Shown here: positions 1 to 64,000 of the stretch, piece after piece | Layout: the number at the start of each line of letters is the position of its first letter | How positions within the stretch are numbered: the stretch's first letter is position 1 | Origin: an uncultured Phycisphaeraceae bacterium | GTDB taxonomy: Bacteria; Planctomycetota; Phycisphaerae; Phycisphaerales; UBA1924 | Direction of reading: 5' to 3' | Assembly: GCA_964490785.1 (NCBI GenBank) | Contig: CAZBDZ010000009.1 | Coordinates: 2,812-66,811 of the forward strand | DNA: 64,000 nucleotides | Made by a program: the position numbers and the translations under genes | The notes under the pieces: model-generated | Database searches by the model: none | Told to the model about the DNA's origin: nothing | Seen by the model: only the letters and a program-made list of their open reading frames with translations

Positions 1-553
1 GGTTGATGTACTCCCCGACGCCGCCGTTGTCGAGATGGAGTTCGTCGATCGCGCGGTCGTTGACGATGCAGACGGGGAGTTCGTCGGTCGAGTCGCTGTC
101 GGTGAGCGGTCGTCCGCGGAGGATGACGCGCTTGTCGATGTCCATGAACTGCGGCTCGATGCAGGTGACGCGCACGCCGCCCTGCTCGATCTCGCCGGAG
201 CGGATGCGGGCGCCGCGGAGATTCGACGTAAGGGCGACCATCTCGACCGACTTCGCGTGCTTGCGGATGGCGTCGGCGTCGCTGATGGTGAGGCGGACGC
301 GCTGCCAATCGCTGCGCGAATGGCGCTGGGATCGCGGGATCTGGCCCCAGAGTTCGATGCGGTTGGCGCCGAAGTCCTCGAACCCCTTGAGGACGAAGGT
401 GTTGAGGGAGGTTACGGCGGCGATGACGGCGGTGATGGCCCACACGCCGATGATGATGCCGAGGGTGGTGAGGAATGCGCGCACCTTGTTCGCCGCCATC
501 TGCTGGATGGCGGAGAGGACCGTCTGGACGAAGAGGCGGATGAGCATGCCCAT
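1..553 (-). CDS. ABC transporter permease, MacB/FtsX family (N-terminal part only; runs off the window start)
   Basis: Own minus-strand translation from ATG at 553 gives MGMLIRLFVQTVLSAIQQMAANKVRAFLTTLGIIIGVWAITAVIAAV..., a TM helix followed by a periplasmic MacB-type domain. It starts 4 nt after the ATPase stop. It is absent from the ORF track because it is truncated by the window edge. Confidence 0.75.
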   Translation of the reverse strand, partial: MGMLIRLFVQTVLSAIQQMAANKVRAFLTTLGIIIGVWAITAVIAAVTSLNTFVLKGFEDFGANRIELWGQIPRSQRHSRSDWQRVRLTISDADAIRKHAKSVEMVALTSNLRGARIRSGEIEQGGVRVTCIEPQFMDIDKRVILRGRPLTDSDSTDELPVCIVNDRAIDELHLDNGGVGEYIN

Positions 554-556
554 GGG

Positions 557-1345
557 CTAGATCTCCAGGGGTCTCGGGCCGCCGGTGCCGTTCTCGCGGG
601 TGGCATGGGCGGCGGTGGCGGCGAGATCGGCGACGCGGTCGAGGTAGGCGCGGTGGATGGGGTCGTTGAGCGTGGGCAAGTCGGTCATCACCTTCCCGTC
701 TCGTAGCCGGATGATCCGGTCGGCGTGCCCGGCGACGTCCTCCTCGTGCGTGACGATGACGATGGTCTGGCCTTCGTTGTGCAGTTCCTTGAAGAGGCGG
801 AGGATGTCCTCGCTCGTGGCGGAGTCGAGGTTTCCCGTCGGCTCGTCGGCGAGCACCATGCTCGGCTTGTTGACCAGGGCGCGGGCGATGGCGACGCGCT
901 GCCGCTGCCCGCCTGACATCTGGTTGGGGCGGTGCGAGAGGCGGTCGCCCAGCCCGACGCGCTCCAGCGCTTCGCGGGCCATCCGCCTCGCTCCCCACCA
1001 CCGCTTGCGGGAATAGAGCAGCGGGAGCATGACGTTCTTCAGCGCGGTCGCCCGGCTGAGAAGTTCAAACGACTGGAAGACAAAGCCGATCTCCTCGTTC
1101 CGCACGCGGGCGAGTTCGAAGCCGCCCATCAGGTGCGTCGGGCGCTGGTTGAGTTCGTAGGAGCCGCCGGTCGGGCGGTCGAGACATCCGAGGATGTTCA
1201 TGAGCGTCGATTTGCCGGACCCCGAGGCGCCCATGATGGCGACGAACTCGTTCGTCTTGATCTCGATGGTTACGCCGTTGAGCGCATGAACGCGCTCGGT
1301 GCCCATGCGGTAGGTCTTGCGGAGATCGCGGACGTGGATCGACAC
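557..1345 (-). CDS. ABC transporter ATP-binding protein (MacB/LolD family)
   Basis: Walker [13 protein letters not shown] signature [15 protein letters not shown], Walker B MVLADEPT. Confidence 0.95.
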
Positions 1346-1376
1346 GGGTTCGGCTCTTTCTGAGGCGGTTGGCGGA

Positions 1377-2897
1377 TCACGAAGCGGCGGCGGACTTGGT
1401 CGCGCCGCCGGTCTCGCTCTTCTTCTTCTCGTCGCCCTTGGTCTGATCGGCGGGCTTCTCCTCCTTGGAGGCGCCGTCCTTCTCGGCGACGGCGGTTTCC
1501 TCCGCCTTCTTCTTGTCGCCTTTGGCCTTGTCGGTGTCCTTCTCGGTGCGGACCTTGGCGCCGTCGGCGAGGGTCTGAAGGGCGGAGAAGGGGCCGACGA
1601 TCACGGGGGCGCCGTCTTCGATTCCCTCGCTGATGGCGGTGGAGTTGATGTTGGCGGCGATGGTCTTCACGGGGGTGTACACGACCTTGCCGTCCTTGTA
1701 GAGCATGACGAGGCGGGCGAAGGTCTTCTCGCGGTCGACGAGCGGGCTCTCCTCCCGCAGTTTCTGCGAGAGCGAATCGATGCGCTTGTCCAGCACCGCC
1801 TGGCTTGGCACCATCAGCACGTCGGCGATCGTCTCGATCTCGATATCCACGTTGGCGGTCGTGCCCGTGGAGAGGCGCTTCGTCTTGGGGTCGATCACGA
1901 CCTCGGCCTCGAAGTAGTAGGTATTGTCGGCCTGCCAGCGGAGGCTGGTCATGCCGACCTTGCGCACGACGCCGTCAAACTGCTCGTCCGGGTACCCGTT
2001 GATGAAGATGCGGACCTTCTGCCCCGGCGAGACCCGCGGGGCGTCCGTCTCCGCAAGGCGGGCCTTGACAAGCATCTCGGAGGTGTCTTCGAGCACCATC
2101 AACTGCGTGCCGGTGTTCTGGACGGTGCCCAGGGCGGTCTCGCCGACCTGCGCGATCCGGCGGGTGATCAGGCCGGCGAAGGGGGCCTTGATCGTGCAGT
2201 AATCGACGTTGCGCTGGGCCCGATCGACCTCGGCCTTTGACGCATCGCCGCGGGCGCGGGCGGCCTCGACATTGGCCTTGACGGCCTCGAGGTTCTTCTG
2301 GGCGGCGTTGTAGGCGGATTGCGTGCGGTCCACCTCCGTGCGCGCGTTGTCGAGCGATTGCTGGCTCACGTCGCCGCTGGCGAAGAGCGACTGCTGCCTC
2401 TCGAACTCCGACATGGCGTTGTTGTAGTTCGCCCGGCTTCCCACAAGCCGCGCTTCTTCCGCCGCCAGGTTGGATTCGATCGACTTCAGGCTCGCCAGTT
2501 CGCCGGCGAATCGCGCCTTGGCGGCGTCGAGCGACGCCACCCATTCCAGGGAGTCGAGCGAGATCAGCAGGTCGCCCTCGTTGACCTTCTGGCCTTCATC
2601 GGCGTGGATGGAGTTGATCTTGGCGGAGACGCGGGCGGAGATGTTCGTCGTGGTCTTGGCGGCGACGGTCCCCGGCGCACTCACGGTGCGGACGAGCGAG
2701 CCGTGCATCGCGGGCTCGACGACGACGAGGGCGCCCATGGCGCGTTCGCGCTGGGCGTCCATCTGCTTCTTGATCATGGGAACGAGGAACGCCGCCCCCC
2801 CGCCGCAGACCAGCAGCAGGACGAGTCCGACGCCCGTGATCCACTTGATGATGTTCCAGTATTTCCGCACGGGAAGCCTCCACGCCGCGAGGGCCAA
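1377..2897 (-). CDS. HlyD/MacA-family periplasmic adaptor (membrane fusion protein) with a Lys/Glu-rich C-terminal tail
   Basis: N-terminal TM segment, lipoyl-like motif (RVSAKINSIHADEGQKVNEGDLLISLD) and a long coiled-coil region. Lies directly upstream of the ABC ATPase and permease. Confidence 0.85.
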   Translation of the reverse strand: MALAAWRLPVRKYWNIIKWITGVGLVLLLVCGGGAAFLVPMIKKQMDAQRERAMGALVVVEPAMHGSLVRTVSAPGTVAAKTTTNISARVSAKINSIHADEGQKVNEGDLLISLDSLEWVASLDAAKARFAGELASLKSIESNLAAEEARLVGSRANYNNAMSEFERQQSLFASGDVSQQSLDNARTEVDRTQSAYNAAQKNLEAVKANVEAARARGDASKAEVDRAQRNVDYCTIKAPFAGLITRRIAQVGETALGTVQNTGTQLMVLEDTSEMLVKARLAETDAPRVSPGQKVRIFINGYPDEQFDGVVRKVGMTSLRWQADNTYYFEAEVVIDPKTKRLSTGTTANVDIEIETIADVLMVPSQAVLDKRIDSLSQKLREESPLVDREKTFARLVMLYKDGKVVYTPVKTIAANINSTAISEGIEDGAPVIVGPFSALQTLADGAKVRTEKDTDKAKGDKKKAEETAVAEKDGASKEEKPADQTKGDEKKKSETGGATKSAAAS

Positions 2898-3159
2898 GAG
2901 CCCCCGTCAGGCGGCCCACAACTGCCCCGCCACGCATCGTTGCTCTGGCCGACACCACACCGCCGACCAATCCGACCTTTACCCCCTCCGACGCCAAACG
3001 GTTGCAATACTCCGCGGGGAAAACCCGATTTCCGCGGGCTTGGTTTCCCTCTCCGCTCAGGACTCCCCCCCGCACAATGAATGCTTGGGGAACGAGACCT
3101 TACCATTTCAAGAGCGTACGCCCCCCGGCTGTGCCGCGTTACCTCCCCACTCCTCCCTC

Positions 3160-3792
3160 ATGCCCAGGCGAATCCTCCACGACCATTACTTCAAGAAGGC
3201 CAAGGACGAGGGCTACCTGGCGCGGTCGGCGTACAAACTCCGCCAGATCAACGACGCCAAACGGCTGATCCGCCGAGGGGACCGGGTGCTTGACCTCGGC
3301 TGCGCGCCGGGGGCCTGGCTCCAGGTGGCGTCGGAACTGGTCGGGCCAAACGGACGGGTCGCGGGGATCGACCTGAAGCCGGTGACCGCGGCCATGCCGA
3401 CGAACGTGGCGCATCTGACCGGCGACATCGAGAAGGTCGCCCCGGAGGTCGTCCTGCGCATCGGCGGCCAGGACCCGGCGTTGTTTGACGTCGTGCTTTC
3501 CGACATGGCCCCGAACACCACGGGCCACGGCGACGACCTCGTCTCGGCACGGCTGTGCGAGCGAGTGCTGGGCCTCCTACCGTTCCTCCTCAAGCCGACG
3601 GGGCATCTCGCCATGAAGATCCTCGAGGGGGGAGAAACGCCGAGGGTTTTGAAGGAGGCCAAGCGTCTGTTCGTCAAGGCCGGGACGTTCAAGCCGGACG
3701 CGAGCCGGGACGTGTCCCGGGAGACCTATGTCGTCGGCCTCGGCTTCGCGGGGCCGGTTCCGCGACCGGTCCTTGCGGCGGGGGGCGAATAA
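3160..3792 (+). CDS. rlmE: 23S rRNA (uridine-2'-O)-methyltransferase RlmE/FtsJ
   Basis: Internal ATG of ORF 2470..3792. Sequence MPRRILHDHYFKKAKDEGYLARSAYKL..., SAM motif VLDLGCAPGAWLQV, DVVLSDMAPNTTGH. Confidence 0.9.
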   Translation: MPRRILHDHYFKKAKDEGYLARSAYKLRQINDAKRLIRRGDRVLDLGCAPGAWLQVASELVGPNGRVAGIDLKPVTAAMPTNVAHLTGDIEKVAPEVVLRIGGQDPALFDVVLSDMAPNTTGHGDDLVSARLCERVLGLLPFLLKPTGHLAMKILEGGETPRVLKEAKRLFVKAGTFKPDASRDVSRETYVVGLGFAGPVPRPVLAAGGE

Positions 3793-4033
3793 TACGAATC
3801 CCACAAGACTTCCGGGCGGGGGCATCCGCCTCTTCGCCCGCCACGGCGGGTCTTCGACTCGAAGACTCGCTCAAAAGCGGCTTCTCTGACGCCCGGAAAC
3901 CATGTGGGATCCGTATAACCCGAGCGATTGGTCGAATCCCCGTGAGCATGTGCGGAATTCGGTTTCGATGGCGCATTGGACTTGAAGGGCCGCCCGATCA
4001 ACGCGGTTTGGCGTCCCTGAGAGGAGACCCGCC

Positions 4034-5482
4034 ATGCGACCCATCGTCCGTTTCCCGGTTATCACCCTGACCGCCCTTGTCGGGCTTAGCACCATCACGG
4101 CAGCGGGTAGTCTCGCCCCCCCTGCCGGCCCGGTCGCGCCGACGCACAAGACTCTGACAGAGGTTGAGCCGCGCACCGCCATCAACGCCACAAACACGCC
4201 CGGCGATCCATCCAGCGTTTTCAGGATCACCCAGCCGGGCTCCTACTACCTCACGGGCAATGTGGAGGTCGCCTTCATCGAGCACGGGATCAGCATCGAC
4301 CTGAACACCGAAGGGCTGGTCACCATCGATCTCGCCGGGTTCTCCCTCATCGGCCGCGAGGGAACCCTGAACGGCATCGACGTGGACGGCCCGTTCCAGC
4401 CCCGGGTGATCGTCCGCAACGGCTTCGTCACCATGTTCGACGGCAACGGCGTTGACATGACCGGCAGCGAGAGCGCCACCATCGAGCATGTCGAGTGCTC
4501 CCGCAACTCAGGCAGGGGATTCGTTCTGGGCGTGGGAACGCTCAACCACTGCAAGGCCCAGTACAACTCGCTGGGCGGCTTCAAGACCGGCGCGACTTCG
4601 ACCTTGAACCACTGCGAGGCGATCACCACGGGGCCCATCGGCTTCGAGACCGACACGGATTGCCGCCTGACCGAATGCACCGCCAAGGGATGCACCAACA
4701 ACGGGTTTGATTGCGATTCCGACTGCGTGCTGACGAACTGCGTCGCAACCAACAACACCGGCTACGGCATCCTGACCTACCCGGGCTGCTCGTTCATCGG
4801 CTGCAACGCGTCCAACAACGGCGAGGCGGGGTTCTCCGCGAATCAGTCGGGGACATTCATCGGGTGCGTCGCACAGAACAACACGAAATGGGGGTTTTCG
4901 GCGGGGGGAACGTCGGCGTTTCAGTCATGCACCGCGATGGGCAATGGCTTCTACGGCTTCTCCGCGTCGTTCTCACAGATCGCCGAGTGTCTTGCCGTGG
5001 ATAATGGGCTGGGGGGCTTCGGGCTCGGCGGGATCACCAACATCTCGAAATGTTCGGCTCTGCAAAACGGCGGGGACGGCATCTCGGGCGGGGGCGCGTG
5101 CGTCGTTGTCGAGTGTTCGGCCATGTACAACGACGGGCACGGGATCTCGCTGACGCTGGACGGGAACATCATCCGCGGCAACCAATGCACGGGCAACGGC
5201 CAGGGCGCCGCCCCCGGGGCGGGCATCCATACCAACGGCGTCGGCCACCGCATCGAGGACAATCTCTGCAAGTCCAACGATATCGGCATCGACGTCGCCG
5301 GCTCGAGAAACGTCATCGTCCGAAACGTCTGCGGAACCAACACGACGAACTGGGCGATCGCGGTGAACAACTCCTACGGCCCGATCATCGACCGCAGCGC
5401 CGCCGCGACCCCGGCGGTCAGTGGGAACTCCGCCGCCGCCGCCCTCGGCTCGACCGACGCCAGCGCCAACTTCACGAACTGA
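4034..5482 (+). CDS. Secreted right-handed parallel beta-helix repeat protein
   Basis: Signal-peptide-like N-terminus. About 11 tandem 22-23 aa units of the form x-C-x-A-x-x-N-x-x-x-G-F (for example NCVATNNTGYGIL, GCNASNNGEAGFS, GCVAQNNTKWGFS). Confidence 0.75.
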   Translation: MRPIVRFPVITLTALVGLSTITAAGSLAPPAGPVAPTHKTLTEVEPRTAINATNTPGDPSSVFRITQPGSYYLTGNVEVAFIEHGISIDLNTEGLVTIDLAGFSLIGREGTLNGIDVDGPFQPRVIVRNGFVTMFDGNGVDMTGSESATIEHVECSRNSGRGFVLGVGTLNHCKAQYNSLGGFKTGATSTLNHCEAITTGPIGFETDTDCRLTECTAKGCTNNGFDCDSDCVLTNCVATNNTGYGILTYPGCSFIGCNASNNGEAGFSANQSGTFIGCVAQNNTKWGFSAGGTSAFQSCTAMGNGFYGFSASFSQIAECLAVDNGLGGFGLGGITNISKCSALQNGGDGISGGGACVVVECSAMYNDGHGISLTLDGNIIRGNQCTGNGQGAAPGAGIHTNGVGHRIEDNLCKSNDIGIDVAGSRNVIVRNVCGTNTTNWAIAVNNSYGPIIDRSAAATPAVSGNSAAAALGSTDASANFTN

Positions 5483-5532
5483 GCATGAAACAAAGGTCCG
5501 AGACCACACACCGGATGCCGATCGTGATGATT

Positions 5533-5635
5533 CATACGGATTATCCTTCATTCTCGCGCTGGGCGATCACGGGATTCGCTGCGCAAAGCCTTCGCTCATC
5601 CCGAGCGTGCGTGCGAATGAGCATTGATCCGTATT
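5533..5635. repeat. Interspersed repeat of about 100 bp, family C, copy 1
   Basis: Core ttcattctcgcgctgggcgatcacgggattcgctgcg...cgctcatcccgagcgtgcgtgcga recurs inverted at 8101-8228. Ends carry inverted atacggat / atccgtat. Confidence 0.7.
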
Positions 5636-6128
5636 ACTGCACAATGACCGTGTAGAAGCCCCAGTTTGTCCGGGTCACGCCGTCCACCGTCACGCGGACG
5701 CGCGTGTCGTAGGTGTGTTGCCCGGCGGCGGGTGCGATTGCACCGGTGAAGACGTTCTGGAGGCTGTGCAGTTTTTGATTGGCGCCCGTGCTGAGGGTCC
5801 TCGAGACGCCGCCGATATAGGCGTTGCCCTCCCAGACGTCCAACTGGAAGTTGAACGTGGCGCCGTAGAGAACAGAGTTATCGTCGGCGACCGTCGTCAT
5901 CCCGAACCGAACGGTCTGGCCCGGGGCGATCCCCATGGCGCCGCCGTCAAAGGCGTCGGCCGTGGCGGTGATTCGCTCGAATGGCAGTGGATTGAAGCCG
6001 GTGCTGGTGGTGCCCGTGCCCGACCCGACCATGGGTGTGAACTGGGCGAAGGCGGGCGAGGCGGCCATCGCCGCCGCGGCGGCGACAAGCCTGAACAGAT
6101 CTGATCGAGGGCGAGTGAACTGCAACAT
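5634..6128 (-). CDS. Small secreted hypothetical protein
   Basis: Internal ATG at 6128 is preceded by AAGGAG 6 nt upstream. Signal peptide MLQFTRPRSDLFRLVAAAAAMAASPAFA. No recognisable family. Confidence 0.6.
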   Translation of the reverse strand: MLQFTRPRSDLFRLVAAAAAMAASPAFAQFTPMVGSGTGTTSTGFNPLPFERITATADAFDGGAMGIAPGQTVRFGMTTVADDNSVLYGATFNFQLDVWEGNAYIGGVSRTLSTGANQKLHSLQNVFTGAIAPAAGQHTYDTRVRVTVDGVTRTNWGFYTVIVQ

Positions 6129-6349
6129 GGGGAGCTCCTTGAGAATGCGCCGGCCCCGGCCGTCGCGTGGCATCGAACGCCGCTGCCGCGGACGAGCGGG
6201 CGCCGGGCAATCAGGGGAGCGCCCTCCCTCCGACGCCTGAATCGACCTTCCCGGCGTTCGACACGAAATCGGAATGCAACCCGACGGCCCATCAAGCGAC
6301 ACGGGTGAGCCGAGAAGGGGACGTGTCGCCCTCGCCGCAACTGCGGGTC

Positions 6350-6389
6350 AAAAAAGGCCGAGGCCCACGGGTTTGCCCGTGGGCCTCGG
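6350..6389 (-). terminator. Rho-independent terminator downstream of rnpB
   Basis: 14-bp perfect stem ccgaggcccacggg / cccgtgggcctcgg with a 4-nt loop. It is followed on the minus strand by a T6 run (A6 at 6350-6355 on plus). Confidence 0.8.
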
Positions 6390-6391
6390 TG

Positions 6392-6948
<557 letters not shown>

Positions 6949-7050
6949 CGGATTGTAGGCGCCCCCGCACGTCAGTTCCCCAGACCAATCCGGGCGATCG
7001 CATGATCCGTGCAGGTACTGGTCCTCGCTGTTCCCTCGTATCATTCCCTC

Positions 7051-8097
7051 ATGCCCGCCCCCGCGGAAGGCATCCCGGCCATCGCATGGCTTCATCCCGA
7101 GCAGGCCGGCCTCGTCCGCGCCTTGGCCTCGCACGCCAAACTCAGCCTCCTCGGCGTCGGAATCACGGCCGACGCCCGCCGGCGCGCCGAACCATCTCCG
7201 TTCGGCGACTCGGCGGCGTTCACCGACCTGCGCCAGGCACTCGCCACGATGCCCATCCGAGTCGCCCTTCTCGCCGCGCCGCCGGAGGGCGCGGAGACCG
7301 ATGAGAGCGAGCACGACCTGCTCCGTCTGGCGCGGTCAAGGGAACTGACGATCCTCACCCTCGAACCGATCCCCGGCTCGGTCGGGGCGGCCCGGCTTGC
7401 TGATCCCGCGCAATGGGTCCACTCCTTCCGATACCTCGGGCTGTTCCGCGCCGCCCCGGCGCTGGCGACGGCGAATGAACTGCTTCAGTCCTTCGGCACG
7501 CCGCGCACGCTGACCGTGTCGTTCCGCAGCGGGCGCGGACAGGGCTCGCTCGGCTCGCGGCTGTTCGACGCGATGCACACGGTGCATTCGATCCTCGGCG
7601 TGCCGGAGACGATCGACGCTTCGATCATCACTGCGGTGGCGGCGTCGGGGCTTCGGCTGGAGCCCGCGGTGTCGCTCCGGGCGCTGCACGGCGATCTCAC
7701 GGCGAATCTGCGTTACGCCGGGGCGAAGTCCGCGGCGATCAGCCTGAGCGACCGTGCGGGGCGCTGGTTCCGCGGAGTGGCGGTGGTGGGCGAATCCGGG
7801 TGCATCCGCATGGACGAGAGCGGCGTGGAGCGCATCGACGCCGATGGACAGGTCGTCGAAAAGGCCGCGGGCACGCGTCGGCGCTCCCCGGCGAAGGGGA
7901 CGGCGCTATTCGATGAGATCATCGACACGCCCGCGTTCGACGCGCTCGCCGACGCCGCGCGCCGGGCGTTGGACCCGCGCGCCCCGAAGCCGGAGCCTTT
8001 CGACCTCGAGGCCGTGCTCTCGATGTGCGAGGCCGCCATGCTCAGCGCCCGAACCTGCCAGGCGGAAAGCCCGGCAACGGTCGTACGGATGGCCTGA
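7051..8097 (+). CDS. Hypothetical protein, Gfo/Idh/MocA-like C-terminal fold with no recognisable NAD motif
   Basis: LFDAMHTVHSILGVPETIDA resembles the GFO_IDH_MocA C-domain motif. There is no GxGxxG. Start could be GTG 7009 or ATG 7051. Confidence 0.45.
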   Translation: MPAPAEGIPAIAWLHPEQAGLVRALASHAKLSLLGVGITADARRRAEPSPFGDSAAFTDLRQALATMPIRVALLAAPPEGAETDESEHDLLRLARSRELTILTLEPIPGSVGAARLADPAQWVHSFRYLGLFRAAPALATANELLQSFGTPRTLTVSFRSGRGQGSLGSRLFDAMHTVHSILGVPETIDASIITAVAASGLRLEPAVSLRALHGDLTANLRYAGAKSAAISLSDRAGRWFRGVAVVGESGCIRMDESGVERIDADGQVVEKAAGTRRRSPAKGTALFDEIIDTPAFDALADAARRALDPRAPKPEPFDLEAVLSMCEAAMLSARTCQAESPATVVRMA

Positions 8098-8100
8098 GGC

Positions 8101-8228
8101 GAATCCGCATGGCTTGCAATCGTATGGAATGAATCGTTGGTCCATCGCACGCACGCTCGGAATGAGCGGAGGGTCGCCGCAGCGAATCCCGTGATCGCCC
8201 AGCGCGATAATGAAAGCCGATCCGCATG
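8101..8228. repeat. Interspersed repeat family C, copy 2 (inverted relative to 5533-5635)
   Basis: tcgcacgcacgctcggaatgagcg...cgcagcgaatcccgtgatcgcccagcgcgataatgaaag is the reverse complement of the copy 1 core, with a variable 9-nt centre. Confidence 0.7.
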
Positions 8229-8322
8229 CGACGACGATGCTGAGGCGATTCGTCGGGTCGAAGACCCGCCGCAGTGGACGAAGGGGAAACTCCTCGCGCC
8301 CGCGTTCGCCCCTGGGTTCACA

Positions 8323-9669
8323 TCACCCCACCCATCGCGTTACATGCCACGCCTTTTTGCCCCGGCGAATGGCGGCGATCGTGCCGTGGAGAAGCATGCT
8401 CTCGTTCAGCCGATCGTCGATGCCGACGACCCGGCCGTTGACGGACACCGCGCCCGCCTGAAGGTGCTCGCGGGCCTCGCGTTTGCTCTTGCAGAGGGTG
8501 GTCGATGGCAGCAGGTCCACCAGCGCCAGTCCGCCGCCCGTCAACTCGGCGCGCCGGTGCTCGCTCGACGGCACGCTCGCGAAGACCTCGGTCAGCGTCG
8601 CCAGGGGCAACCCGGCGACGTCGCCGCTGAAGAGCGCCTGTGCCGCGGCCTCGGCGTCGCGCATGGCGCTTTCGCCGTGGAGCATCGCGGTCATGTGCCG
8701 GGCGAGGGCGCGATGGGCTTCGCGCTTGCCGGGGTCGGCGGCGTGGGAACGCTCCAACGCCTCGACCTCCTCGTGCGGCAGGATCGTGAAGAACCGGATC
8801 CACCGGCCCGCGTCCGCGTCCGAAGCATTCAGCCAGAACTGGTGGAAGGCGTAGGGGCTGGTGCGGTCGGGAGAAAGCCAGATCGCGCCGGACTCGGTTT
8901 TGCCGAACTTTCCGCCGTCGGATTTGGTGACAAGGGGGGCGGTGAGACCGAAGGATGCAGCCTCCCCTTGCTGGCGCGCGGGGTTCGTCGTTGAGGAGGA
9001 CCCTCCCTCACGGTCGGGGTTCGTGGATTTTCGGATCAGGTCGATTCCCGCGACGATGTTGCCCCACTGGTCGCTGCCCGCGATCTGGGCCGTCACGCCC
9101 ATCGTGCGGTAGAGGTGGAGGAAGTCGTAGGCCTGCAGGAGCATGTACGAGAATTCGGTGTAGGAGATGCCCTGTTCGCGGTTCTCAAGGCGCTCGCGGA
9201 CGGAGTCGCGCTTGATCATCTCGTTGACGGAGAAGTGCTTCCCGATGTCGCGCAGGGCCTCGATGAATCCGAGATTTCCGAGCCAGTCGAGGTTGTTGGT
9301 GATCTTGGCGGCGTAGGGGCCGGTGAAGTCCAGCACGCGCGTGAAGATCTTCGTCTGGGCCTCGACGTTCGCGCGGACGCGCTCCTCCGTCATCAACTGG
9401 CGTTCGGCCGATTTGCCTGAGGGGTCGCCGATCAGCCCCGTTCCGCCGCCGACGACGACGACCGGCGCATGCCCCGCCCGCTGCCAATGACGGAGCATCA
9501 ACATCGGGACGAGGTTCCCGATGGTGAGCGAATCGGAGGTCGGGTCAAAGCCGCAGTACGCTGACCGACGGCCCGACGCGAGGTGGGCGCGCAGCCCCGA
9601 CTCATCCGTGCATTGGTGGTAGAGGCCGCGCCATTTGAGTTCGTCGATGAAATCCGGGGAGCCAGTCAT
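8323..9669 (-). CDS. tyrS: Tyrosine--tRNA ligase
   Basis: YCGFDPTSDSL, GGGTGLIGDPSGKSAER, KFGKTESG (KMSKS-type) and a C-terminal S4-like domain. Internal ATG at 9669 (MTGSPDFIDELKWRGLY). Confidence 0.95.
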   Translation of the reverse strand: MTGSPDFIDELKWRGLYHQCTDESGLRAHLASGRRSAYCGFDPTSDSLTIGNLVPMLMLRHWQRAGHAPVVVVGGGTGLIGDPSGKSAERQLMTEERVRANVEAQTKIFTRVLDFTGPYAAKITNNLDWLGNLGFIEALRDIGKHFSVNEMIKRDSVRERLENREQGISYTEFSYMLLQAYDFLHLYRTMGVTAQIAGSDQWGNIVAGIDLIRKSTNPDREGGSSSTTNPARQQGEAASFGLTAPLVTKSDGGKFGKTESGAIWLSPDRTSPYAFHQFWLNASDADAGRWIRFFTILPHEEVEALERSHAADPGKREAHRALARHMTAMLHGESAMRDAEAAAQALFSGDVAGLPLATLTEVFASVPSSEHRRAELTGGGLALVDLLPSTTLCKSKREAREHLQAGAVSVNGRVVGIDDRLNESMLLHGTIAAIRRGKKAWHVTRWVG

Positions 9670-9750
9670 TGAGGCGATCCTACCCTCCGCGTGGCACGGG
9701 CTTTCCAGCCCGCGGCTTCGCGCACGCATTGGAAAGGGCGCGGCACGGGC

Positions 9751-9793
9751 GCAAAGGAACACCCCGGCAGGGCTGTGCGACCATGCCGGGGTG
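9751..9793 (-). terminator. Probable terminator after the PEP-CTERM protein gene
   Basis: 10-bp stem caccccggca / tgccggggtg, followed on the minus strand by ttcctttg. Confidence 0.5.
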
Positions 9794-9825
9794 CTCCAAA
9801 AGGGGGGCTTGTTGGGGATCGCGGA

Positions 9826-10587
9826 TCAGGCGCGCCGGCGGAGGAAGCCGACCAGGCCCAGGACGCCCAGGGCGATCGTGCCCGGGGCCGGGGTTTCGCC
9901 ATTGGCGATCATCTCGCCCGGATCGAAGTTGAAAGTCTCCGACGGGCGGCGGCCCGAGGCGACGCCGTCGTTGCCTTGGAACGGCGCGGGATTCGACGCG
10001 ATGCGCTGCACGAGCGGGGCCTGCTCGCCCTGCTGAACGCCCTGCCCGGTCATCTCGCGCACGGCGGCGGAGGGGAACAGGGCCCCGGCGAGGGCCGGGT
10101 TGCTGGAGAAGGCGCCCGCCAGCGGCTGCGAATCCGTGATCATCATGCTGTCGTTCGATGCCTCGGCCTCAGGCTCCGCGGCCGCGGCGTCGTCGCTCAG
10201 CCGACTCAGCGTGCTCTCCTCGCGGAGCACCAAGCCGAGAGACTCGCGCATGTGGTCGATCGACTGAACCTCCGGCTCGTCGGTAAACGCGAGCAGGGGG
10301 GTCGCCGACTGCACGGTTTCGTTCTTTGTGCCCTCGAGGATTTTCGAGAGCGCGTCGCGCATCCGGACATCCGCCACGATGTCCCGCGATTCGCTCTCGC
10401 CGGCGGGGCGGGCGACCCTGGCCGCGAACTGCGGCCCGACGGGCGGGGTGATCGGGACCTCGGCGGTGCGGATCGCGTCCCGCGAGAACATCTTGGGAAG
10501 CGTGATCCCGAACCTCGAGAGTCCGGCAACCGCGAGCGCAGGAACAACCACGATACCAGCGATAACAACGGCACGGGCCTTGAACAT
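9826..10587 (-). CDS. Hypothetical secreted protein with a PEP-CTERM-type C-terminal anchor
   Basis: N-terminal TM/signal segment. C-terminus TPAPGTIALGVLGLVGFLRRRA is a Pro motif, a hydrophobic helix and an Arg cluster. Confidence 0.6.
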   Translation of the reverse strand: MFKARAVVIAGIVVVPALAVAGLSRFGITLPKMFSRDAIRTAEVPITPPVGPQFAARVARPAGESESRDIVADVRMRDALSKILEGTKNETVQSATPLLAFTDEPEVQSIDHMRESLGLVLREESTLSRLSDDAAAAEPEAEASNDSMMITDSQPLAGAFSSNPALAGALFPSAAVREMTGQGVQQGEQAPLVQRIASNPAPFQGNDGVASGRRPSETFNFDPGEMIANGETPAPGTIALGVLGLVGFLRRRA

Positions 10588-10753
10588 AATGCTGACTCCT
10601 CCTCCTGCGGCCCGGTTGTGCTACCGGGTCGAGGCATGGATGAGAATACCACGATTTCGAGCCGATGCAAACGATTTTTTCCGGTACACGCAGGAATCGG
10701 GCAAATTCTGCCCCGGATTGCGCCCCGATGCCCGGCCCAATCCGCACCAAACC

Positions 10754-11440
10754 CTAACGATCCGCACCCGCGAGGGGCGAGCGCTTTCGCGACGCGGAAG
10801 CGAGCAGGCCACTCAGAATCACGCACAGACCCGCGGACGGCGCGGGCAGCGCGGTCTCGATCACGATGCGAGAGGCGGGGTCGATGACCAGGCGGCTCGA
10901 TGCGCCCTCGTCCCCGCCGGCGTAAAGCGTGATCGCCGACTCGATGAGAAAGACGACCGGCGCGCCATGGCGAAGTTCCTCGTCGTCGCACAACACGGGC
11001 AAGGGCTGCGGGTCGCCGTGGGGCTTGATGAACGTGATCAGGCCGTCGCCGGGGAGGCTGTACTCGGTGCCTGAGACGATCGCCACGGGGCGGTAGGACA
11101 TCGTGAGATTCCAGACGAGTTCGGCGTCGGGATCGGCGTCGCAATGCCCGGCCCCGCCCCGGAGCAGCAAGGCGAAGTCGGTGCGAAGCCCATCGAGCCG
11201 AACGGGGAACGCCGGCTCGGTTTCGTAGTGATACATGTTGGTCGTCGGCGGCGTCATCGACGGCATGATCGAGATGTCCGCATCGGCGAGCGTCGCCTGG
11301 TAGGGAATCTCAACATCGCCCAGCGGCGAGTCGATCAGGCGGCCGGCGATCTCAAGCGTGTGGGGAAACGTGTGAACGTCCGCCGAGGCGACGGAGGTCA
11401 TGCCCGCCAGCGCGAGCCCGATAATCAACGGCATCTTCAT
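10754..11440 (-). CDS. Hypothetical secreted protein with a PEP-CTERM-like tail
   Basis: Signal peptide MKMPLIIGLALAGMTSVASA. C-terminus LPAPSAGLCVILSGLLASASRKRS. Confidence 0.6.
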   Translation of the reverse strand: MKMPLIIGLALAGMTSVASADVHTFPHTLEIAGRLIDSPLGDVEIPYQATLADADISIMPSMTPPTTNMYHYETEPAFPVRLDGLRTDFALLLRGGAGHCDADPDAELVWNLTMSYRPVAIVSGTEYSLPGDGLITFIKPHGDPQPLPVLCDDEELRHGAPVVFLIESAITLYAGGDEGASSRLVIDPASRIVIETALPAPSAGLCVILSGLLASASRKRSPLAGADR

Positions 11441-11542
11441 GGATCGCTCTCTCCCTGGGCGTCATGCCCTGACACCCATGAATCTACGCAGAAAACGGGC
11501 GAGGGCAAGCGGATTCCGTGGGCCGAAAACCGGAAAGACATT

Positions 11543-11590
11543 CACCACAGAGACGCAGAGAGCACAGAGGAAGGCGGGAGGATGGGAAGA
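11543..11590. repeat. Partial copy of the CACAGAG / GGAAGG purine-rich element
   Basis: caccacagagacgcagagagcacagaggaaggcgggaggatgggaag resembles the left end of the pabB insert (37733-) and the ggaaggatggga strings at 57845. Confidence 0.4.
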
Positions 11591-11621
11591 ACGGCATGAG
11601 TGCCGAGGTGCTGGAGTTCCT

Positions 11622-13145
11622 TTAGGCGCTGGCCTGAGCAATCTGCGCGACGCGCTCGCCGAGCAGCGAAACCGGCACGCCGGCGGCGGGCTTGGTTCGG
11701 CGGTCGAGATCTTGAATGGTGCAGCGGGCCTCGTCGCCTTTGGATGAGGCGGACTCGATGATCGCGACCGTGCGGGCATTCGCCTGGACCGCCTCCTGCA
11801 CGAGTTTGCCCACGTTCTTCGTCGCCTTGTACGAACGGCGGGCGTGGAGAGGCGGGACGGCGTAGCGATCGACAGACCAGGGTTTGCACTCGCCTTGCTT
11901 GTACTTCTCCGATTCCTCGCCGCGGCGGAGACGGGCGACCGTGGGCACGATGAGTTCCTCGCAGCCTGGGTTGGGCGAGGCGATGACGAAGACATCGGGA
12001 CGATAGGGCATGGGGCGTGTGAGGGCTTCGAGCATGTCGCGGCCTTCGGGAATGAGTTTGCGGTCTTCGAGGAGGTTGCCGAGGACGGCGTCGCCCATGC
12101 CGAAGCCGCAGGCGGGGGTGGGCGGGCCGCCGAAGAGTTCGATGAGGTTGTCGTAGCGTCCGCCGCCGGCGACGGCACGTTCGCCCTCGGCGATGACCTC
12201 GAAGACGGTGCCGGTGTAGTAGGCGAGGCCGCGGACGATGTCGCTATTGAACTGAAACCACTCGAGAATGCCGGCGTCGCGCAAAGAACCCTTTAGCCAC
12301 TCCATAAGTGAATCTGCCGTGTCGGATAGTTCATTGATTCTGCCCTGCGATCTATTATCAGGAACGGGAGCATCCCTGATCGTGCGAGTTGCGAAGTAGT
12401 CCGCTTGATTGGCAGTGAATCCCAGATCGAGTGCTTGTTGTCTTAGCTCGTCGGGCGGTGATTTATCGCGCTGGTCAAGTAATGCGAACGCATCATCAAT
12501 CCTCTCCAACGGCACGCCAACAATATCCATCAATGCGGCCTGAAGCCTCTTGCGATTCGAAAACCAGCCTCGACATAGCTCATTCCCGATGCCACACATC
12601 CTCAGTGAGTCAACGAGCACTCCCATCACTTCCACATCTGCTTCATGCTCAGCTATTCCCCCAATAACATCGCAGTTCCACTGCCAAAACTCCCTCAACC
12701 TCCCCCGCTGCGGGCGTTCGGCCCGGAAGAAGTTGCTGACGCAGAACCACTTGGTGGGTTGGGGGAGTTGCTTCGCCCGCGCGGCGTACATGCGGGCGAG
12801 GGTGGGGGTGAACTCGGGGCGCAAACCAAAGGGGGGGCTGCGGGGGTCGAGCGGCGCTTCGGGCAACCCCGTCGCTGGCGCTCCGGGTTCCATGGCGCGC
12901 CGCGCATTTTCTGCTTTCCCACTGAACACGCCGAACATCTCGTTGAGGATGCCTTCGCCGGACTTGACCTTGTAGAGGTCGGCGGCTTCGAAGGTTGGGC
13001 CGTCGATCTCGTCGAACCCGTGGCGGAGGGCGGCGCGGCGCCAGGCGTCGGTGATGTACCGGCGGACGAGCATCTCGCGCGGATAAAAGTCGCGCGTGCC
13101 CGAGGGAGGGGCGATCTTCACGGGTTTCCGCGGGGCATCGGGCAT
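11622..13145 (-). CDS. hisS: Histidine--tRNA ligase
   Basis: GTRDFYPREM, motif 2 FRAERPQRGRLREFWQWNCDVIG, motif 3 RGLAYYTGTVFE. ATG 13145 is preferred over GTG 13178, which lies inside a REP palindrome. Confidence 0.9.
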   Translation of the reverse strand: MPDAPRKPVKIAPPSGTRDFYPREMLVRRYITDAWRRAALRHGFDEIDGPTFEAADLYKVKSGEGILNEMFGVFSGKAENARRAMEPGAPATGLPEAPLDPRSPPFGLRPEFTPTLARMYAARAKQLPQPTKWFCVSNFFRAERPQRGRLREFWQWNCDVIGGIAEHEADVEVMGVLVDSLRMCGIGNELCRGWFSNRKRLQAALMDIVGVPLERIDDAFALLDQRDKSPPDELRQQALDLGFTANQADYFATRTIRDAPVPDNRSQGRINELSDTADSLMEWLKGSLRDAGILEWFQFNSDIVRGLAYYTGTVFEVIAEGERAVAGGGRYDNLIELFGGPPTPACGFGMGDAVLGNLLEDRKLIPEGRDMLEALTRPMPYRPDVFVIASPNPGCEELIVPTVARLRRGEESEKYKQGECKPWSVDRYAVPPLHARRSYKATKNVGKLVQEAVQANARTVAIIESASSKGDEARCTIQDLDRRTKPAAGVPVSLLGERVAQIAQASA

Positions 13146-13174
13146 GGGGGGTAGGGTAGCAGCGCCGTGCTCTA

Positions 13175-13860
13175 CCACGGGACTCGCGGACTCGTCCCGA
13201 GCGTGGGGGAGAGGTGACGATCATCCCTGACGCTCGGGACGAGTCCGCGAGTCCCGTGGTGGCGCGGGCGTCACTGCTGCGAGGGCTTCCGGATGCGCCA
13301 GACTGCAGCCCCCTCTTTCTCCGAATGTTCGAGGATGTAGCGGAAGACGTTGAGTTGGTGCTCGCGATCCCGGATCGGCTTCGCCTCACGTCGCGCGGCC
13401 CAGACCTGACCTGGGATCGCGTCGCGGATGGCGTGCGAAGAATGTCGCTTCAGGCGGGCGACCGAGTTCTCGATATCGTTCGGGCTCAACTTCGCGAGGA
13501 GGTGAACGTGCGTCGCGCTCACGGCGGCACAGACGACGAGGAGTTCGATCTGTTTCGCTTTCGCAAGGAGAGCATCGAGTGTCCGTTGGCGCAACGCGGG
13601 CGCGAGGAGAACCGGATCCTTGTGCATGATGCGCTTCATGTACCGATGAAGACCCGCATGCTCGCCCTTCGGGGGCGGGCGTTTGTAATCGCCCGAAGAG
13701 TGGATCCGGTGGAAGCGATCGCGGAACCCGCGGGGATCGCCGTGGAGCCATGCGCCGTAGGTGCTCCACATGATGTGGAACCAGCGAGGGGGCATGGGGA
13801 CACTCTCCCTCGGGGCTCGCCCGCGGAAACCACGGGACTCGAAGACTCGTCCCGAGCGTG
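13175..13860. mobile_element. REPtron: RAYT gene flanked by cognate REP sequences
   Basis: The 31-nt unit ccacgggactcgcggactcgtcccgagcgtg (13175-13205) and its inverted copy (13230-13259) lie 12 nt past the RAYT stop. A third copy, ccacgggactcgaagactcgtcccgagcgtg (13830-13860), lies 35 nt upstream of its start. Confidence 0.8.
13271..13795 (-). CDS. REP-associated tyrosine transposase (RAYT, IS200/IS605-like Y1 HUH transposase)
   Basis: N-terminal WFHIMWSTYGAWLHGDPRGF, HUH motif THVHLL, C-terminal Tyr region NVFRYILEH. About 174 aa, typical for the family. Confidence 0.8.
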   Translation of the reverse strand: MPPRWFHIMWSTYGAWLHGDPRGFRDRFHRIHSSGDYKRPPPKGEHAGLHRYMKRIMHKDPVLLAPALRQRTLDALLAKAKQIELLVVCAAVSATHVHLLAKLSPNDIENSVARLKRHSSHAIRDAIPGQVWAARREAKPIRDREHQLNVFRYILEHSEKEGAAVWRIRKPSQQ

Positions 13861-13896
13861 CGCGGGAAGCAGGATCTCAACTGTCTTTCAGGCGCG

Positions 13897-14250
13897 CTAC
13901 TGCTTCTTTCCGCCCTGGAGTTGGAGCGCCGCGATTGCGGTGGCTTTGTCGGGGGCGAAGTCGAAGACCTTGTCGAGGCCCGTGAGGAGCATGATGGACC
14001 ATACACCGTCGGCGACGGAGCAGAGTTTCATGGTCTTGTGCGCCTCGATGAGGCGCCGGCGGATGCGGAGGATTTGGGCGATGTTCGACGAGTTGAGGTA
14101 CGACACGCCGCCGAGGTTCAGGACCACGCAAGGCACCGTGTCCACGGGGCGCTCGGTCAACTGGTTGTAGAGTTCGTTGAGTTCCTCGGAGAGTTCCGGC
14201 TCGTCGGCGAGGTCGGCGATGACGATGTCGTTGGACCAGTCGCTGGGCAT
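13897..14250 (-). CDS. STAS-domain protein (anti-sigma-factor antagonist type)
   Basis: 117 aa. VVLNLGGVSYLNSSNIAQILRIRRRL ... GLDKVF is the typical SpoIIAA/STAS pattern. Confidence 0.8.
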   Translation of the reverse strand: MPSDWSNDIVIADLADEPELSEELNELYNQLTERPVDTVPCVVLNLGGVSYLNSSNIAQILRIRRRLIEAHKTMKLCSVADGVWSIMLLTGLDKVFDFAPDKATAIAALQLQGGKKQ

Positions 14251-14472
14251 GGCAAGTCTCCAGACCGTCGGGGCGCCTGGGCCACCGACAGGATCACTCT
14301 ACCAGAGATTCGCGGTTGGGCAGGGATTCCCCGGAATCTCGGGACGCCGAGGCTCAGCCCGCGAAGCCTCGGTTTCGACGGGCACGGGATCCAAGGCTTC
14401 GTCTCGGCTTCCTCAGCCTCGGCGTCCAAGGTCCGGGGGCGTGGTGAGGTCGGCCTCCTTTGAACCTCGGCT

Positions 14473-17178
14473 TCACGAGCCGGCATCCTCCGGCGGGGGC
14501 GCGGCCTCGTCCGTACTCTCGCCGGGCGGGACCACCGCCGCGGCCACGAGGCGGTCGCCCTCCTTGAGGTTGGCCAGACGCACACCCTGGGTATTCCGCC
14601 CGATGCGGGATATCTGGGCGACGGGGATGCGGACGAGCAGGCCGCCTTCGGACACGAGGACGACGCCCTCGCCCTCCTTGACCGCCTTCATGGCGACGAC
14701 CTTGCCGTTGCGGCCCTCGGTGCGGATGTCGATTCGGCCCTTCCCGCCGCGGGACTGGGCGCGGTACTCCGTTTTGCCGCCCTCGCCCTCACCCGCGACG
14801 AGGTACTCGATCATGGCGGTGCGCTTGCCGTAGCCGTTCTCCGTCACGGTGAGGAGGTCCACCTCGGGATGGACGGACGAGAGCGGATCGTTCTCATCGC
14901 GCATCTCGACGCGGACGAGGTCGACGACCTCATCTCCCTCGACGAGTTCGATGCCCTTGACGCCCGCGGCCCCGCGGCCCATGGGGCGCGCGTCGCTCTC
15001 CATGAAGCGGATGGACATGCCCTGGGCCGTGCCGAGGAGGAGGTGGTCCGTGCCGCTGGTGTTCGTGACGCCGATGAGGCGGTCGCCCTCGTTCAGATCG
15101 ACGGCGATGATGCCCGCCCGGCTGACGTTCTGATAGAGGCGGAGGCTGGTGCGCTTCACCTTGCCCTGTGCGGTCGCGAAGACGAGGTAGTCCTCGCTCT
15201 TCTCGAAATCCTTGATGGGCATGAACGCCACGGCCTTTTCGCCCATCGCGCCCTCGCTGCCGGGGCGGAGTTCGATCAGGTTCATGATGGATCGGCCGCG
15301 GGTGGTCCGCGCCATCTCGGGGATCTCGTAGACCTTGACCTTGAAGACGCGCCCGGTGTTCGTGAAGCACAGGAGGTCGTCGTGCGTGGAGGCGACGAAG
15401 ACGTGCTCGATGAAGTCCTCTTCCTTGGCGTCCGAGGCCTTGATGCCGCGCCCGCCGCGGTTCTGCTCGCGGTAGGTGGTCATCGGCACGCGTTTGAGCC
15501 AGCCCTCGTGGCTGATGGTGACGGCGACGTCCTCCTGGCGGATGAGGGCCTCGATGTTGATGTCGGCGTCGGACTCCTCGATCCGGGTGAGGCGAGGCGT
15601 GGCGTAGCGGGTCTTCATCTCCACGCAGTCGGCGCGGATGATCGCCAGGACCTTCTTCCGGTCGGCGAGGATCGCTTCGAGGCCGGTGATCTCCTCGACA
15701 AGTTTCGCGTAGTCGGCGACGAGTTTCTCGATCTCGAGGCCGACCAACTGGATGAGGCGCATGGCGCCGATGGCCTCGGCCTGCACGCGGGTGAGGCGCA
15801 TGCCGCCTGTCGCATCCGCGGCGCGGACCGCGTCCATGAGGCGTGCGGGAATCTTCGAGGCGTGCTTGTGGTCCGCGGCGATGCGGAGGGCCCGGGCCGC
15901 CAGTTTCTCGATCGCCTCTTCGCGCGTGCGCGACGAGCGAATCAGTTTGATCACCTCGTCGATGTCGCAGACGGCGTAGATCATGCCCTCCAGGACGTGG
16001 GCCTTCTTCTTGGCTTCCTGCAGGAGGTGCCGCGTGCGGCGCTCGATCACGTCCACCCGGTGATCGACGTAGCAGTCCAGCATCTCGCGCAGACTCAGCG
16101 TGCGCGGCTGGCGGTTCACCAGCGCGATGTTCATGATGCTGAGCGTGTCCTGCAGCGGCGTGAACTCGTACAACTGGTTCTCGATGACCGCCGGGTCGGC
16201 CCCGCGCCGCAGTTCGCAGACGACGCGGACCGGCGCCTCGCGCCCCGATTCGTTCCGCACGTCGGTGATGTCCTTGATCTTCTCCTCGTTCACCGCCTCG
16301 CCGATGGCGTTGACGACGGTGAGCAGGCCGAGTTGATAGGGGATGGTGTCGATGACGATCTGCTGGCGGTCGCGCGAGCCGGGGATTTCCTCGACGTGGA
16401 CGGTGCCGCGGACGGTGAGGCGGCCGCGCCCGGTGGCGTAGCCCTCGACCACGCCGCGCTTGCCGCAGATGACGCCGCCGGTCGGGAAATCCGGGCCGGG
16501 GACGATGCCGATCAACTCATTCAGGGTGATTTCGGGGCGGTCGATGACGGCGACGATCGCGTCGAGGATCTCGCCCGGGTTGTGCGGGAGGAGGCTCGTC
16601 GCCATGCCGACGGCGATGCCGACGCCGCCGTTGACGAGCAGGTAGGGGAACTTGCCGGGCAGGACGGTCGGCTCCTGCAGGCGGTCGTCGTAGTTGGGCT
16701 GGAAATCGACCGTGTCGAGTTTGAGATCCTCGAGCATGTCGCTCGCGGCGTGGTGGAGCCTTGCCTCGGTGTACCGCATCGCGGCCGGAGGGTCGGGGTT
16801 GATCGAGCCGAAGTTCCCCTGCGGGTCCACGACGGGGACGCGCATCTTCCAATCCTGCGCCATTCCGGCGAGCGTGGGGTAGACGACCGATTCGCCGTGC
16901 GGGTGGTAGTTGCCCGAGGTGTCGCCGCAGATCTTCGCGCACTTGATGTGCTTCTTGCCGGGGCGGAGGTTGAGGTCGTTCATCGCGACGAGGATGCGGC
17001 GTTGCGAGGGCTTCAGGCCGTCGCGCACATCGGGCAGGGCACGATCCATGATCGTGCTCATCGCGTAGGTGAGGTAGGAATCCTTCAGTTCGTCCTCGAT
17101 CTGGAGATCGACGACGTGGCCGATGTTCAGCGGCGCTTCGGGATTCTGCGGCGTGGTTGGAGGGGTTTCGTCGGGCAT
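14473..17178 (-). CDS. gyrA: DNA gyrase subunit A
   Basis: 901 aa. [27 protein letters not shown] (catalytic Tyr) and C-terminal beta-pinwheel repeats. Confidence 0.97.
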
Positions 17179-17337
17179 GTTTTCGGGTGCTTTTCCGGAG
17201 CGATCGAGAGGGTGAATCGTGCGGAGATTCTAGGCGAAATCTCGGGGTTTTGCACGCGGACAAGCCGCCGCTGAGGAGCCTTCGACGAAGTGGCGGTTCG
17301 CGCCACGCGGGTCGCCATCATCCGCGTCTTCACGGAC

Positions 17338-18543
17338 TCAGACGCGGCTTCTCGCGGGGGTCTTCCGAGCGACGAAGCGGGTGGCGATCGGCGCGATCAG
17401 CACGATCCCCATCGCGGGCGCGAGCCAGATGTACCGTCGCTCGATGTACCCGAGCCACAGGCACGGGGCCGCGAGGAGGCAGGCGACGATCCAGAGTCGA
17501 ACGCGCGCGGCGCGAGGCGCGGGGCGCTCGATCGAGACGATCCAGACAAACGCGGGGAACGCCAGCGCGTAGCACGAGATGAGGAGTTCGTACACGAGGC
17601 GCGTCGCCGATGTGCCGTGGTACGCCGGAACCCAAGGCAGCGCGGCGGACGCAAACATCAGCACGATCCCCGCCGTCATTGCCCCACCTCCCCACCTACC
17701 CCCTCTAGGTGGTATGGGCGTCCCGCCCGTCCCTACCTCTTCTACTGCCTTCCTCCCCCTCCATTCCCCCAACCCCCCCGGCCGCAGCTCGCGCAAGTGC
17801 GCCCCGATGGTGAAGGCCGCTTGTGCGCCGAAGTGCAGCGGCAGGTACAGGCTCCACATGTTGGCGAGCAGCCCGCCCGCGTAGAGGAGCGTGAACACCA
17901 TGAGGACCGGGAACAGCACGCCGAAGGAGAGCGCGAACGCGGCCGCACCCGCAAGGCCCGGCGCCTCCTGCCGCACGCGATGGAATGTCAGGTCCAGGTG
18001 CGGGCACAGCCCGAAGCCCAGCACCAGCGTCGGGATGGCGAACCACAGGTCGCGCGCGGCCTGCGCGCCGGAATCCGCCGGCACGCGCAGCGTCGGCCCG
18101 GAGCGCCAGATCAGCACGAAGACCGCGATGCTGATCGCGTAGACGAGGATCGAGGGGATCGCCCACCGGCGGAGGCCCGACAGCGCGACGCCGACGAGCA
18201 CGGCCGCCGCCGCGGCCGCGCCGCCGATCCATCCCTGCCCGACATCCGATCGCGCCGCGAGATCGGTAAGCAGCCACGCCAGCCACGAGACATGAAACAG
18301 AATCGTGACGACACTGAACGCGCGCAACGCGGCGAGATTGACCGCGACGAACCGTCGGCTCGATTCAGCGGAATGCACGAACCCGACCAAGGCCGCTCCG
18401 ATCGCGTTCGGCACCAGAAACGCGCACCACCCCGGCCAACCCCAGTCCTCCGCCATGTAGACCGGGAACCACATCCCGATGCACCACGTCCACGACGAGG
18501 CGAGGAAGAGGGCGCGCCAGAGGATGCCGAGGCGGGCGGGCAT
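17338..18543 (-). CDS. Multi-pass membrane protein, unknown function
   Basis: Internal ATG at 18543 (MPARLGILWRALFLASSWTW). About 10 hydrophobic segments. The upstream part of ORF 17338..18870 overlaps the PIN gene and is discounted. Confidence 0.6.
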   Translation of the reverse strand: MPARLGILWRALFLASSWTWCIGMWFPVYMAEDWGWPGWCAFLVPNAIGAALVGFVHSAESSRRFVAVNLAALRAFSVVTILFHVSWLAWLLTDLAARSDVGQGWIGGAAAAAAVLVGVALSGLRRWAIPSILVYAISIAVFVLIWRSGPTLRVPADSGAQAARDLWFAIPTLVLGFGLCPHLDLTFHRVRQEAPGLAGAAAFALSFGVLFPVLMVFTLLYAGGLLANMWSLYLPLHFGAQAAFTIGAHLRELRPGGLGEWRGRKAVEEVGTGGTPIPPRGGRWGGGAMTAGIVLMFASAALPWVPAYHGTSATRLVYELLISCYALAFPAFVWIVSIERPAPRAARVRLWIVACLLAAPCLWLGYIERRYIWLAPAMGIVLIAPIATRFVARKTPARSRV

Positions 18544-18663
18544 CGGGGGATTGTCGCAGATTCGCGCATACCAGCCCGCCGCGCAAGCGGAGGCGTTGCG
18601 CCGGGCATGAATCGCCTCCTCTTGCGCGCGGGCTTGCCGAAGCCGGCAGTACCATGCCCCGCG

Positions 18664-19140
18664 ATGGCCACCGTCTATGTCGAGACGAGCATCCCCAGTT
18701 ACTACTTCGAGACCCGTCGAAGCCCGAAGGTGATCGCATGGCGCGAGGCGACGGTGCGGTGGTGGCGGCGATTCCGCCCGAACTATGCGTTGGTGACCTC
18801 CCGCGTGACGCTCGACGAGGTCGGCGAAGCGCCTCAACCCAAGCGGACCGAGATGCTCGGGCTCCTTCATGGCATTGACCTATTGGAGCGAACGCCGGAG
18901 ACCATCTCGCTCGCGGCTTACTACGTCACGCATAAACTCGTTCCCTCCACGACACTCGCGGATGCACTTCACCTCGCCCACTGCAGCCAGCACGCGATCC
19001 CGTTCCTCCTGACCTGGAACTGTCGGCACCTCGCCAACGTCAACAAAATCCAACATCTCACGGTGCTCAATCGTCGGCTTGGCTTGCCGGTGCCTATGAT
19101 CGTCACGCCTCTGACGCTCATGCCCGAGGAAGCCCCATGA
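18664..19140 (+). CDS. PIN-domain protein (VapC-family toxin-like)
   Basis: C-terminal 158 aa of ORF 17290..19140, from ATG 18664. MATVYVETSIPSYYFE ... DALHLAHCSQHAIPFLLTWNCRHLAN matches the PIN family with the LLTWNxxH motif. Confidence 0.8.
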   Translation: MATVYVETSIPSYYFETRRSPKVIAWREATVRWWRRFRPNYALVTSRVTLDEVGEAPQPKRTEMLGLLHGIDLLERTPETISLAAYYVTHKLVPSTTLADALHLAHCSQHAIPFLLTWNCRHLANVNKIQHLTVLNRRLGLPVPMIVTPLTLMPEEAP

Positions 19141-19367
19141 GGAATCGCAAGGACATCCTGGAATACGATCCGGTCGTCGAGGAGGTCCGCCGGTGGCGTC
19201 GCAGCCTCCAAAGAAAGGCAGGCGGCACGCTTGAGGGACTTATTCGGCTGTTAGAGCAGCGCGAAGCCGAGGAGCGGGCCGCAAAGGAGCCGCGGGCGAT
19301 GCGCCGGAAGACCGCTCGGAAGTTGTCCAAGCCGCCCGCCACCAAGCGCCGAAAGCGTGCCGCCTGA
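19137..19367 (+). CDS. Small basic protein coupled to the PIN gene (putative antitoxin partner)
   Basis: ATGA start/stop overlap with the PIN gene. 76 aa with a Lys/Arg-rich C-terminus. Confidence 0.5.
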   Translation: MRNRKDILEYDPVVEEVRRWRRSLQRKAGGTLEGLIRLLEQREAEERAAKEPRAMRRKTARKLSKPPATKRRKRAA

Positions 19368-19386
19368 CCGCCAGTTCACTTCGACT

Positions 19387-20028
19387 TCATGCGCCTTCCC
19401 CCGCGCGTTCCCGCTCGCGTTTCTCTTTCGCCTCGTGCTGCGTCTTCGGCGTGACATGGAAGATCGCCGTGCATTTCCCGACGCGCATGTCCCGCGCCGG
19501 CTTCTTTCGGCCGGGGACGGGCAGGCGCTGCTGGAGGATGTCGAGGTCGAGTTCGATGTTGAACTCCTCGTGCGTCTCGACGAGGGTCTTGAGGTTCTGC
19601 GCCGGGTTGATCTTGTAGATCGCCGGGCCGAAGCAGGGGCGGAGGAACCTGTAGCGCAGTTCCTTGCAGACGACGGTGTACTCGCCGCCGACCTCCGCGA
19701 AAAGGTACATGCCCCCGGCGATCTCGCTGTTGGCGAGCAGCGACGCCCCGGCCATCGCGTTGTACCAGTTGCGGTTGAAGCGCCGGAAAGGCAGCACCGC
19801 CGTGAACGTCTTCGCGTCCACGCGCTTCATCTGGATACCGCTCTTGAAGGCGTAGGGCAGCCAGATCAACGAGCACACGCGGTGCCAGAAGTTGTTCCGC
19901 GTGCTCAGCCGACTGATGAACGACTCCAGCCAGCCGACGAACCCCTGGCGGCGCTTGCGCACCGGAGCATGCGCCGGCTCACCGGCGACGAGGGCTTGCG
20001 ACTGGGTTTCCTGGGCGGCGATGGACAA
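19387..20028 (-). CDS. Hot-dog-fold (DUF4442/thioesterase-like) protein
   Basis: The pattern FRRFNRNWYNAMAGASLLANSEIAGGMYLF resembles DUF4442. It abuts the stop of the upstream glycosyltransferase gene. Confidence 0.5.
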   Translation of the reverse strand: MSIAAQETQSQALVAGEPAHAPVRKRRQGFVGWLESFISRLSTRNNFWHRVCSLIWLPYAFKSGIQMKRVDAKTFTAVLPFRRFNRNWYNAMAGASLLANSEIAGGMYLFAEVGGEYTVVCKELRYRFLRPCFGPAIYKINPAQNLKTLVETHEEFNIELDLDILQQRLPVPGRKKPARDMRVGKCTAIFHVTPKTQHEAKEKRERERAGEGA

Positions 20029-21939
20029 TCAGGGCCTCTCCGGGGACGGTGATGATATCGGCCCCGCCGGCCCCGCGGATACCTCGCCTATCACAAGGTC
20101 CACCCATTCGCCCTTCGAGTAGTTGAAGCCCGTCACCCGGCGCAGGACAGCCATCGGCCGACCAAGGGCCGCCTCGACCGCCTCCACGCGGGCCGTCGGA
20201 ACGACGAGCAGCCCGCCGGGGTTCTCCCCAGACCACGGCGCGACGTTCGCAAGTCGAAGCCGCCGACAACCCGCGTTCGTGAGGAACGTCAGGCTGTCTT
20301 CGTGATACCCGACGGCGGCGACCGGACGTACCTCGGCGGGGTCAATCGAGCGAACCGCCGCCACGACGCGCGAACTGACCCACAGTGCGTTCAGACGCGG
20401 GAGCACAATCCCGAAGACCGACGCCGACGCCACCACCGCCGCCGCCAATCCGAGCGTCTGCCCAAGGACCAGTCGCCCACGGAACACCGCGCGCGCGGCG
20501 GAGATCACCAGCCCCGCTCCCACGCCCGCCGAGGCGCCCATCGCCATCGTCAGCGGCCCGGGCGCAACCAGACCACCCAGCCGCGAAAGCACCGGCGGCA
20601 CGCATCCGCCCAGCACCAGTCCGATCGCCGCCCAAAGGCCCACGCCGACCTTGGCCATCCGGCCGCGACCGCTGAACGGGCCGCCCACGCCGACGACGGC
20701 CCGGGCGCTCAGGAGCGCGAGCGCGGGGTACAGCGGCAGCGTGTAATGCGGCAACTTCGTCAGAATCAACTCAAACACGATCCACGAGGGAATCAGCCAT
20801 GCCAACAGGAACACCTCCGCGGGCCGATCATCCCTGAAGCGACGCCACCAGGCTTTCGCCCTTGAATCGGGATCGCGGGCGCTGCGCCACGCCGAGGAAA
20901 GCCCGAAGGCGGTCAGCATGCTCCCAGGCCAGAACAGCGCCGGCAGAAGAACGAGGTGGTATCCCGGCGGCCCCCAATGTCCCTCCGCGGCGGACACGCT
21001 CCGGCCGAGCGTTTCATCGCGGAGGATCGTCAGGTACCGACTCCACCCCACTTCGCCCGCCACGAGAACAACCCAGGGCATCACAACGGTCGCCACCAGA
21101 ACAAGCCCGAGAACCGGGCGAAGCGAGAGGAGCCAGCGCCATCGTCCCGTCGCGGCGGCGAGCGCGAGCGCGGTCAGGGCCACGATCATCGGCGTGATCG
21201 GCCCCTTCGACATGACGCCGAGGCCGACGAGCAACCAGAGGACAAGGGGTGCCACGGCCAGGGCAGCGAAGGCTCTGCGGAGCGCAGTCGGCCGCGGCGA
21301 GCAGCCCAGTGCGCACGCCACGGCCGACTCCGCTCGAAGACTCGCTTCGCCGGCCGTGGCACCCGGGAGATCCCGGTTCCAGCACCGCCAGAGCGCCCAC
21401 ATGGCCGCCGTCGTCGCCGTGAGAAGCAGTTGGTCCGCGCGCGCCTGTCGCGCATCCCACATCACCATGACCGAGCACCCCAGCATCGCCCCGGCCAGCC
21501 AGGCGACGACCGGCTCGCGCGGGTACATCGACCGCCCAACCCGCCAGGTGATGAGCGTCGAGGCCAGGGCGCACAGCAGCGAGGGCAACCGGAAAGGCCA
21601 GATGTCGCCGGTGAGAAGACCGATGGAGTTGCGCTCGTTCTTCGCGTCCGCCGATCGGAGCATCGCCGCGCTCGCCGCCTGAAGCCAGTAGATCACGGGC
21701 GGCTTGTTCAGCCGAGGAGTCTCTCCCACTCTCGGCACAAGCCACCCCTCGCGCGTCCCCGATTCCAGCATCTGCCGGCTCGCCTGGGCGAAGCGCGACT
21801 CGTCGCGGTCCACCGGCGGCAGGTCGCGCGCCCCGGGCCACAGGGCGAGCACGCACACGACGACAAGCAACACTCCGCCCCGCCAGCCGCAAAGCCACCG
21901 CCGGCGGGAGTCGGATGGCAACTCGGTCGGCATCGGCAT
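20029..21939 (-). CDS. ArnT/PMT-family (GT83/GT39-like) membrane glycosyltransferase
   Basis: N-terminal DRDESRFAQASRQMLESG...RLNKPPVIYWLQA and more than 10 TM segments. Confidence 0.8.
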   Translation of the reverse strand: MPMPTELPSDSRRRWLCGWRGGVLLVVVCVLALWPGARDLPPVDRDESRFAQASRQMLESGTREGWLVPRVGETPRLNKPPVIYWLQAASAAMLRSADAKNERNSIGLLTGDIWPFRLPSLLCALASTLITWRVGRSMYPREPVVAWLAGAMLGCSVMVMWDARQARADQLLLTATTAAMWALWRCWNRDLPGATAGEASLRAESAVACALGCSPRPTALRRAFAALAVAPLVLWLLVGLGVMSKGPITPMIVALTALALAAATGRWRWLLSLRPVLGLVLVATVVMPWVVLVAGEVGWSRYLTILRDETLGRSVSAAEGHWGPPGYHLVLLPALFWPGSMLTAFGLSSAWRSARDPDSRAKAWWRRFRDDRPAEVFLLAWLIPSWIVFELILTKLPHYTLPLYPALALLSARAVVGVGGPFSGRGRMAKVGVGLWAAIGLVLGGCVPPVLSRLGGLVAPGPLTMAMGASAGVGAGLVISAARAVFRGRLVLGQTLGLAAAVVASASVFGIVLPRLNALWVSSRVVAAVRSIDPAEVRPVAAVGYHEDSLTFLTNAGCRRLRLANVAPWSGENPGGLLVVPTARVEAVEAALGRPMAVLRRVTGFNYSKGEWVDLVIGEVSAGPAGPISSPSPERP

Positions 21940-22664
21940 CGCAATCGACTATAACCGTGCCCGGTTCAGCGGTGCTTCACGCCCACTCTGACAACTCCGC
22001 ACGAGCCGGGCCGACGGCACGGGGCCGACTGCTCCTCGGCGCCGGCCTGATTGTCGCGGCCGCGGCCGTGCTGCCGTTCGACGGCGCGGTCTCTCAGTTC
22101 TTCACGCGGTTCCGGCCGGGGGGCGACCTCCGCCGGGAAATCGAACTGATCCAGCAGTTCGGCGGGCCGGTGAGCATCGCCCTGGCGACGCTACTGATCT
22201 GGCGCCTCGATGCACCCCGGCTGAAACGCATCGTCGAATGGATCCTGGCGGCGGGCATCGCATGGCTGACGGTGTTCGTGATGAAGATCTCCCTCGGGCG
22301 GCCCAGGCCGAAGTTCCTCGGCGAGCACCTCCACTTCCTGGGCCCTTGGAACACGCACATCGTGAAGGAGGGCGACCCGCCGAGGCATGCGTGGGAGATC
22401 AACGCGCCCGACGTCGCCGAAATATGGTCGATGCCGTCGAGCCACACGGCCCTGGCGGTGGTCGCGGCGGCGTGGCTCTCGCGTCAATACCCGCGGCTCA
22501 CGCCAATCGTCGTGCCTTTGGCGTGCGTCGTCGGGGCCTGCCGAGTCCTGTTGAAGGCGCATTACGCGAGCGACGTCTTCGTCGGCGCAGCGATCGGCCT
22601 CCTCGCGACGGAAGTCTGCGTCACGTTATCGCGACGCCGAGATCGCTCGGCCCCGCCTGCGTGA
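21915..22664 (+). CDS. PAP2-family phosphatase
   Basis: KISLGRPRP, SMPSSH, RVLLKAHYASDV. The start is uncertain: ATG 21915 overlaps the divergent gene by 25 nt, and GTG 21957 and GTG 21972 are alternatives. Confidence 0.8.
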   Translation: MATRSASASQSTITVPGSAVLHAHSDNSARAGPTARGRLLLGAGLIVAAAAVLPFDGAVSQFFTRFRPGGDLRREIELIQQFGGPVSIALATLLIWRLDAPRLKRIVEWILAAGIAWLTVFVMKISLGRPRPKFLGEHLHFLGPWNTHIVKEGDPPRHAWEINAPDVAEIWSMPSSHTALAVVAAAWLSRQYPRLTPIVVPLACVVGACRVLLKAHYASDVFVGAAIGLLATEVCVTLSRRRDRSAPPA

Positions 22665-23250
22665 GCCATTGCAGCAACGCACGGATGATCGCTTCATTCG
22701 CCTCGGGGAAGCGGTATCCCGACAACTCATCCGGATGAACCCAGCGGTGCTCCGCGACGTGAAGATTCCGGACCTCCGCCGAACCCGGCAACAGTCGGCA
22801 AAGCCGGGGATGCAGCCGGACTCGCCCGTGCGGGTAGGTGTGCTCAACGCTCGACAGGACGCCGACCACCTCCACGGCGATGCCGACTTCTTCCGCGAGT
22901 TCGCGCCGGACGCAAGCGTCGAATGGCTCGCCCGGCGCCGCTTTGCCACCCGGAAACTCCCAGAATCCGCCGTAGATGCCACCCTCCTTTCGGCGGGTGA
23001 TCAGCACGGAGATTGAAGTCGCGACTCCGGGCGACGATGTTTGGCTTACAGTCGGGTCCGAACGAAAGACGATTCCGATGCCGACGTCGGTCGGAAAACA
23101 CCCGCCGGCGGGGTCGTGTTTGTGCTCTAAATCCTTGTTTGACAAGACTTTATAAAAAATAACGATCCACGTTGAATCGGAGGTTGACCCCGCCTGACCC
23201 AAGCCTACGCTAGCCTGCCTCTGCCGGACCGTTTTGGAGTGTGGGGGCAC
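22621..23250 (-). CDS. NUDIX hydrolase (MutT-like)
   Basis: Nudix box GGKAAPGEPFDACVRRELAEEVGI. The start is uncertain: GTG 23250, or in-frame TTG 23145 just after an AT-rich patch. Confidence 0.8.
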   Translation of the reverse strand: MPPHSKTVRQRQASVGLGQAGSTSDSTWIVIFYKVLSNKDLEHKHDPAGGCFPTDVGIGIVFRSDPTVSQTSSPGVATSISVLITRRKEGGIYGGFWEFPGGKAAPGEPFDACVRRELAEEVGIAVEVVGVLSSVEHTYPHGRVRLHPRLCRLLPGSAEVRNLHVAEHRWVHPDELSGYRFPEANEAIIRALLQWLTQAGPSDLGVAIT

Positions 23251-23294
23251 GCAAGAAGGACATCTGAATCAGCGCGGCGCATAGCCGTGGCACG

Positions 23295-23335
23295 CCGTCG
23301 ATCGAGAATCGGAGCTCTCGATCGACGGTTTTTTT
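23295..23335 (+). terminator. Strong plus-strand intrinsic terminator with no annotated plus-strand gene upstream
   Basis: 13-bp perfect stem ccgtcgatcgaga / tctcgatcgacgg, an 8-nt loop, then T7 (23329-23335). Confidence 0.7.
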
Positions 23336-23383
23336 CTGCGCCGATTCTGCGGCGATCTCCGTCGATCATCTCGCGATAACTCG

Positions 23384-23818
23384 TCAATGCGCCTTCGCCG
23401 AGGTCGGCGCGGGCTCTGCGATGTCGTTCTTCGCCTTGTAGTCGGAGATCGCGGTGCGGATGGCATCCTCGGCGAGGACCGAGCAGTGAATCTTGACGGG
23501 GGGGAGCGACAGTTCCTCGACGATGTCGGTGTTCTTGATGTTGAGGGCCTCGTCGACGGTCATGCCCTTGATCCACTCCGTGGCGAGCGATGACGAGGCG
23601 ATCGCGGACCCGCAGCCGAAGCACTTGAACTTCGCGTCCTCGATCTTGCCGGTCGATTGGTCGACCTTGATCTGGATCTGCATGACGTCGCCGCACTCCG
23701 GCGCGCCGACGACGCCGACGCCGATGTCCTTGCGTTTCTTGACCTCGGCGGTGGTGCCGAAGTTGCCGACGTTGCGCGGGTGCTCGTAATGGTCAATGAC
23801 TTTGGGGCCGTAGGCCAT
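23384..23818 (-). CDS. iscU: Fe-S cluster assembly scaffold IscU/NifU
   Basis: GAPECGDVMQIQ, FKCFGCGSAIASSS, IHCSVLAEDAI. GGAGAA Shine-Dalgarno upstream. Confidence 0.95.
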   Translation of the reverse strand: MAYGPKVIDHYEHPRNVGNFGTTAEVKKRKDIGVGVVGAPECGDVMQIQIKVDQSTGKIEDAKFKCFGCGSAIASSSLATEWIKGMTVDEALNIKNTDIVEELSLPPVKIHCSVLAEDAIRTAISDYKAKNDIAEPAPTSAKAH

Positions 23819-23833
23819 CTCGGGATTCTCCGT

Positions 23834-24097
23834 TCAGTTGTCAGGATTCAGCAGAATGCTGATGCTGCTTCCCGTCATTCCTTCGAGTTGCTGCTGCATG
23901 TCCTCCAGTGCTCGGTTGAGATCCAGTGCGTGATAGGGGATTCCACCCGCGTAATACACGGCGGGCACAATCCACAAGCCATAACTCTCCTCGACGTCCT
24001 GGGTGTCAAGCCTGATTCCGAACTTTGAGAGCAGATCGGCCCTCTCCTTGCTCACCTGCTTGACGGCTTCAATGACTTTCGCCTTCGTTGATTCCAT
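23834..24097 (-). CDS. Orphan 87-aa protein, partner of the HEPN gene
   Basis: ATG is preceded by AGGA, 9 nt after the HEPN stop. About 52% GC in a hand count. No MNT nucleotidyltransferase motifs. Confidence 0.55.
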   Translation of the reverse strand: MESTKAKVIEAVKQVSKERADLLSKFGIRLDTQDVEESYGLWIVPAVYYAGGIPYHALDLNRALEDMQQQLEGMTGSSISILLNPDN

Positions 24098-24106
24098 GTT
24101 TCGTCC

Positions 24107-24526
24107 TTAGCGACGGATCGCCTCAACCAGTCTCACCAACTCCATCGAGTGCTTCACGGTTCGCTTCGCATCCTGATCGTCCACAGCCGCGCTCGGATTG
24201 TAGTCCGCATAGCCGCGCGTTCGCTGGAGGTCCTCCAAGTGCAGTCGCATGACCTCGTTCACGATCCCCGCGCGAGGCCGAACCTGTTGCAAACACGCCC
24301 GGAGAACCCCGGGAAGGCTCTTGTGCTTCCAGTTACCTTGTTCCGGCGGCCTCGGGCCATTCGGGATGCCAAACGCCAGCGCATGCACGGCTTGGTAGGC
24401 AGCGTAGTAGGCCCGATTCGCAGCCGACCGCGCGGAAGTCGGACTTTCGAGGAGGAGCCGGGCCGCCCTCAGTGAACCTTGAGCAAGGTCAATCCATCCC
24501 CGAGCATCATCCGTTGGGCTTGCCAT
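24107..24526 (-). CDS. HEPN-domain protein
   Basis: Internal ATG 24526 overlaps the iscS stop (ATGA). AANRAYYAAYQAVHALA ... RTRGYADY ... AKRTVKHSMELVRLV follows the HEPN (PF05168-like) helix pattern. Confidence 0.7.
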   Translation of the reverse strand: MASPTDDARGWIDLAQGSLRAARLLLESPTSARSAANRAYYAAYQAVHALAFGIPNGPRPPEQGNWKHKSLPGVLRACLQQVRPRAGIVNEVMRLHLEDLQRTRGYADYNPSAAVDDQDAKRTVKHSMELVRLVEAIRR

Positions 24527-25782
24527 CAGTGCGCCTGCCACTCCACGGTGTTCAGGTCGATCCCCTCCAGGTGCATGTCGTACAAAGGCGAGAGCGTCCG
24601 CAACTTCTTCACCGCCTCGATGATCTTCGTGATCGCGTAGTCCACCTGCTCCTCCGTCGTCCACTTTCCCATCGAGAGACGCAGCGACGAGTGCGCCAGG
24701 TCGTCGCCCACGCCCAGCGCCTTCAGCACGTACGACGGCTCAAGGCTCGCGCTCGTGCAGGCCGACCCGCTGGAACACGCGATCTCCTTGATCGCCATCA
24801 TCAGTCCCTCGCCCTCCACGAAGCCGAAGGAGATGTTCAGGATGTGCGGCAGCCTGCGCTCCGCGTGCCCGTTCACCTGTGTAACGTCGAGCGCTTTCGT
24901 CAACTCGCGCTCCATTTTTTGCCGCAACTTCAGCAGCCGAGCCCCGTCCGCCTCCATCTCGTTCAGCGCGATCTCGCACGCCTTCCCGAAGCCGACGATC
25001 CCGGTCACGTTGTGCGTGCCCGAGCGGTAGCCGCGCTCCTGCCCGCCGCCCTCGATCTGGGCCACCAGCCGGACGCGCGGGTTCCGCCGCCGCACGTAGA
25101 GCGCCCCGACTCCCTTCGGCCCGTAGATCTTGTGCCCGCTCCACGTCAGCAGGTCGATCCCGTCGCGCTCCACGTTCGTCGGCATCTTCCCCACCCACTG
25201 CGTCGCGTCGGTGTGGAAGATCACGTTCCGACTCTTGCAGAGACTCCCGATCTCGGGCACTTCGTTGATCGTGCCGATCTCGTTGTTCGCCCACATGAGC
25301 GTCACGAGGATCGTGTCGTCGCGCATCGCCGACTTGACCGCCTCGGCCGTGATGACCCCGTCTCGCGGGGGTTCAAGGAAAGTGACGTCGAACCCCTCCT
25401 TCTGCAGCCGCTTGCACGGGTCGAGCACCGCCTTGTGCTCGTGGATGGCGGTGATGACGTGCCCGCGCTTCGCGGAGCCGGCCGGGTTCTTCTCGTACAT
25501 CTCCGCCGCGCCCTTGATCGCGAGGTTGTTCCCCTCCGTCGAGCCGCTCGTGAAGATGATCTCCTTTTCGTTCGCGCCGATCAGCGCCGCCGCCTGCGCG
25601 CGGGCGCGGTCGATCCCCTCCTCCGCCTCCCAGCCGAACTTGTGGTTCCGCGACCCGGCGTTGCCGAACTTCTCCGTGAAAAACGGCAGCATCGCCTCAA
25701 CCACCCGCGGGTCGCAGGGAGTCGTGGCGGCATGATCAAAATAGATGGGCAGTCTGAGCATGGGGTCATCCTCGGGAACCAC
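24526..25782 (-). CDS. iscS: Cysteine desulfurase IscS/NifS
   Basis: SGHKIYGPKGVGALYV (PLP Lys) and SSGSACTS (active Cys). Start is 25782 or 25761. Confidence 0.95.
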   Translation of the reverse strand: MVPEDDPMLRLPIYFDHAATTPCDPRVVEAMLPFFTEKFGNAGSRNHKFGWEAEEGIDRARAQAAALIGANEKEIIFTSGSTEGNNLAIKGAAEMYEKNPAGSAKRGHVITAIHEHKAVLDPCKRLQKEGFDVTFLEPPRDGVITAEAVKSAMRDDTILVTLMWANNEIGTINEVPEIGSLCKSRNVIFHTDATQWVGKMPTNVERDGIDLLTWSGHKIYGPKGVGALYVRRRNPRVRLVAQIEGGGQERGYRSGTHNVTGIVGFGKACEIALNEMEADGARLLKLRQKMERELTKALDVTQVNGHAERRLPHILNISFGFVEGEGLMMAIKEIACSSGSACTSASLEPSYVLKALGVGDDLAHSSLRLSMGKWTTEEQVDYAITKIIEAVKKLRTLSPLYDMHLEGIDLNTVEWQAH

Positions 25783-25899
25783 GGTATCGTATTGAGAATC
25801 CAGATCAGAATGATTCTAGACTAGCGGCGGCACCCGATCCACATCGAGTGCGGGGTCGTTTTGTGAGCCGATCCCCCGGAACACTAGTCTGGCACGGGC

Positions 25900-26658
25900 G
25901 TGGCTGCATCTTTCTCCCAAACCGATCCGTCGGCCGAGGGCTCTGTCTCCGACTGTCTCCGGCTGCAGGGGGAGGGGGTACTGCGCATGTGGCATCAGAC
26001 CCTGGTTTCGGCGGAATGGGTTGTTGAGGCAACCGCCCTGGCCGAACCCGGACCGGGTCGGCGTCATGGGCAGGCCGACCTACCCGACGGCGGGCGAGCC
26101 TTCGTCAAGGTCTACAACCCCAGATCAGGCCATTCCTTGATGCGACGGCTGCGCGCATCCCGCGCCGCCGCGGAAGGCCGGGGGTACACCGCCTTTGCCG
26201 AGGCCGGCATCGAAACCCCGCAACTCATCGCATGGGGCGAACTCCGGCGATGGGGGCTTTGGACCAAGGGGATCGTCATCACCCGGCTCATCGAAGGCCC
26301 AACCCTGGCCGAGCATCTCCGCGCCGGCGGATCAGCGGATTCGTTGATGCGGGCGGCCGAGTGCATGGCGACGATTCATCGGGCGGGCCTCGCCCACGGC
26401 GACCCGCGTTTGCGGAACTTCCTGCTCGACGCCGAGCGCATCGTCCCCTTCGACCTCTGCAGTTGGGGACGCCTGACGAACCGCTCCCGGCGGGACGACC
26501 TTGTGAAGTTCCTGGGCTCAACCCTGACGATCCTCGGCCCCGAAACGGCCCGTGCCGCGATGGAGCGGTATTCAACCGCCGCATCATGGCGCGACGCCGA
26601 TCCCGCCGACATCCTGCGGCACGCCGACGCCTACGCCCAGAGGGAGCAAGTGCCTTGA
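25900..26658 (+). CDS. Lipopolysaccharide-kinase (Kdo/WaaP/InaA) family protein
   Basis: IHRAGLAHGDPRLRNFLL catalytic loop. GTG start at 25900; the start is uncertain. Confidence 0.65.
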   Translation: MAASFSQTDPSAEGSVSDCLRLQGEGVLRMWHQTLVSAEWVVEATALAEPGPGRRHGQADLPDGGRAFVKVYNPRSGHSLMRRLRASRAAAEGRGYTAFAEAGIETPQLIAWGELRRWGLWTKGIVITRLIEGPTLAEHLRAGGSADSLMRAAECMATIHRAGLAHGDPRLRNFLLDAERIVPFDLCSWGRLTNRSRRDDLVKFLGSTLTILGPETARAAMERYSTAASWRDADPADILRHADAYAQREQVP

Positions 26659-27392
26659 CCGAACCCCATGTCATCGGCGGCCGGGGGGCGCACGACGCCC
26701 TGCGACGCATCCTCGCGGCCCGTGCCCCGGCGAAGGTGCTGGATTGCCCCTGCGGGCAGGGCGTCCTCGCCGCCTACCTCCGCGATCTGAAATGGGACGT
26801 GCATTGCTCGGACATCGACGAAGGAAACCTGATCGTCCCCGGCCTGCCCTTCAAGCCCGCAAACCTCAACCGCGGCCTGCCCCACGCCGATGCGGAGTTC
26901 GACGCCGTCGTCTGCGCCAACGGCCTGCACCGTCTCTTCAACCCAGGCCGGGCCGTCGCCGAGTTCCACCGCGTCCTCAAGCCCGGCGGAACCCTGTACC
27001 TGAACCTGAACAACTACTCCGCCCTCGGCCGACGACTCCGCTTCCTCCTCTACGGCTCGCTCGACAACGCCCTCAACGCGGGCAAGTGCGAACAAACAAC
27101 CGCGGACCCGGAGGCCAATGTCCGCGTGCCTCTTTTGTTGCCCGTCGCGGCCAACCTGCTGGAGAGCGCAGGCTTCGAGTTCCGCGGGGCCTGGGCGTCA
27201 GGGATGGACGCCTCGGGCGTATTGCTGTGGCCGATGGCAATCGTGATGCGCGCGGCGAGCCTGCTCGTGCAGGGAAAGAGCCGCCGGCGGAATCACCTCT
27301 GGCTCACGAACAACGCGGCCGCGCTTCCAGGCGGACGGTATGTCCTGATCGAAGCGGTCAAGACGAGCCCTTCGCGCAAGCGAAAGCAATGA
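26655..27392 (+). CDS. Class I SAM-dependent methyltransferase
   Basis: TTG start overlaps the kinase stop. Motif I VLDCPCGQG; VLKPGGTLYL. Confidence 0.8.
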   Translation: MTEPHVIGGRGAHDALRRILAARAPAKVLDCPCGQGVLAAYLRDLKWDVHCSDIDEGNLIVPGLPFKPANLNRGLPHADAEFDAVVCANGLHRLFNPGRAVAEFHRVLKPGGTLYLNLNNYSALGRRLRFLLYGSLDNALNAGKCEQTTADPEANVRVPLLLPVAANLLESAGFEFRGAWASGMDASGVLLWPMAIVMRAASLLVQGKSRRRNHLWLTNNAAALPGGRYVLIEAVKTSPSRKRKQ

Positions 27393-27513
27393 GCCGCCCG
27401 CGTCCGACACGACGGCCCATGCGCCTTGCCCCTCGACTTTCAAGGGGGGCGAGTGCGGGGATTGGGGGGATAGCGGCGGTGCGCCCCTGCTTGCGCATGG
27501 GGCTCGTCGGGGG

Positions 27514-28326
27514 CTAGCCGCGCCCCTTTGTGTCGTCCAACCCCGGCGTTTCGGCGCCTGATTCCTTCATCATCTTCAGTTCGTCGCGGAGGATGGCGGC
27601 CAGTTCGTAGTTTTCGGCCTCGATCGCCTTGCGGAGCCGCTCGCGGAGTTCGTGCTTCTGGCTCGCGGGGAGTTTGGTCGAGAGTTCGTCGCGCATGCCG
27701 CGGAGGAGTTGGACCTCGCTCGACTCGTCGAAGTCCTGGGGGCGCCCGGATTCTTCGTAGTACTTCTTGATCTGTTCGAGGCCTTCATCGATCATGAAGA
27801 GCGCGGCCTTGGGCTCGTTGTCATTGACCATCTGGCTGGCGAGCGCCCGCATGCGCATCATGGTGATGTAGGGGCGGAACTGCTCGAGGACCGCGCGGTC
27901 CTCCTCGCTCTCGGCGAAGTTCCGGCAGAGGTCGAGGACGCGGAGGTTCCGGGCCGTGTCGCGCACCACGCCGTCGTAATCCCCGAGCACCAGCAGGCTG
28001 ATGTAGCGGTGGTAATACTGCACCGCCTCCTCGCGCAGCAGGCGGCAATCCTCCTCGGACAGCACGGCGGCCTCGGCCTGATCGTCAGGATCGCCCTCGG
28101 ACCCGGCCTGGGCCTCGTCGATGCGCGACTCGTGGTATTCGAGGAGGCTCTCGGCCCCGTGAGGCCTCAGGGCGTCGGGTCGGCCCGTCACCTCCATCTG
28201 GAGCACCCCCAGGTCCAGCCTCATCTGGATCTTGGGCTCCCCATCGTCGCCCTGAATCAGCCGGACGTTGATCTGCCCCGGCTCGTAGGGCCATTCCAAG
28301 AGGAGTTTGCTGAGGTCGATGCTCAT
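27514..28326 (-). CDS. UVR-motif-containing conserved hypothetical protein
   Basis: Internal ATG 28326 (MSIDLSKLLLEWPYEPG). C-terminal UvrB/UvrC motif LRKAIEAENYELAAILRDEL. The upstream 63 codons of ORF 27514..28515 are read-through of a MITE. Confidence 0.7.
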   Translation of the reverse strand: MSIDLSKLLLEWPYEPGQINVRLIQGDDGEPKIQMRLDLGVLQMEVTGRPDALRPHGAESLLEYHESRIDEAQAGSEGDPDDQAEAAVLSEEDCRLLREEAVQYYHRYISLLVLGDYDGVVRDTARNLRVLDLCRNFAESEEDRAVLEQFRPYITMMRMRALASQMVNDNEPKAALFMIDEGLEQIKKYYEESGRPQDFDESSEVQLLRGMRDELSTKLPASQKHELRERLRKAIEAENYELAAILRDELKMMKESGAETPGLDDTKGRG

Positions 28327-28414
28327 CCGGCGTGCGGTCCGAGTGTAGCGTTCGGGCAACCTCGGTTGTTTCGGGGCGACATCCCGGCGATTTCCGGACC
28401 CGGAAGCCGGGGTC

Positions 28415-28525
28415 GTGTCGCAGTTTGAATGTGGCACGCCCTTTCCAGGGCGTGGCGCGGGGGACATGGGCTGGGTCGCCTCGGCGACTCTCCGAAAAGC
28501 CCATGCCACATTCAAACTGCGACAC
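28415..28525. mobile_element. MITE-like palindromic element of 111 bp (GTGGCAYG family, full-length copy)
   Basis: 22-nt terminal inverted repeats gtgtcgcagtttgaatgtggca / tgccacattcaaactgcgacac. Two internal hairpins. An 11-nt direct repeat gaagccggggt lies 1 nt and 4 nt outside the two ends. Confidence 0.75.
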
Positions 28526-28722
28526 TACCGAAGCCGGGGTGGTCTCAAGGGGCGGCGTTCTCGGCCCGATTCTTGCTGGGTAGGGGTGTTTCACCAAGAT
28601 TCGGTCAAAGCGTTGCAGTCTTCCGAGCCGTTGAATACCATCTCTGGTCCCGTTCGGTTGGAGGCTGGCGGGGCGGAGAGAGACCCCGCGATCAGGCCGA
28701 GCAGGCCCAGGATGTGCGCCGC

Positions 28723-29709
28723 ATGTCGCGAGCGGAAATCGAAACTGATCTGCAGGTGTACCTGCGGCAGATCAACAACTTCCCGCTGCTTGCTCCTGAA
28801 GAGGAGAAGTCGCTGGGTTGGAACGTCATCAACGACAACTGCCCGGAGGCGCGGGAACGCCTCGTTCGCGCCAACCTCCGCCTCGTCGTCTCGATCGCCA
28901 AGCACTACACGAACCGCGGGCTGTCGCTCACGGACCTGATCGAGGAGGGGAACATCGGCCTCATCCGCGCCGTTGAGGGGTTCGACCCGGCGCAGGGAGC
29001 GCGGTTCTCGACCTACGCCTCGTGGTGGATCAAGCAGGCCATCAAGCGGGCCCTGATCAACGCCGTGCAGCCGATCCATGTCCCCGCGTACATGGTGGAA
29101 CTCATCGCCAAGTGGAAGCAGGCGACCACGAAGTTCGAGGAGCGCCACGGCCGATCGCCGACCCTCGAGGAACTCTCGAAACTGATGGGGCTCTCCGTCA
29201 AGAAGGTCAGCATCATCAAGAGCGCGGGCAAGGCGTTCCAGAGCGCCAGCCAGATGCAGGTCGGCGCCGACGGCGAGGCCATCTCCTTCAGCGAGGTCAT
29301 CATGGATCCGCGGGCCGTCAAACCCGATGAGAGGGTCCACCGCGACGAGGAACTCAGGCTGATCTACGAGATGCTCGAAGCCATCGACGAGCGCGAGGCC
29401 CAGGTCCTCCGCCTCCGTTTCGGCCTCGACGGCAAGGAGCCTCTGACCCTCAAGCAGATCGGGCATGAGATCGGCCTGACCCGCGAACGAGTCCGCCAGA
29501 TCGAGCAGGATGCGCTCAAGAAACTGAACCAGCGCCTGGCGGACGACCTGCCGCGAGGCGCTCTCAAGGGCCTGATGAACGGCCTGAACGGGGCCGAGGA
29601 ACCGGACGACGCCTCAGGCAAAAAGCGAGGCCGACCGCGCCGACCCTTCCCCGAAGCCAACGGCTCGCCCTCGGCGAACGGCGATGCGGGGCTGGCCCAA
29701 GCGGGGTGA
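28723..29709 (+). CDS. RNA polymerase sigma-70 family factor (RpoD-like, lacking region 1.1)
   Basis: Region 2 [18 protein letters not shown]...[10 protein letters not shown]. Region 4.2 [28 protein letters not shown]. Confidence 0.9.
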
Positions 29710-29925
29710 TCCGCTGGCAAGCCGAAGCGGTGGGCCTCTCACGACGCTCGGCGGAGGCATGATCTCGCGCCCAATGCGCCCCGGACCGCGTCCGCTGTCG
29801 GCTCTCAGCGCGGGCGGCGCTTGGTGCTCTTCTTCTTGCCCCTTCCCACTTGCGCTGCGGCCCGAGCCGCCGCGGCAGTCGCACGCCGAACCGCGCGGGT
29901 GATGCGGACGTGATCGCGGCCGAGG

Positions 29926-30540
29926 TCAATCGAGGGTGTCGTCTTCGGATTCGTCGGCATGTGCGTCTCGAAGGATGCGAGCCCAAGCGCTCTGAACGAG
30001 GATCATCTTAGGCGCAGCCTCCGCACGGTGTGCGATCAGGCGCGCAGGCCCGTGATCGGAGTTGTCATAGATCGCCCACGAATGGGCGAGAGGCAGATAA
30101 AGTCGGATCAGGTTCACCAGGCTTCGCGAGTATCGGCGGAGTACGACATCCTTCGGGACGTCGTGGCCTCCTGCTTGCACTCGGTTCCGAACGCGTCGAA
30201 GGGCGAGCGAAGCCGATCGCACCCAGACATACGCCACATGGAATCGGTAGCCGCGCGCTGTCAATCCGCGGATCCAGGGCGCGAACGACCGGCTGGCGAG
30301 CGTGGACTCGAACGAGAAAGACACCCCATCGTCCGCGAGGTCATGCAAGCGTTGCAGCATCAGTCGTCCAGCGGCGAACGAGGCGCGCTCCGGCGCGAAC
30401 CCGGACAAGCCTTGTGCGATGATGTCCGCGTTGACGAAGTGCTCAATGCCGAGCGTGTCGGCGAGGACCGCGCGGGAAATGGTCGTCTTGCCCGCTCCGT
30501 TCGGGCCGCCGATGACGACGATGGAGGGGCGGTCAGGCAT
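29926..30540 (-). CDS. Zeta-toxin-type P-loop kinase/ATPase (COG4185-like)
   Basis: Walker A GGPNGAGKTT. 204 aa with overall zeta/AAA_33-like organisation. The start overlaps the upstream ORF by 8 nt. Confidence 0.8.
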   Translation of the reverse strand: MPDRPSIVVIGGPNGAGKTTISRAVLADTLGIEHFVNADIIAQGLSGFAPERASFAAGRLMLQRLHDLADDGVSFSFESTLASRSFAPWIRGLTARGYRFHVAYVWVRSASLALRRVRNRVQAGGHDVPKDVVLRRYSRSLVNLIRLYLPLAHSWAIYDNSDHGPARLIAHRAEAAPKMILVQSAWARILRDAHADESEDDTLD

Positions 30541-30982
30541 ATCCGTTCACGACTCTGACGAGCCTCCGGTAGTTGAACATGCGTGATAGTCCATCCGGAG
30601 TGAAGTTTTTGCCGGACTTGTTGGCCTTCGGAACGGCTCCGAACTCGAGTTTGAACGCAATGAGCAAGTCTCGTTCAAGGCGCGGCCATGACTTGGTGCC
30701 GGGCTTGAGCGGGCATGTGACAAGACACACTTGAAGGCTCCGAACGCCCCACTCACCGAGAAAATCGATGGCTTTGTGCGCTATGCTCGACGCAACCCGG
30801 CGAACGCCCCGCTCGGTCGTTCCGATGTAGAGAATCCGCGACCGCTTGCGGCCGTACTTGAGCGCTCGCGGAGCGCAAATGAGGTAGACGAGCTTCTCGT
30901 GCTTGATCGCCCGGCGATCAATCGTCATGGCCGGCACTGACGAGGCGTTAATTGTGAGACGCTTGATGTGCTTCGTCGCCAT
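30533..30982 (-). CDS. GIY-YIG-like 150-aa protein (non-canonical spacing)
   Basis: LVYLI...ILYIGTTERGVRRV...LERDLLIAFKLEFGAVPKAN gives GIY / YIG / Arg / Glu-x-Asn in the expected order. About 52% GC in a hand count. ATG 30982 is 4 nt after the top6A stop. Confidence 0.55.
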   Translation of the reverse strand: MATKHIKRLTINASSVPAMTIDRRAIKHEKLVYLICAPRALKYGRKRSRILYIGTTERGVRRVASSIAHKAIDFLGEWGVRSLQVCLVTCPLKPGTKSWPRLERDLLIAFKLEFGAVPKANKSGKNFTPDGLSRMFNYRRLVRVVNGYA

Positions 30983-30986
30983 CAAC

Positions 30987-32123
30987 TCAGTCTAACCAGT
31001 CCTTCACCTTCAACCGCTCCGGCACGTACACCTCCGTCACATACGAGATGTCCTTGGTGATCAGCGACTCGACCTCCATCTTGAAGCCGTTCTTCAGCAT
31101 CGCATCGATCTCGCGCTGCCACTCTTTCTTGTCCGTGAACCACGGGTACGCGGCGATTTGCTTGGCGCGGTTGATGTCGGTGTCGGTGAGGGCGATCTGG
31201 ACGTCGTCGCTCAGGCCGCAGCGGTCGTAGTCGATCGCGCGGATGCCGAGGAACTTCGCGTCGGGGATGGCGAGGCGCTCGGACTCGAAGGCGAGGTTGA
31301 TTGACCCCTGCTTCATCACGCTGTAGATGTAATGTCCCCACGGGTCGCAGTCGAGGAGGCAGTAGACGGGCAGTCTCAGTTCTTCGTGCAGTCGGCGGAG
31401 GAGGCGGCGCACGCCGCGGGGGGGCTGCCCGCCGCCTTCGGTCAGGATGCAGTTGTGCTTCTGCCAGAACTTGTCCTCGTTGAAGCGGGACCAGACGGTG
31501 TTCTTCTCGACGTGGAGGATGAACTTCGCGTCGCACTTCTTGAACTGGATGACGTCCGGCTCGCAGATGCTCGGAATGGCGTACCCGCCGGAGCCCATGC
31601 GTCGGCAGTCGATCTCGTCGCCGGAGTCCACGATGGTGATGTTGCCGACCATCGTTCCCGCTTTCTTGGCGAAGAGATGCAGTTCCTCGCGGAGCGAGCC
31701 GAGCGTTACTTCGAGGTCTTCGAGGATCGTGTCCGACTCGTCCTGGTCGGCGAAGGTTTTCTCTCTCGTGCCGGGGATGGTGTGGAGGGCCTTGTAGTAC
31801 ATGCCGCGGAGGCTGAGCGTCTTGCCGGCGTCGATGAGGGACTTGACGCCCGAGCCGAGGAGCATGGTCTGCATGAACTTCTTGGCCTGCCCGACGTTGA
31901 AGAGGTTGCGTTTCTGGGCGGCGTCGCCCATCTCGAGCGTGCGTCGCTTCTTGTTGAAGGTGGTGTTGGCGAGCGTGCGGGCGGGGACGTCCACCCACGG
32001 GTCGCGGTAGCCGAGCGACGACTTGGCGACGCCGTCCGCGAGCCCGACGAGGTGCTTCATCGTGCGCTCGTCGCGGGCTGCCACCGAGCGGGAGGTGCGG
32101 GAATCTGCGGTTCTCTTGGCCAT
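30987..32123 (-). CDS. top6A: DNA topoisomerase VI subunit A (Spo11 family)
   Basis: LRGMYY (catalytic Tyr region), Toprim FILHVEKNTVW, GGGQPPRGVRRLL, LLDCDPWGHYIYSV, KMEVESL. Confidence 0.9.
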   Translation of the reverse strand: MAKRTADSRTSRSVAARDERTMKHLVGLADGVAKSSLGYRDPWVDVPARTLANTTFNKKRRTLEMGDAAQKRNLFNVGQAKKFMQTMLLGSGVKSLIDAGKTLSLRGMYYKALHTIPGTREKTFADQDESDTILEDLEVTLGSLREELHLFAKKAGTMVGNITIVDSGDEIDCRRMGSGGYAIPSICEPDVIQFKKCDAKFILHVEKNTVWSRFNEDKFWQKHNCILTEGGGQPPRGVRRLLRRLHEELRLPVYCLLDCDPWGHYIYSVMKQGSINLAFESERLAIPDAKFLGIRAIDYDRCGLSDDVQIALTDTDINRAKQIAAYPWFTDKKEWQREIDAMLKNGFKMEVESLITKDISYVTEVYVPERLKVKDWLD

Positions 32124-32276
32124 TTCAGTTCACTCTGCGCTTGGAAAACCGGAACGGTACACACTCGGCCCATGCGACTGATGGACCGGCCCGGCTTGAT
32201 GATCGGCGGAAACGCACGCCGGAGATGCAAAACCGGGCGGCAACGCCTCGCGCCGCACCCGTTTCCGTGCATCGGG

Positions 32277-33620
32277 CTACCGCCCACCCGCGAGCATCTG
32301 CCGCGGCAGCCCGGCCGGGATTCGCGGGCAGGTCAGGACAGGGGCGTAGACAATCGCGTACATCGCAAACGCAGCCGACCACGCGACGCCCGCTGCGGTC
32401 ATGGCGGGCAGGTACACCGCCGGGATCAACGAGCCCGCGACGCGGATCACCGCCGCCGCAGCCACGAGGAGGTACATGACGACCTCGGCCCGGCCCGCCT
32501 GCACGGGTCGGCCTGAATGGCCCAACGCCGTGCGCGTGATCATCCCGATAATCAGCCCGCCCATCGAACCCACCGCCAGCGCATGGATGGCGGCGGACCG
32601 CGGCACCACGCCCATCGCGGCCAGACCCAGCAGCACGAGCCCGATCGGGATCCACGCATACGCCAGGTGCAACACCCAAAGCATCGGCCGCGACCGCGCC
32701 GCCAGCGGGTTCCACCCCAGAGCCTGCACGCCCACCACAAGGCCCGCCGCGATCGCCACCGCTCCGATCCACAGGCTCGGCAGCCTGAACACATCCGAAG
32801 CGAACGCCGCCGCCGCCAGCAGGAAGGCGCCGCGATGAAGCCACGCGGCCCGATACTGCCGCACGCCCGGGATGGCGTTGGCCGTGAATCCGGGCACGAC
32901 GCGCCCGCCGACGATCATCTCGATCAGCACCACGAGCATCAGCCCGGCTTCGACGGCGGCCGCCGGCGCAATCCCCGCCCATCCGAGCATCGAGGCGTGA
33001 AACACGACGTTGGACGCGCCGAGCGTGAGCAGAACCACGACCAGCGGCATGCTGCACAGGCTTCGCGCACGGATGAACTTGCGCGCCAGCACCCCGGCGA
33101 CCACCAGCAACAGCGCCGAGTCGATCACCGCCGCCACGGGGCCGTAGAAGAAGAACATCCCAACCCGCCCCGCGACCCACAGCGCAAACACGACCGCAAG
33201 CGACGCCCCCGCCGGGAGGGGCAGCCCCGTCCAGTTGCGTGCGGCGGTGAACAGGAACCCCACGATGATCGCCGCGGCGAAACCGAACACCATCTCGTGC
33301 ATGTGCCAGATCAACGGGGGCAGCGACGGCGTGAAATGCCCCTGCGTCCACGCGACAAGCCACACGGGCACCGCGAGGGCCGTGAACACCGCGCCGCCCA
33401 AATAGAACGGGCGGAACGAATCCCGAAGAAACACGCCCCCCCCGCCGGCGTTCCCTGCCGCCGAGGCGGAACAGGTCGGCGCGCCGACAAACACGCCGCC
33501 GACCGGCTTGGCCGCGTGCAGCCCGGCGGATTTCTCCGAGCAGCAAGAGGATGAATGAGGACTGCCTGAACACTGATGCATGGATGTGCCCTGTCCGCTC
33601 ACTTCACGATCCTTCGCCAA
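32277..33620 (-). CDS. nnrS: NnrS-family membrane protein
   Basis: FRPFYLGGAVF...WHMHEMVFGFAAAIIVGFLFTAARNW and about 12 TM segments. Start is TTG 33620 or ATG about 33581. Confidence 0.85.
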   Translation of the reverse strand: MAKDREVSGQGTSMHQCSGSPHSSSCCSEKSAGLHAAKPVGGVFVGAPTCSASAAGNAGGGGVFLRDSFRPFYLGGAVFTALAVPVWLVAWTQGHFTPSLPPLIWHMHEMVFGFAAAIIVGFLFTAARNWTGLPLPAGASLAVVFALWVAGRVGMFFFYGPVAAVIDSALLLVVAGVLARKFIRARSLCSMPLVVVLLTLGASNVVFHASMLGWAGIAPAAAVEAGLMLVVLIEMIVGGRVVPGFTANAIPGVRQYRAAWLHRGAFLLAAAAFASDVFRLPSLWIGAVAIAAGLVVGVQALGWNPLAARSRPMLWVLHLAYAWIPIGLVLLGLAAMGVVPRSAAIHALAVGSMGGLIIGMITRTALGHSGRPVQAGRAEVVMYLLVAAAAVIRVAGSLIPAVYLPAMTAAGVAWSAAFAMYAIVYAPVLTCPRIPAGLPRQMLAGGR

Positions 33621-33640
33621 GGGTCCGCCGGTCCCGCTTC

Positions 33641-36388
33641 CTACCGCAGCACCGCCTGCGCCGCCGCCAGGCGGGCGATCGGCACGCGGAACGGGGAGCA
33701 GGAGACGTAGTCAAGCCCGGTGGTGTGGAAGAACCAGACGGATTTGGGGTCGCCGCCGTGCTCGCCGCAGATGCCGACCTTGAGTTTGGGGGTGGTGGCT
33801 TTTCCGTTCTGGGCGGCCATGGCGACGAGCCGACCGACGCCGTTCTGATCGATCGACTGGAAGGGATCCTGTTCGAGGATCTCTCGCTCGACATAGTGCG
33901 GCAGGAACGACGCGGAATCATCGCGCGAATAGCCGAAGGTCAGTTGCGTCAGGTCGTTGGTGCCGAAGGAGAAGAAGTCGGCCTCGCGGGCGATCTCGTG
34001 CGCGGTCATGGCGGCGCGGGGCACCTCGATCATGGTGCCGATGGGGATGTCGAGTTTGCCTTTGAAGCCCACCGCCTCCTTCACGCGGTCGATGACTTCC
34101 TGCGTCTGTTTGCGGAGGATCGCCAGTTCCTTCCGCGTGCCGACGAGGGGGTGCATGATCTCGGGCATGGCCTTGACGCCCATCTTGGCGCACTCGATGG
34201 CGGCCTCGACGATCGCGCGGACCTGCATGTCGAGGATCTCGGGGAATGTCACGCACAGCCGGCAGCCGCGGTGCCCGAGCATCGGGTTCATTTCGTGCAG
34301 TTGCGCGACGCGCTCCTGGATCTTCCCGATGGAGACGTTCAGCCGACGGGCCATCTCGTGCTGGCTGGTCTCGTCCTGCGGCAGGAACTCGTGCAGCGGC
34401 GGGTCGATCAGGCGGATCGTCACCGGCAGGCCGTCCATCGCGCGGAAGATGCCGATGAAATCGTCGCGCTGGAACGGCAGCAGTTTCTCCAGCGCCGCCT
34501 CGCGGTATTCGCGGGTTTCCGCGAGGATCATCTCGCGCATCGCCCAGATGCGCTCGGACTCGAAGAACATGTGCTCGGTCCGGCAGAGGCCGATGCCCAC
34601 GGCCCCGAAATCGCGGGCCCGCTGGGCGTCCAGCGGTGTGTCGGCGTTCGTCCGCACGGCGAGCCTCTTGTACTTGTCGGACCACTTCATGATCGTCCCG
34701 AAATCGCCCGAAAGTGCCGGCTCGCGCGTCGCCACGCTGCCGGCAATGACCTCGCCCGTCGAGCCGTCGATCGAGAAGAGGTCGTCGCGGCCGAACGTCC
34801 GGCCGCTGACGGTGAAGGCGCCCGAATGCTCGTTGATCGAGACCGCGCCCGCGCCGGCGACACAGCACTTGCCCCAGCCTCGCGCGACCACGGCGGCGTG
34901 GCTCGTCATCCCGCCCGTGCTCGTGAGGATCCCCGCCGCGGAATGCATCCCCTCGACATCCTCGGGGCTCGTCTCGCGCCGGACAAGAATGACGCTCTCG
35001 CCGTTCTTCGCGCGCTCGACCGCCTCGGCCGCGGTGAAGGCGGGTCGTCCGACGGCCGCGCCGGGCGACGCGGGGAGACCCCTGGTCAGCACGTCAGCGT
35101 TCTTCTTTGCATCAGGATCGAAGGAGGGTAGCAGCAGTTGCGTCAGGTCGCCCGCGGGGATCTTCAGGAGCGCCTTCTTCTCGTCGATCAGGCGCTCCTT
35201 GACCATATCCACCGCGATCTTCACGGCGGCGAACCCGGTGCGCTTGCCGGTACGGGTCTGGAGCATGAACAGCCGCCCACGCTCGATCGTGAACTCGATG
35301 TCCTGCATCTCGCGGTAGTGCTTCTCCAGTTTGCTCTTGATCTTCAGCAACTGCTGATAAACCTTGTTGTTCCACTTGGGCATCTCATCGACGTGCAGCG
35401 GCGTGCGGATGCCGGCGACGACGTCCTCGCCCTGCGCGTTGATGAGGAACTCGCCGTAGAACTTGTTCTCGCCCGTGGACGGGTTGCGCGTGAACGCGAC
35501 GCCCGTGCCCGAATCATCCCCCATGTTCCCGTAGACCATCGCCTGGACGTTGACGGCGGTGCCGTTCAGCCCAGTGATGTTCGCCAGCCGCCGGTACGCG
35601 ATCGCGCGGTCGGCGTTCCAGGACTTGAAGACGGCCTCGATCGCAAGTTCGAGTTGCTTCATCGGGTTCTGCGGGAACTCGCTGCCCACGCGCTCGCGGT
35701 AGACGCCCTTGTAGGCATGGCAGAGCTCGACAAGCCCCTCGGCGGGAACGTCGGTGTCGCTCTGCGCCCCGTACTTCCGCTTGATCTCGTCGAAGGCGTG
35801 CTCGAAGCGCTCGTGCTCGACGCCCATCACGACGTCGCCGAACATGTTGATGAGTCGGCGGTAGGCGTCGTAGGCGAAGCGCTTGTTGCCGGTCGCCGCG
35901 GCGAGGCCCTCGACCGCGTCGTCCGTCAGCCCCAGGTTCAGCACCGTGTCCATCATGCCCGGCATCGAAACCGCCGCGCCGGAGCGGACGGAGACAAGCA
36001 GCGGGTTCTTCGTCGAGCCGAACTTCTTGCCCAGTTCTCGCTCCAGGACCCTCACTTTCCTGAGGACGTCGTCCATCAGCCCGCGGGGAAGACGCTTGCC
36101 CGAGTCGTAGTAGGCGGCGCAGGTGTCAGTCGTGATCGTGAACCCCGGCGGGACGGGCAGGCCGATGGAGGTCATGTCGGCGAGGTTGGCCCCCTTGCCG
36201 CCAAGGAGGTGTTTCATACTGGCCTTGCCCTCGGTGCGCGTCTGGCCGAAGTAGTAGACCATCTTGTGGAACTTCTTGGGGGACCTCGTTGACGCGGGCT
36301 TAGCCGCCCCTTTCCGCGCGGACTTTGAGGCGGGGCGGGCGGGCTTGGTGACGGGCTTGCGACTCTTCCTGACCATGGTGGCGGGCAT
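33641..36388 (-). CDS. ppdK: Pyruvate, phosphate dikinase
   Basis: GGKGANLADM, GGMTSHAAVVARGWGK (phospho-His), GICGEHGGDP. The canonical start MVYYFG is at 36262. The ORF is open for a further 42 basic residues to ATG 36388. Confidence 0.95.
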   Translation of the reverse strand: MPATMVRKSRKPVTKPARPASKSARKGAAKPASTRSPKKFHKMVYYFGQTRTEGKASMKHLLGGKGANLADMTSIGLPVPPGFTITTDTCAAYYDSGKRLPRGLMDDVLRKVRVLERELGKKFGSTKNPLLVSVRSGAAVSMPGMMDTVLNLGLTDDAVEGLAAATGNKRFAYDAYRRLINMFGDVVMGVEHERFEHAFDEIKRKYGAQSDTDVPAEGLVELCHAYKGVYRERVGSEFPQNPMKQLELAIEAVFKSWNADRAIAYRRLANITGLNGTAVNVQAMVYGNMGDDSGTGVAFTRNPSTGENKFYGEFLINAQGEDVVAGIRTPLHVDEMPKWNNKVYQQLLKIKSKLEKHYREMQDIEFTIERGRLFMLQTRTGKRTGFAAVKIAVDMVKERLIDEKKALLKIPAGDLTQLLLPSFDPDAKKNADVLTRGLPASPGAAVGRPAFTAAEAVERAKNGESVILVRRETSPEDVEGMHSAAGILTSTGGMTSHAAVVARGWGKCCVAGAGAVSINEHSGAFTVSGRTFGRDDLFSIDGSTGEVIAGSVATREPALSGDFGTIMKWSDKYKRLAVRTNADTPLDAQRARDFGAVGIGLCRTEHMFFESERIWAMREMILAETREYREAALEKLLPFQRDDFIGIFRAMDGLPVTIRLIDPPLHEFLPQDETSQHEMARRLNVSIGKIQERVAQLHEMNPMLGHRGCRLCVTFPEILDMQVRAIVEAAIECAKMGVKAMPEIMHPLVGTRKELAILRKQTQEVIDRVKEAVGFKGKLDIPIGTMIEVPRAAMTAHEIAREADFFSFGTNDLTQLTFGYSRDDSASFLPHYVEREILEQDPFQSIDQNGVGRLVAMAAQNGKATTPKLKVGICGEHGGDPKSVWFFHTTGLDYVSCSPFRVPIARLAAAQAVLR

Positions 36389-36510
36389 GACCTTCCGTGC
36401 TCCTCGCCGCTTCCCGGAGGCGCGGCGCTAAAAATGCGAGTGAAACCGCTTACGCCCGGCCGCGATCCATCCGCGCGCCGAGGGGGGAAAGAGTGTATCC
36501 GAACCCCTCC

Positions 36511-36594
36511 GTGCCATGCCCTTTCCAGGGCATGCTCACCGTGCCATGCCCTTTCAAGGGCATGCTCCCCGTACCATGCCCTTCCCATGGCCGG
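36511..36594. repeat. Three tandem 30-nt REP-like hairpin units
   Basis: gtgccatgccctttccagggcatgctcacc / gtgccatgccctttcaagggcatgctcccc / gtaccatgcccttcccatggccgg. A further unit, gcatgggctggaaagcccatgccac, lies at 36681-36706. Confidence 0.8.
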
Positions 36595-36727
36595 TTGCCC
36601 CGGTCTCGCCGTCTTCGGCGAGGCCGGGCGTTGTGCCCAAGCCGCCCGCCGCGCTGGTCGGTGAACCAATCGGCTTCGCGGCATGGGCTGGAAAGCCCAT
36701 GCCACGCCGCATCTATCATCCGCCCTC

Positions 36728-38224
<1,497 letters not shown>

Positions 38225-38267
38225 AGAGAGGCATGAAGGCAGAAGGCACCAAGGCACGGAGAATCTG

Positions 38268-38777
38268 ATGACGAGCGCGCCGCGGAAGGCTGATGGAAAC
38301 CGGACCACGCCGGCGGGCGGCGCACGGATACGGTCGGACATCGTGGATGTGTATGTATTCCGGCGCGGCTTGGAGGGAGTTGAGTTCCTGCAGTTGCTGC
38401 GGGCGTCGGAGCCGCTTAAGGGGACGTGGCATCCGATCATGGGGCACATGGAGGCGGAGGAGTCGGCGGCGCGGACCGCCGTGAGAGAGACACGCGAGGA
38501 GGTCGGGTTGGATGTCGTCGCGACGGGGATGTGGGCGCTGGAGCAGGTGCACCCCTACTACGTCGCGGCGATTGATTGCATCGTTCTCTCGCCGAGGTTC
38601 GCGGTCGAAGCCCCGGCGGGGTGGCAGCCGAGGCTCAACGGCGAGCACTCCGCGGCGCGGTGGGTGCGCGGGGCGGAGGAGTTCATGTGGCCGGGGCAGC
38701 GCGCGGCGGTGAATGAGATTCTCGCCGAGATCGGGGACGCGGGGCAGGCGCGGGACGCGATGCGTGTGCGGATGTAG
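38268..38777 (+). CDS. NUDIX hydrolase (NudB/dihydroneopterin-triphosphate pyrophosphatase-like)
   Basis: Nudix box GHMEAEESAARTAVRETREEVGL. Directly downstream of pabB. Confidence 0.75.
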   Translation: MTSAPRKADGNRTTPAGGARIRSDIVDVYVFRRGLEGVEFLQLLRASEPLKGTWHPIMGHMEAEESAARTAVRETREEVGLDVVATGMWALEQVHPYYVAAIDCIVLSPRFAVEAPAGWQPRLNGEHSAARWVRGAEEFMWPGQRAAVNEILAEIGDAGQARDAMRVRM

Positions 38778-38801
38778 TTCTCGTAGCGCCCGGTGCGATG
38801 C

Positions 38802-40064
38802 TCAGATAGCCACGGCGCCCTTCACCGGCGCGGCCCCGGTCTGCTCCACGGCGACATACTGCCGTGCCAGCCTCGGCGACAGCCGGCAGAGCATCTCGTG
38901 CGTGATCGTCCCCGCACGCTTCGCCAGCGTGGGCAGGTGATTCGGCGCGCCGCGATCCTTGCCGACGATCTCAACCGCGGCACCGATCCCCACCTGATCC
39001 TCCGGCAGGTCGGTCAGGTCCACCGTGATCTGGTCCATGCTCACGCGACCGACGAGCGGCGCGTATGCCTTCAGCCCGCCCTTCAGCGCGATGCCGACGT
39101 GCGCGGTGTTCGACAGCGCCAGCGGATACCCGTCGGCGTAACCCACCGGCACCAGCCCCAGCCGCGTCGCCCTCTCGGCGCGCCACGTCGAGCCATAGCC
39201 CACGGGCTTGCCCACCCCGATCCGCTTCACATGCACGATCTGGCTCACCCACCGCATGACGGGACGCAGGCGGGCGGCCTCGCCGGTGAACTCGAAATCC
39301 GCCGTGTCCGCGAACTCCTCGCCCGCGTAGCCGAGCAGCGCGAGCCCGACGCGCACCATCGACCGGTGAAACGCCGAGCCACGGAACGTGCCGAAGGTGT
39401 TCGCCTCGTGGACGACCACATCCTCCGGCAGCAGCCGGCGATGCTCCTCGATCCACGCGCTGAAGACCTCCCCCTGCCGGCGCGTCAGTTCGGTGCTCGA
39501 ATCCGCGCTCGCAAGGTGATTGAACACGCCCGTCAGCATCAGCCTCGGCTGCGCCCGGATCGCCTTGAGCAATCGCGCCGCCTCCTCGGGCGACGCCCCG
39601 CCGCGGGACATCCCCGTGTCGATCTCCATCTGCACCGCGAGCCGAAGCCCAAGCCGCTCGGTGATCGTGACCGCGGCGTCGAGCGTCGGCTCGTCGTGGA
39701 TCGTCAGGTGCAACTGCGCCCGCGCCGCGGCACGGTACAGCACGTCCGCCCGATCGAGATCGTGCAGCGGCATGAGCATCAGAATCGGCGCGGTGATGGC
39801 GGCGTCGACCAAGGCCCGCGCCTGCTCGGGCGAATAGACGGCGAGCATCTCCACCCCCGCGACCTGAAGACGCTTGCCGAGCCTCGCCGCGCCCAGCCCG
39901 TAGCCGTCCGCCTTCAGCACCGCGCAGATCGCGGGCTGTGTCGCCGGATTGCCCTTGCCCCCGCTCGCCGACCCTGCGATGCGGGTCGCCAACACCTGGC
40001 GGATCATCCGCACGTTGGCCGACACCGCCGGGAGGTCTACTTCGATGAAACTGCTGCTCGCCAA
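38802..40064 (-). CDS. alr: Alanine racemase
   Basis: AVLKADGYGLG (PLP Lys) and VGYADGYP. Proposed TTG start at 40064. Upstream codons of ORF 38802..40217 are REP read-through. Confidence 0.9.
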   Translation of the reverse strand: MASSSFIEVDLPAVSANVRMIRQVLATRIAGSASGGKGNPATQPAICAVLKADGYGLGAARLGKRLQVAGVEMLAVYSPEQARALVDAAITAPILMLMPLHDLDRADVLYRAAARAQLHLTIHDEPTLDAAVTITERLGLRLAVQMEIDTGMSRGGASPEEAARLLKAIRAQPRLMLTGVFNHLASADSSTELTRRQGEVFSAWIEEHRRLLPEDVVVHEANTFGTFRGSAFHRSMVRVGLALLGYAGEEFADTADFEFTGEAARLRPVMRWVSQIVHVKRIGVGKPVGYGSTWRAERATRLGLVPVGYADGYPLALSNTAHVGIALKGGLKAYAPLVGRVSMDQITVDLTDLPEDQVGIGAAVEIVGKDRGAPNHLPTLAKRAGTITHEMLCRLSPRLARQYVAVEQTGAAPVKGAVAI

Positions 40065-40079
40065 GCACCCGCTCCGCTC

Positions 40080-40218
40080 GTGGCACGGGCTTTCCAGCCC
40101 GTGCTGCCCGCCGACACGCCCTGAAAAGGGCGTGCCACCATTCCGTGGCACGGGCTTTTCGAAGAGTCGCCGTGGCGATCCAGCCCGTGCCGACACGCCT
40201 TGGAAAAGGCGTGCCACC
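40080..40218. repeat. Cluster of four REP-like hairpins (GTGGCAYG family)
   Basis: gtggcacgggctttccagcccgtgc; gacacgccctgaaaagggcgtgcc; gtggcacgggcttttcgaagagtcgccgtggcgatccagcccgtgcc; gacacgccttggaaaaggcgtgcc. Confidence 0.8.
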
Positions 40219-40492
40219 TTAACTTGTATCGGCCGACCTGCTCACCTACGATTGAGGATAGTCAGGCCGCGAGGATCAGCGGCCAGTTGGCGGGTTTCCG
40301 ACCCCCTGTGAGCGCGACCGCCCGGAAAATAGGGCGAGAACCGCGCTCCCCGCGCCCTTCAGAGGACGGCGAAAAGGTCGGTCGCGGTTCGGCGTTCGAC
40401 CCGTGCGGTTCCGTGTCGCTCCTTCCGGTTCCGGGAAAAGCGACCCGATCGACCCCCCGCCAGTTCACCTCTCGGCAGTAAGCAGCACCCCG

Positions 40493-42361
40493 ATGACGCA
40501 AGACAACCAGCCGCCCGCCCCAGACCATTCCCAACCCGTGTCCCAACCCCACGCCGAGGGCGCCCCGCCCGACGGGCAGCGGCGTCGTCGCCGTCGTCGT
40601 CGCCGCCGGGGCGCCGGAGGCGGAGGCCAGCCGAACCCCACGATCGAAGTCCAGGCAACCCAACCCGTCTCCGGCGATGGACCAGGACACCCCGTTCACC
40701 GATCGCCGTCAGACCCGGCCCATGACTCCGACACCTCTTCCTCAGGCCGGCACCGCGGTCGGCGGGGAGGTCGTCGCCGCCGTCGCAATCAAGGCGAGGG
40801 CGGACAGGTATCGCCCGGCCAGCAGCCTCAGCACCACCCGCTCAATCCGCCGCATCAGCCCCAGCGCCGCCATCCCGACGTGGAAGAGCCGGACCTCGAT
40901 GAAAACCCCGTTCAACAGCGGCCGGCGCGTGTCAAACTCCCCCCCTCGAACGAACACTGGGAGGAGATCTTCGAGGGCAAGTCCTTCGCCGAACTCGGCC
41001 TGCGGAACAGCCTCCTGAAAGGCATCGAGGCCGCCGGTTTCACGAACCCGACGAAGATCCAGTCCGAACTCATTCCCCTCGTCCTCGCGGGCAAGGACGT
41101 CCTAGGCCAGTCGCGCACCGGCACGGGCAAGACCGCCGCCTTCGGCCTCCCCCTCTACAACAACGCCCAACGCGACCTCCCCTTCCAATCGCTGATCCTT
41201 GCCCCCACCCGCGAACTCGCCATCCAGATCGCCGCCGAACTCCAGGAACTCGGCAAGTTCACACCGATCCGCGTCTCCGCCGTCTTCGGCGGGCAGGCCG
41301 TTCATACTCAGGCGCGGCACCTCGAGAAAGGGCCGGAGATCATCGTCGCCACCCCCGGCCGACTCATGGACATGGTCGAGCGCGGGCACCTGCACCTCAA
41401 CAACGTCAAGTTCGCCATTCTCGACGAAGTGGACCGCATGCTCGACATCGGCTTCCGCGACGACATCAAGAAGATCCTCGGCTCCATCAGGCACGCCCAC
41501 CAGACCGTCTTCGTCTCCGCCACCATCTCGGGCGAGATCGAGAAACTCGCGCGGCAGTTCATGAAGGACCCGGAGAAACTGGTGACCACGGGCGGGTCGC
41601 TGACGGTCTCGCTCGTCGAGCAGCACTACATCGCCGTCGAGCCGTGGGACAAGCGCTCGATGCTCCGCTACGTCCTCACCCATGAGGAGCCGGACCTCAC
41701 CGTCGTCTTCTGCCGCACCAAGCGCACCGTGGACGACCTCGCCCGCTACCTCTCCGACAAGGGCATCGACGCCCACGCGATCCACGGCGACATGTACCAG
41801 GGAAAACGCAACAGCGTCATGAAGCGCCTCCGCGAAGGGCAACTCGGCGTCCTCGTCGCCTCCGACCTCGCGGCCCGAGGCCTCGACGTCGACGGCATCT
41901 CGCACGTCGTGAACTACGACCTCCCCGAAGACCCGGAGGTCTACATCCACCGCATCGGGCGCACGGCCCGCGCCGGCCGCCGAGGCGTCGCGTGGTCGCT
42001 CGTGACCCCCGAGCAGGGCGACCTCCTCACCGCCATTGAGAAACTCGCCAACACCCACATCCCCGAGAGAAAGTACGAGGGCTTCAAGCCGGGGCCGCTG
42101 CCCAGCGACATTCGCGCACGGCGCGAACATGACCAGCAGCGCTTGGAGCAGAAACGGACAATCAACCGCGCCGCCCCGCCGACGCTCCCCGCGCCGGCCC
42201 CTTCGCAGAGCGGCAAGGTCAAGGTCGCCGTCGATCCGAGCAAGTTCCCCGGCGGGATCGTCCCGACGAAACTCCCCCCGCGAATGCTCGGAGGGCGCGT
42301 GAAAACCTCCCGCTCAATGAAGGCCGCCCCGGCCCCCGCGCCGCCGCCCCCAAATCCGTGA
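40493..42361 (+). CDS. DEAD-box ATP-dependent RNA helicase with Arg-rich low-complexity N-terminus
   Basis: Motif I AQSRTGTGKTAAF, motif II DEVD, SAT, HRIGRTARAG. Confidence 0.9.
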   Translation: MTQDNQPPAPDHSQPVSQPHAEGAPPDGQRRRRRRRRRRGAGGGGQPNPTIEVQATQPVSGDGPGHPVHRSPSDPAHDSDTSSSGRHRGRRGGRRRRRNQGEGGQVSPGQQPQHHPLNPPHQPQRRHPDVEEPDLDENPVQQRPARVKLPPSNEHWEEIFEGKSFAELGLRNSLLKGIEAAGFTNPTKIQSELIPLVLAGKDVLGQSRTGTGKTAAFGLPLYNNAQRDLPFQSLILAPTRELAIQIAAELQELGKFTPIRVSAVFGGQAVHTQARHLEKGPEIIVATPGRLMDMVERGHLHLNNVKFAILDEVDRMLDIGFRDDIKKILGSIRHAHQTVFVSATISGEIEKLARQFMKDPEKLVTTGGSLTVSLVEQHYIAVEPWDKRSMLRYVLTHEEPDLTVVFCRTKRTVDDLARYLSDKGIDAHAIHGDMYQGKRNSVMKRLREGQLGVLVASDLAARGLDVDGISHVVNYDLPEDPEVYIHRIGRTARAGRRGVAWSLVTPEQGDLLTAIEKLANTHIPERKYEGFKPGPLPSDIRARREHDQQRLEQKRTINRAAPPTLPAPAPSQSGKVKVAVDPSKFPGGIVPTKLPPRMLGGRVKTSRSMKAAPAPAPPPPNP

Positions 42362-42369
42362 GCACCCCT

Positions 42370-42522
42370 GTGCCACTGGCGGCTCGCCCGCCAGTGCCGG
42401 GGACCGGTGGCGCACCTTTCCACAGCGAGCGCCACTCGCGTACGCACTGGCTGACAAGCAGCCAGTGGCACACGGCCAGTCTCGTCCCGTGCCACTGGCG
42501 GCTCGCCCGCCAGTGCCGGGGG
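42370..42522. repeat. REP-like hairpin cluster between convergent genes
   Basis: gtgccactggcggctcgcccgccagtgccgggg occurs twice (42370-42402 and 42489-42522). These copies bracket the gtggcgc...gcgccac and cactggctgacaagcagccagtg hairpins. Confidence 0.8.
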
Positions 42523-42525
42523 CGG

Positions 42526-42891
42526 CTACTCCGTGGCGCCCCTCCCCCCTGCGGTATTGATCTCATCCAGCAGCGCCACCGCCCTTCTCAGGTGCGGGAT
42601 CACGATCGACCCGCCCACGATCAGCCCGATGCCGAGAACCTCCCAGATCTCCGCGTCGGTCGCGCCGGCCTCTTTGCACCGGATGACGTGGTACGCGATG
42701 CAGTCGTCGCACCGCAGCACCAGCGACGCGGAAAGCCCCGCGATCTCCTTGGTCTTCTCGTCCAGCGCCCCCGGCTTGTACGCCTGCGTGTCGAGCGTGA
42801 AGAACCGGTTCACCACCAGGTCCTTCTGCTCGAGGATGCGCTTGTTCATCTTCTCCCGGAACTCACGGAACTCGCTCAGTCGCCCGCTCAT
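42526..42891 (-). CDS. Carboxymuconolactone decarboxylase/AhpD-like protein
   Basis: Internal ATG 42891 overlaps the upstream stop (ATGA). CxxC motif LRCDDCIAYH. Confidence 0.8.
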   Translation of the reverse strand: MSGRLSEFREFREKMNKRILEQKDLVVNRFFTLDTQAYKPGALDEKTKEIAGLSASLVLRCDDCIAYHVIRCKEAGATDAEIWEVLGIGLIVGGSIVIPHLRRAVALLDEINTAGGRGATE

Positions 42892-44129
42892 CGCCCGCCT
42901 CCTCCGCTCAAGGCCCCGACCGCTTTCAGCCCGCGCTCCAGTTGCGCCCACCGCTGCTCGACCGACCCGGTGAACCCCACCGACAGCCTCACGAACCCCG
43001 GAGAAATGCCCGCCTTCTCCAGGTCGTCCGGGCCCAACTCGCTCGACGTGCTCGCCGCGGAGCACGACATCAGCGTATCGAAATACCCAAGGCTCACCGC
43101 CATGTATCCGAATCGCTCCTCATTCTGCAGGTGCTCCATCAGCCGCTCGGCCCGCGCCTGCGTCCCGAGGTCCACGCCGAGCAGGCCGCCCACCCCGAAT
43201 CCCTCGTTGGAGATCCGCCGGAGCAGGAGATGGTCCGGATGCTCCTTCAGCCCCGGGTACACGACGCGCAGCCCCAGCCCCGCCAGCCGCTCCGCGAAGC
43301 AATGCGCCCGCCGGGAATGCTCCGCCATCCGCAACCCCAAGTGCGGCAGCCGCGTGCTGATCGAGAACGCCACATGCGGGTCCATCGTCGGCCCCAGCAG
43401 CATCAGCGACCCGGTGTGCAGGTCCATCAGGCTCGTGATGAACTCCGTCGAGCCAACGACCGCCCCCGCGATGATGTCGCTCGCTCCGTTCATGAACTTC
43501 GTCAGGCTGTGGACCACGACATCCGCCCCCAGCCGGATCGGAGACACAATCATCGGCGTAAACGTGTTGTCCACGACCAGACGCACGCCGCGCTCCCGCG
43601 CGATCGCCGCCAGCCGGGGGATATCCGCCACGCGCAGCGTCGGGTTGCTCATCGTCTCGACATAGATCACCCGCGTGCGCGGCGTGATCGCCCGCTCGAT
43701 CGCCGCCAAGTCCCACACGTTCACGAACGATGTGGTGATCCCCGCCTTCACGGGCAGATAGTCATGGAGCAGCGCGAACGTCCCGCCGTAGACCGTGTTG
43801 CTCGCCACGACATGGTCGCCGTGCCCGCAGATCTGGAGGATCGCCCCGGAGATGGCGGCCATGCCGCTCGCCGTGCAATACCCCGCCTGCGCGCCTTCCA
43901 AGGCCGCGATCTCGCGCCCCAGCACGTACACCGTCGGGTTGAAATGCCTGCCGTACAGGTAGCAGCCGCCCTGCTCCGGCCCGAGGTGCCCGCGGAAGAT
44001 CTCGGGCATCGTCCCCGCGTGCATCACCGTGAAGGTCGTGCTCGCCTCGATGGACATGTTCACGCCGCCGTGCTCCCCGAACTCATGGCGCATGTCGGCG
44101 AAGGACTCGGCAGGATCAAACCGGTTCAT
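42888..44129 (-). CDS. PLP-dependent Cys/Met metabolism enzyme (methionine gamma-lyase / cystathionine gamma-synthase family)
   Basis: VVHSLTKFMNGASD (PLP Lys) and ETMSNPTL. Confidence 0.9.
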   Translation of the reverse strand: MNRFDPAESFADMRHEFGEHGGVNMSIEASTTFTVMHAGTMPEIFRGHLGPEQGGCYLYGRHFNPTVYVLGREIAALEGAQAGYCTASGMAAISGAILQICGHGDHVVASNTVYGGTFALLHDYLPVKAGITTSFVNVWDLAAIERAITPRTRVIYVETMSNPTLRVADIPRLAAIARERGVRLVVDNTFTPMIVSPIRLGADVVVHSLTKFMNGASDIIAGAVVGSTEFITSLMDLHTGSLMLLGPTMDPHVAFSISTRLPHLGLRMAEHSRRAHCFAERLAGLGLRVVYPGLKEHPDHLLLRRISNEGFGVGGLLGVDLGTQARAERLMEHLQNEERFGYMAVSLGYFDTLMSCSAASTSSELGPDDLEKAGISPGFVRLSVGFTGSVEQRWAQLERGLKAVGALSGGGGR

Positions 44130-44287
44130 GAACGCCTCCCTTGAAATCGGACGTGTTTATCCGAAATCATACGCGCCGCGCCGCCGCGACGCCGCCGCGC
44201 GTACCCTACTCCGGAACCCGTGTATTCCGCCGCCGGTTCATGCGCGCATAGGTGTTCCCTCTCGCGGCGCCGGGGGATCTTCGGCGA

Positions 44288-44375
44288 GTCGCCGTTTGAA
44301 AGTGGCACGCCCTTTCCAGGGCGTGGCGCGGGGGACATGGGCTGGAAAGCCCATGCCACATTCAAACTGCGACAC
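44288..44375. mobile_element. Second copy (88 bp) of the MITE-like element at 28415-28525
   Basis: Arms gtcgccgtttgaaagtggca / tgccacattcaaactgcgac. The internal sequence is identical except that the 21-nt module gtcgcctcggcgactctccga is absent. Confidence 0.7.
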
Positions 44376-44449
44376 TCTCCGCCATGCGCGCCCCGCTTTC
44401 CGTCTGCCGCCCTTGCTATACTCGTTGCCCCGTCCCAAAGGACGGCCTA

Positions 44450-44523
44450 GGGCCCGTAGCTCAGTTGGCTAGAGCGCGCCCCTGATAAGGGCGAGGTCGA
44501 ACGTTCGAATCGTTTCGGGCCCA
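44450..44523 (+). tRNA. tRNA-Ile (anticodon GAU)
   Basis: Hand-folded cloverleaf: acceptor GGGCCCG/CGGGCCC, D-arm GCTC..GAGC, anticodon stem CGCCC/GGGCG with loop CTGATAA, T-arm GAACG TTCGAAT CGTTT, discriminator A. CCA is not encoded. Confidence 0.9.
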
Positions 44524-44848
44524 TTGCACGGGTACAGAACACTTGAACCCCACCGTTCGGCGTATGGTTGGATTTCGTCCTGAATTTGGGTAATCCCGAC
44601 AGGACTGCGCCGCGGTTAACCCGGCGCGAATCGCGGATGAATCCCCGATTTCCCACGATCCGAGCGCTAATTCAGGGTTTTCACTGGATTCGGGTCATTT
44701 AGGGGTTACACTGAGAGTGCGCGGAAGGAACCCCTCCCCATCGGGAGGGCGGAGGTTCGAACGAAACGTCCCAAAACGTACCTAGGCCGGCGATTGGCGA
44801 GTCTGCTTCCCTGACTGTCATTGCGCCGGATAGGAAGGAGAGAAACAA

Positions 44849-46003
44849 GTGAGTAAGCGCTTCCTCATCGGTCTGGTCTGTGTCGCGGGTTCGGCGTCGT
44901 CGGCTCTCGCCTTGTCGAACGGCGACATCATCCTCACCAACTTCAACCTCGACGCCATCACCCTCATCTCGGATCCGGGTGGTGCGAACGCCATCAGCAA
45001 CCTGATCACCTTCAACGACATCCCCAGCGGCGGCGGCGACAACCCCGTCCGCCTCGGCGACATCACTCTCGCGCCCAACGGCGACTACTACGTCTCCGAC
45101 GGCTCAATCGTCACCGGCGACAACGACTGGGACACCTCGCGCATCATCAAGATCCAGGGGCTGCTCGGCGGCGCGCCCGTCGCGTCCAACTGGCACACCG
45201 GCGCGGGTGCCGGCGCCCTGATGAATCCCAACGGCATCCGCTACGACGAGAACTACGACGGCCTGTTCTGGGTCCAGACCCCCTTCCGCCGCACCGGCGT
45301 CGGGCAGATCGTCAACGACGGCATCTACGGCGCCCCGCTGGCCACGCCGGGCGACAACCTGTTCTTCCAGGAAGACACCACCGGCCCGCGCCCCTTCTAT
45401 GAGGCCGGCAACTACCTCGAGCGCGAGCCGGGCCAGAACTCCTACCTCGTCACGTCGCTCAACGGCGGCGTCGGCGGCGGGGCCAGCGACGGCCGCGCCT
45501 CCACCCTCTGGCGCTTCACCCCGGATATCAGCAACCCGGCCAACAGCACCATGACCCTCGTCCACGACTTCACGGGCGGCGACGCCGCCAGCACCCAGGC
45601 ACAAATCCGCGGCATCACCGCCGGCCCCAACGCGGGCGAGTACTTCATCACCAACACCAACACCGCCGGCGCCTTCGGACCCTTCGGCACGCCCGGCGTC
45701 TACCGCCTGCTCCTCGATGGGTCGGGCAACTTCCAGAGCCTCACCTTCATCACCGGGCAGGTGCTCGAACCCGAGGCCATCAAGTACAACCCCTTCCACA
45801 ACAAACTCGTCGTCGGCTCCACCATCGACCAGAACAACGACGGCGTGCCCGACGGCGGCATCTTCCAGATGGACCTCGACGGCTCAAACGTCGAACTGCT
45901 CCTCGCCAACACCCACGCACGAGGCTTCTCGATCGTCCCGACACCCGGTGCGATCTCCCTCCTCGGCCTCGGCGGCCTCGCCATGCTCCGCCGCCGCCGC
46001 TGA
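44849..46003 (+). CDS. Secreted protein with a PEP-CTERM anchor (possible beta-propeller)
   Basis: GTG start is preceded by GGAAGGAGAG. Signal peptide present. C-terminus VPTPGAISLLGLGGLAMLRRRR. Confidence 0.7.
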   Translation: MSKRFLIGLVCVAGSASSALALSNGDIILTNFNLDAITLISDPGGANAISNLITFNDIPSGGGDNPVRLGDITLAPNGDYYVSDGSIVTGDNDWDTSRIIKIQGLLGGAPVASNWHTGAGAGALMNPNGIRYDENYDGLFWVQTPFRRTGVGQIVNDGIYGAPLATPGDNLFFQEDTTGPRPFYEAGNYLEREPGQNSYLVTSLNGGVGGGASDGRASTLWRFTPDISNPANSTMTLVHDFTGGDAASTQAQIRGITAGPNAGEYFITNTNTAGAFGPFGTPGVYRLLLDGSGNFQSLTFITGQVLEPEAIKYNPFHNKLVVGSTIDQNNDGVPDGGIFQMDLDGSNVELLLANTHARGFSIVPTPGAISLLGLGGLAMLRRRR

Positions 46004-46033
46004 TTCGTCGTACACAACCCGAATGACCTCTCC

Positions 46034-46068
46034 GCGCCCCGCGAGCCTCTCGTGGGGCGCGTTTCTTT
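46034..46068 (+). terminator. Intrinsic terminator after the PEP-CTERM gene
   Basis: Stem gcgccccgcgag / ctcgtggggcgc (one G-U pair), a 3-nt loop, then gtttcttt. Confidence 0.7.
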
Positions 46069-46354
46069 CCCACCCGCCCCGGCGATCAAGCCATTCGGAA
46101 CGTCCGCGTTCCCGGATCATGCGAATGCCCCCGGAGCGTGGCGGGTGTACTTGCCGGGGGGGCGGGAATATGCCATCATTCCGCCCCCCCGCGTCCCGGC
46201 CGATGGTGGCAGGCCTTGGTGGTTTGCCGGCCTGGGAGCGAGGCGTTCACCCAGTGTCGTCGAGAGGGGTGTTGGTCCGGAGTTCCCGGCCGCATCGCTC
46301 GGCGCAGCAGGCGGGCGCGACCCAGATGGGCCGCGACCCTTGAAGGAGCAAGAC

Positions 46355-46645
46355 GTGGCCCATTCGATTTCCGCCCAGAAGCGTGTCCGCCAGAACGAGC
46401 GCCGAGCCGCCCGCAACCGGTGGCGCGAGCGCGTGCTTCGGAACGCCCTGAAGGAGTTGGCCGACAAACTGGTGCACGGCTCGTACGCCGACTGCGCCGA
46501 GCCGTTCAAGAAGGCCTGCCAGGTTCTCGATGTCACGGCTCAGAACGGGGTGATCCACAAGAACACGGCGGCGCGGAAGAAGTCCCGCCTGGCGGCGCAG
46601 ATGAAGGCCAAGAAAGCCGGAACCCACGCCGCCACGAAGCGGTGA
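46355..46645 (+). CDS. rpsT: 30S ribosomal protein S20
   Basis: GTG start after GAAGGAG. VAHSISAQKRVRQNERRAARNR... Confidence 0.9.
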   Translation: MAHSISAQKRVRQNERRAARNRWRERVLRNALKELADKLVHGSYADCAEPFKKACQVLDVTAQNGVIHKNTAARKKSRLAAQMKAKKAGTHAATKR

Positions 46646-46672
46646 TCGCGTTCCGCGGCGCGGTCCGGTACT

Positions 46673-47503
46673 GTGGCAGCGATGGCAGAGGCCCGCCGGA
46701 GTTCGGGCAGGTTCGCGGGGCGTGCGGCGTCGTCGGACGCGGGGCGCGTTGACTATGCGTTCCTCTCGACGCGACCGCTGCACATGCTCGCCTTCCTGCT
46801 GCCTTTGGTGATCCTGTACGAGGTCGGCTCCGCCGTGTATTTCGCGCGCGATCAGGCGGGGGCGGCCCGGGTGATCCGCGCGGAGAGGCTGCTTTCGTCC
46901 TTCTTCGAGTTGTTCGGCGTAGGGGGCTTGTACCTGCCGGGGTTGCTGCTGGTGGTGGTGCTTCTGATCTGGCACCTGTTGCTGCGGGACCGGTGGCGCG
47001 TGCGGGCGGGGGTGCCGATGTGGATGACGGTGGAATCGGTCTTCTGGACGCTGCCTCTCCTGGTGATCGGGCAGATGGTGTTCCGGCTGTTTCAGGCCCC
47101 GCCGCAACTCGCGGGGATGGCTTTGGCGGGCGCGGAGGATGGCGGCCGGCTGGTCGTGCTGACGAAGCCCGCGCTGGCGACGATTGCGATCGGGGCGGGG
47201 CTGTACGAGGAACTGCTCTTCCGCCTGGTGGGGATCACGGCGATCCACGCGGTGGCGGCGGACCTGCTGAGGATCAAGGACGGGCCGGCGCGGGCCGTCG
47301 CGGTGTTCGTGAGCGCCGCGGCGTTCGCGTTCTACCACGACGTGATGCTGGCGTCGGGCGGGATCGATCCCGCGAGGCTGGCGATCTTCACGCTCGCGGG
47401 GTTGTACTTCGGAACGGTGTTCGTGCTGCGCGGGTTCGGGATCGTGGTGGCGGTGCATGCGCTCTACGACCTCGCGGTGCTGGTGCTGCTCGCGCGCGCG
47501 TGA
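46673..47503 (+). CDS. CPBP-family intramembrane glutamic endopeptidase (CAAX protease-like)
   Basis: EELLFR, FAFYH and HALYD motifs in TM helices. Confidence 0.8.
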   Translation: MAAMAEARRSSGRFAGRAASSDAGRVDYAFLSTRPLHMLAFLLPLVILYEVGSAVYFARDQAGAARVIRAERLLSSFFELFGVGGLYLPGLLLVVVLLIWHLLLRDRWRVRAGVPMWMTVESVFWTLPLLVIGQMVFRLFQAPPQLAGMALAGAEDGGRLVVLTKPALATIAIGAGLYEELLFRLVGITAIHAVAADLLRIKDGPARAVAVFVSAAAFAFYHDVMLASGGIDPARLAIFTLAGLYFGTVFVLRGFGIVVAVHALYDLAVLVLLARA

Positions 47504-47683
47504 GTACTTCTCCCGTGCCGTCGGGGCGAAGTCGCGCGGGGTTCCGCTAGAATCCCGGGCCACGTTGCCGAGACGGCAGGGATCGGAGATTCCGCGGTGC
47601 AGGGCGCGAGTTGCGGAGTTGTTTGGGTCGGGTTGCCCCGTGGACCGATGAAAGGACCAATGAACGATGCAAAGGAGAGGGTC

Positions 47684-48415
47684 ATGAAGTTCGTGGTCGG
47701 CCCGCGTCCGCCGTTGGCGGGCAACTACCGCGCCCTCGACGAGGCGCGGGACGCGCACGCGCTCTATTTCGCGACGATGATGGCGCAGGATCCGCGGCTG
47801 GCGGGGTGCGTGCTTGATGTCGGGTCCGGCGCCAAGAGCCCGTCGGCGAAGCGGTTCGATGTGCCCTACGCGAAGATTGGGATCATGGACGGAGTGGACC
47901 CCCGGGCCGAGATCCACCAGAACACGCGGCTGAGAAACCGCTGGCAGGCGATGCTCGAGGATGCGCCGATCCCCGCGGAGTCATACGACGCGGCCGTGTC
48001 GGTCTTTGTGCTGGAGCATGTGTCCGATGCCGCTTCATTCTTGAAGGCGGTGCATCGTGTTCTGAAGCCCGGCGGGGTCTTCTACGGCCTCACGCCGCAC
48101 GCTCACCATCCATTCCCGCTCGCCGTGCGGCTGATTCAGTGGCTCCGACTCAAGGGGCGGAGCGGAGTCGGGGATGCGCGGGTGAATGACTACCCGGCGT
48201 ACTACCGGTGCAACTCGTTCGGCGCGATCCGGCGCGCGGCGGAAGCGGCAGGCTTCGCCTCGGGCGTCCTTCACTATCACCCCGCGATCAACTGGGACCT
48301 GTATTTCCCCGCCGGCCTGCGGTTCCTTCCTCACCTCTACGATTACTGCGTGGGCGTTCGATTCAGGCCGTTCTGGCAGCAGATCTTCCTGAAGTTGGAG
48401 AAGGCGCCGGGCTAG
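47684..48415 (+). CDS. Class I SAM-dependent methyltransferase
   Basis: ATG is preceded by AAGGAGAG. VLDVGSG; VLKPGGVFYG. Confidence 0.75.
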   Translation: MKFVVGPRPPLAGNYRALDEARDAHALYFATMMAQDPRLAGCVLDVGSGAKSPSAKRFDVPYAKIGIMDGVDPRAEIHQNTRLRNRWQAMLEDAPIPAESYDAAVSVFVLEHVSDAASFLKAVHRVLKPGGVFYGLTPHAHHPFPLAVRLIQWLRLKGRSGVGDARVNDYPAYYRCNSFGAIRRAAEAAGFASGVLHYHPAINWDLYFPAGLRFLPHLYDYCVGVRFRPFWQQIFLKLEKAPG

Positions 48416-48524
48416 CGCGGTGTGTTCACAACTTTTGCGGGAATCATGGCGAGGCAGCCGCCGCTTCCTCGCTGACTCGTCAGTGGCGGCTCCTTCGGAG
48501 CGCGGACGACTGCCGGAAAGCGAA

Positions 48525-49901
48525 TCAGGTCCTGGGTTCTTCGCCGTAATCGGAGAAGTCGCCGGCGTCGGACCAGTCGGAGTCGTCGGCATCTTCCGGA
48601 GTCGCGGGTGCCTGGGGGGCATCGGCATGAGTGTTGTCCCGGGCGACGTGCTCGGTCCACGCCCCCAAGGCGGCGGCGATCAGGAGGAATGAGACGGGCG
48701 AACTGACGCGCGACAGCATGTACCCCTCGAACATGGCGCCCGCGATGTACATGCCGTTGAGCCCGACAGCGAGGTCCGCGAGGCGCTTGTCGGTGGGGTC
48801 CTTGAGGGCGAAGCGGGCGCGGAAGACGGTGTACGACTTGTAGATCGAGACGAGGAGGAGTATCCCGACGAGCACGCCCATGAAGATGCCGAAGCCGGCG
48901 AGGGCGATGAGGATGCTGTTCTCGGAATAGGTCGCCCGTTCGGCGATGGAGGCCTTACCGAAGAGCGGAAACTCGAGAAACTCCTGCCAAAGCCCCTGCC
49001 ACGCGCGAGACCGCGTGTCGTCGGTCGAGGTCAGTCGCTCGAGTTGCAGCGTTCCTGTCGATTTGAGGATGGACAGAGCGCCGGCAAGGACAAGTCCCGC
49101 GATGGGAAGCAACAGGATCGACCGCCCGAGGCGGGAATAGAAGACCGCCGTGAGTCCGATGATCGCCATCCCGACGCCGGTTCGCGACGCGGTCCAGAAC
49201 AGGAGGGCGAGGTTCATCGCCGAGACGGCGGCCCAGATCGGGCGGTAGCGCGCCTTGAGGTCGTTGACCATCAGGAACGCGGTGGTCGTGAGGAAGAAAG
49301 CGAGGAGCACGGCGGCGTGCTGGGGGTTCGACAGCATGCCGTTGAATCGCGTGTATCCGCCGCCGAGGGTCAGGACCTTCCGGCGGATGACGAACTGAAC
49401 AACACAGGCGGCGATCCAGAGGATCGAGACCACGCCGACCACGCGGAGGATCTTCATGGCGTCCTCTCGGTCGTGGATGATTGACGGAAGAATGATGACC
49501 GCGGGAACCAGCGTCAGGAACGCAAACGCCGCGGACTCGGCCGCCGAGGTCAACTCGCCGCCCGTGGCTCGGACAAAGGCGCCGTAGAACCCGATGGCGA
49601 CGAGGAGGATGCCCTGCATGCCGACTCGCGACATCCGAACCTGGGAAAGATGAAAGACGACCCCCGCGAGGAGCAGCGCTCCGCATGCGGCGTAGATCTC
49701 GGATCGCCGCGCTTGGATGGGGATGAGCCAGGTCTGGACAGGGCGGCCCAACCAGTCGGTGGGCGCGCCGAGCGCCGACGCCATGAGCATCGCGCCGAAG
49801 ACGAAGATCGCCGCCTTGAACCGGAAGACCACCAACGCCAGCCCGGCCAGGCCGACGACGACTGCACCAATGAGGGTTTGCGGGCTCAGCCCTTCAAGCA
49901 C
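48525..49901 (-). CDS. O-antigen ligase/polymerase (Wzy_C)-like membrane protein
   Basis: About 11 TM segments, WTASRTGVGMAIIG and an acidic C-terminal tail. Confidence 0.7.
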   Translation of the reverse strand: MLEGLSPQTLIGAVVVGLAGLALVVFRFKAAIFVFGAMLMASALGAPTDWLGRPVQTWLIPIQARRSEIYAACGALLLAGVVFHLSQVRMSRVGMQGILLVAIGFYGAFVRATGGELTSAAESAAFAFLTLVPAVIILPSIIHDREDAMKILRVVGVVSILWIAACVVQFVIRRKVLTLGGGYTRFNGMLSNPQHAAVLLAFFLTTTAFLMVNDLKARYRPIWAAVSAMNLALLFWTASRTGVGMAIIGLTAVFYSRLGRSILLLPIAGLVLAGALSILKSTGTLQLERLTSTDDTRSRAWQGLWQEFLEFPLFGKASIAERATYSENSILIALAGFGIFMGVLVGILLLVSIYKSYTVFRARFALKDPTDKRLADLAVGLNGMYIAGAMFEGYMLSRVSSPVSFLLIAAALGAWTEHVARDNTHADAPQAPATPEDADDSDWSDAGDFSDYGEEPRT

Positions 49902-49970
49902 GGTCTAATGCACTCCTGCACCTACAGGTCCGGGCGACGCGACTGCCTGCGCGCCACCGCCGGACTGAAT

Positions 49971-51059
49971 CTATCGGGCCAACGGCTCACTCGGTTCGCC
50001 GGATCGCGCGTTGTTTGGGGCTTGCTCGGGTCCGGAAGATGGTATTTCGATCTCGGCAACAAAGGGGCGGTGGTCGGACCTGAATCGCGGGCCGACGCGG
50101 ATCGAAAGGACTCGGAGCGGCTCCGAGGTCCACACCTTGTCGATCGGCAGCGAAAGCCAAGGGGGCATGATCGAAGGCCAGGTGCCGCCGGTCGCCAAGG
50201 GGGTCCACGCCGTCAGGCCGCTGTCGCGGGCGAACCGACGGTGGAGCCTGCCCGTGGGGGTCGAGTTGAAGTCGCCGGCGATGAGGATCGGGATTCGCGT
50301 TTGAGCGTGCCAATCGCGCAGGAGCCTCGCGGCCAGACCGGCGGACTCGAGGGAGCGTGCCCACGTCTCGCGCGATCGCGGCGATGGAGGGTGAATCGCT
50401 GAGAGGAGGAACTGCGAGCCGCCTTCGGGGGCGACAAGCATGCTGCGCCGGGCGGCGAAACTGAACTTCGTTTCCTCCGAGTATTCGGCGAGCGGGTGGA
50501 CCTCGGCGGGGAACCGGCTGAGGAGCATGATCGACCACATCAGGCCCTCGGTCGGCTCGATGAAGTAGGGGTAGTCGCGTTTGAGCCAGGGGTAGTCATC
50601 GAGCACGCCCCAGGGCGGCTCGATCAGGACGATGACGTCGGCCTTCTGGTCGCGGATCCATGTGAAGGCGTCGTTGTCGTGGCGCGAGAACTCCTCGCGG
50701 GCGTTGAACTCAACGATGCGGATGACGCGTCCCGTACCACCCCCGCCCCCCAGGGGGGCGCTTACGGAAGCGCGGGAGAGCAGCAGGGTTGAGGCGGCGG
50801 CGAGCAGGATGCTCACGGCAATCCGTCGTTGCCGGGTCGCCAGGAGAACAAGGCCGAGGAGGAGACAGGCGAAGCCTGCATGGGGCAGGAAGTGGGAGGC
50901 GAGGTCAAGCGCGTAAGGGCGGTTGGTCCAGAGGAGGAGGCCGACGAGGGACCAAGGCAGAATGCCGGCCCCGGTCATGAGCGCGCGCCCGGCGCGGTGC
51001 GGGCCGGCGGGGGCGGTCGCGGTGTTCGCGGTGTCGGCGGCTTCGTGTTTGATCGGCAC
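49971..51059 (-). CDS. Membrane-anchored endonuclease/exonuclease/phosphatase (EEP) family protein
   Basis: VIVLIEPPW, ILIAGDFNSTP, SDHRPFVAEI. Start is GTG 51059 or ATG 50978. Confidence 0.8.
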   Translation of the reverse strand: MPIKHEAADTANTATAPAGPHRAGRALMTGAGILPWSLVGLLLWTNRPYALDLASHFLPHAGFACLLLGLVLLATRQRRIAVSILLAAASTLLLSRASVSAPLGGGGGTGRVIRIVEFNAREEFSRHDNDAFTWIRDQKADVIVLIEPPWGVLDDYPWLKRDYPYFIEPTEGLMWSIMLLSRFPAEVHPLAEYSEETKFSFAARRSMLVAPEGGSQFLLSAIHPPSPRSRETWARSLESAGLAARLLRDWHAQTRIPILIAGDFNSTPTGRLHRRFARDSGLTAWTPLATGGTWPSIMPPWLSLPIDKVWTSEPLRVLSIRVGPRFRSDHRPFVAEIEIPSSGPEQAPNNARSGEPSEPLAR

Positions 51060-51076
51060 GCCCCTAGACTATCCGC

Positions 51077-52060
51077 ATGCGGCAGGTGTTCATTGTTGGC
51101 GCGTCGATCTGCGCGGCACTGGCCGTCGGGGCGATCCTGTGCGTCGCGGGTGATGTTCGTGGAGGGGGGGAGAAGCGTTCGAGTCGCCACTGGTGCGTCA
51201 CCGGCTCGCATTCCAAGGCCGTCGATCTCGCGGGAACCGGAATCGCGGATGATGCCGTGATTTTCTATGAGCAGGAGTTCGGCATCATCCCCCGGTATTG
51301 GAAGGGGAAGATGGAGCATGGCGGCGTGCCGCAGGAGGCGGACCTGAATGCGCACATCGCCAAGGTCCGGCGCGACGTGGTCCGTGAGATTCCCAACCCG
51401 AACTGGTCCGGCTGCGCGATCATTGATCTTGAAGCGTGGGGGCCGCTGTGGGAGCCCGCCGCGGAGGAATACAAGCGTCAGTCGATCACGCTGGCGGCGA
51501 GGAATCACCCGACCCGATCGCGGTACGAGGTCGAGCGCTTGGCGAAGGCGAACTACGAGAGCGCCGCCCGCCGATTGATCCTGGCGACGATTCGGGAGTG
51601 CAAATCGCTCCGCCCGCGGGCGAAATGGGGGTTCTATTCCTGGCCTTATCCCGAGTGGGGCGCGGAGACGGGTCGGCTGGCGTGGCTGTGGAACGAGGTT
51701 ACGGCGATGTACCCGGTGTGCTACGTCGTGTACAAGTCGGCGGAGGGCGGCCGGCACGAGGAGGGCTTCGCCCCGCCGGGGGAATACGAGGAACACTGCC
51801 GGAACCTTCTCGCGCTCCATCGGCGGCTGGCCGAGAGCAGGAAGCCGGTCTTGCCCATGGTCTGGGTGCGGTATCACGAGATCAACAAGGTGTTTGACGG
51901 GCAGTTTCTCGATCAGCGCGATCTCGAGCGGATGCTGCGCCTGCCCATCGAAGAAGGCGGCGACGGGCTTGTGTTCTGGGATCACATCGCCTCCGAGTCG
52001 ATGGCGCGCGAGTACGGCGTATACATGAGGGATCGAGTCGCGCCGCTGCTTCGGCAGTAA
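51077..52060 (+). CDS. Glycoside hydrolase family 56-like hyaluronidase homolog
   Basis: HGGVPQ, WSGCAIIDLEAWGPLW (DxE catalytic motif), YESAARRLILATIRECKSLRPRAKWGFYSWPY, VLPMVWVRY, GGDGLVFW. All are colinear with human HYAL1 and bee-venom hyaluronidase as recalled from memory. N-terminal TM/signal segment. Confidence 0.8.
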   Translation: MRQVFIVGASICAALAVGAILCVAGDVRGGGEKRSSRHWCVTGSHSKAVDLAGTGIADDAVIFYEQEFGIIPRYWKGKMEHGGVPQEADLNAHIAKVRRDVVREIPNPNWSGCAIIDLEAWGPLWEPAAEEYKRQSITLAARNHPTRSRYEVERLAKANYESAARRLILATIRECKSLRPRAKWGFYSWPYPEWGAETGRLAWLWNEVTAMYPVCYVVYKSAEGGRHEEGFAPPGEYEEHCRNLLALHRRLAESRKPVLPMVWVRYHEINKVFDGQFLDQRDLERMLRLPIEEGGDGLVFWDHIASESMAREYGVYMRDRVAPLLRQ

Positions 52061-52083
52061 GCGCGCGCGAAGCAGCCCGGCGG

Positions 52084-53073
52084 TCATCGGAGAGTCGCGC
52101 GCTGCATCCAGGCCCATTGGCGGGCGAGGCCGTCGTCAAATGACGTGGCAGGCCTGAAGCCGAGTTCGTGCTCGCTGCGGGCGAGGTCGGCGTAGGTGCG
52201 CTCAACATCGCCCGGGGGGATCGGTTTCCGTTCGATGACGGCCCGGCAATCGACGACGCGCTCGATGGCGGCGATCATGTCGTTGAGCGAAACGGGTCTG
52301 TGCCCGCCGAGGTTCCAGATGCGGTAGCCGTGCGCGGGAATCCGAGCATGGGCGGCGAGGACGCCCGCGACGATGTCGTCGATGAAGGTGTAGTCGCGGC
52401 TGGTGGCGCCGTCGCCGAAGACGGGGATAGGTTCGCCGCGGGCGATTCGGGCCATGAAGGTTGAGATGGCGAGGTCGGGGCGTTGGCGCGGGCCGAAGAC
52501 GGTGAAAAAGCGCAGCATCGCGACGCGCATGCCGTGGACGTGGTGGTAGGTGTGCCCGATGAGTTCGCAGGCTTTCTTGGTGGCGGCGTAGGGGCTGATG
52601 GGCTGGTCCACGGGATCGGTCTCGGCGAAGGGGACCTTGGAGTTATTGCCGTAGACGGAGGAGGAGGAGGCGCAGACGAATCGGTTGCAACCGGCACGTC
52701 GGGCGGCGTCGAGGAGGATGGTCGTGCCGCGGACGTTGACATCGGCGTAGAGAACGGGCTGGGCGATGCTGGGGCGGACGCCGGCCCGGGCGGCGAGGTG
52801 GATCACGCCGGCGAAGTGCTCGCGCTCGAAGAGGGCGTTCATCGCGTCGGCGTCGCGGATGTCTTCCTCGACGAGCGAGAACGAGGCGCGAGCCGATTCG
52901 GCGGCGCGCATGATCGAGGCGATGTTGGCGCGCTTCAGCGTCGGGTCGTAGAAAGGATCGAAGTTGTCAAGCCCGACGACGCGCGCGCCCTCGCGGAGCA
53001 GGGCCTCGGCGACGTGCGACCCGATGAATCCCGCCGCTCCCGTGACCAGGATGCACTCGCCGCTGTCGCTCAA
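52084..53073 (-). CDS. NAD-dependent sugar-nucleotide epimerase (UDP-glucuronate 4-epimerase-like)
   Basis: VTGAAGFIGSH, LDNFDPFYD, YAATKKACE. TTG start. Confidence 0.9.
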   Translation of the reverse strand: MSDSGECILVTGAAGFIGSHVAEALLREGARVVGLDNFDPFYDPTLKRANIASIMRAAESARASFSLVEEDIRDADAMNALFEREHFAGVIHLAARAGVRPSIAQPVLYADVNVRGTTILLDAARRAGCNRFVCASSSSVYGNNSKVPFAETDPVDQPISPYAATKKACELIGHTYHHVHGMRVAMLRFFTVFGPRQRPDLAISTFMARIARGEPIPVFGDGATSRDYTFIDDIVAGVLAAHARIPAHGYRIWNLGGHRPVSLNDMIAAIERVVDCRAVIERKPIPPGDVERTYADLARSEHELGFRPATSFDDGLARQWAWMQRATLR

Positions 53074-53352
53074 TGGGGCCGCTCCGCGTTGTTAAACAAG
53101 CAGGGCGCCATTATTTCAACGGCGCCCCGCTGGAGGAGAGAGAGATCACTTTGAATATACACTGAATCGACGATGCGCGTTCGGTCCCCTTGAAAGATTC
53201 GGGGCGCAAAGGCTGCGGGAAGCGGTCGCACAAGGCGTTTCGCCGATGCGAGTAACCTAAACAGGGCATGCCTGCGGAAAGGCACGACCGGGGCGCAATC
53301 CCGCCGGAGGTGGGGCGCGGATGGGCGGAAATCGGCTGAATATCGGTGCATT

Positions 53353-55149
53353 TCAGGTGAGGGGCACGCCGAACCACAAAGCCGAGGCCGATACGCAGAC
53401 GGCCCCGACGAGGAGCGTGAGCGGCCCACCGAAGCGGATGAAGTCGCTCCAGCGGTATCCGCCCGGGCCGGCGACCATGAGGTTGGTCTGGTAGCCCAAT
53501 GGGGTGATGAACTCGGCGGAGGCGGCAATTGTGAGGCAAACGATCAGGGCCATCGGCGGGAGCCCTGCGTCGCCCGCGATGCGGATGGCGACGGGAAACA
53601 TGAGCGCGGCGGCGGCGGTATTGCTCATCAGCATGGTGAACGCGAGCGTCAGGCCGTAGACCGCCGACATCACGCCGATCGGCCCGAGCGAGTCGCGCGA
53701 GGCGACGACCTGGGCGGCGAGAGTCTCGGCGAGGCCTGTCTTGTCCATCGCGCGGCCGAGTGCGACGGACGCGCCGATGACCAGGAGGACGGACCAGTCC
53801 ACCCCTCGTCGTGCCTGGGCGGCGGTGCAGCAGCGCCCCGCGAGCATCAGCCCCGCACCGACGAGCGCGCCCGTGAGGGGATCGACGATCTCGGTGCTGA
53901 GCAAGAGAACAACGCCCGCGAGAACGGCGAGAGCGAAGGTCGCCCGCTCGTGGCGGGGCGGCGCGGCGTCGTCCAGTTCGCTCACGAGATGAAAGGCGGT
54001 GGAGTCGCGGTGCCGACGCGCAAAGCCGGGGCCGGTTTCGAGGAGGAGCGTATCGCCCGGCTCGATCACGATGTCGCCGATCTTCCCCGCGAGGCGGTGC
54101 CCGTGGCGATGCACGGCGACAACGACCGCGCCGTAGCGCGTGCGGATGCCGGCGTCGCGGATCGTCTGGCCGATGAGCGGCGACATGGGGGAGACCACGG
54201 CCTCGGCGAGCGTCATCGTCGGACGATCCGCCCCGGGCTGGCCCTCGTCGGTCGCGGGGACGAGGCCCCGGATCTTCTGCAGGTCCACGACGGACTCCAG
54301 CACGCCGACGAAGACGAGGGCGTCGCCCGCCTGCAGGCGTTCCTCCGGACCGACGGCGGTGATGGTTTCGGACGCGCGGTCGATGCGGCTGAGGAAGAGG
54401 TTGGGAAGGTGGCGAAGCCCGGCGCCTTCGACGGTCTGCCCGACGAGCGGGGAGCCGGCTTCGACACGCATGGCGGTCATATAGCGGCGCGCATCGGGGC
54501 CGGCGTCGAAGGCTTCGGCGCGCTTGGGGAGCAGCGTGCGGCCGAGGAGGAGCATGTACGCCGCCCCCGCGACCGCGACGCAGAGGCCAACGGGAGTGAG
54601 AGTGAACATCTCCATTTCAGGGACGATCGTGCCGGGATTCTGGCGGTTGTGCTGCTGGATGATGGCGGCGACGGTGAGGTTGGTGCTGGTGCCGATGAGG
54701 GTGCAGACCCCGCCGAGGATCGCAGCGAAGGAGAGGGGCATGAACAGGAGCGACGCCGAGATGCGCGCCCGCTTCGCCACGCCGTGAAGCACGGGCAGGA
54801 ATGCGGCGACGAGCGTGGTGTTGTTCGTGAAGGCCGAGATGGGGGCGACGGACCCGATGAGCCGCGCCTGGGCGACGAGGGCGCTTCGCGGCCTTCCGAG
54901 GAGGCGGGCGCTGACGATCGACATCGCCCCCGTCTCCTTCAGGCCCACGGCGACGACATAGAGAAGGGCGATGGTCGCCACCCCCGGGTTGGCGAACCCC
55001 GCGACGGCGTCGGCGGGCGCGATCACGCCGCACACCAACAGCACCCCCACCGCACCGAGCAACGCGACATCCGCCGCCAGCCGCCCCGAGGCGAGGGCCC
55101 CGAGCATGACAAGCAGAGTTCCGGCGGTGAGCCAGGCGTGGAAGGACAT
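53353..55149 (-). CDS. SLC13/DASS-family permease with two central TrkA-C (RCK_C) domains
   Basis: 598 aa. TM blocks flank two RCK_C-like soluble repeats (VEAGSPLVGQTV... and VVSPMSPLIGQTI...). Confidence 0.85.
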   Translation of the reverse strand: MSFHAWLTAGTLLVMLGALASGRLAADVALLGAVGVLLVCGVIAPADAVAGFANPGVATIALLYVVAVGLKETGAMSIVSARLLGRPRSALVAQARLIGSVAPISAFTNNTTLVAAFLPVLHGVAKRARISASLLFMPLSFAAILGGVCTLIGTSTNLTVAAIIQQHNRQNPGTIVPEMEMFTLTPVGLCVAVAGAAYMLLLGRTLLPKRAEAFDAGPDARRYMTAMRVEAGSPLVGQTVEGAGLRHLPNLFLSRIDRASETITAVGPEERLQAGDALVFVGVLESVVDLQKIRGLVPATDEGQPGADRPTMTLAEAVVSPMSPLIGQTIRDAGIRTRYGAVVVAVHRHGHRLAGKIGDIVIEPGDTLLLETGPGFARRHRDSTAFHLVSELDDAAPPRHERATFALAVLAGVVLLLSTEIVDPLTGALVGAGLMLAGRCCTAAQARRGVDWSVLLVIGASVALGRAMDKTGLAETLAAQVVASRDSLGPIGVMSAVYGLTLAFTMLMSNTAAAALMFPVAIRIAGDAGLPPMALIVCLTIAASAEFITPLGYQTNLMVAGPGGYRWSDFIRFGGPLTLLVGAVCVSASALWFGVPLT

Positions 55150-55187
55150 GGGAGGATTATCGGCGAAAGCAACCGCTGCCGGCGCGA

Positions 55188-55895
55188 TCAGAATCGGGAC
55201 TCGTACTCGCGTGCAACTCGGGCAAGGGCCGCACCGTACTCCGCGCGAGTTTCTCGTTCATTCACCCACGCGAAACCGTGTGGAGGCGTGTTCGTCGCGG
55301 CGAACCTGGGCAACAGGAGTTCATCAAAGGCGGATGACGCCTCCTTGTCCAGGCGTCGCGCAGCCTCGTTCGCTTCTTGCGCGGGATGCCTATGTCGGCG
55401 CCCGTCCGTGGCGAACTTTCGCTTCCCCTCGAATGAGACGTAGGAGGCGGCGTGATTGATTCCTACAATCCCAATGCAGATCGGCTTCGTCGTCCTCGCA
55501 CGAAAATGCTCGGCTTGACGCTTGAGATCGCTGATCACTCTGTCGACCTGCTTGATCATCGCCTTGGCCAGCACCTTGACTTCCACGCCGATTTCAATGG
55601 TGGCAAGCCGCCCGCGGGGAACCAGGGAATCGGGGACCACAACCACGTCGATTCCCGGGACCGCCTCACCGAGGGTCCCGTCGCCGCGCCTCCGGCGGCG
55701 CCCGACGGTCACATTTGCGGCGTTGACCGCGACGATGCCGGCATTGACGCGGTCCGCGAATCGGCGGGATCGATCCAATGCGAGGATATCCCCGAAAAAG
55801 TGCGAGGCGACATAGTCGCCCAGTGTCGACCGCCGATGGTTGTATCGCCGTCCATCAAAGAGGGAACGGAAAGCATCGAGAAGTCGGTATTCCAC
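55188..55895 (-). CDS. Putative type II restriction endonuclease (PD-(D/E)xK-like)
   Basis: GTG start directly abuts the methyltransferase stop. Candidate motif VVPD...EIGVEVK. About 55% GC. Confidence 0.55.
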   Translation of the reverse strand: MEYRLLDAFRSLFDGRRYNHRRSTLGDYVASHFFGDILALDRSRRFADRVNAGIVAVNAANVTVGRRRRRGDGTLGEAVPGIDVVVVPDSLVPRGRLATIEIGVEVKVLAKAMIKQVDRVISDLKRQAEHFRARTTKPICIGIVGINHAASYVSFEGKRKFATDGRRHRHPAQEANEAARRLDKEASSAFDELLLPRFAATNTPPHGFAWVNERETRAEYGAALARVAREYESRF

Positions 55896-56780
55896 TCACG
55901 CGCTCCTCGCGACCGCGGCCGGCTTCGGGCTCCCGTGCGTCTCGAATTCGACACTGGCACGCAAAGACGTCTGGGCGAGCCGCTTGCGGATCAGGTCTAC
56001 ATATCTCGATTCAAGTTCAACAGCGATCGAGTGGCGACCGCTCTCGATTGCGGCGACGGTCGTGGTTCCGGTGCCGGCAAACGGGTCGAGGACGGTGTCG
56101 CCGGTGAAGCTGAACATCCGAACAAGACGCCGCGGGATTTCGATGGGATAGGGCGCGGGATGGTCCCGTCGCAGTTGCCCGGTCACGTCGCCCCAGATGG
56201 GGGTGAACCATCGAGCGTAATCGTCCGTGGAGATGCGGCTCAGTTTCTCCTGGGTCGGCGTGGGCGTTCGGTAGCCGCCCGGCTTGCGGAGAAACAGCAC
56301 ATGCTCGATATCGCTTTTCACAACACCATTCGGCAAGTTCGGTTTCCCGAGGAACCGGCGCGACGACGATGCCTCAAGCCGAATGTTCGAGACCTTCAGC
56401 CAGCGGATCGGAGTCAGGTTGTCGAATCCGATTCTCCGGCAGCGAACCTGAATATCCGCCGACAACGGCAGGACATGATGCCGGCCTGCCTGCTTTCGCG
56501 AGATACAGATATCGCCGACAACGCAAGCGACGCGCCCGCCGGGGACGAGAACCCGGAAGCATTCACCCCACACGCGATCCAACTCATCCAGGAACAACTC
56601 GTAAGACTGGATATTGCCGAGTTGTCGGGGACTGTCCGAATAGCGAACGAGGGCGCCATACGGCGGAGACGTCACAATCAAATGAATGCTCTCAGACGGG
56701 ATGAACGAGAGGTCGCGCGAGTCTCCTTGACGGATGAGGTGCTTGGTGAGCATTGTGTGGGGCTCCAAGACTGACCGCAT
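55896..56780 (-). CDS. Beta-class DNA methyltransferase, probably N4-cytosine
   Basis: Motif IV TSPPY precedes motif I DPFAGTGTT. Start is ATG 56780 or 56753. Confidence 0.9.
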   Translation of the reverse strand: MRSVLEPHTMLTKHLIRQGDSRDLSFIPSESIHLIVTSPPYGALVRYSDSPRQLGNIQSYELFLDELDRVWGECFRVLVPGGRVACVVGDICISRKQAGRHHVLPLSADIQVRCRRIGFDNLTPIRWLKVSNIRLEASSSRRFLGKPNLPNGVVKSDIEHVLFLRKPGGYRTPTPTQEKLSRISTDDYARWFTPIWGDVTGQLRRDHPAPYPIEIPRRLVRMFSFTGDTVLDPFAGTGTTTVAAIESGRHSIAVELESRYVDLIRKRLAQTSLRASVEFETHGSPKPAAVARSA

Positions 56781-56797
56781 CTTACACCATTCCGGTG

Positions 56798-57826
56798 TCA
56801 CGCCATTCCCACGGCCCGCATCGCCGCCAGCACTCGTCCGTGCAGCGCGGGGGTCGCCACCACGATGCCCTTGTTCGCTTCCAGCCCTTTGCCCTTGCTG
56901 AAGTCGAGTTCGCGCCCGTGGATGTCGGTCACGCCGCAGCCGGCTTCGATGGCGACGAGGGCGCCCGCGGCGTGGTCCCAGATGCGCTCGATGTAGCCGC
57001 TCTTCTTCGGCAGGCGCAGGTAGACATCGGCCTGCCCGCGAGCGACGATCGCGTACTTGCCCTGGCCGTCGAGGCGCAGCGGCTCCGCGAGTTCGCCGAC
57101 GCGCTCCATGATGAGTTCGGCGGCGTCGTGGCTCGTGTGCCCGCTCTCGACGCTCTCGCACAGGCGCACCGGCTCGCCCTCGGCGGGCTCGGCCCGGCGG
57201 ATGCGCAGGGGTTCGTCGTTCGCACGGTCCGCCGAGACCTCGCAGAGTCCCTCAGCGGCGACGGCGTAGTAGATCGTCCCGTGCGGATCGGGCTCGTCCA
57301 GCGGACGATTGAAATCCTTTGAGAGGTTGGGGCAACCCAGCACGCCGAGGACGGGCGAACCGTTCTCGATCCACGCGAGCGAGATGGCGTACTGCTCGCC
57401 CCGAAGGAAGCCCTTGGTCCCATCGATGGGATCGAGCGTCCAGAACCCGTGGGTCGAGTCCCCTTCCGGGGGGGGATCGCCCGCGCCGACGTCGATCGCG
57501 GCGAGGACGTCGTCCATGGTCGCGCCGGGCCAGACCTTGCGGACCTCGAACAGCACGGCGTCGGCAACGTCCCGACGACCCTCGGCGAGGTGCAGGCGCA
57601 AGGCCGCGGCGTTTTCCTCGGCGACAAGTCGGACGCTCGGCAGAGACTCCGCGAGCGTCCGCGCGATGACCGCCTGCGAGGCGAAGTCGGCGACGGTGAC
57701 GGGGCTCCTGTCGTCCTTGGTCAGCGTTCGCAAGGCCGGCAGGTCCCGCTGAACCTCCCGGCACACAATGCACGCATGAAACACCGCCGAGCGGGCGGCT
57801 TCAAGTTTGAGCGGAAGGTCGGACAC
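56798..57826 (-). CDS. cysQ: 3'(2'),5'-bisphosphate nucleotidase (HAL2/CysQ, inositol monophosphatase family)
   Basis: WTLDPIDGTKGF and WDHAAG. Proposed GTG start at 57826. Upstream codons are repeat read-through. Confidence 0.85.
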   Translation of the reverse strand: MSDLPLKLEAARSAVFHACIVCREVQRDLPALRTLTKDDRSPVTVADFASQAVIARTLAESLPSVRLVAEENAAALRLHLAEGRRDVADAVLFEVRKVWPGATMDDVLAAIDVGAGDPPPEGDSTHGFWTLDPIDGTKGFLRGEQYAISLAWIENGSPVLGVLGCPNLSKDFNRPLDEPDPHGTIYYAVAAEGLCEVSADRANDEPLRIRRAEPAEGEPVRLCESVESGHTSHDAAELIMERVGELAEPLRLDGQGKYAIVARGQADVYLRLPKKSGYIERIWDHAAGALVAIEAGCGVTDIHGRELDFSKGKGLEANKGIVVATPALHGRVLAAMRAVGMA

Positions 57827-57840
57827 ACGGACACTGTAGC

Positions 57841-57990
57841 GAGCGGAAGGATGGGAGGGGGAAGTGGACAGTGGACAAAGAGAGCAAGGAACCGCCTTCC
57901 TATTCACTTTCCACTGCCCTGCATCCCCGCCCGCCCGCCACGGCGAATCTTCGGTCTTCCGATTTCAACTTTCCGCTTTCCGCTTTTCCC
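57841..57990. repeat. Heptamer-built composite element, copy A (decayed)
   Basis: gagcggaagg..., (GTGGACA)x2 at 57864-57877, ccgcctt spacer, ctttccactg, (TTTCCGC)x2 at 57970-57983. Confidence 0.7.
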
Positions 57991-58837
57991 CCCCGCCACC
58001 TGTCAGCCCACCGAACCGGCGGTCGCGCCCAGCATACGCGCGCACGGCCTCGCGCAGATGCTCCGCGCCGAAGTCGGGCCAGTAGGTCGGCGTGACCCAC
58101 AGTTCCGCGTAACTGATCTGCCACAAAAGAAAGTTCGACACGCGCATCTCCCCCGCCGTGCGGATCAAGAGGTCGGGGTCCGGCAGCCCGGCCGTGTTCA
58201 GCCGGGACGAAAGCGTCGCCTCGTCGATGGACTCCGGGTCCAGCCGACCGTCGCGCGCGTCGCGGGCGATCGAGCGCACCGCGTCGATGATCTCGCCCCG
58301 CGACCCATAGTTCACCGCGAGGCACAGGGTCGCCCCCGTGCAGCGCGAGGTCGCCCGGATCGTCTCGTCGAGCGCGGCCAGGGCCTCCGGGGGTAGCCCC
58401 TCCCGCCGGCCGATCTGCACAAGGCGGATGTTCTCACTGACCAGGTGCTCGCGCTCGCCGCTCATGTAGGTGAAATACAGCCGCATGAGTTCGCCCACCT
58501 CGTCGGAGGGCCGCTTCCAGTTTTCGCTGGAGAAGGAGAAAAGCGTGATGAACTCGATCCCCAGTCGGCCCGCCTCGTCGATCGTCCGCCGCACCGCCGC
58601 CGCACCGTTCCGGTGCCCGAACACGCGCGGAAACCCGCGCGCCGACGCCCACCGGCCGTTCCCGTCCATGATGATGGCCACATGCCTCGGCACGCGACTC
58701 GGCGCAACCCCCGGCACCAGCCGCAGCGGGTCCGCCCGCGGATTCACCCGACGCATCCGCGCCACCGCCTCGCGCTCGCGCGGATCGGCGATCGCATCCA
58801 AAGGCGTAACCTCGGCGGCGGTGGAAGTGCTGGCCAT
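57965..58837 (-). CDS. uppS: Undecaprenyl-diphosphate synthase (isoprenyl transferase)
   Basis: IIMDGNGRWA, FSSENWKRP, IRTAGEMRVSNFLLWQ. Internal ATG at 58837. Confidence 0.93.
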   Translation of the reverse strand: MASTSTAAEVTPLDAIADPREREAVARMRRVNPRADPLRLVPGVAPSRVPRHVAIIMDGNGRWASARGFPRVFGHRNGAAAVRRTIDEAGRLGIEFITLFSFSSENWKRPSDEVGELMRLYFTYMSGEREHLVSENIRLVQIGRREGLPPEALAALDETIRATSRCTGATLCLAVNYGSRGEIIDAVRSIARDARDGRLDPESIDEATLSSRLNTAGLPDPDLLIRTAGEMRVSNFLLWQISYAELWVTPTYWPDFGAEHLREAVRAYAGRDRRFGGLTGGGGEKRKAES

Positions 58838-58890
58838 GAGCCGCGAAAGCGTAGCGACCCGCGAGCACCGGCGAGCAAGGCCGAAAGAAG

Positions 58891-59050
58891 GAGCGGAAGG
58901 GGCCGTGAACAGTGGACAATGGACAGTGGACAGTAGAAGAAAGGCACAGGGTGCCGCCTTCATGTCCAATGTCCCCTGTCCACTGTCCACTGTCCACTGT
59001 TCGCCCCCCTCCTCATTTCCGCTTTCCGCTTTCCGTTTTCCGCTTTTCCT
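58891..59050. repeat. Heptamer-built composite element, copy B (intact)
   Basis: 27-nt inverted repeat gaacagtggacaatggacagtggacag (58907-58933) / ctgtccactgtccactgtccactgttc (58976-59002), followed by (TTTCCGC)n at 59016-59050. Confidence 0.8.
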
Positions 59051-60572
59051 CCCCCCTCCCCATCGCCTCCGCCATCTCCGCTCCCATTGCCCGATACTCC
59101 GGCGTCATCATCACCGTCCCGTGGTTCGTGTTCGGCACGACCGTGATCCGGCCCGCGCCCGCCTTTCCGTTCATCGCGTAGCCGAGCGACTCCAGCCGAC
59201 CCCTCAGCAACTCCACCGCCGCGTTGAGATTCCACTCGTCAATCCCCCCCACGATGATGCGCACCCGATCACGGAAGATCGGCCCAAGCCGGTCGGGGTT
59301 CCTCGCCACGAGGTCGGAGATGTCGTAGCGCCGGAAGGCGTCGAGCGCGTCCTTGTCGATCGCGCCGGTCTTCTCATCAAAGAGGCCGCGCGGCCCGCGC
59401 TCGCCGCGCGGGCCGAACACCGCCCACCATGAATCCCACTGCTGCCCGCTCGTATTGAACGGCCCCCGCGCGTCCTCCCACGCGTTCTCCTGCCGGATGG
59501 TCATCAGGGCCACGCCGCCCTGTTCGTTGCTGGCGATCTCCTTGCCCGCCGCGTCCACATAGAAACTGTCCTGTTCGTAGATGTTCACCTTCTGGAACGC
59601 GCGAAAGTCCACGGGGTCCGGCGAGCCCGCGAAGCAGTGCCCGAACGTCTCCGGATAGGTGATCGCCAGCCAGATGCTCGCCCATCCGCCGGACGAGTGC
59701 CCCGTGATGACGCGCGCCCCCGGCCGCGCGTCGATCGGGAACTTCTCTTCGAGCGCCGGGATGAGTTCGCTCACCAGCGCCCGCCCGCATGGGCCGTTGT
59801 TCTCCGAGTCGGCAAACAGCGTGTGCCCGTTGGGCGATTCCGGGTCGAGAACGATGATGAACGCGTGCTTGCGCAGTTCCCCGCCATAGGGGCTGAACGC
59901 CCCCATGCGGACGATCGCGTTCGCAAAGCGATGGTCGCCGCCGAACCCCGGGACGACGTAGACCGCGCCGTAAGTCTTCGCCGGGTCGAAGCCCTCCGGC
60001 CGAATCACCCCTGCGCGGAGCATCACGTCCTCCTTGCGGAAGTCCGAGAGCAAGGCGGAGCGAACCTCGAACCACACCCCCCCCGGCAACGCGGCCGGGG
60101 GCTCCGCCTCGACCACCTCCGTCAAGGGCAGGTCCACCGTGAACGCCTCGTCCGCTCTCTTCGTGACGGACACAACCTCCGAAAAGAGATTCCCCGGCTC
60201 GCGCCGCCAGTCGGAGTTCAGCGGGTTCACGTCAAGCACCGCCTGAGCGCGATAGGACCCCGCCGGCAGATCATCCACCGCGCACGGAAACCCCGCCACG
60301 CCGCGCCCCACGTCCATCGTCGCGCCGGGAGGCAGGCTCGCCACATCCACGCCGAAGATCGGCTGCGGGTCCTCGTAAAAAGGCCCGTCCCCCGGCTCGG
60401 CCCGAGGCGGCACCCGCGCCCCCTCGCGGATCAGAAACACGCACAGCCGCCCCCGCGCCGCCTCCGCGCGCACCCCGCCGTCAAACCACACCCGGAACGC
60501 CGGCGTCTCCCCGCGAGCCGGAACAACCAGGGACGCGAGCGCGAAGAGTGATATGAAAAGCCGTCGCATCAT
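59013..60572 (-). CDS. Secreted alpha/beta-hydrolase (esterase D / enterochelin-esterase-like family)
   Basis: Signal peptide MMRRLFISLFALASLVVPARG. GHSSGGWASIW nucleophile elbow. Confidence 0.75.
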   Translation of the reverse strand: MMRRLFISLFALASLVVPARGETPAFRVWFDGGVRAEAARGRLCVFLIREGARVPPRAEPGDGPFYEDPQPIFGVDVASLPPGATMDVGRGVAGFPCAVDDLPAGSYRAQAVLDVNPLNSDWRREPGNLFSEVVSVTKRADEAFTVDLPLTEVVEAEPPAALPGGVWFEVRSALLSDFRKEDVMLRAGVIRPEGFDPAKTYGAVYVVPGFGGDHRFANAIVRMGAFSPYGGELRKHAFIIVLDPESPNGHTLFADSENNGPCGRALVSELIPALEEKFPIDARPGARVITGHSSGGWASIWLAITYPETFGHCFAGSPDPVDFRAFQKVNIYEQDSFYVDAAGKEIASNEQGGVALMTIRQENAWEDARGPFNTSGQQWDSWWAVFGPRGERGPRGLFDEKTGAIDKDALDAFRRYDISDLVARNPDRLGPIFRDRVRIIVGGIDEWNLNAAVELLRGRLESLGYAMNGKAGAGRITVVPNTNHGTVMMTPEYRAMGAEMAEAMGRGEEKRKTESGKRK

Positions 60573-60663
60573 GTGTGCCCTTTCGTCCGGGAAACGCGGA
60601 ACATTACGCGATGCCGAGGCGCGGAACAAAGAGGGGATGGAGGTGGGCGCCTATGATCCGGGC

Positions 60664-60924
60664 ATGGCGACGATCAATGCATCCATCCTTGGTGGTGATT
60701 GGCGGGACCTGCTCGAGCGTCTGCGCAAAGGCGAGCCGTTGACGCTGACGCAGAACGGCGAGCCGGTTGTAACGTTGACCACGGTGGACGGGCGCAATGG
60801 GGTTCGGACGGCCGATCCCGCGCAGGTCGAGGCCGCGATGCGACTCGTAAGCGGCATCACGCCGAACCATACGGTGACGACGGACGAGGTCATCGCGTGG
60901 AGACATGAGGGGCACCGGTTTTGA
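60664..60924 (+). CDS. Type II antitoxin (VapB/Phd-like)
   Basis: 86 aa. The stop overlaps the TTG start of vapC. An alternative ATG lies at 60637. Confidence 0.65.
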   Translation: MATINASILGGDWRDLLERLRKGEPLTLTQNGEPVVTLTTVDGRNGVRTADPAQVEAAMRLVSGITPNHTVTTDEVIAWRHEGHRF

Positions 60925-61331
60925 GCCGCTGCGTGCTCGACGCGTCGGTCGTCCTTGCGTGGTCCTTCAAGACCGATGCAACCGGCCGCGCCGACCAGGT
61001 CATGTCGGAGGTCGCGCGCCACGGCGCTCTTGTGCCTGCCGTCTGGCCTCTCGAGGTCGCGAACGGCGTTCGGATCGCGGTTCGCCAAAGCGTCATCGAG
61101 CGCCCGCACGCTGAGGACTTGCTGCGGGCGATTCTCGCACTGCCGATCGGAGTCGAAGGCGTGAGTCCGACGCGAGCGTTGACAACGATCCATGCGCTGG
61201 CCCTGCAAACCGGCCTGACGGCTTACGATGCGTCCTACCTCGAACTGGCGCGCCGAATTGAGCTGCCGCTATGCACGTTGGACAGATATCTGGCAGCGGC
61301 TTGCAAGGCCCCCAACGTCGCGCTCGCGTGA
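60921..61331 (+). CDS. vapC: PIN-domain toxin VapC
   Basis: CVLDASVVLAW (first acidic residue), LEVANG, TAYDASYLELA. 136 aa. Confidence 0.85.
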   Translation: MSRCVLDASVVLAWSFKTDATGRADQVMSEVARHGALVPAVWPLEVANGVRIAVRQSVIERPHAEDLLRAILALPIGVEGVSPTRALTTIHALALQTGLTAYDASYLELARRIELPLCTLDRYLAAACKAPNVALA

Positions 61332-61345
61332 GCATTGGCGGCGCT

Positions 61346-64000
61346 TCAATGCACCGCCATCACCCCGCTCTGCCGCGTCGCTTCGTACTTCGACGCGTCC
61401 CCGCCCTCGAACTTCGCGCCGGAGTCGTCCTGCTGGTACCAGGTGATCAGCCCCGGCACCAGCGTCCCCACCAGCCGCTCGTCCCGCGGCACGACGCGCA
61501 CGGTGAACCCGCGACGCCCCGATCCCGCCGCCGCGAACTCGCCCTCGAACGTATGGGTCCCGTCCCCCGCGTGCTCCGCCAGCGGGTGCAACTCGACGCA
61601 CGCCCCCGCGAGCATGTCGCCGAGGCTCGTCACCTCGCCGTGGTACAACTGCACCCGCACATCGCCAGGCTGCAGCCCGCCGAGCGACACCAGGGCCCGC
61701 ACCCGCACCGGCGTGCGCACCGGGATCGACGTTGTAACATTGCTCTCGACCTTGCGGATCGCCACCTCGCCCCAGTGCTGCCGCAGACGGTTGATCTGCG
61801 CCGCCAGACCCCTCGCCCCCGCGAGGTCCTTGGCCGACAGCGTGCGCTCGATGCCGTGCGCCAGGAGATAGAACTGCTCCGTATAGTCCGCGACCATCCG
61901 GTTCGTCGAGAACCGCGGGGTGTACGCGCGGATCGAGCCCTTCATCCGCTGGATCCACTTCCTCGGCAGGCTGCTCTCGTCCCGGTGATAGAACTCGGGC
62001 AGAATCTGCCGCTCCAGCAGGTCGTACAGCGCGCGCGATTCGACCGCATCCTGCAGCGCGGGGTCGTCGTACGCCTCGCCCTTGCCGATGGAGAATCCGA
62101 TGTTGGGGTCGTGCCCTTCGTCGTACCACCCGTCGAGGATGGACACGTTGATCACCCCGTTCATCGCCGCCTTCATCCCGCTCGTCCCCGACGCCTCCAT
62201 CCCCCGCCTCGGCGTGTTCAGCCAGATGTCGCACCCCTGCACCAGCCGGCGCGCCACCTCGATGTCGTAGTCCTCCAGGAACACGATCCGGTTCAGGTGG
62301 TCGCTCTCCGACGCGAACTTGACCAGTTGCCGGATGAGGTCCTTCCCCGGCCCGTCGGCCGGGTGCGACTTGCCGGCGATGAGGAGTTGGAGCGGCCGCT
62401 CCTTGTTGTTGAACAACGCCCGCAGCCGCTCGGGATCGTGCATCAGCAGCGTCCCACGCTTATACGTCGCGAACCGCCTCGCAAACCCAATCGTGAAAAT
62501 GTCCGGGTCCAGGGCGGCGGCGGCCTTCTCCACCTCGTCGTGCCCCAGCCCACGCGCGCGCATCTGCTTCCGGATCCGCTTCCGGCACCACGTGATCAAC
62601 TTCTCCCGCTGCCGGCAGTGCGTCCGCCACAACTCCTCGTCCGGCACCTCGTCGATCGCGTTCCACGTCTCGAAGTCCGTCGGATCAAGTTGCCAATCCG
62701 GCCCGAGATACCGATCGAACAACTTCATCAGGTTCGGCGCCAGCCACGACCGCGCATGCACGCCGTTGGTGACATGCCCGATCGGAACCTCCGGCTCGGG
62801 CACCCCGGGCCAGATGTTCGACCACATCGATCGGCTCACCTGCCCGTGCAGCCGGCTCACGCCGTTGCAGTAGTTGCTCGTCCGCAACGCGAGCACCGCC
62901 ATCGAGAACCACTCGCCGCGGTCGAAGACATTGCCGCGCCCCAGCGCCAGCAGCCCCTCCGCATCAAGGCCCAGCCGGTGGAGGTAGGGCGAGAAATACC
63001 GTTCGATGAGTTCGGGCGCGAAGCGGTCGATCCCCGCAGGCACCGGCGTGTGCGTCGTGAAGATGTTCCCCGCCGCCGTCGCCCGGTTCGCCTCGTCGAA
63101 AGAAACGTTGTACCGCTCACGCAGGTTGCTGACGCGCTCCAGCGCGAGGAACGCGGCGTGCCCCTCGTTGATGTGGAACACCGTGGGCGTCTCGCCGATC
63201 TTCTTCAGCGCCCGCACGCCGCCGATCCCGAGGACGATCTCCTGCTGGATCCGCGTGTCGATATCCCCGCCGTAGAGATTCCGCGTGATGTCGCGGTCCT
63301 CGCGCCGGTTCTCGGGGAAGTTCGTGTCGAGCAGATACAGCGGGATGCGCCCGACATGGCACCGCCAGACCCCGATCGTAACGCTCCGCCCGGGCAACTC
63401 GACGGCCACCCGGTATTGCTCCCCCGTCTCCGGATCGATCAGCCGGTGGATCGGCTGGTTGGGGAAGTCGATGTCGGGATACGTCTCCTGCTGCCATCCG
63501 TCGGCGTTCAGGTATTGATGGAAATACCCGCACCGGTACAGCAGCCCCACGCCGCAGAGAGGCGTTCCAAGTTCCGACGCCGACTTGAGGTGGTCCCCCG
63601 CGAGCAGCCCCAGGCCGCCCGAATAGATCTGGAAGCACTCCGTCAGCCCGAACTCCGCGGAGAAGTACGCGATGCGCAGCGGCTGGCCGACCTGCTCCGG
63701 CGTCGCCGACGTTTCGAGAAACTGCGCGTACTGCCTCTGGAACCACGAGTTCCGCGAAAGGTGCGCCTTGAACCGCGCGTGAACGTGGTTCAGCATGTGC
63801 AGGTACGACTGGTCGTCCGCCGCCCGGTCGAGCACACTCTGCCGAACAAGCCCCAGCATCTTCACGGGGTTGTGATACGTCTCCTGCCACAGGTCGCGGT
63901 CGAGCCGCTTGAAGAGTTCCACGGCTTCGGGGTGCCACGTCCACCAGAGGTTGTGCGCGATCTCAAGCAGAGGTCGGAGCGAAGGCGGAAGGTCGGGCAC
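61346..64000 (-). CDS. glgP: Alpha-glucan phosphorylase (GT35, DUF3417-type); the N-terminus probably lies beyond the window end
   Basis: LWWTWHPEA, NEGHAAFL, EASGTSGMKAAMNG. The ORF is open to the last base of the window. Confidence 0.9.
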   Translation of the reverse strand: MPDLPPSLRPLLEIAHNLWWTWHPEAVELFKRLDRDLWQETYHNPVKMLGLVRQSVLDRAADDQSYLHMLNHVHARFKAHLSRNSWFQRQYAQFLETSATPEQVGQPLRIAYFSAEFGLTECFQIYSGGLGLLAGDHLKSASELGTPLCGVGLLYRCGYFHQYLNADGWQQETYPDIDFPNQPIHRLIDPETGEQYRVAVELPGRSVTIGVWRCHVGRIPLYLLDTNFPENRREDRDITRNLYGGDIDTRIQQEIVLGIGGVRALKKIGETPTVFHINEGHAAFLALERVSNLRERYNVSFDEANRATAAGNIFTTHTPVPAGIDRFAPELIERYFSPYLHRLGLDAEGLLALGRGNVFDRGEWFSMAVLALRTSNYCNGVSRLHGQVSRSMWSNIWPGVPEPEVPIGHVTNGVHARSWLAPNLMKLFDRYLGPDWQLDPTDFETWNAIDEVPDEELWRTHCRQREKLITWCRKRIRKQMRARGLGHDEVEKAAAALDPDIFTIGFARRFATYKRGTLLMHDPERLRALFNNKERPLQLLIAGKSHPADGPGKDLIRQLVKFASESDHLNRIVFLEDYDIEVARRLVQGCDIWLNTPRRGMEASGTSGMKAAMNGVINVSILDGWYDEGHDPNIGFSIGKGEAYDDPALQDAVESRALYDLLERQILPEFYHRDESSLPRKWIQRMKGSIRAYTPRFSTNRMVADYTEQFYLLAHGIERTLSAKDLAGARGLAAQINRLRQHWGEVAIRKVESNVTTSIPVRTPVRVRALVSLGGLQPGDVRVQLYHGEVTSLGDMLAGACVELHPLAEHAGDGTHTFEGEFAAAGSGRRGFTVRVVPRDERLVGTLVPGLITWYQQDDSGAKFEGGDASKYEATRQSGVMAVH

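Follow-up and report, generated by a model that had tools for sequence, protein, structure and literature searches.

A short gene for a Y1 HUH transposase-like protein lies next to hisS in a draft planctomycetal genome, with copies of a small inverted repeat on either side of it. Does this locus constitute a REPtron, in which the repeats are the hairpins on which the enzyme acts, and which nucleotides of those hairpins would the enzyme read? We addressed these questions within a window of 64,000 nucleotides (the whole stretch of DNA analysed, bases 2812-66811 of contig C9) and across the draft genome to which it belongs, an assembly of 3.63 Mb in 128 contigs with 66.6% GC, for which named relatives indicate a place in Phycisphaerales, Planctomycetota.

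The Y1 gene and its flanking units

The gene occupies positions 13271-13795 on the minus strand and encodes a RAYT-like protein of 174 aa belonging to a Planctomycetota clade. Its translation contains the motifs THVHLL and FRYILEH, which bears out the HUH motif and C-terminal tyrosine reported in the initial annotation; the HUH histidines are H96 and H98, and the catalytic tyrosine is Y153. The base composition of the gene carries no foreign signature, no tnpB adjoins it, and a scan of the locus for promoters and terminators detected none.

The repeat is a 31-nt unit, ACCACGGGACTCGCGGACTCGTCCCGAGCGT, that occurs exactly at 13174-13204 (plus strand) and 13230-13260 (minus strand), and with two substitutions at 13829-13859 (plus strand). 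Three units in the real sequence compare with none in shuffled sequence. The inverted pair and the third, two-substitution copy had been described before and are real, but the earlier coordinates were shifted by 1 nt. All three belong to a hairpin family that we call family D. The proximal downstream unit (13230-13260) is a minimal form with the loop TCG-CGGA-CTC, lying just 3' of the gene, with 10 nt between its end and stop codon 13271. The distal downstream unit (13174-13204) is also minimal, is identical to the proximal one, and overlaps GTG 13178, an alternative start of hisS. The unit 5' of the gene has the loop TCG-AAGA-CTC and lies 33 nt away from ATG 13795. When the gene is read forward, the minus strand carries this upstream unit and the plus strand the proximal unit on the other side of the gene, so that the two are inverted, and the 3' tails of the flanking units are directed away from the gene. 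Inverted cognate hairpin units thus stand on both sides of a Y1 HUH gene, which upholds the REPtron arrangement as originally proposed.

The two downstream units, with a 13-nt spacer, form a REPIN-like doublet at 13169-13265, located between the stop codon of the Y1 gene and the start of hisS. Its arms make up a 42-nt inverted repeat that is 90% complementary and folds as a single strand with -56.3 kcal/mol (z = -10.5); the only Rfam matches at the locus were spurious ones of microRNA precursors to this long hairpin. An isolated unit is a weak hairpin thermodynamically, no better than shuffles (z of -0.2 to -1.4). Since single units score so close to shuffled sequence, thermodynamics alone does not show the hairpin; covariation, presented below, does.

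hisS itself (11622-13145, minus strand) is a conserved neighbour outside the element. The suggestion that it starts at ATG 13145 and not at the GTG agrees with a congeneric genome, G005, in which the orthologous gene begins at the matching ATG. The start there reads MPDPSPKKPVKI and has an in-frame TGA just 5', which supports ATG 13145 as the probable start, and the annotation of hisS ought to be changed to this position. The central part of hisS (12250-12700) falls to ~52% GC between flanks of 65-70%. G005 also carries an orthologue of the Y1 protein (72% identity) that has the same flanking units and likewise adjoins the hisS start. Compared with that locus (contig C31, L014), the cassette at 13169-13860 is flipped in its orientation to hisS, with breakpoints within the inverted repeat units. 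Its far-side neighbours also differ, being a STAS gene and gyrA here and a nuoG-like gene in G005. An inverted cassette with a changed far-side neighbour in two congeners points to recombination at the repeats.

The hairpin family within and between genomes

Searching for the 31-mer elsewhere in the genome, a check called for by the initial annotation, showed that the exact form is nearly confined to the locus; only seven matches were found when up to eight mismatches were allowed. This count is misleading because the length of the hairpin tip varies. A pattern based on the frame of the hairpin (GGGAYTCG, 0-26 nt, CTCRTCCCGAGCGTG) returned about 106 copies, and we therefore rejected the idea of a tiny repeat family. 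The 31-mer does not define a small family of its own; it is the minimal-loop form of this larger one. Exact-word counts badly underestimate repeat families whose hairpin tips differ in length.

The frame of family D runs ACCAC, stem CGGGAY, TCG, variable tip, CTC, stem RTCCCG and finally AGCGTG. A GT[AG]G foot (GTAG or GTGG) is absent from this consensus, ACCAC-stem...stem-AGCGTG. Among the 106 copies, 83 have a 39-nt core (48 of type 1 and 35 of type 2) and nine a 28-nt core. The tip CTCGAAGACTCG is present in about four to five copies and the minimal CGGA-type tip in five, two of which are the downstream doublet; the upstream unit, with its AAGA tip, equals the minimal form in length, the frame scan having fused it into one longer match. 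Most dispersed copies have a longer tip than the units adjoining the gene. Of all family-D copies, 55 lie on the plus and 51 on the minus strand; they are singletons except at this locus, and a rough GC3 test places about 98 of the 106 outside any plausible coding frame. Two dispersed members lie in the window and were absent from the earlier reading: a type-2 copy with a 39-nt core at 5568-5608 (plus strand) and a type-1 copy, also with a 39-nt core, at 8153-8193 (minus strand). The latter is typical of the 48 type-1 copies, which lie within an element of ~105 nt with the terminal inverted repeats ATACGGATC...GATCCGTAT. Family D was not found beside any other Y1 gene in the genome.

Full-length type-1 elements all differ from one another (mean identity about 75%, maximum 93%), and there is consequently no sign of recent amplification. 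Given this absence of identical dispersed copies, family D may now be nearly static. The 39-nt core alone is well kept, being identical in 23 dispersed copies. Within the genome the stems show compensatory changes, with GGGAC/GTCCC in some copies and GGGAT/ATCCC in others, and CCACGGG set against CCCGGGG/CCCCGG.

The association of hairpins with the gene extends to other genomes. A member of the clade occurs in 16 of 41 related genomes, with a patchy distribution and two to three paralogues in some. Both 250-nt flanks shared an inverted sequence at 61 of the 74 usable homologous loci, as against 15 for control windows displaced by 700 nt. Hairpins with a perfect stem and a loop of TCG, 2-18 nt and CTC were present in the flanks of 25 of 80 loci (17 on both sides), compared with two controls. 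A set of 24 such units from ~20 genomes keeps TCG, CTC and the tail constant and shows changes on both sides at six of the eight stem pairs (66 cells). Part of this signal is built in, since the units were picked by a pattern requiring TCG...CTC and at least five pairs, and the fixed TCG and CTC follow from that selection; what is informative in the set is the enrichment in the flanks and the diversity of the stems. We also considered whether the TCG...CTC loop is a general trait of long perfect hairpins in this genome and rejected the idea, as it is found in only 22 of about 8,500.

Within the genus, across five related and partly incomplete genomes, the gene and family D are present or absent together. 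The family is present in G000 and G005, both of which have an orthologue, and in G004; G001, G002 and G003, which have no orthologue, show no copy matching the strict family-D pattern. This strict pattern finds 18 copies in G005 and 24 in G004, the latter genome being 68% complete.

The tip CTCGAAGACTCG links family D to other repeats. This 12-mer occurs in the window at 3858-3869, 13838-13849 and 21333-21344, where 0.02 occurrences are expected, and 181 times in the genome (178 classifiable), as the hairpin tip of four families. Besides family D these are family A, which is of GTGGCA type and has 78 clear copies as well as hybrid forms, family B (31 copies) and family C (33 copies). It often sits within a longer tip, CGCTCGAAGACTCGCTC; the four families are otherwise unrelated, and family A also occurs without the 12-mer, as CCACGGCCGACTGCG-CTGGCCGTGGCA. 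The 12-mers at 3858 and 21333, formerly taken for degenerate relatives of the 31-mer, actually belong to members of the B-type and A-type families, respectively. The A-type (GTGGCA) copy at 21333, a repeat spanning ~21320-21360, lies in frame within a 636-aa membrane-protein ORF (20029-21939, minus strand). In-frame intragenic REPs have been described, as have GTAG repeats in the superphylum to which Planctomycetes belong (Di Nocera 2013, PMC3733652). The same ORF resembles an ArnT/PMT-type glycosyltransferase, to which the repeat adds roughly ...GATAGEASLRAESAVACALG... residues. The window contains 18 occurrences of the word GTGGCAYG, where 6.3 are expected. As origins of the tip common to the four families, we considered nesting, recombination and a shared binding site.

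A separate, degenerate hairpin doublet, GACGCCGAGGCT...AGCCTCGGCGTC, lies at 14342-14428 between the STAS-domain gene and gyrA and has about nine copies. Hairpins of this type flank paralogues of the clade in G001, G009 and G023; as no such paralogue was found in the present assembly, the doublet may represent an orphan repeat family.

The protein and the other Y1 genes of the genome

The AlphaFold model of the 174-aa protein (pLDDT 90.3) retrieved Y1 transposases (ISDra2, IS608, IS200) at all of ranks 1-28 in a Foldseek search of the PDB, with E-values down to 8e-5 and TM scores up to 0.66; E. coli TnpA-REP bound to its REP hairpin (4ER8) came third. A profile search against the PDB returned the same Y1 families. 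In an alignment of 25 homologues H96, H98 and Y153 are invariant, as are W16, G19, G23, F24, R25, H29, H32, G129, W132 and W166. A conserved insertion of ~35 aa (residues about 13-46), specific to the clade, separates strand beta1 from the first helix and appears in the model as a loop of lower confidence. The tyrosine motif reads Y153-I-L-E-H-S, and the position four residues after the tyrosine is H or Q across the clade. The classical RAYT motif Y---NP, which defines class 2 in Table 1 of Quentin et al. 2018 (PMC6006769), is absent from the protein and from the alignment of 25 homologues.

Scores against family models are low. The protein reaches 22.9 bits against Pfam Y1_Tnp (PF01797; cut-off 23), or 23.4 bits in a six-frame search of the genome, 28.5 bits against NCBIfam REP_Tyr_transpos (NF047646; cut-off 80) and 22.8 bits against the IS200 NCBIfam model (cut-off 55). 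By sequence it is a distant relative of both the RAYT and the IS200 models. With scores at or below the Pfam and NCBIfam cut-offs, a tyrosine motif other than Y---NP and repeats that have no GTAG foot, it is not the textbook RAYT that it was first taken to be. Homologues number about 400, essentially all from Planctomycetota and several of them labelled RayT by JGI, and the catalytic residues are invariant across them, the ORF here being intact. Among GTDB species representatives, 268 loci were found in Phycisphaerae, Planctomycetia and Gemmataceae, together with a few contigs that are probably mis-binned.

Nor is this the only Y1 gene in the genome, as the description of a single-copy RAYT would have it: about 16 Y1-like genes are present. 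In a scan for repeated flanks, 14 of the 16 genes, among them the present one, had neighbouring sequence of which further copies exist in the genome; the repeat next to the present gene scored only 3, and the gene on contig C20 had none. A second RAYT or another mechanism had been predicted on the grounds that the GTGGCA-type hairpins differ in sequence from the 31-mer, and these counts confirm that further RAYTs exist. The repeat families at the other Y1 genes have roughly 5-170 copies, and GTGGCA-type repeats flank Y1 genes on contigs C63, C13, C42, C1, C18, C26 and C17, which supports the view that RAYTs other than the present one serve these families. About nine of the genes are classical RayT-like (YIHxNPV...W.WSS). 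Five short ones (C1:87101, C73:231, C3:62455, C63:18359 and C10:10034) have the motif Y---Q--HH and resemble subclass 1.2, for which Quentin et al. 2018 (PMC6006769) reported no REPs; each is flanked by a dispersed hairpin family of 11-106 copies. Two genes belong to the clade studied here, the present one and a paralogue with 36% identity that lies on contig C123 between uvrB and uvrA. The flanks of this paralogue contain B-type hairpins, a repeat different from family D but with the same TCG-CGGA-CTC loop. One gene per repeat family thus holds here, the Y1 gene being single copy and its paralogue having its own repeat.

Two further observations concern the classical RayT-like sequences. An in-frame TGA makes the gene at C17:32137-32313 a probable pseudogene, with its repeat family still around it. 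The sole valS of the assembly (C23:15221-19234, outside the window) contains an in-frame, stop-free classical RayT domain of ~235 aa, with the motifs DHVHLL and YMIHNPVKAGL, bounded by its own repeats, which are translated as LPPLGGTDLQS. The same in-frame insert is found in the valS of G001, G003, G004, G005 and G026, the last from another family (loci L112-L117); it was not found in G002, G006, G025, G027 or G028.

Nature of the locus and its predicted mechanism

How does this locus compare with known systems? Like the REPtrons of class 2 (E. coli YafM, 4ER8, and the RAYTs of Pseudomonas and Stenotrophomonas; PMC6006769), it has a single-copy Y1 HUH gene between inverted hairpin repeats, an inverted-unit, REPIN-like doublet adjoining the gene, about 100 copies of the repeat dispersed mostly between genes, and several gene-repeat pairs in one genome. 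It departs from them in the protein, which has Y-I-L-E-H in place of Y---NP, falls below the cut-off of the NCBIfam RAYT model (28.5 against 80 bits) and carries the insertion after strand beta1, and in the repeats, where a fixed TCG...CTC frame in the loop and, on the 3' side, a C[GT]T[GC] tail take the place of the GT[AG]G foot. Class 3 TnpA-Y1 proteins are known from Planctomycetes, Acidobacteria and Legionella and are associated with atypical hairpins; their tyrosine motif is YV[VI][AENY]EQ and their repeats have a CnGA foot and the form GAGCCGCGACCGT...GGGAGCGG (Quentin et al. 2018, PMC6006769). The present protein is similar to them in length (174 aa, where their median is 178 aa, and a long core of ~155 aa), in its xHVH and W[A] motifs and in its occurrence in Planctomycetes, as well as in the REPtron-like arrangement with atypical, weak hairpins that have no GTAG. 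We nevertheless rejected membership of class 3 on a comparison with its published motifs and repeats: the class-3 tyrosine motif is absent, and class-3 repeats were not found in the flanks of the gene or of its 80 homologous loci. With the TnpA proteins of the IS200/IS605 family (IS608, ISDra2, IS200) it shares the fold and the catalytic motifs, and these provide its best structural and profile matches; here, in contrast, the gene is not multicopy, the hairpins are inverted and there is no tnpB.

The locus is probably a REPtron, that is, a single-copy HUH/Y1 single-stranded DNA endonuclease-ligase bracketed by inverted family-D hairpins which it would recognise and of which ~106 copies are spread over the genome. 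Both the layout of the locus and the way in which enzyme and hairpin vary together fit this model. The protein branch and the repeat type lie outside the published classifications with which we compared them; the REPtron itself is real and fairly ordinary.

Three other readings have to be set against it. An autonomous insertion sequence of the IS200/IS605 type, with the flanking hairpins as its left and right ends, would explain why the Foldseek and PDB profile matches to IS200, IS608 and ISDra2 equal or beat that to TnpA-REP, and why the residue four positions after the tyrosine is of the IS200 type (H or Q) and not N. It is nonetheless highly improbable, because the genome holds one copy, whose only paralogue is 36% identical and has different flanking repeats, because the flanking hairpins are inverted when they should share one orientation, because no tnpB lies alongside, and because the hairpin occurs about 100 times without the gene. 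An unlikely but more serious alternative is that the protein is a domesticated HUH nuclease acting on hairpins for the host, either processing or resolving them at replication forks or bringing about local rearrangements. Roles in editing single-stranded DNA have also been raised by Quentin et al. 2018 (PMC6006769). The gene adjoins hisS in two congeners with its cassette inverted and its far neighbour different, consistent with recombination at the repeats, and dispersed family-D copies that are never identical give little evidence of current copying. Yet the patchy distribution (16 of 41 genomes) and the paralogues, each with its own repeat, have the look of an element rather than of a host function, and the stems shift between genomes along with the protein, as would be expected of a selfishly evolving enzyme-substrate pair.

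The same divergence of the type-1 elements, in which only the 39-nt core is well kept, would also suit a relic, in which family D was amplified long ago and an intact gene no longer moves anything; the minimal tip beside the gene differs from those of most dispersed copies, in keeping with this. We regard such a relic as improbable, given an intact ORF with catalytic residues invariant across about 400 homologues, two downstream units identical to each other, and 23 dispersed copies with identical 39-nt cores.

If the locus is a REPtron, its working may be sketched by analogy with E. coli TnpA-REP and with the TnpA proteins of IS608 and ISDra2. The Y1 protein would bind the folded family-D hairpin on single-stranded DNA, for example on the lagging-strand template. 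Tyr153 would then cut at a fixed site beside the hairpin, with a metal held by H96 and H98 and probably by H157, and rejoining of the ends would lead to excision or copying of repeat units. Because the TCG...CTC frame and the 3' C[GT]T[GC] tail are fixed and the stems change completely between genomes, the loop and the tail are, we infer, what the enzyme reads, and the conserved insertion (W16...H32) is a candidate for the predicted contact to them.

A bolder proposal, which we offer tentatively and consider doubtful, is that the Planctomycetota clade is a separate Y1 lineage, neither IS200-type nor a Y---NP RAYT, that became a REPtron independently and reads the loop and 3' tail through its insertion. 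The shared tip CGCTCGAAGACTCGCTC would then reflect module transfer or nesting, with one enzyme serving several families.

To our knowledge, nearly all work on REP/RAYT systems has dealt with Proteobacteria and Cyanobacteria. A full-text literature search for REP/RAYT together with Planctomycetota or Phycisphaerae gave no relevant paper among the top-ranked matches. The locus described here provides a clean predicted enzyme-substrate pair from Planctomycetota. Its combination of free stems and a fixed loop frame across dozens of genomes yields a testable prediction of the nucleotides that are read. Finally, with ~16 Y1 genes in 3.6 Mb, most of them with their own repeats, this genome is a natural system in which to study how such enzymes discriminate between their own hairpins and those of others.

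Follow-up and report, generated by a model that had tools for sequence, protein, structure and literature searches.

The virus-encoded, stand-alone Top6A-like protein Mini-A is about 300 aa long, is associated with viruses and forms a separate clade, and it lacks, at its N-terminus, the 5Y-CAP part responsible for contact with Top6B (PMC7671362). The element e14 enters a protein-coding gene, icd of E. coli, at its 3' end and supplies a surrogate end (PMC13626634). The locus described here lies in a 64,000-nt window (the whole stretch of DNA that was analysed) and carries features that recall both: a gene for subunit A of topoisomerase VI (Topo VI) with no B subunit gene alongside, and a block of small genes attached to its 3' side. 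This block of about 1.2 kb, composed of ORF2, ORF3 and ORF4, is likely a separately acquired accessory cassette behind a housekeeping top6A.

Architecture of the locus

The surroundings of the locus in the window are chromosomal housekeeping genes (NnrS, PPDK, a sigma factor and gyrA). The features of the locus itself are as follows.

32277-33620, minus strand: NnrS gene, directly upstream of top6A in the window, in place of top6B
32124..32276, no strand: intergenic segment on the upstream side of top6A, the point at which relatives' top6B-top6A loci cease to align
30987..32123, minus strand: top6A (ORF1), 378 aa, Topo VI subunit A with 5Y-CAP, all-beta and Toprim domains
30533..30982, minus strand: ORF2, 149 aa, GIY-YIG-like residue pattern, first gene of the cassette
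29926..30540, minus strand: ORF3, 204 aa, Zeta_toxin/AAA_33 P-loop kinase with Walker A GGPNGAGKTT
29805..29960, minus strand: ORF4 (candidate), 51 aa, basic (MPTNPKTTPSIDLGRDHVRITRAVRRATAAAARAAAQVGRGKKKSTKRRPR), last gene of the cassette

The three larger ORFs are packed head to tail on the minus strand, and both this order and the junctions given in an earlier, sequence-only reading of the DNA are borne out by the ORF list and a check of the sequence. The TGA stop of top6A is followed by GTTG and then by the ATG of ORF2, while ORF2 and ORF3 overlap by 8 nt within ATGCCTGA. The length of 150 aa first assigned to ORF2 holds from a TTG start (30533-30985), and the ATG at 30982 yields 149 aa. 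A fourth ORF, ORF4 (29805-29960), had been overlooked in that reading; it overlaps the 3' end of ORF3 by 35 nt in a different frame.

In base composition, the GC content of ORF2, formerly put at about 52%, is corrected to 58.0% over the whole ORF, next to 63.1% for top6A, 63.6% for ORF3 and a window mean of 66.4%. GC3 is the clearer compositional signal at the top6A/cassette locus, with 0.72 in ORF2, 0.74 in ORF3 and 0.92 in top6A, the larger host genes lying mostly between 0.82 and 0.93.

Identity of ORF1

The Pfam domains of ORF1 extend over most of its length: PF04406 (TP6A_N) covers residues 81-150, PF20768 (Topo_VI_alpha) residues 156-198 and PF21180 (TOP6A-Spo11_Toprim) residues 201-371, each above its gathering score. 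Additionally, the NCBIfam equivalog NF003333 spans residues 14-378 with 528.9 bits (cutoff 465). The motifs LRGMYY at 105, HVEKNT at 204, GGGQPP at 230 and LLDCDPWG at 256 are in place, and the Top6A/Spo11 signature set recognised from the letters alone is thereby upheld, with the catalytic Tyr, the Toprim E and the DxD all present. Homologues number in the thousands, the best named ones coming from Phycisphaerae or Planctomycetota, and the protein is 73-93% identical to Phycisphaerae Top6A proteins whose genes adjoin top6B. The dN/dS ratio of top6A is 0.10-0.16. Judged by domains, homology and substitution pattern, ORF1 is the ordinary housekeeping top6A of its Phycisphaerae host, an orthologue under evidently strong purifying selection. 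A mosaic signal at the 3' end of top6A (Fisher p ~0.01) is weak evidence, because comparison with outgroups gives the signal no polarity.

Apparent separation of top6A from top6B

The absence of Top6B from the 64-kb window, claimed at the outset, is confirmed. Three Phycisphaerae Top6B proteins, used as tblastn queries against the window, match it at best with E 0.04 over 31 aa, and the ten largest ORFs of the window fall in families other than Top6B; the search covered Top6B specifically. In the related loci L009, L010, L011 and L013, top6B is situated directly upstream of top6A. Among the matches listed, 65 of 72 Top6B loci with enough flanking sequence have top6A just downstream, and the remaining seven have no top6A within 10 kb, so that about 10% of these listed loci are unlinked. 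In GCA_013112555.1, one contig carries both genes about 580 kb apart, top6A at about 173 kb and top6B at about 756 kb. A genome scan with the Top6B of L009 returns, among the matches listed, none between 100% identity, which is L009's own genome, and 71%.

Blastn homology begins at window position 32124 for L012 and at 32096 for L008 and L009, and it is in the segment 32124..32276, on this reading of the alignments, that a rearrangement broke the link between top6A and top6B. L012 holds top6B together with a fragment of top6A (aa 1-195) and has a REP-like repeat in common with the window; as a piece of the same genome it is an unproven candidate. The partner of the window's Top6A is most likely a canonical Top6B whose gene lies at another place in the genome. 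As a separate observation, the top6A locus has been rearranged repeatedly within the clade, as seen in L008 and L012.

A portable cassette and its insertion footprints

Among the matches listed, none of 80 related genome loci has ORF2 and ORF3 behind top6A, and no cassette follows top6A in L009, a 92%-identical relative. The cassette is present behind top6A in L008, where top6B is also intact and lies about 1.2 kb upstream of these genes, and the succession top6A-ORF2-ORF3 recurs in Logan contigs as well. In L005 the cassette instead lies behind Iso_dh, without top6A. The overlap of ORF2 and ORF3 in L005 is identical to the 8 nt of the window, and that in L008 measures 4-5 nt; so tight an overlap in three lineages could mean a functional tie of ORF2 to the kinase. 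The L008 copy is decaying, with ORF2 broken and the Walker lysine of ORF3 replaced by Q. Between the window and L008, dS amounts to 1.12 for ORF3 and 0.48 for top6A. By its distinct codon usage, its patchy presence and its second host gene, the cassette is evidently foreign, portable and independent of top6A.

The boundaries of the cassette in these two relatives are marked by duplicated gene ends. In L008, positions 10452-10646 repeat the locus's own top6A segment 8960-9156 with 92% identity over 195 nt; in L005, positions 9203-9280 repeat Iso_dh 7914-7991 with 91% identity over 78 nt, the gene's own stop codon included. In both loci the host-gene remnant starts at most about 20 nt from the ORF4 stop, and ORF2, ORF3 and ORF4 are the only genes between the repeats. 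From their position and orientation, these direct repeats of the host-gene 3' end around the cassette are taken as the footprint of insertion. A comparable remnant of the top6A 3' end was sought downstream of ORF4 in the window and none was found, and insertion in the window is accordingly inferred from the relatives. L018 shows a repeat-flanked layout at the top6A 3' end too, with about 77 nt near-identical, around unrelated cargo and no ORF2. Pfam detects no recombinase domain in ORF2, ORF3 or ORF4.

The cassette probably entered by recombination anchored through homology in the host gene's highly conserved 3' end, and this could have been a Campbell-type single crossover or one-ended repair. 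By each of these routes an intact gene, then the cassette, then a residual copy of the 3' gene end would remain; this residue would have been kept in L008 and L005 and lost in the window. Once in place, the cassette is probably read through from top6A.

The ORF3 kinase and its probable small partner

ORF3 scores 48 bits against Zeta_toxin PF06414 (cutoff 22.3) and 33.5 bits against AAA_33 (cutoff 27) in Pfam, and these matches, together with the Walker A motif GGPNGAGKTT, bear out the zeta-toxin appearance noted beforehand. Relatives of ORF3 occur in 465 plasmid records, where they are mostly annotated as 'zeta toxin family protein'. Searches of the PDB by phmmer and with a 4-sequence profile stay at the level of P-loop and adenylate-kinase proteins and yield no match to a solved zeta or PezT protein. 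Toxin activity of ORF3 is thus an assumption from family membership, because no characterised zeta/PezT structure is reached by sequence.

ORF4 is kept in frame in L008 and L005, and hence in three lineages with the window. Its substitutions relative to L008 number 5/6/13 at codon positions 1/2/3, a modest coding signal. All five of the closest annotated ORF3 relatives, which reside on plasmids, possess an ORF of 55-66 aa overlapping the 3' end of the kinase gene, and none of the five has an ORF2-like gene; sequence homology between ORF4 and these plasmid small ORFs is not significant. A literature search on the Synechocystis pSYSG pair found nothing. As far as gene order and reading frames indicate, ORF3 and ORF4 most likely constitute a toxin-antitoxin-like pair of a subtype common on plasmids, with the kinase first and the small partner downstream, and ORF4 is the probable antitoxin-like partner of ORF3.

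ORF2 could alternatively be the antitoxin of ORF3, which would make the two an upstream-antitoxin, epsilon/zeta-like pair with an unusually large nuclease-like antitoxin and would leave ORF4 spurious. This arrangement is unlikely. It would agree with the overlap of the ORF2 stop and the ORF3 start in all three lineages, with the joint damage of the two genes in L008, and with a more distant E. coli plasmid relative of ORF3 in which a small ORF lies directly upstream of the zeta gene. However, equally similar ORF2 homologues stand alone or beside NOV_C, pYEATS or HigB, the five closest annotated ORF3 relatives lack ORF2 and always carry the small overlapping downstream ORF, and the invariance of catalytic-type residues in 97 diverse family members is unexpected for a simple binding antitoxin.

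The ORF2 family

ORF2 falls in no family of Pfam, NCBIfam, PADLOC or PHROGs, and its own family comprises about 390 cluster representatives (50% identity) at E<=1e-3. All 97 members examined share Y33, Y52, G54, E103, F110, P118 and N121, and the near-invariant R62 is conserved in at least 90%. The residue spacings are 19/10/41/18 in ORF2 versus 11/10/48/15 in I-TevI, the sequence of the latter and its R27 and E75 positions having been verified against 1LN0 and 1MK0. The dN/dS ratio of ORF2 is 0.13-0.19, and its AF2 model (pLDDT 94.8) displays a beta-beta-alpha-beta-alpha-alpha order.

Profile and fold matches of the ORF2 family to the GIY-YIG group are weak. The GIY-YIG profile matches 6 of the 97 members (best E 0.0054) and T5orf172 matches 5; a weak hhalign comparison of ORF2 with a 3-sequence UvrC/I-TevI profile (E 0.14) gives a single segment, which sets E103 on the catalytic Glu. 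A sequence profile search of the PDB with ORF2 found nothing, and Foldseek against the PDB returns nothing significant (best E 0.7). Against BFVD, Foldseek gives no match at or below 1e-3; GIY-YIG, T5orf172 or homing endonucleases account for at least 11 of its 50 highest-ranking weak matches, and the best of these has a probability of 0.93 and a TMq of 0.48. NCBIfam, searched with each family member, produces noise only, and the longer members contain no fused domains. No ORF2 relative was found in viral contigs, and a metagenome scan with a 17-sequence ORF2 alignment recovers 7 short loci only.

The GIY-YIG-like residue pattern proposed for ORF2 is borne out in its order and in its longer first spacer, and the searches gave no significant profile or fold match. 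Assignment of ORF2 as GIY-YIG-like is plausible, though unproven, and ORF2 is a probable nuclease because of this GIY-YIG-like catalytic pattern. Homologues of equal similarity are found alone or next to unrelated genes (NOV_C, pYEATS, HigB), and ORF2 is, by these neighbourhoods, a portable add-on that elsewhere stands alone or beside other conflict-system genes. In the literature, no account joining a zeta toxin with GIY-YIG was found.

Alternative readings of the cassette

Beyond the accessory cassette as such, the locus could represent an undescribed class of integrase-less mini-elements, anchored on one side by homology to the extremely conserved 3' termini of housekeeping genes (top6A, Iso_dh), with ORF2 stimulating insertion by a cut in the target gene and the kinase and its partner acting as an addiction module. 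This is a doubtful proposition. Such elements would move between species, and the addiction module would prevent their loss through recombination between the flanking repeats.

It is improbable that ORF2 is a homing-type GIY-YIG endonuclease which cuts cassette-free host-gene 3' regions and thereby drives insertion of the cassette, with ORF3 and ORF4 then stabilising the insertion as an addiction module. Its invariant residues and their spacing match Y6/Y17/R27/E75/N90 of I-TevI except for the longer first gap, the weak matches in the viral structure library include the GIY-YIG, T5orf172 and homing endonucleases counted above, and in two distinct target genes the cassette is bracketed by repeats of the host gene's 3' end. 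Moreover, the excess of cassette dS over host-gene dS and the young repeat of L008 hint at independent insertions at top6A, and the ORF2 pseudogene of L008 resembles the decay of homing endonuclease genes. Against this, L018 has the same repeat-flanked architecture with unrelated cargo and no ORF2, and the differing codons at which the repeats begin (~283, ~353) rule out one fixed site of cleavage or attachment. Neither a significant GIY-YIG profile or fold match nor a relative in viral contigs was obtained for ORF2, and the mosaic signal at the top6A 3' end is not polarised by outgroups.

The second of two options raised by the sequence-only reading, that Top6A, ORF2 and ORF3 make up one DNA-cleavage or defence module with the kinase replacing Top6B, draws on the head-to-tail genes of one strand with their 4-nt and overlapping junctions, the lack of top6B within 64 kb, the same trio in L008 and the Logan contigs, and a weak 25-bit JetD match of the Toprim region in PADLOC, but it is highly improbable and is refuted by L008, which has both the cassette and an intact top6B upstream of the trio, as well as by the full-length equivalog status of Top6A (90-93% identical to copies paired with top6B), the cassette of L005 without top6A, the ORF2 genes found alone or with other partners, the cassette's absence from all 80 related top6A loci among the matches listed, the codon usage of top6A unlike that of the cassette, and the nature of ORF3 as a small nucleotide-kinase-type P-loop protein rather than a GHKL or dimerising ATPase. 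PADLOC recognises no system in the window. A Wadjet/JetD-like system was rejected, its PADLOC match lying at the Toprim level only, and OLD-, Gabija- and PARIS-like systems were rejected with matches at the level of Walker A only.

The first option, a housekeeping top6A whose B subunit is encoded elsewhere, with a zeta-type module inserted behind it, stands in its essentials, save that ORF4 is a likelier partner of the kinase than the 150-aa ORF2 and that a Top6B elsewhere in this genome is presumed. It is carried by the orthology and strong constraint of Top6A, by relatives whose top6A has top6B directly upstream and lacks the downstream genes, and by the recurrence of the cassette behind another gene with insertion footprints.

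Significance

A DNA-cleavage system in which Top6A works with a nuclease and a kinase but no Top6B would have been new; because the evidence shows no such Top6A-based system, a false lead is removed. The finding of an accessory cassette is overall of modest value. Within it, ORF2 brings to light a fairly large family (about 390 clusters) that combines a GIY-YIG-like pattern with no entry in the four family collections, and ORF3 and ORF4 draw attention to a zeta-family subtype, kinase first and small overlapping partner downstream, that is widespread on plasmids. Phycisphaerae repeatedly show small cargo flanked by directly repeated 3' ends of very conserved genes, with no integrase. If general, such repeat-flanked cargo could represent a simple, homology-driven route for the transfer of small genes.

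Comparison with known systems

ORF1 matches the Planctomycetota bacterial form of Topo VI in domain set, length, catalytic Tyr, Toprim E and DxD, and it has the C-terminal box GFKMEVESLITKDISYVTE in common with relatives whose top6A lies beside top6B; unlike in most relatives, the window top6A is not adjacent to top6B. Mini-A resembles the window in being an A-type subunit gene without a B subunit gene alongside. Identity of ORF1 with Mini-A is ruled out, since ORF1 has 378 aa, contains TP6A_N and is an orthologue of the chromosomally encoded Topo VI A subunit.

L008, L005 and L018 share the e14-like arrangement: the gene is intact, the insert follows, and behind the insert lies a C-terminal pseudogene remnant in direct orientation. 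In contrast to e14, the inserts of these relatives span just 0.45-1.2 kb and contain no integrase gene, their long repeats, measuring 77 to at least 195 nt, are imperfect (91-92%) or near-identical with variable start positions, and the window copy has no remnant.

Like the GIY-YIG proteins (I-TevI, the UvrC N-terminal domain and T5orf172), ORF2 has conserved Y, Y-x-G, R, E and P-x-x-N in matching succession and spacing, and its predicted beta-beta-alpha-beta-alpha core may agree as well. It differs in a first hairpin about 8 residues longer, in being a single 149-aa domain without a DNA-binding extension, and in giving no significant HMM, profile-profile or Foldseek match.

Finally, the likeness to epsilon/zeta (PezAT) lies in a Zeta_toxin-family kinase placed in a tightly overlapping small-gene operon and in the frequency of ORF3 relatives on plasmids. 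The gene upstream of ORF3 is not an epsilon-like antitoxin but ORF2, a member of an unrelated family; rather than following its partner, the ORF3 kinase comes first, with a conserved small overlapping ORF downstream.

Gene arrangement and portability of the cassette

The genes downstream of top6A form a separate, portable cassette of about 1.2 kb, composed of ORF2, ORF3 and ORF4:

30987-32123, minus strand: ORF1, top6A, 378 aa
30533-30982, minus strand: ORF2, GIY-YIG-like protein, 149 aa
29926-30540, minus strand: ORF3, kinase, 204 aa
29805-29960, minus strand: ORF4, candidate basic protein of 51 aa, overlapping the ORF3 end by 35 nt in another frame

The observation from which the sequence-only reading started is confirmed: its three minus-strand ORFs lie at the coordinates that it gave, all the motifs that it quoted are found, GTTG separates the top6A stop TGA from the ORF2 ATG, and ORF2 and ORF3 overlap within ATGCCTGA. 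Its claim of low GC in ORF2 is roughly right in direction but not in value (58.0% rather than about 52%), against 63.1% in top6A, 63.6% in ORF3 and a window mean of 66.4%. Third-position GC sets the genes apart more clearly than overall GC, at 0.92 for top6A, 0.72 for ORF2 and 0.74 for ORF3, with larger host genes mostly at 0.82-0.93.

ORF2/ORF3 occur in none of 80 genome loci (among the matches listed), and the related locus L009 carries neither gene. In L008, a locus whose Top6A is 90% identical, the cassette is found with an intact top6B nearby. This arrangement alone contradicts, and refutes, the proposal of a three-gene cleavage or defence module in which the P-loop protein ORF3 stands in for Top6B. 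Locus L005 has homologues of ORF2 (62% identical) and ORF3 (55%), again overlapping by 8 nt, immediately behind an Iso_dh-family gene, with no top6A there. Synonymous divergence between the window and L008 is 1.12 for ORF3 but 0.48 for the adjoining top6A.

An ordinary Top6A, probably separated from Top6B

Several results agree that ORF1 is an ordinary Top6A, and top6A itself is already known biology. ORF1 contains TP6A_N, an all-beta domain and Toprim, and scores 528.9 bits against the NCBIfam equivalog NF003333 (cutoff 465). It has thousands of homologues; among the named ones, Phycisphaerae/Planctomycetota MAGs come closest, at 73-93% identity. In four comparison loci, top6A is 92% (L009), 78% (L010 and L011) and 92.5% (L013, over the part compared) identical to that of the window, and lies directly downstream of a 634-705-aa HATPase_c plus Topo-VIb_trans gene; dN/dS against orthologues of this type is 0.10-0.16. 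Mini-A proteins are virus-encoded, of about 300 aa, and have no counterpart of the N-terminal 5Y-CAP portion through which Top6B is contacted (PMC7671362); these traits do not fit ORF1, and a Mini-A assignment is ruled out.

As the sequence-only reading had stated, the window holds no top6B: in tblastn with three Phycisphaerae Top6B queries, the best match has E = 0.04 over 31 aa. None of the ten largest window ORFs is top6B; all belong to other families, among them a full-length gyrA (DNA_topoisoIV plus GyraseA_C repeats; 14473-17178, minus strand) 14 kb from top6A, so that the organism possesses gyrase alongside Topo VI. A genome scan for Top6B yielded at least 80 Phycisphaerae/Planctomycetota loci, of which 72 of those listed extend at least 3.8 kb beyond top6B. 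Among these listed matches, top6A lies just downstream on the same strand in 65 of 72, and the remaining seven have no top6A in the whole locus. Separation of the two genes within one contig is proven for GCA_013112555.1, whose single contig JABFGK010000001.1 carries top6A near 173 kb and top6B near 756 kb. Homology of the window to its relatives' loci sets in precisely at the start codon of top6A (window 32124 and 32096), and the gene upstream is NnrS, which together indicate that a rearrangement has split A from B here; Top6B would then lie elsewhere in the genome.

The top6B-top6A locus is unstable in this clade. In L008, about 1.2 kb is inserted between the two genes (6897-8118); this insert holds an ORF with a sub-threshold SIR2_2 match (E 0.0067). 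L012 (10001-14834; GCA_947085435.1, CAMTWL010000006.1) has an intact top6B, then a family-less 481-aa ORF, and then top6A residues 1-195 only, 88% identical to the window's, so that this genome either has an intact top6A elsewhere or has lost Topo VI. The genome of L012 and that of the window may be very closely related.

An REP-like intergenic repeat with the palindromic core ATGGGCTGGGTCGCC...AAAGCCCAT has at least four copies in the window and was found outside it only in L012, among about 100 other loci (1.6 Mb):

window 28440-28545: REP-like repeat
window 6741-6784: REP-like repeat
window 40145-40186: REP-like repeat
window 44311-44376: REP-like repeat
L012 16978-17063: REP-like repeat

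The divergent intergenic region that precedes a sigma-70 gene holds a perfect 22-nt inverted repeat (28415-28436 / 28504-28525), which belongs to the REP-like element.

The ORF3 kinase and ORF4

ORF3 exceeds the Pfam cutoffs for Zeta_toxin and AAA_33, and its matches among solved structures are only at the P-loop/nucleotide-kinase level, not to zeta/PezT. Relatives occur on 465 plasmid records, where the usual annotation is 'zeta toxin family protein'. Of the annotated relatives, the five closest that were inspected, on plasmids of Legionella, Crocosphaera, Nostoc, Synechocystis (pSYSG) and Parabacteroides, all have a 55-66-aa ORF overlapping the kinase 3' end, and none has an ORF2-like gene upstream; more distant relatives differ in layout. 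The pSYSG pair (NC_005231.1, 2366-5854), a zeta-family kinase with a small downstream ORF, is flanked by a nucleotidyltransferase family gene and by a DUF4433 plus macro-domain pair, with a restriction S subunit adjacent, and the region is a dense toxin-antitoxin and defence island.

ORF4 corresponds by position to these small plasmid ORFs, with a common N-terminal pattern that is visible without statistical support. Its reading frame is preserved in L008 and L005, which share its RAV(R/Q)RA motif and basic tail, and substitutions against L008 fall 5/6/13 at codon positions 1/2/3, a modest signal suggestive of coding. Given this conservation and the layout of the plasmid relatives, ORF3/ORF4 is read as a predicted toxin-antitoxin-like pair of a 'kinase first' subtype. 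In L008, ORF2 is interrupted, leaving two pieces of 59 aa (9255-9704), and Q stands in place of the Walker A lysine of ORF3 (9700-10314), which fits decay of a putative toxic module without proving it. The view of a housekeeping top6A, its B subunit elsewhere, with a zeta-type module inserted behind it, essentially stands; it needs correcting on the kinase's partner, likely the overlooked ORF4, and on ORF2, a separate portable gene.

ORF2 and the GIY-YIG superfamily

ORF2 has no match in Pfam, NCBIfam, PADLOC or PHROGs, and its family comprises 390 cluster representatives at E <= 1e-3 in an exhaustive profile search. Across 97 diverse members, Y33, Y52, G54, E103, F110, P118 and N121 are invariant and R62 nearly so. 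These agree in order and spacing with I-TevI Y6, Y17, R27, E75 and N90 (verified against 1LN0 and 1MK0), the sole departure being a longer first spacer, and the stretch LE..L......P..N resembles UvrC. The AlphaFold model from a deep alignment (pLDDT 94.8) has the order beta-beta-alpha-beta-alpha-alpha. It finds no Foldseek match in the PDB; in a viral library at least 11 of the top 50 matches are GIY-YIG, T5orf172 or homing endonucleases, none at <= 1e-3. Weak Pfam GIY-YIG or T5orf172 matches occur in only 11 of the 97 members, and an hhalign comparison with a small profile of real GIY-YIG proteins yields E = 0.14, its only aligned stretch placing E103 on the catalytic Glu. ORF2 thus probably belongs to the GIY-YIG superfamily, an assignment that lacks statistical support.

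ORF2 is under purifying selection (dN/dS 0.13-0.19). A homologue of similar identity stands alone in locus L004, and others lie near genes typical of further conflict systems or mobile elements, namely NOV_C, pYEATS, HigB, SIR2_2 and a group II intron reverse transcriptase, so that the partnership of ORF2 with the kinase is not obligate. The sole plasmid-borne relative found (Croceicoccus marinus pCME4A9II, NZ_CP019604.1, 89145-89599) is broken up into two short genes annotated 'hypothetical protein', with an N-6 DNA methylase on one side and, on the other, a large ATP-binding protein and then an HNH endonuclease.

Probable insertion at conserved gene ends

In both L008 and L005, an intact gene is followed by the insert and then by a C-terminal remnant of that gene, which starts within about 20 nt of the ORF4 stop. 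The L008 remnant is a second top6A copy that starts near codon 283 and extends as far as the contig does, 92% identical to that locus's own 8960-9156; the L005 remnant is a 91% copy of the last 26 Iso_dh codons, stop codon included. A third independent repeat-flanked insertion at a gene end, with different cargo, is L018 (JAJDDE010000165.1, 13601-14237), in which an insert of about 455 nt is bracketed by direct repeats of 77 nt, nearly identical to each other and derived from the 3' end of top6A; its ORF, of about 125 aa, is unrelated and belongs to no family. The repeats start at differing codons (about 283 and about 353), which favours homology-driven insertion at very conserved gene ends and speaks against any fixed site of attachment or cleavage; such insertion could proceed by a Campbell-type single crossover or by one-ended repair.

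No top6A remnant follows the cassette in the window, where insertion is suggested by analogy with L008, L005 and L018. In the last 98 nt of top6A, 12 of 20 informative sites unite the window with L008, compared with 32 of 132 over the first 844 nt (Fisher p about 0.01), a mosaic that is weak evidence because outgroups could not polarise it. That the cassette is a homing-like, addiction-stabilised mini-element is unlikely, and the L018 case weakens this reading.

The repeat-bracketed layout in L008 and L005 is like that of e14 in E. coli icd, where an intact gene, an insert and a C-terminal remnant also follow one another (PMC13626634); unlike e14, the cassette repeats enclose only 1.2 kb, without any recombinase gene. 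The cassette is a zeta-family module with an unclassified GIY-YIG-like protein, inserted without an integrase, and as such a novel version of kinds already known.

Follow-up and report, generated by a model that had tools for sequence, protein, structure and literature searches.

The locus comprises a gene for a GH56-family glycoside hydrolase and, around it, genes for a membrane-anchored EEP phosphoesterase, a polytopic Wzy_C-type protein, a methyltransferase, a sugar-nucleotide epimerase, an anion symporter and a PAP phosphatase (Table 1). It lies in a 64-kb stretch of DNA from an uncultured Phycisphaeraceae bacterium, which is called the window below. An earlier note, made by eye from the sequence, had described a 327-aa GH56 homologue with the first four of these neighbours, and the gene content agrees with this description.

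Table 1. Genes of the GH56 locus with their positions in the window and the basis of each assignment.
Feature	Position	Strand	Basis and remarks
SAM-dependent methyltransferase	47597..48415	+	Methyltransf_11/23
Polytopic Wzy_C-type (O-antigen polymerase/ligase-like) membrane protein	48525..49901	-	Homology to orthologues; at least 7 hydrophobic segments
Membrane-anchored EEP-superfamily phosphoesterase	49971..51059	-	PF03372, 72.4 bits; divergent from GH56
GH56-family glycoside hydrolase	51077..52060	+	327 aa, ATG start; PF01630, phmmer against PDB, AlphaFold/Foldseek
NAD-dependent sugar-nucleotide 4-epimerase, UDP-uronate-4-epimerase-like (SDR)	52084..53073	-	Epimerase/GDP_Man_Dehyd Pfam
DASS/SLC13-type anion symporter with TrkA_C domains	53353..55149	-	TIGR00785, 100.8 bits, below cutoff
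3'(2'),5'-bisphosphate nucleotidase (PAP phosphatase, HAL2-type)	56798..57907	-	TIGR01330, 290.4 bits vs 267.05 cutoff

By HMM, fold and catalytic motif, the encoded protein is a genuine GH56-family member. It matches Pfam PF01630 (Glyco_hydro_56) with 151.9 bits against a cutoff of 23.2 (E=2.7e-44), a resemblance far above chance. On the protein the match covers residues 59-309 and on the profile, 335 positions long, positions 46-309; the domain is present in 14/14 close homologues. A phmmer search against PDB yields HYAL1 (2pe4, 1.8e-28), bee venom Hya (1fcq, 1.2e-26), Ves v 2 and PH-20. All five motif blocks that had been aligned by eye are found in the translation: HGGVPQ (81-86), WSGCAIIDLEAWGPLW (110-125), LRPRAKWGFYSWPY (178-191), VLPMVWVRY (258-266) and GGDGLVFW (294-301). 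With the AF2 model (pLDDT 89.9, pTM 0.84), the best 6 Foldseek matches are all GH56 (E 1e-18 to 1e-21, TM 0.72-0.76). The model superposes on bee Hya at 2.8 Å rmsd, and both have a distorted (beta/alpha) barrel. Membership in another TIM-barrel family, named in the earlier note as the outcome that would speak against GH56, is ruled out: The best match outside the family, the C. difficile peptidoglycan hydrolase Cwp19, reaches only E 1e-4 and TM 0.44. The hydropathy profile contains one hydrophobic segment, N-terminal at residues 4-22 and followed by V-A-G, which corresponds to the TM/signal segment proposed before. The N-termini of GH56 homologues are alike, and that of P0012 carries an L-A-A-C lipobox-like motif. 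A second GH56 copy was sought in the window and not found, and a promoter and terminator consensus scan around the gene gave no match. NCBIfam holds no model matching the bacterial GH56, EEP or Wzy-like protein.

The -1 subsite is conserved. In HMMER and MAFFT alignments, D117/E119 coincide with D111/E113 of bee Hya and D129/E131 of HYAL1, so that the catalytic Asp-x-Glu is indeed retained, as had been noted. It is unchanged in 14/14 close and 31/31 bacterial homologues. The acetamido-pocket residues are Tyr187, Tyr216 and Trp301 (bee Y184, Y227 and W301). Within the bacterial set, the first position holds Y in 26/31 and F in 5/31 proteins, and the other two are kept in 29/31 and 31/31, respectively. 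The roles of the catalytic and pocket residues in GH56 have been described (PMC13080975), and a D/E double mutant lost its activity (PMC6892566). By analogy, Glu119 would be the acid/base, Asp117 would orient and stabilise the 2-acetamido group, and Tyr216, Tyr187 and Trp301 would form its pocket. The protein shares Pfam family, barrel, Asp-x-Glu and Tyr/Tyr/Trp pocket with the animal enzymes (HYAL1 2pe4, PH-20 9jub, bee Hya 1fcq/1fcv, Ves v 2 2atm). Since catalytic pair and pocket are the same, the same retaining, substrate-assisted cleavage after a beta-linked HexNAc is predicted, for which the protein is apparently competent.

Unlike the animal enzymes, to which it is 23-30% identical, the protein has no EGF-like C-terminal domain and carries a putative bacterial N-terminal signal or anchor, and its gene lies in a bacterial module for glycan assembly. 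The C189-C201 disulfide loop of animal GH56 is deleted; the comparison covered this pair only, the second animal disulfide being outside the reference fragments used. Bee R116/R244/E247 are replaced by G122/H240/N243, and HYAL1 Y286 by M261. The three bee residues are absent from the sub-clade to which the protein belongs. In svHyal, Arg115 (= bee R116) binds the carboxylates of HA (PMC13080975). The exchange of this arginine for Gly122 argues against hyaluronan itself as substrate, and an action on hyaluronan is doubtful. Bee Glu247 is kept in 48/52 animal-type clusters and in other non-animal GH56 groups, and its loss in the sub-clade could alter the activity. The counterpart of this residue in HYAL1 is E268. 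The label 'metazoan-type' of the earlier note is not exact, as the clade is non-animal and the loop and the three bee residues are missing. The animal-type hallmarks are not a CAZy criterion, and their absence points to a distinct subfamily that is still inside GH56.

GH56 GAG hydrolases are known as animal enzymes of sperm-egg fusion, venoms and tumour biology, and bacteria are said to use lyases. The family has long been regarded as animal- or holozoan-specific, with choanoflagellates and one filasterean as the only carriers beyond animals (bioRxiv 211789), and a literature search turned up no bacterial GH56 that has been characterised. The view that GH56 is overwhelmingly animal holds for this literature and for the characterised enzymes, but it fails in sequence space: About 100-104 of the best 157 GH56 clusters at 50% identity are non-animal-type (about 104 in the count set against the earlier note). 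A remark that poxviruses carry the family could not be substantiated, as the BFVD viral structure library yielded no GH56-like fold. Judged by sequence, the protein falls into a branch of non-animal GH56 that is diverse and unnamed and lacks the animal disulfide loop and, within it, into a bacterial clade centred on Phycisphaerae. This suggests a large bacterial radiation, an unstudied branch of a supposedly animal family. A contig scan with two exact peptide patterns yielded 9 loci carrying GH56, which undercounts the bacterial carriers. Further non-animal groups comprise 30 and 11 clusters and include the Ignavibacteriales MAG protein MCB9211861.1; cluster look-ups provide almost no names or taxonomy for them. 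They resemble the protein in PF01630, D-x-E, Tyr/Trp pocket and the lack of animal cysteines. They differ in the retained bee Glu247 and are often longer, with CHU_C/FlgD_ig (T9SS), PKD or Laminin_G_3 domains. The one genomic context examined for these groups is unrelated to glycan synthesis.

In NJ trees built with capped distances, the bacterial clade stands apart from animal-type sequences with a transfer bootstrap of 0.88-0.95. The strict bootstrap for clade monophyly is low (0.24-0.48; 0.27-0.48 for the separation from animal-type GH56), and the trees fix neither deep branching order nor root, so that an ancient transfer between domains could have gone either way. Between the two origins considered before, inter-domain transfer and an old bacterial lineage, the data favour an ancient or separate bacterial branch. 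A recent gain from an animal or holozoan, eukaryotic contamination or a decaying pseudo-enzyme is effectively refuted, even though the family has long been considered animal/holozoan-specific (bioRxiv 211789). GC3 of the gene is 0.82 and that of its neighbours 0.81-0.91, and independent MAGs show the gene in the same arrangement; contamination and misassembly are excluded for these reasons. In addition, the gene is surrounded by housekeeping genes on a bacterial contig of 64 kb, synteny is kept at 32-59% identity, and a near-identical strain encodes a GH56 with one residue different. Composition, synteny and tree position together rule out a recent import, and the invariant catalytic residues speak against a pseudo-enzyme.

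The divergently encoded EEP protein has three hydrophobic segments within residues 26-98. As alignments with its homologues set in between residues 23 and 35, translation probably starts at Met28 (~50978). The AF2 model (pLDDT 90.3) gives generic EEP fold matches to TDP2, neutral SMase and APE1, a search that could not separate nuclease, sphingomyelinase and phosphatase subfamilies, and a PDB sequence search returned only nocturnin (3e-4). Residues N119, D141, D263, N265, D307, D329 and H330 are invariant. The Wzy-like protein itself scores below the Pfam cutoff for Wzy_C (23.5 vs 31.7 bits) and receives this label from better-scoring orthologues: With a protein annotated Wzy_C in locus L013 it shares 33% identity over 414 aa (E 6e-45), and its L024 orthologue is annotated likewise. 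A PDB sequence search with it found no match. The methyltransferase is a possible glycan-modifying accessory; methyltransferases flank the module also in L003, L019 and L025. The epimerase stays below every NCBIfam equivalog cutoff and has 5u4q, 6zl6/6zla and MoeE5 (6kv9) as nearest PDB entries. It is kept near GH56 in L001, L002, L007/L025, L018 and L024. The symporter adjoins it also in L001, L002 and L018, and a 78% identical L017 orthologue is annotated Na_sulph_symp/CitMHS/TrkA_C. PAP phosphatases remove the by-product of PAPS-dependent sulfation. In the window, an inserted restriction-modification pair stands between this gene and the module, to which it would nevertheless be linked: A homologue (258.7 bits, TIGR01330) adjoins the epimerase in L024. 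The genes alr and uppS are also found in the window.

The module in the window is small and lies among housekeeping genes. A Pfam scan of 36/40 GC3-called genes and two restriction-modification ORFs revealed only the Wzy_C-like protein and a distant PMT_2 protein (20029-21939) as pathway candidates. Neither glycosyltransferase, sulfotransferase, flippase nor initiating transferase is present near the module, and the scanned genes of the window do not make up a complete Wzx/Wzy pathway, as initiating phosphoglycosyltransferase, glycosyltransferases, Wzx and chain-length regulator are missing. The term 'envelope-glycan cluster' of the earlier note is therefore too large for this locus; the glycan context itself is borne out by related loci, and it is these that make the biosynthetic nature of the module clear.

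Phycisphaerae GH56 is co-inherited with a divergent membrane EEP and a Wzy_C-type protein down to ~32% identity. Both genes adjoin GH56 in the window and in L001, L003, L007, L018 and L024. The EEP gene does so in L025 as well, and L002 has an EEP fragment at the contig end; L013 combines Wzy_C with GH56 without EEP. Counted by lineage, Wzy-type genes are found beside GH56 in 7, EEP in 7, AsnB in 8 and the epimerase in 6. Across the syntenic loci, identities fall in step, for GH56 down to 32-39%, for Wzy to 33-66% and for EEP to 40-59%. In a reverse look-up, 2/2 independently retrieved EEP homologues were located beside GH56 and a Wzy-type gene. Common additions are an epimerase-like gene, an AsnB-type amidotransferase (after GH56 in 7 loci and nearby in an eighth, L003), GT4, sulfotransferases, ATP-sulfurylase, a sulfate-type transporter and PAP phosphatase. 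GT4 genes occur in related loci only, and homologues of AsnB, GT4, ATP-sulfurylase and sulfotransferase were sought in the 64-kb window without success. In L007/L025, GH56, GT4 and sulfotransferase genes are co-directional and nearly abut, and in L008 a two-gene sulfotransferase-GH56 unit is flanked by housekeeping genes. One cluster sulfotransferase has bacterial 3rnl as nearest relative, followed by heparan-sulfate 3-O-sulfotransferases and NDST. Four of ~16 Phycisphaerae-type loci (L006, L010, L021, L022) have GH56 without a glycan-synthesis neighbour, and some genomes encode GH56 paralogues in unrelated contexts.

We propose, with a probability of about 0.55, that the protein is an extracytoplasmic, retaining endo-beta-N-acetylhexosaminidase that processes an acidic polymer of the cell itself, which would be sulfated in some lineages. 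The N-terminal signal or anchor would place it outside the cytoplasm. There it would be the glycan-cleaving part of a vertically inherited envelope module with the Wzy_C-type polymerase/ligase and the membrane EEP phosphoesterase. Its most likely role would be trimming, chain-length control or release of a HexNAc/uronic-acid surface polymer, 'GAG-like' insofar as it may be sulfated or amidated in some lineages. An endogenous substrate is suggested by the conserved synteny together with the reverse EEP look-up, by the sulfate-type symporter and the PAP phosphatase that the window keeps beside the module and by the lack of sulfatase, PUL and uronate-catabolism genes in the window. Production of sulfated GAG-like exopolymers has been reported for PVC bacteria (PMC7356697). 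Against this role count the absence of glycosyltransferase, sulfotransferase and flippase near the module in the window, the four loci without glycan neighbours, the paralogues elsewhere, and the T9SS tails, PKD and Laminin_G_3 domains on other non-animal GH56, which are typical of secreted degradative enzymes.

The same domains and paralogues would suit a secreted hyaluronidase/chondroitinase-type hydrolase that uses exogenous GAG-like polymers of animal, algal or microbial EPS origin as carbon. Every characterised GH56 degrades HA or chondroitin, and a preprint interprets the expanded GH56 repertoire of soil Acidobacteria as a capacity for degradation. Nutritional scavenging is nevertheless improbable for this gene: Among the genes annotated in these 64 kb there is no sulfatase, PUL, SusC/D-like protein, lyase, unsaturated glucuronyl hydrolase or uronate catabolism. 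Furthermore, GH56 is co-inherited, apparently as an operon, with biosynthetic GT4, sulfotransferase and AsnB genes, and the arginine with which venom enzymes bind HA carboxylates is lost. Of the substrates that the earlier note had left side by side, the endogenous polymer is thus preferred to host or algal glycosaminoglycans.

The tight and ancient pairing with Wzy_C could also reflect transglycosylation, by which the enzyme, in concert with the Wzy-type protein on the periplasmic side, would rearrange, cross-link or transfer segments of the nascent polymer instead of degrading it. Retaining substrate-assisted hydrolases form an oxazoline/oxazolinium intermediate that sugar acceptors can intercept, and altered plus-subsites could favour acceptor binding. 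Mammalian and venom GH56 enzymes do transglycosylate (PMC11669647). Simple hydrolysis fits the same data, which makes such a remodelling activity rather unlikely. In addition, we know of no EPS-cluster hydrolase of any family that acts mainly as a transglycosylase.

A slightly smaller chance still is given to a cell-wall endo-beta-N-acetylglucosaminidase that cuts GlcNAc-beta-1,4-MurNAc for envelope remodelling or for insertion of a glycan-export apparatus. The bond chemistry (beta-1,4 after HexNAc) suits GH56, and MurNAc, like GlcA, has a carboxylate. AsnB-type enzymes amidate peptidoglycan in some bacteria, alr and uppS are encoded in the window, and the next fold match, if weak, is Cwp19 (see above). 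This likeness is at a generic TIM-barrel level, however, and the genes that recur beside GH56 encode Wzy_C, GT4, sulfotransferases and epimerase, not functions of peptidoglycan synthesis or division.

Under the preferred reading of self-polymer processing, this GH56 branch probably trims a bacterial GAG-like polymer rather than digesting host tissue. In Phycisphaerae, GH56 is fixed in a surface-glycan assembly module, often with GAG-type sulfotransferases. If the role is true, the gene set could be used to find bacterial producers of sulfated GAG-like polymers in PVC bacteria and wastewater granules. The disulfide-free, non-glycosylated GH56 could be easier to express than animal ones, and the origin of the holozoan GAG hydrolase would be reopened as a question. 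More speculatively, Phycisphaerae, and perhaps other PVC bacteria, might make a true GAG analogue of HexNAc and uronic acid with HS-3-O-sulfotransferase-like sulfation and/or amidation and a dedicated GH56/Wzy/EEP module. The animal GAG toolkit would then have a bacterial counterpart, possibly a bacterial origin, and Phycisphaerae would be candidate sources of sulfated GAG-like polymers in granular sludge and anammox granules. We regard this wider proposal as tentative and considerably less probable than the role of the enzyme itself.

Two kinds of known systems are comparable. The synechan xss cluster of Synechocystis reportedly contains sulfotransferases and glycosyltransferases, and a Wzy has reportedly been discussed for it. 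Similarly, Pontiella sulfatireligans has a putative cluster for a sulfated GAG that joins sulfotransferases with glycosyltransferases; the accessible part of its description lists neither GH56 nor a membrane EEP (PMC7356697). Loci L007/L025, L001 and L008 combine sulfotransferases, GT4/GT2 and ATP-sulfurylase and resemble both clusters in having sulfotransferases together with glycosyltransferases. The window differs from them in having no sulfotransferase within 64 kb, and the Phycisphaerae polymer is a prediction from genes. The second group comprises glycoside hydrolases encoded in EPS biosynthesis loci, such as PslG/GH39, BcsZ/GH8, PelA, the PgaB C-terminal domain and ExoK/GH16. Like these, the GH56 protein is a predicted extracytoplasmic hydrolase co-encoded with the polymer machinery of its presumed substrate. 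It differs in GH family and mechanism class, and its role is read from the genes. To our knowledge, none of these systems pairs its hydrolase with a membrane EEP phosphoesterase. The PgaB C-terminal domain (4p7o, TM 0.46) is among the distant fold matches of the GH56 model.

The ORF in question encodes a 327 aa protein with an ATG start and contains all motif blocks listed in an earlier note, which had called it a metazoan-type GH56 hyaluronidase homologue in an envelope-glycan cluster. The N-terminal TM/signal segment mentioned there is a single hydrophobic stretch (residues 4-22) followed by V-A-G; judged by eye and hydropathy, it is compatible with a signal peptide or a signal anchor. In a Pfam scan, the protein matches PF01630 (Glyco_hydro_56) with 151.9 bits (E 2.7e-44, cutoff 23.2 bits) over profile positions 46-309 of 335, and no second family. 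A phmmer search of all PDB sequences yielded significant matches only to GH56 enzymes: HYAL1 (2pe4, 1.8e-28), bee venom hyaluronidase (Hya, 1fcq, 1.2e-26), Ves v 2 (2atm) and PH-20 (9jub). In these alignments, IIDLEAW lies opposite VIDWEAW and VIDFESW. The AlphaFold2 model, with 14 homologues as input, reached pLDDT 89.9 and pTM 0.84 and is poor only in the N-terminal 32 residues. With this model, the top six Foldseek matches in the PDB are all GH56 (E 1e-18 to 1e-21, TM 0.72-0.76; rmsd to bee Hya 2.8 A). Another TIM-barrel family was ruled out, as the next one reached only E 1e-4 and TM 0.44. Since neither a different barrel nor a misaligned DxE was seen in the Foldseek and phmmer alignments, the protein is, by profile, predicted fold and alignment, a member of GH56 as first proposed.

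The active site was inspected in an alignment of 31 bacterial homologues with the animal reference fragments from the phmmer PDB matches. The catalytic residues D117 and E119 (bee D111/E113) and W301 (bee W301) are each present in 31/31, Y216 (bee Y227) is kept in 29/31, and Y187 (bee Y184) is Tyr in 26 and Phe in five. A recent QM/MM study of a snake-venom GH56 enzyme names Glu as acid/base and Asp as helper of the oxazoline/oxazolinium intermediate; the acetamido carbonyl is held by Tyr230, the water oriented by Tyr183 and the pocket walled by Trp305, and Arg115 together with two lysines binds hyaluronan carboxylates at subsites +2 to +4 (PMC13080975). For the catalytic pair and the acetamido-positioning residues, these are exactly the positions conserved in the bacterial homologues. 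A wasp D/E double mutant is dead (PMC6892566). The equivalent of Arg115 (bee R116) is Gly122 in the bacterial protein, bee R244 is His240, bee E247 is Asn243, HYAL1 Y286 is Met261, and the C189-C201 disulfide loop is deleted. This means that the -1 subsite and the chemistry appear to be retained, whereas recognition on the aglycone side seems to differ. The protein thus has a predicted intact substrate-assisted catalytic centre behind an N-terminal targeting segment. It would still require a beta-linked HexNAc at -1, and its polymer is probably not hyaluronan. That it acts as a peptidoglycan N-acetylglucosaminidase is very unlikely. The label 'metazoan-type' is inexact: catalytic pair, acetamido pocket and fold are shared with the animal enzymes, the C189-C201 loop and bee R116/R244/E247 are not. 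Such animal hallmarks are the only testable GH56 features not found, and for this reason the sequence places the protein in a new bacterial GH56 subfamily.

Only 14 relatives came up when 5.8 billion proteins were searched by word index; none carries a name other than 'hypothetical', and one stems from a Phycisphaerae MAG. Searching 1.84 billion representatives (50% identity) exhaustively with HMMER gave 1,088 clusters at E<=1e-3, of which 643 reach <=1e-10 and 68 reach <=1e-30. Of the 157 sequences that match best and cover the domain, 104 obtain a better score with the query protein than with any animal reference. The view that GH56 is overwhelmingly an animal family therefore reflects the review literature, but not sequence space. 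A 2024 review of microbial hyaluronan-degrading enzymes places GH56 in mammals and venoms, a preprint on soil Acidobacteria merely counts it, no characterised bacterial GH56 was found in the literature searched, and NCBIfam holds no model for it. The bacterial branch is large in sequence space, yet unnamed and unstudied. The additional attribution to poxviruses found no backing in the BFVD viral library, where no GH56-like fold was detected.

Neighbour-joining trees (298 columns) separate four groups: that of the query (63 clusters, without Cys loop and bee E247), a second non-animal group (30 clusters, E247 kept), an intermediate group (11 clusters, E247 kept) and an animal-type group with HYAL1, bee Hya and Ves v 2 (52 clusters). 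Transfer bootstrap is 0.88-0.95 and strict bootstrap 0.27-0.48, so that these trees do not settle deep order and root. Scanning a single genome for each GTDB species with exact peptide patterns, which limit the count, identified eight Phycisphaerae/Phycisphaerales/Phycisphaeraceae MAGs and one 'Bdellovibrionales' contig; other named carriers are one Planctomycetota and one Ignavibacteriales MAG. Several of the long proteins are modular, with T9SS sorting domains, PKD or Laminin_G_3. In the 'Bdellovibrionales' MAG (CAYHNK010000283.1, 1449-2618), a distant GH56 (27% identity) shows a weak N-terminal EGF_2 match, and its neighbour a weak Dickkopf_N-like Cys-rich match; the contig may be eukaryote-like or misbinned. 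In GCA_964578845.1 (10001-21599), an intermediate-group homologue lies amid archaeal-looking genes (HVO_A0261_N, PF1765-like, YGR210-like GTPase) beside a giant protein of >4,664 aa with Laminin_G_3 repeats. These surroundings suggest that GH56 may also occur in archaea.

The window carries mostly housekeeping genes (gyrA, tyrS, a sigma-70 factor, PPDK, alr, RNase P RNA, topo VI-A, glycogen phosphorylase, a methionine gamma-lyase-type PLP enzyme). Its G+C content is uniform at ~66%, and the GH56 gene has a GC3 (0.82) within the range of the adjacent genes (0.81-0.91); recent acquisition from an animal, or an artefact, is extremely improbable. Annotation recovered the EEP, Wzy_C-like, methyltransferase and epimerase neighbours described before. 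Promoter and terminator consensus scans around GH56 found nothing.

Features of the window (positions in nt)
Feature	Position	Strand	Remark
RNase P RNA, bacterial class A	6393-6943	-	199.8 bits
Topoisomerase VI subunit A/Spo11 homologue	30987-32123	-	PF21180, PF04406, PF20768
tRNA-Ile(GAT)	44450-44523	+	
Secreted protein, 384 aa	44849-46003	+	PEP-CTERM-like C-terminus (…VPTPGAISLLGLGGLAMLRRRR)
SAM methyltransferase	47597-48415	+	
Wzy_C-like polytopic protein	48525-49901	-	
Membrane EEP phosphoesterase	49971-51059	-	divergent from GH56
GH56 protein	51077-52060	+	
SDR epimerase	52084-53073	-	convergent with GH56
DASS/Na-sulfate-symporter-type transporter	53353-55149	-	
DNA methylase N6/N4 (PF01555) and adjoining 235-aa ORF	55188-57161	-	
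3'(2'),5'-bisphosphate nucleotidase, HAL2-type	56798-57907	-	TIGR01330, 290.4 bits (cutoff 267.05)
Palindromic element	57846-57994		
uppS			beyond the HAL2-type nucleotidase
Palindromic element	58877-59054		

Wzy-like and EEP genes also flank GH56 in five related loci, L001/L017, L003, L007, L018 and L024; GH56 identity to the query is 53% in L001, 39% in L003, 32% in L007 and 54% in L018. Locus L002 has an EEP gene fragment at its contig end. In L013 (GH56 35%), a Wzy_C gene is divergent from GH56 without EEP; its product, with an unmarked Wzy_C match on record, is 33% identical to the Wzy-like protein of the window (414 aa). Across loci, identity falls from 66% to 33% for Wzy and from 59% to 40% for EEP, in step with GH56, as co-inheritance predicts. 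A reverse search with EEP gave 34 matches, a similarly narrow family with 'YafD-like EEP' as best annotation. Two of its members on long contigs were inspected, and in both cases the gene lies between GH56 and a Wzy-type gene. Thus, GH56 belongs to an ancient module together with genes for a Wzy-type membrane protein and for a membrane phosphoesterase. At least one module-type neighbour is present in 12 of ~16 distinct Phycisphaerae-type loci and absent at L006, L010, L021 and L022. L021 (5851-9855) and L022 (7803-12088) represent a second recurrent Phycisphaeraceae context (Metallophos, EamA transporter, GH56, CBS protein), in L021 with two tandem paralogues. MAG GCA_964391865.1 has one copy in this context and one linked to AsnB (L004).

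The annotated EEP start is only 17 bp from that of GH56. As homologue alignments begin at residues 23-35, Met28 (~50978) is the likelier start, leaving a divergent intergenic region of ~100 bp. The model (pLDDT 90.3) comprises an N-terminal helical membrane bundle (residues 19-97) and a complete EEP core, and N119, D141, D263, N265, D307, D329 and H330 are invariant. By sequence and model, it is a membrane-tethered Mg-type phosphoesterase. Fold matches are non-discriminating (TDP2, human neutral sphingomyelinase, APE1, nocturnin, S. aureus beta-toxin, all ~1e-10); a lipid- or polyprenyl-phosphate-linked glycan as substrate is a reasonable guess and nothing more.

In relatives, the module also contains genes for the epimerisation of nucleotide sugars, for amidation and glycosyl transfer, and for PAPS-dependent sulfation. 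An epimerase is found near GH56 in six lineages; its nearest solved relatives are 5u4q as well as 6zl6/6zla and MoeE5, which we take to be UDP-glucuronate 4-epimerases. An AsnB-type glutamine amidotransferase follows GH56 directly in seven loci (co-directional gap ~20 to 270 bp, varying with gene call) and lies nearby on the opposite strand in L003; its nearest model, an XrtA/PEP-CTERM-associated amidotransferase, scores below cutoff. GT4/GT2 transferases and sulfotransferases recur, and ATP-sulfurylase is present in L001 and in L007/L025. The latter read ATP-sulfurylase, GT4, sulfotransferase, Wzy-like, an ORF, EEP, then GH56, GT4, sulfotransferase and epimerase; GH56 and the GT4 and sulfotransferase genes after it share one direction and almost abut or overlap, and in L025 a third sulfotransferase is encoded close by. 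The conserved 580-590 aa ORF between EEP and Wzy-like genes (L007 4970-6748, +; L025 10020-11768, -) belongs to no Pfam family and has no homologue in the window. L008 has a two-gene unit of Sulfotransfer_1 and GH56, with IMPDH on one side and aroDE on the other. The nearest match of one cluster sulfotransferase is bacterial 3rnl, followed by heparan-sulfate 3-O-sulfotransferases and NDST. In L024, a PAP phosphatase homologue adjoins the epimerase; that of the window is of the eukaryote/yeast HAL2 kind, not the bacterial CysQ kind. Between it and the sulfate-type transporter, a DNA methylase and an ORF without Pfam match are inserted, probably a restriction-modification pair, with GC3 below the surrounding genes.

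We propose, with a probability of roughly 0.55, that the module builds an acidic HexNAc-containing surface polymer which GH56 cleaves after beta-HexNAc. The epimerase would supply GalA or GlcA and AsnB the amide groups; some lineages would add sulfate, and that of the window perhaps methyl groups. The cut would trim, size or release the polymer. Locus-encoded hydrolases do so in the Psl, cellulose, Pel, PNAG and succinoglycan systems, and in function the protein most resembles such EPS-locus hydrolases of other GH families. Neither a glycosyltransferase nor a sulfotransferase, an AsnB or a further GH56 copy turned up in homologue searches of the window; since transferases and sulfotransferases are missing from its locus, the functional argument is extrapolated from related loci. 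The earlier note had left the choice between an endogenous polymer and exogenous GAG-like substrates open. The biosynthetic module in relatives favours the cell's own polymer. Sulfatases, lyases and SusC/D are all absent from the 64-kb window, as are genes for uronate catabolism, so that it is not a utilisation locus; scavenging of exogenous polymers is unlikely. A transglycosylating, remodelling role of GH56 in place of hydrolytic trimming is quite improbable.

The sulfation genes in related loci tie bacterial GH56 to sulfated GAG-like exopolymers, reported from PVC bacteria (Pontiella), which secrete them, and from granular sludge and anammox granules, where their producers are not known; in 2020, GAG-type sulfotransferases were described as unknown in prokaryotes (PMC7356697). 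A bolder and less likely reading is that bacteria possess a GAG analogue and, with it, a dedicated GH56; if true, this would bear on how the holozoan GAG toolkit arose.

Further features of the window deserve mention. RNase P RNA and tRNA-Ile(GAT) are its only Rfam/tRNA matches. The topoisomerase VI subunit A/Spo11 homologue is encoded in a bacterial genome. A palindromic intergenic element of ~150 nt occurs at both ends of uppS; its runs of heptamers, (GTGGACA)n/(TGTCCAC)n, fold into a hairpin of 57-61 nt (74-91% complementary) and are accompanied by (TTTCCGC)n runs, so that it looks REP- or MITE-like. The 384 aa secreted protein belongs to no Pfam or NCBIfam family, and its C-terminus suggests that the organism may have a sorting system of the exosortase type.
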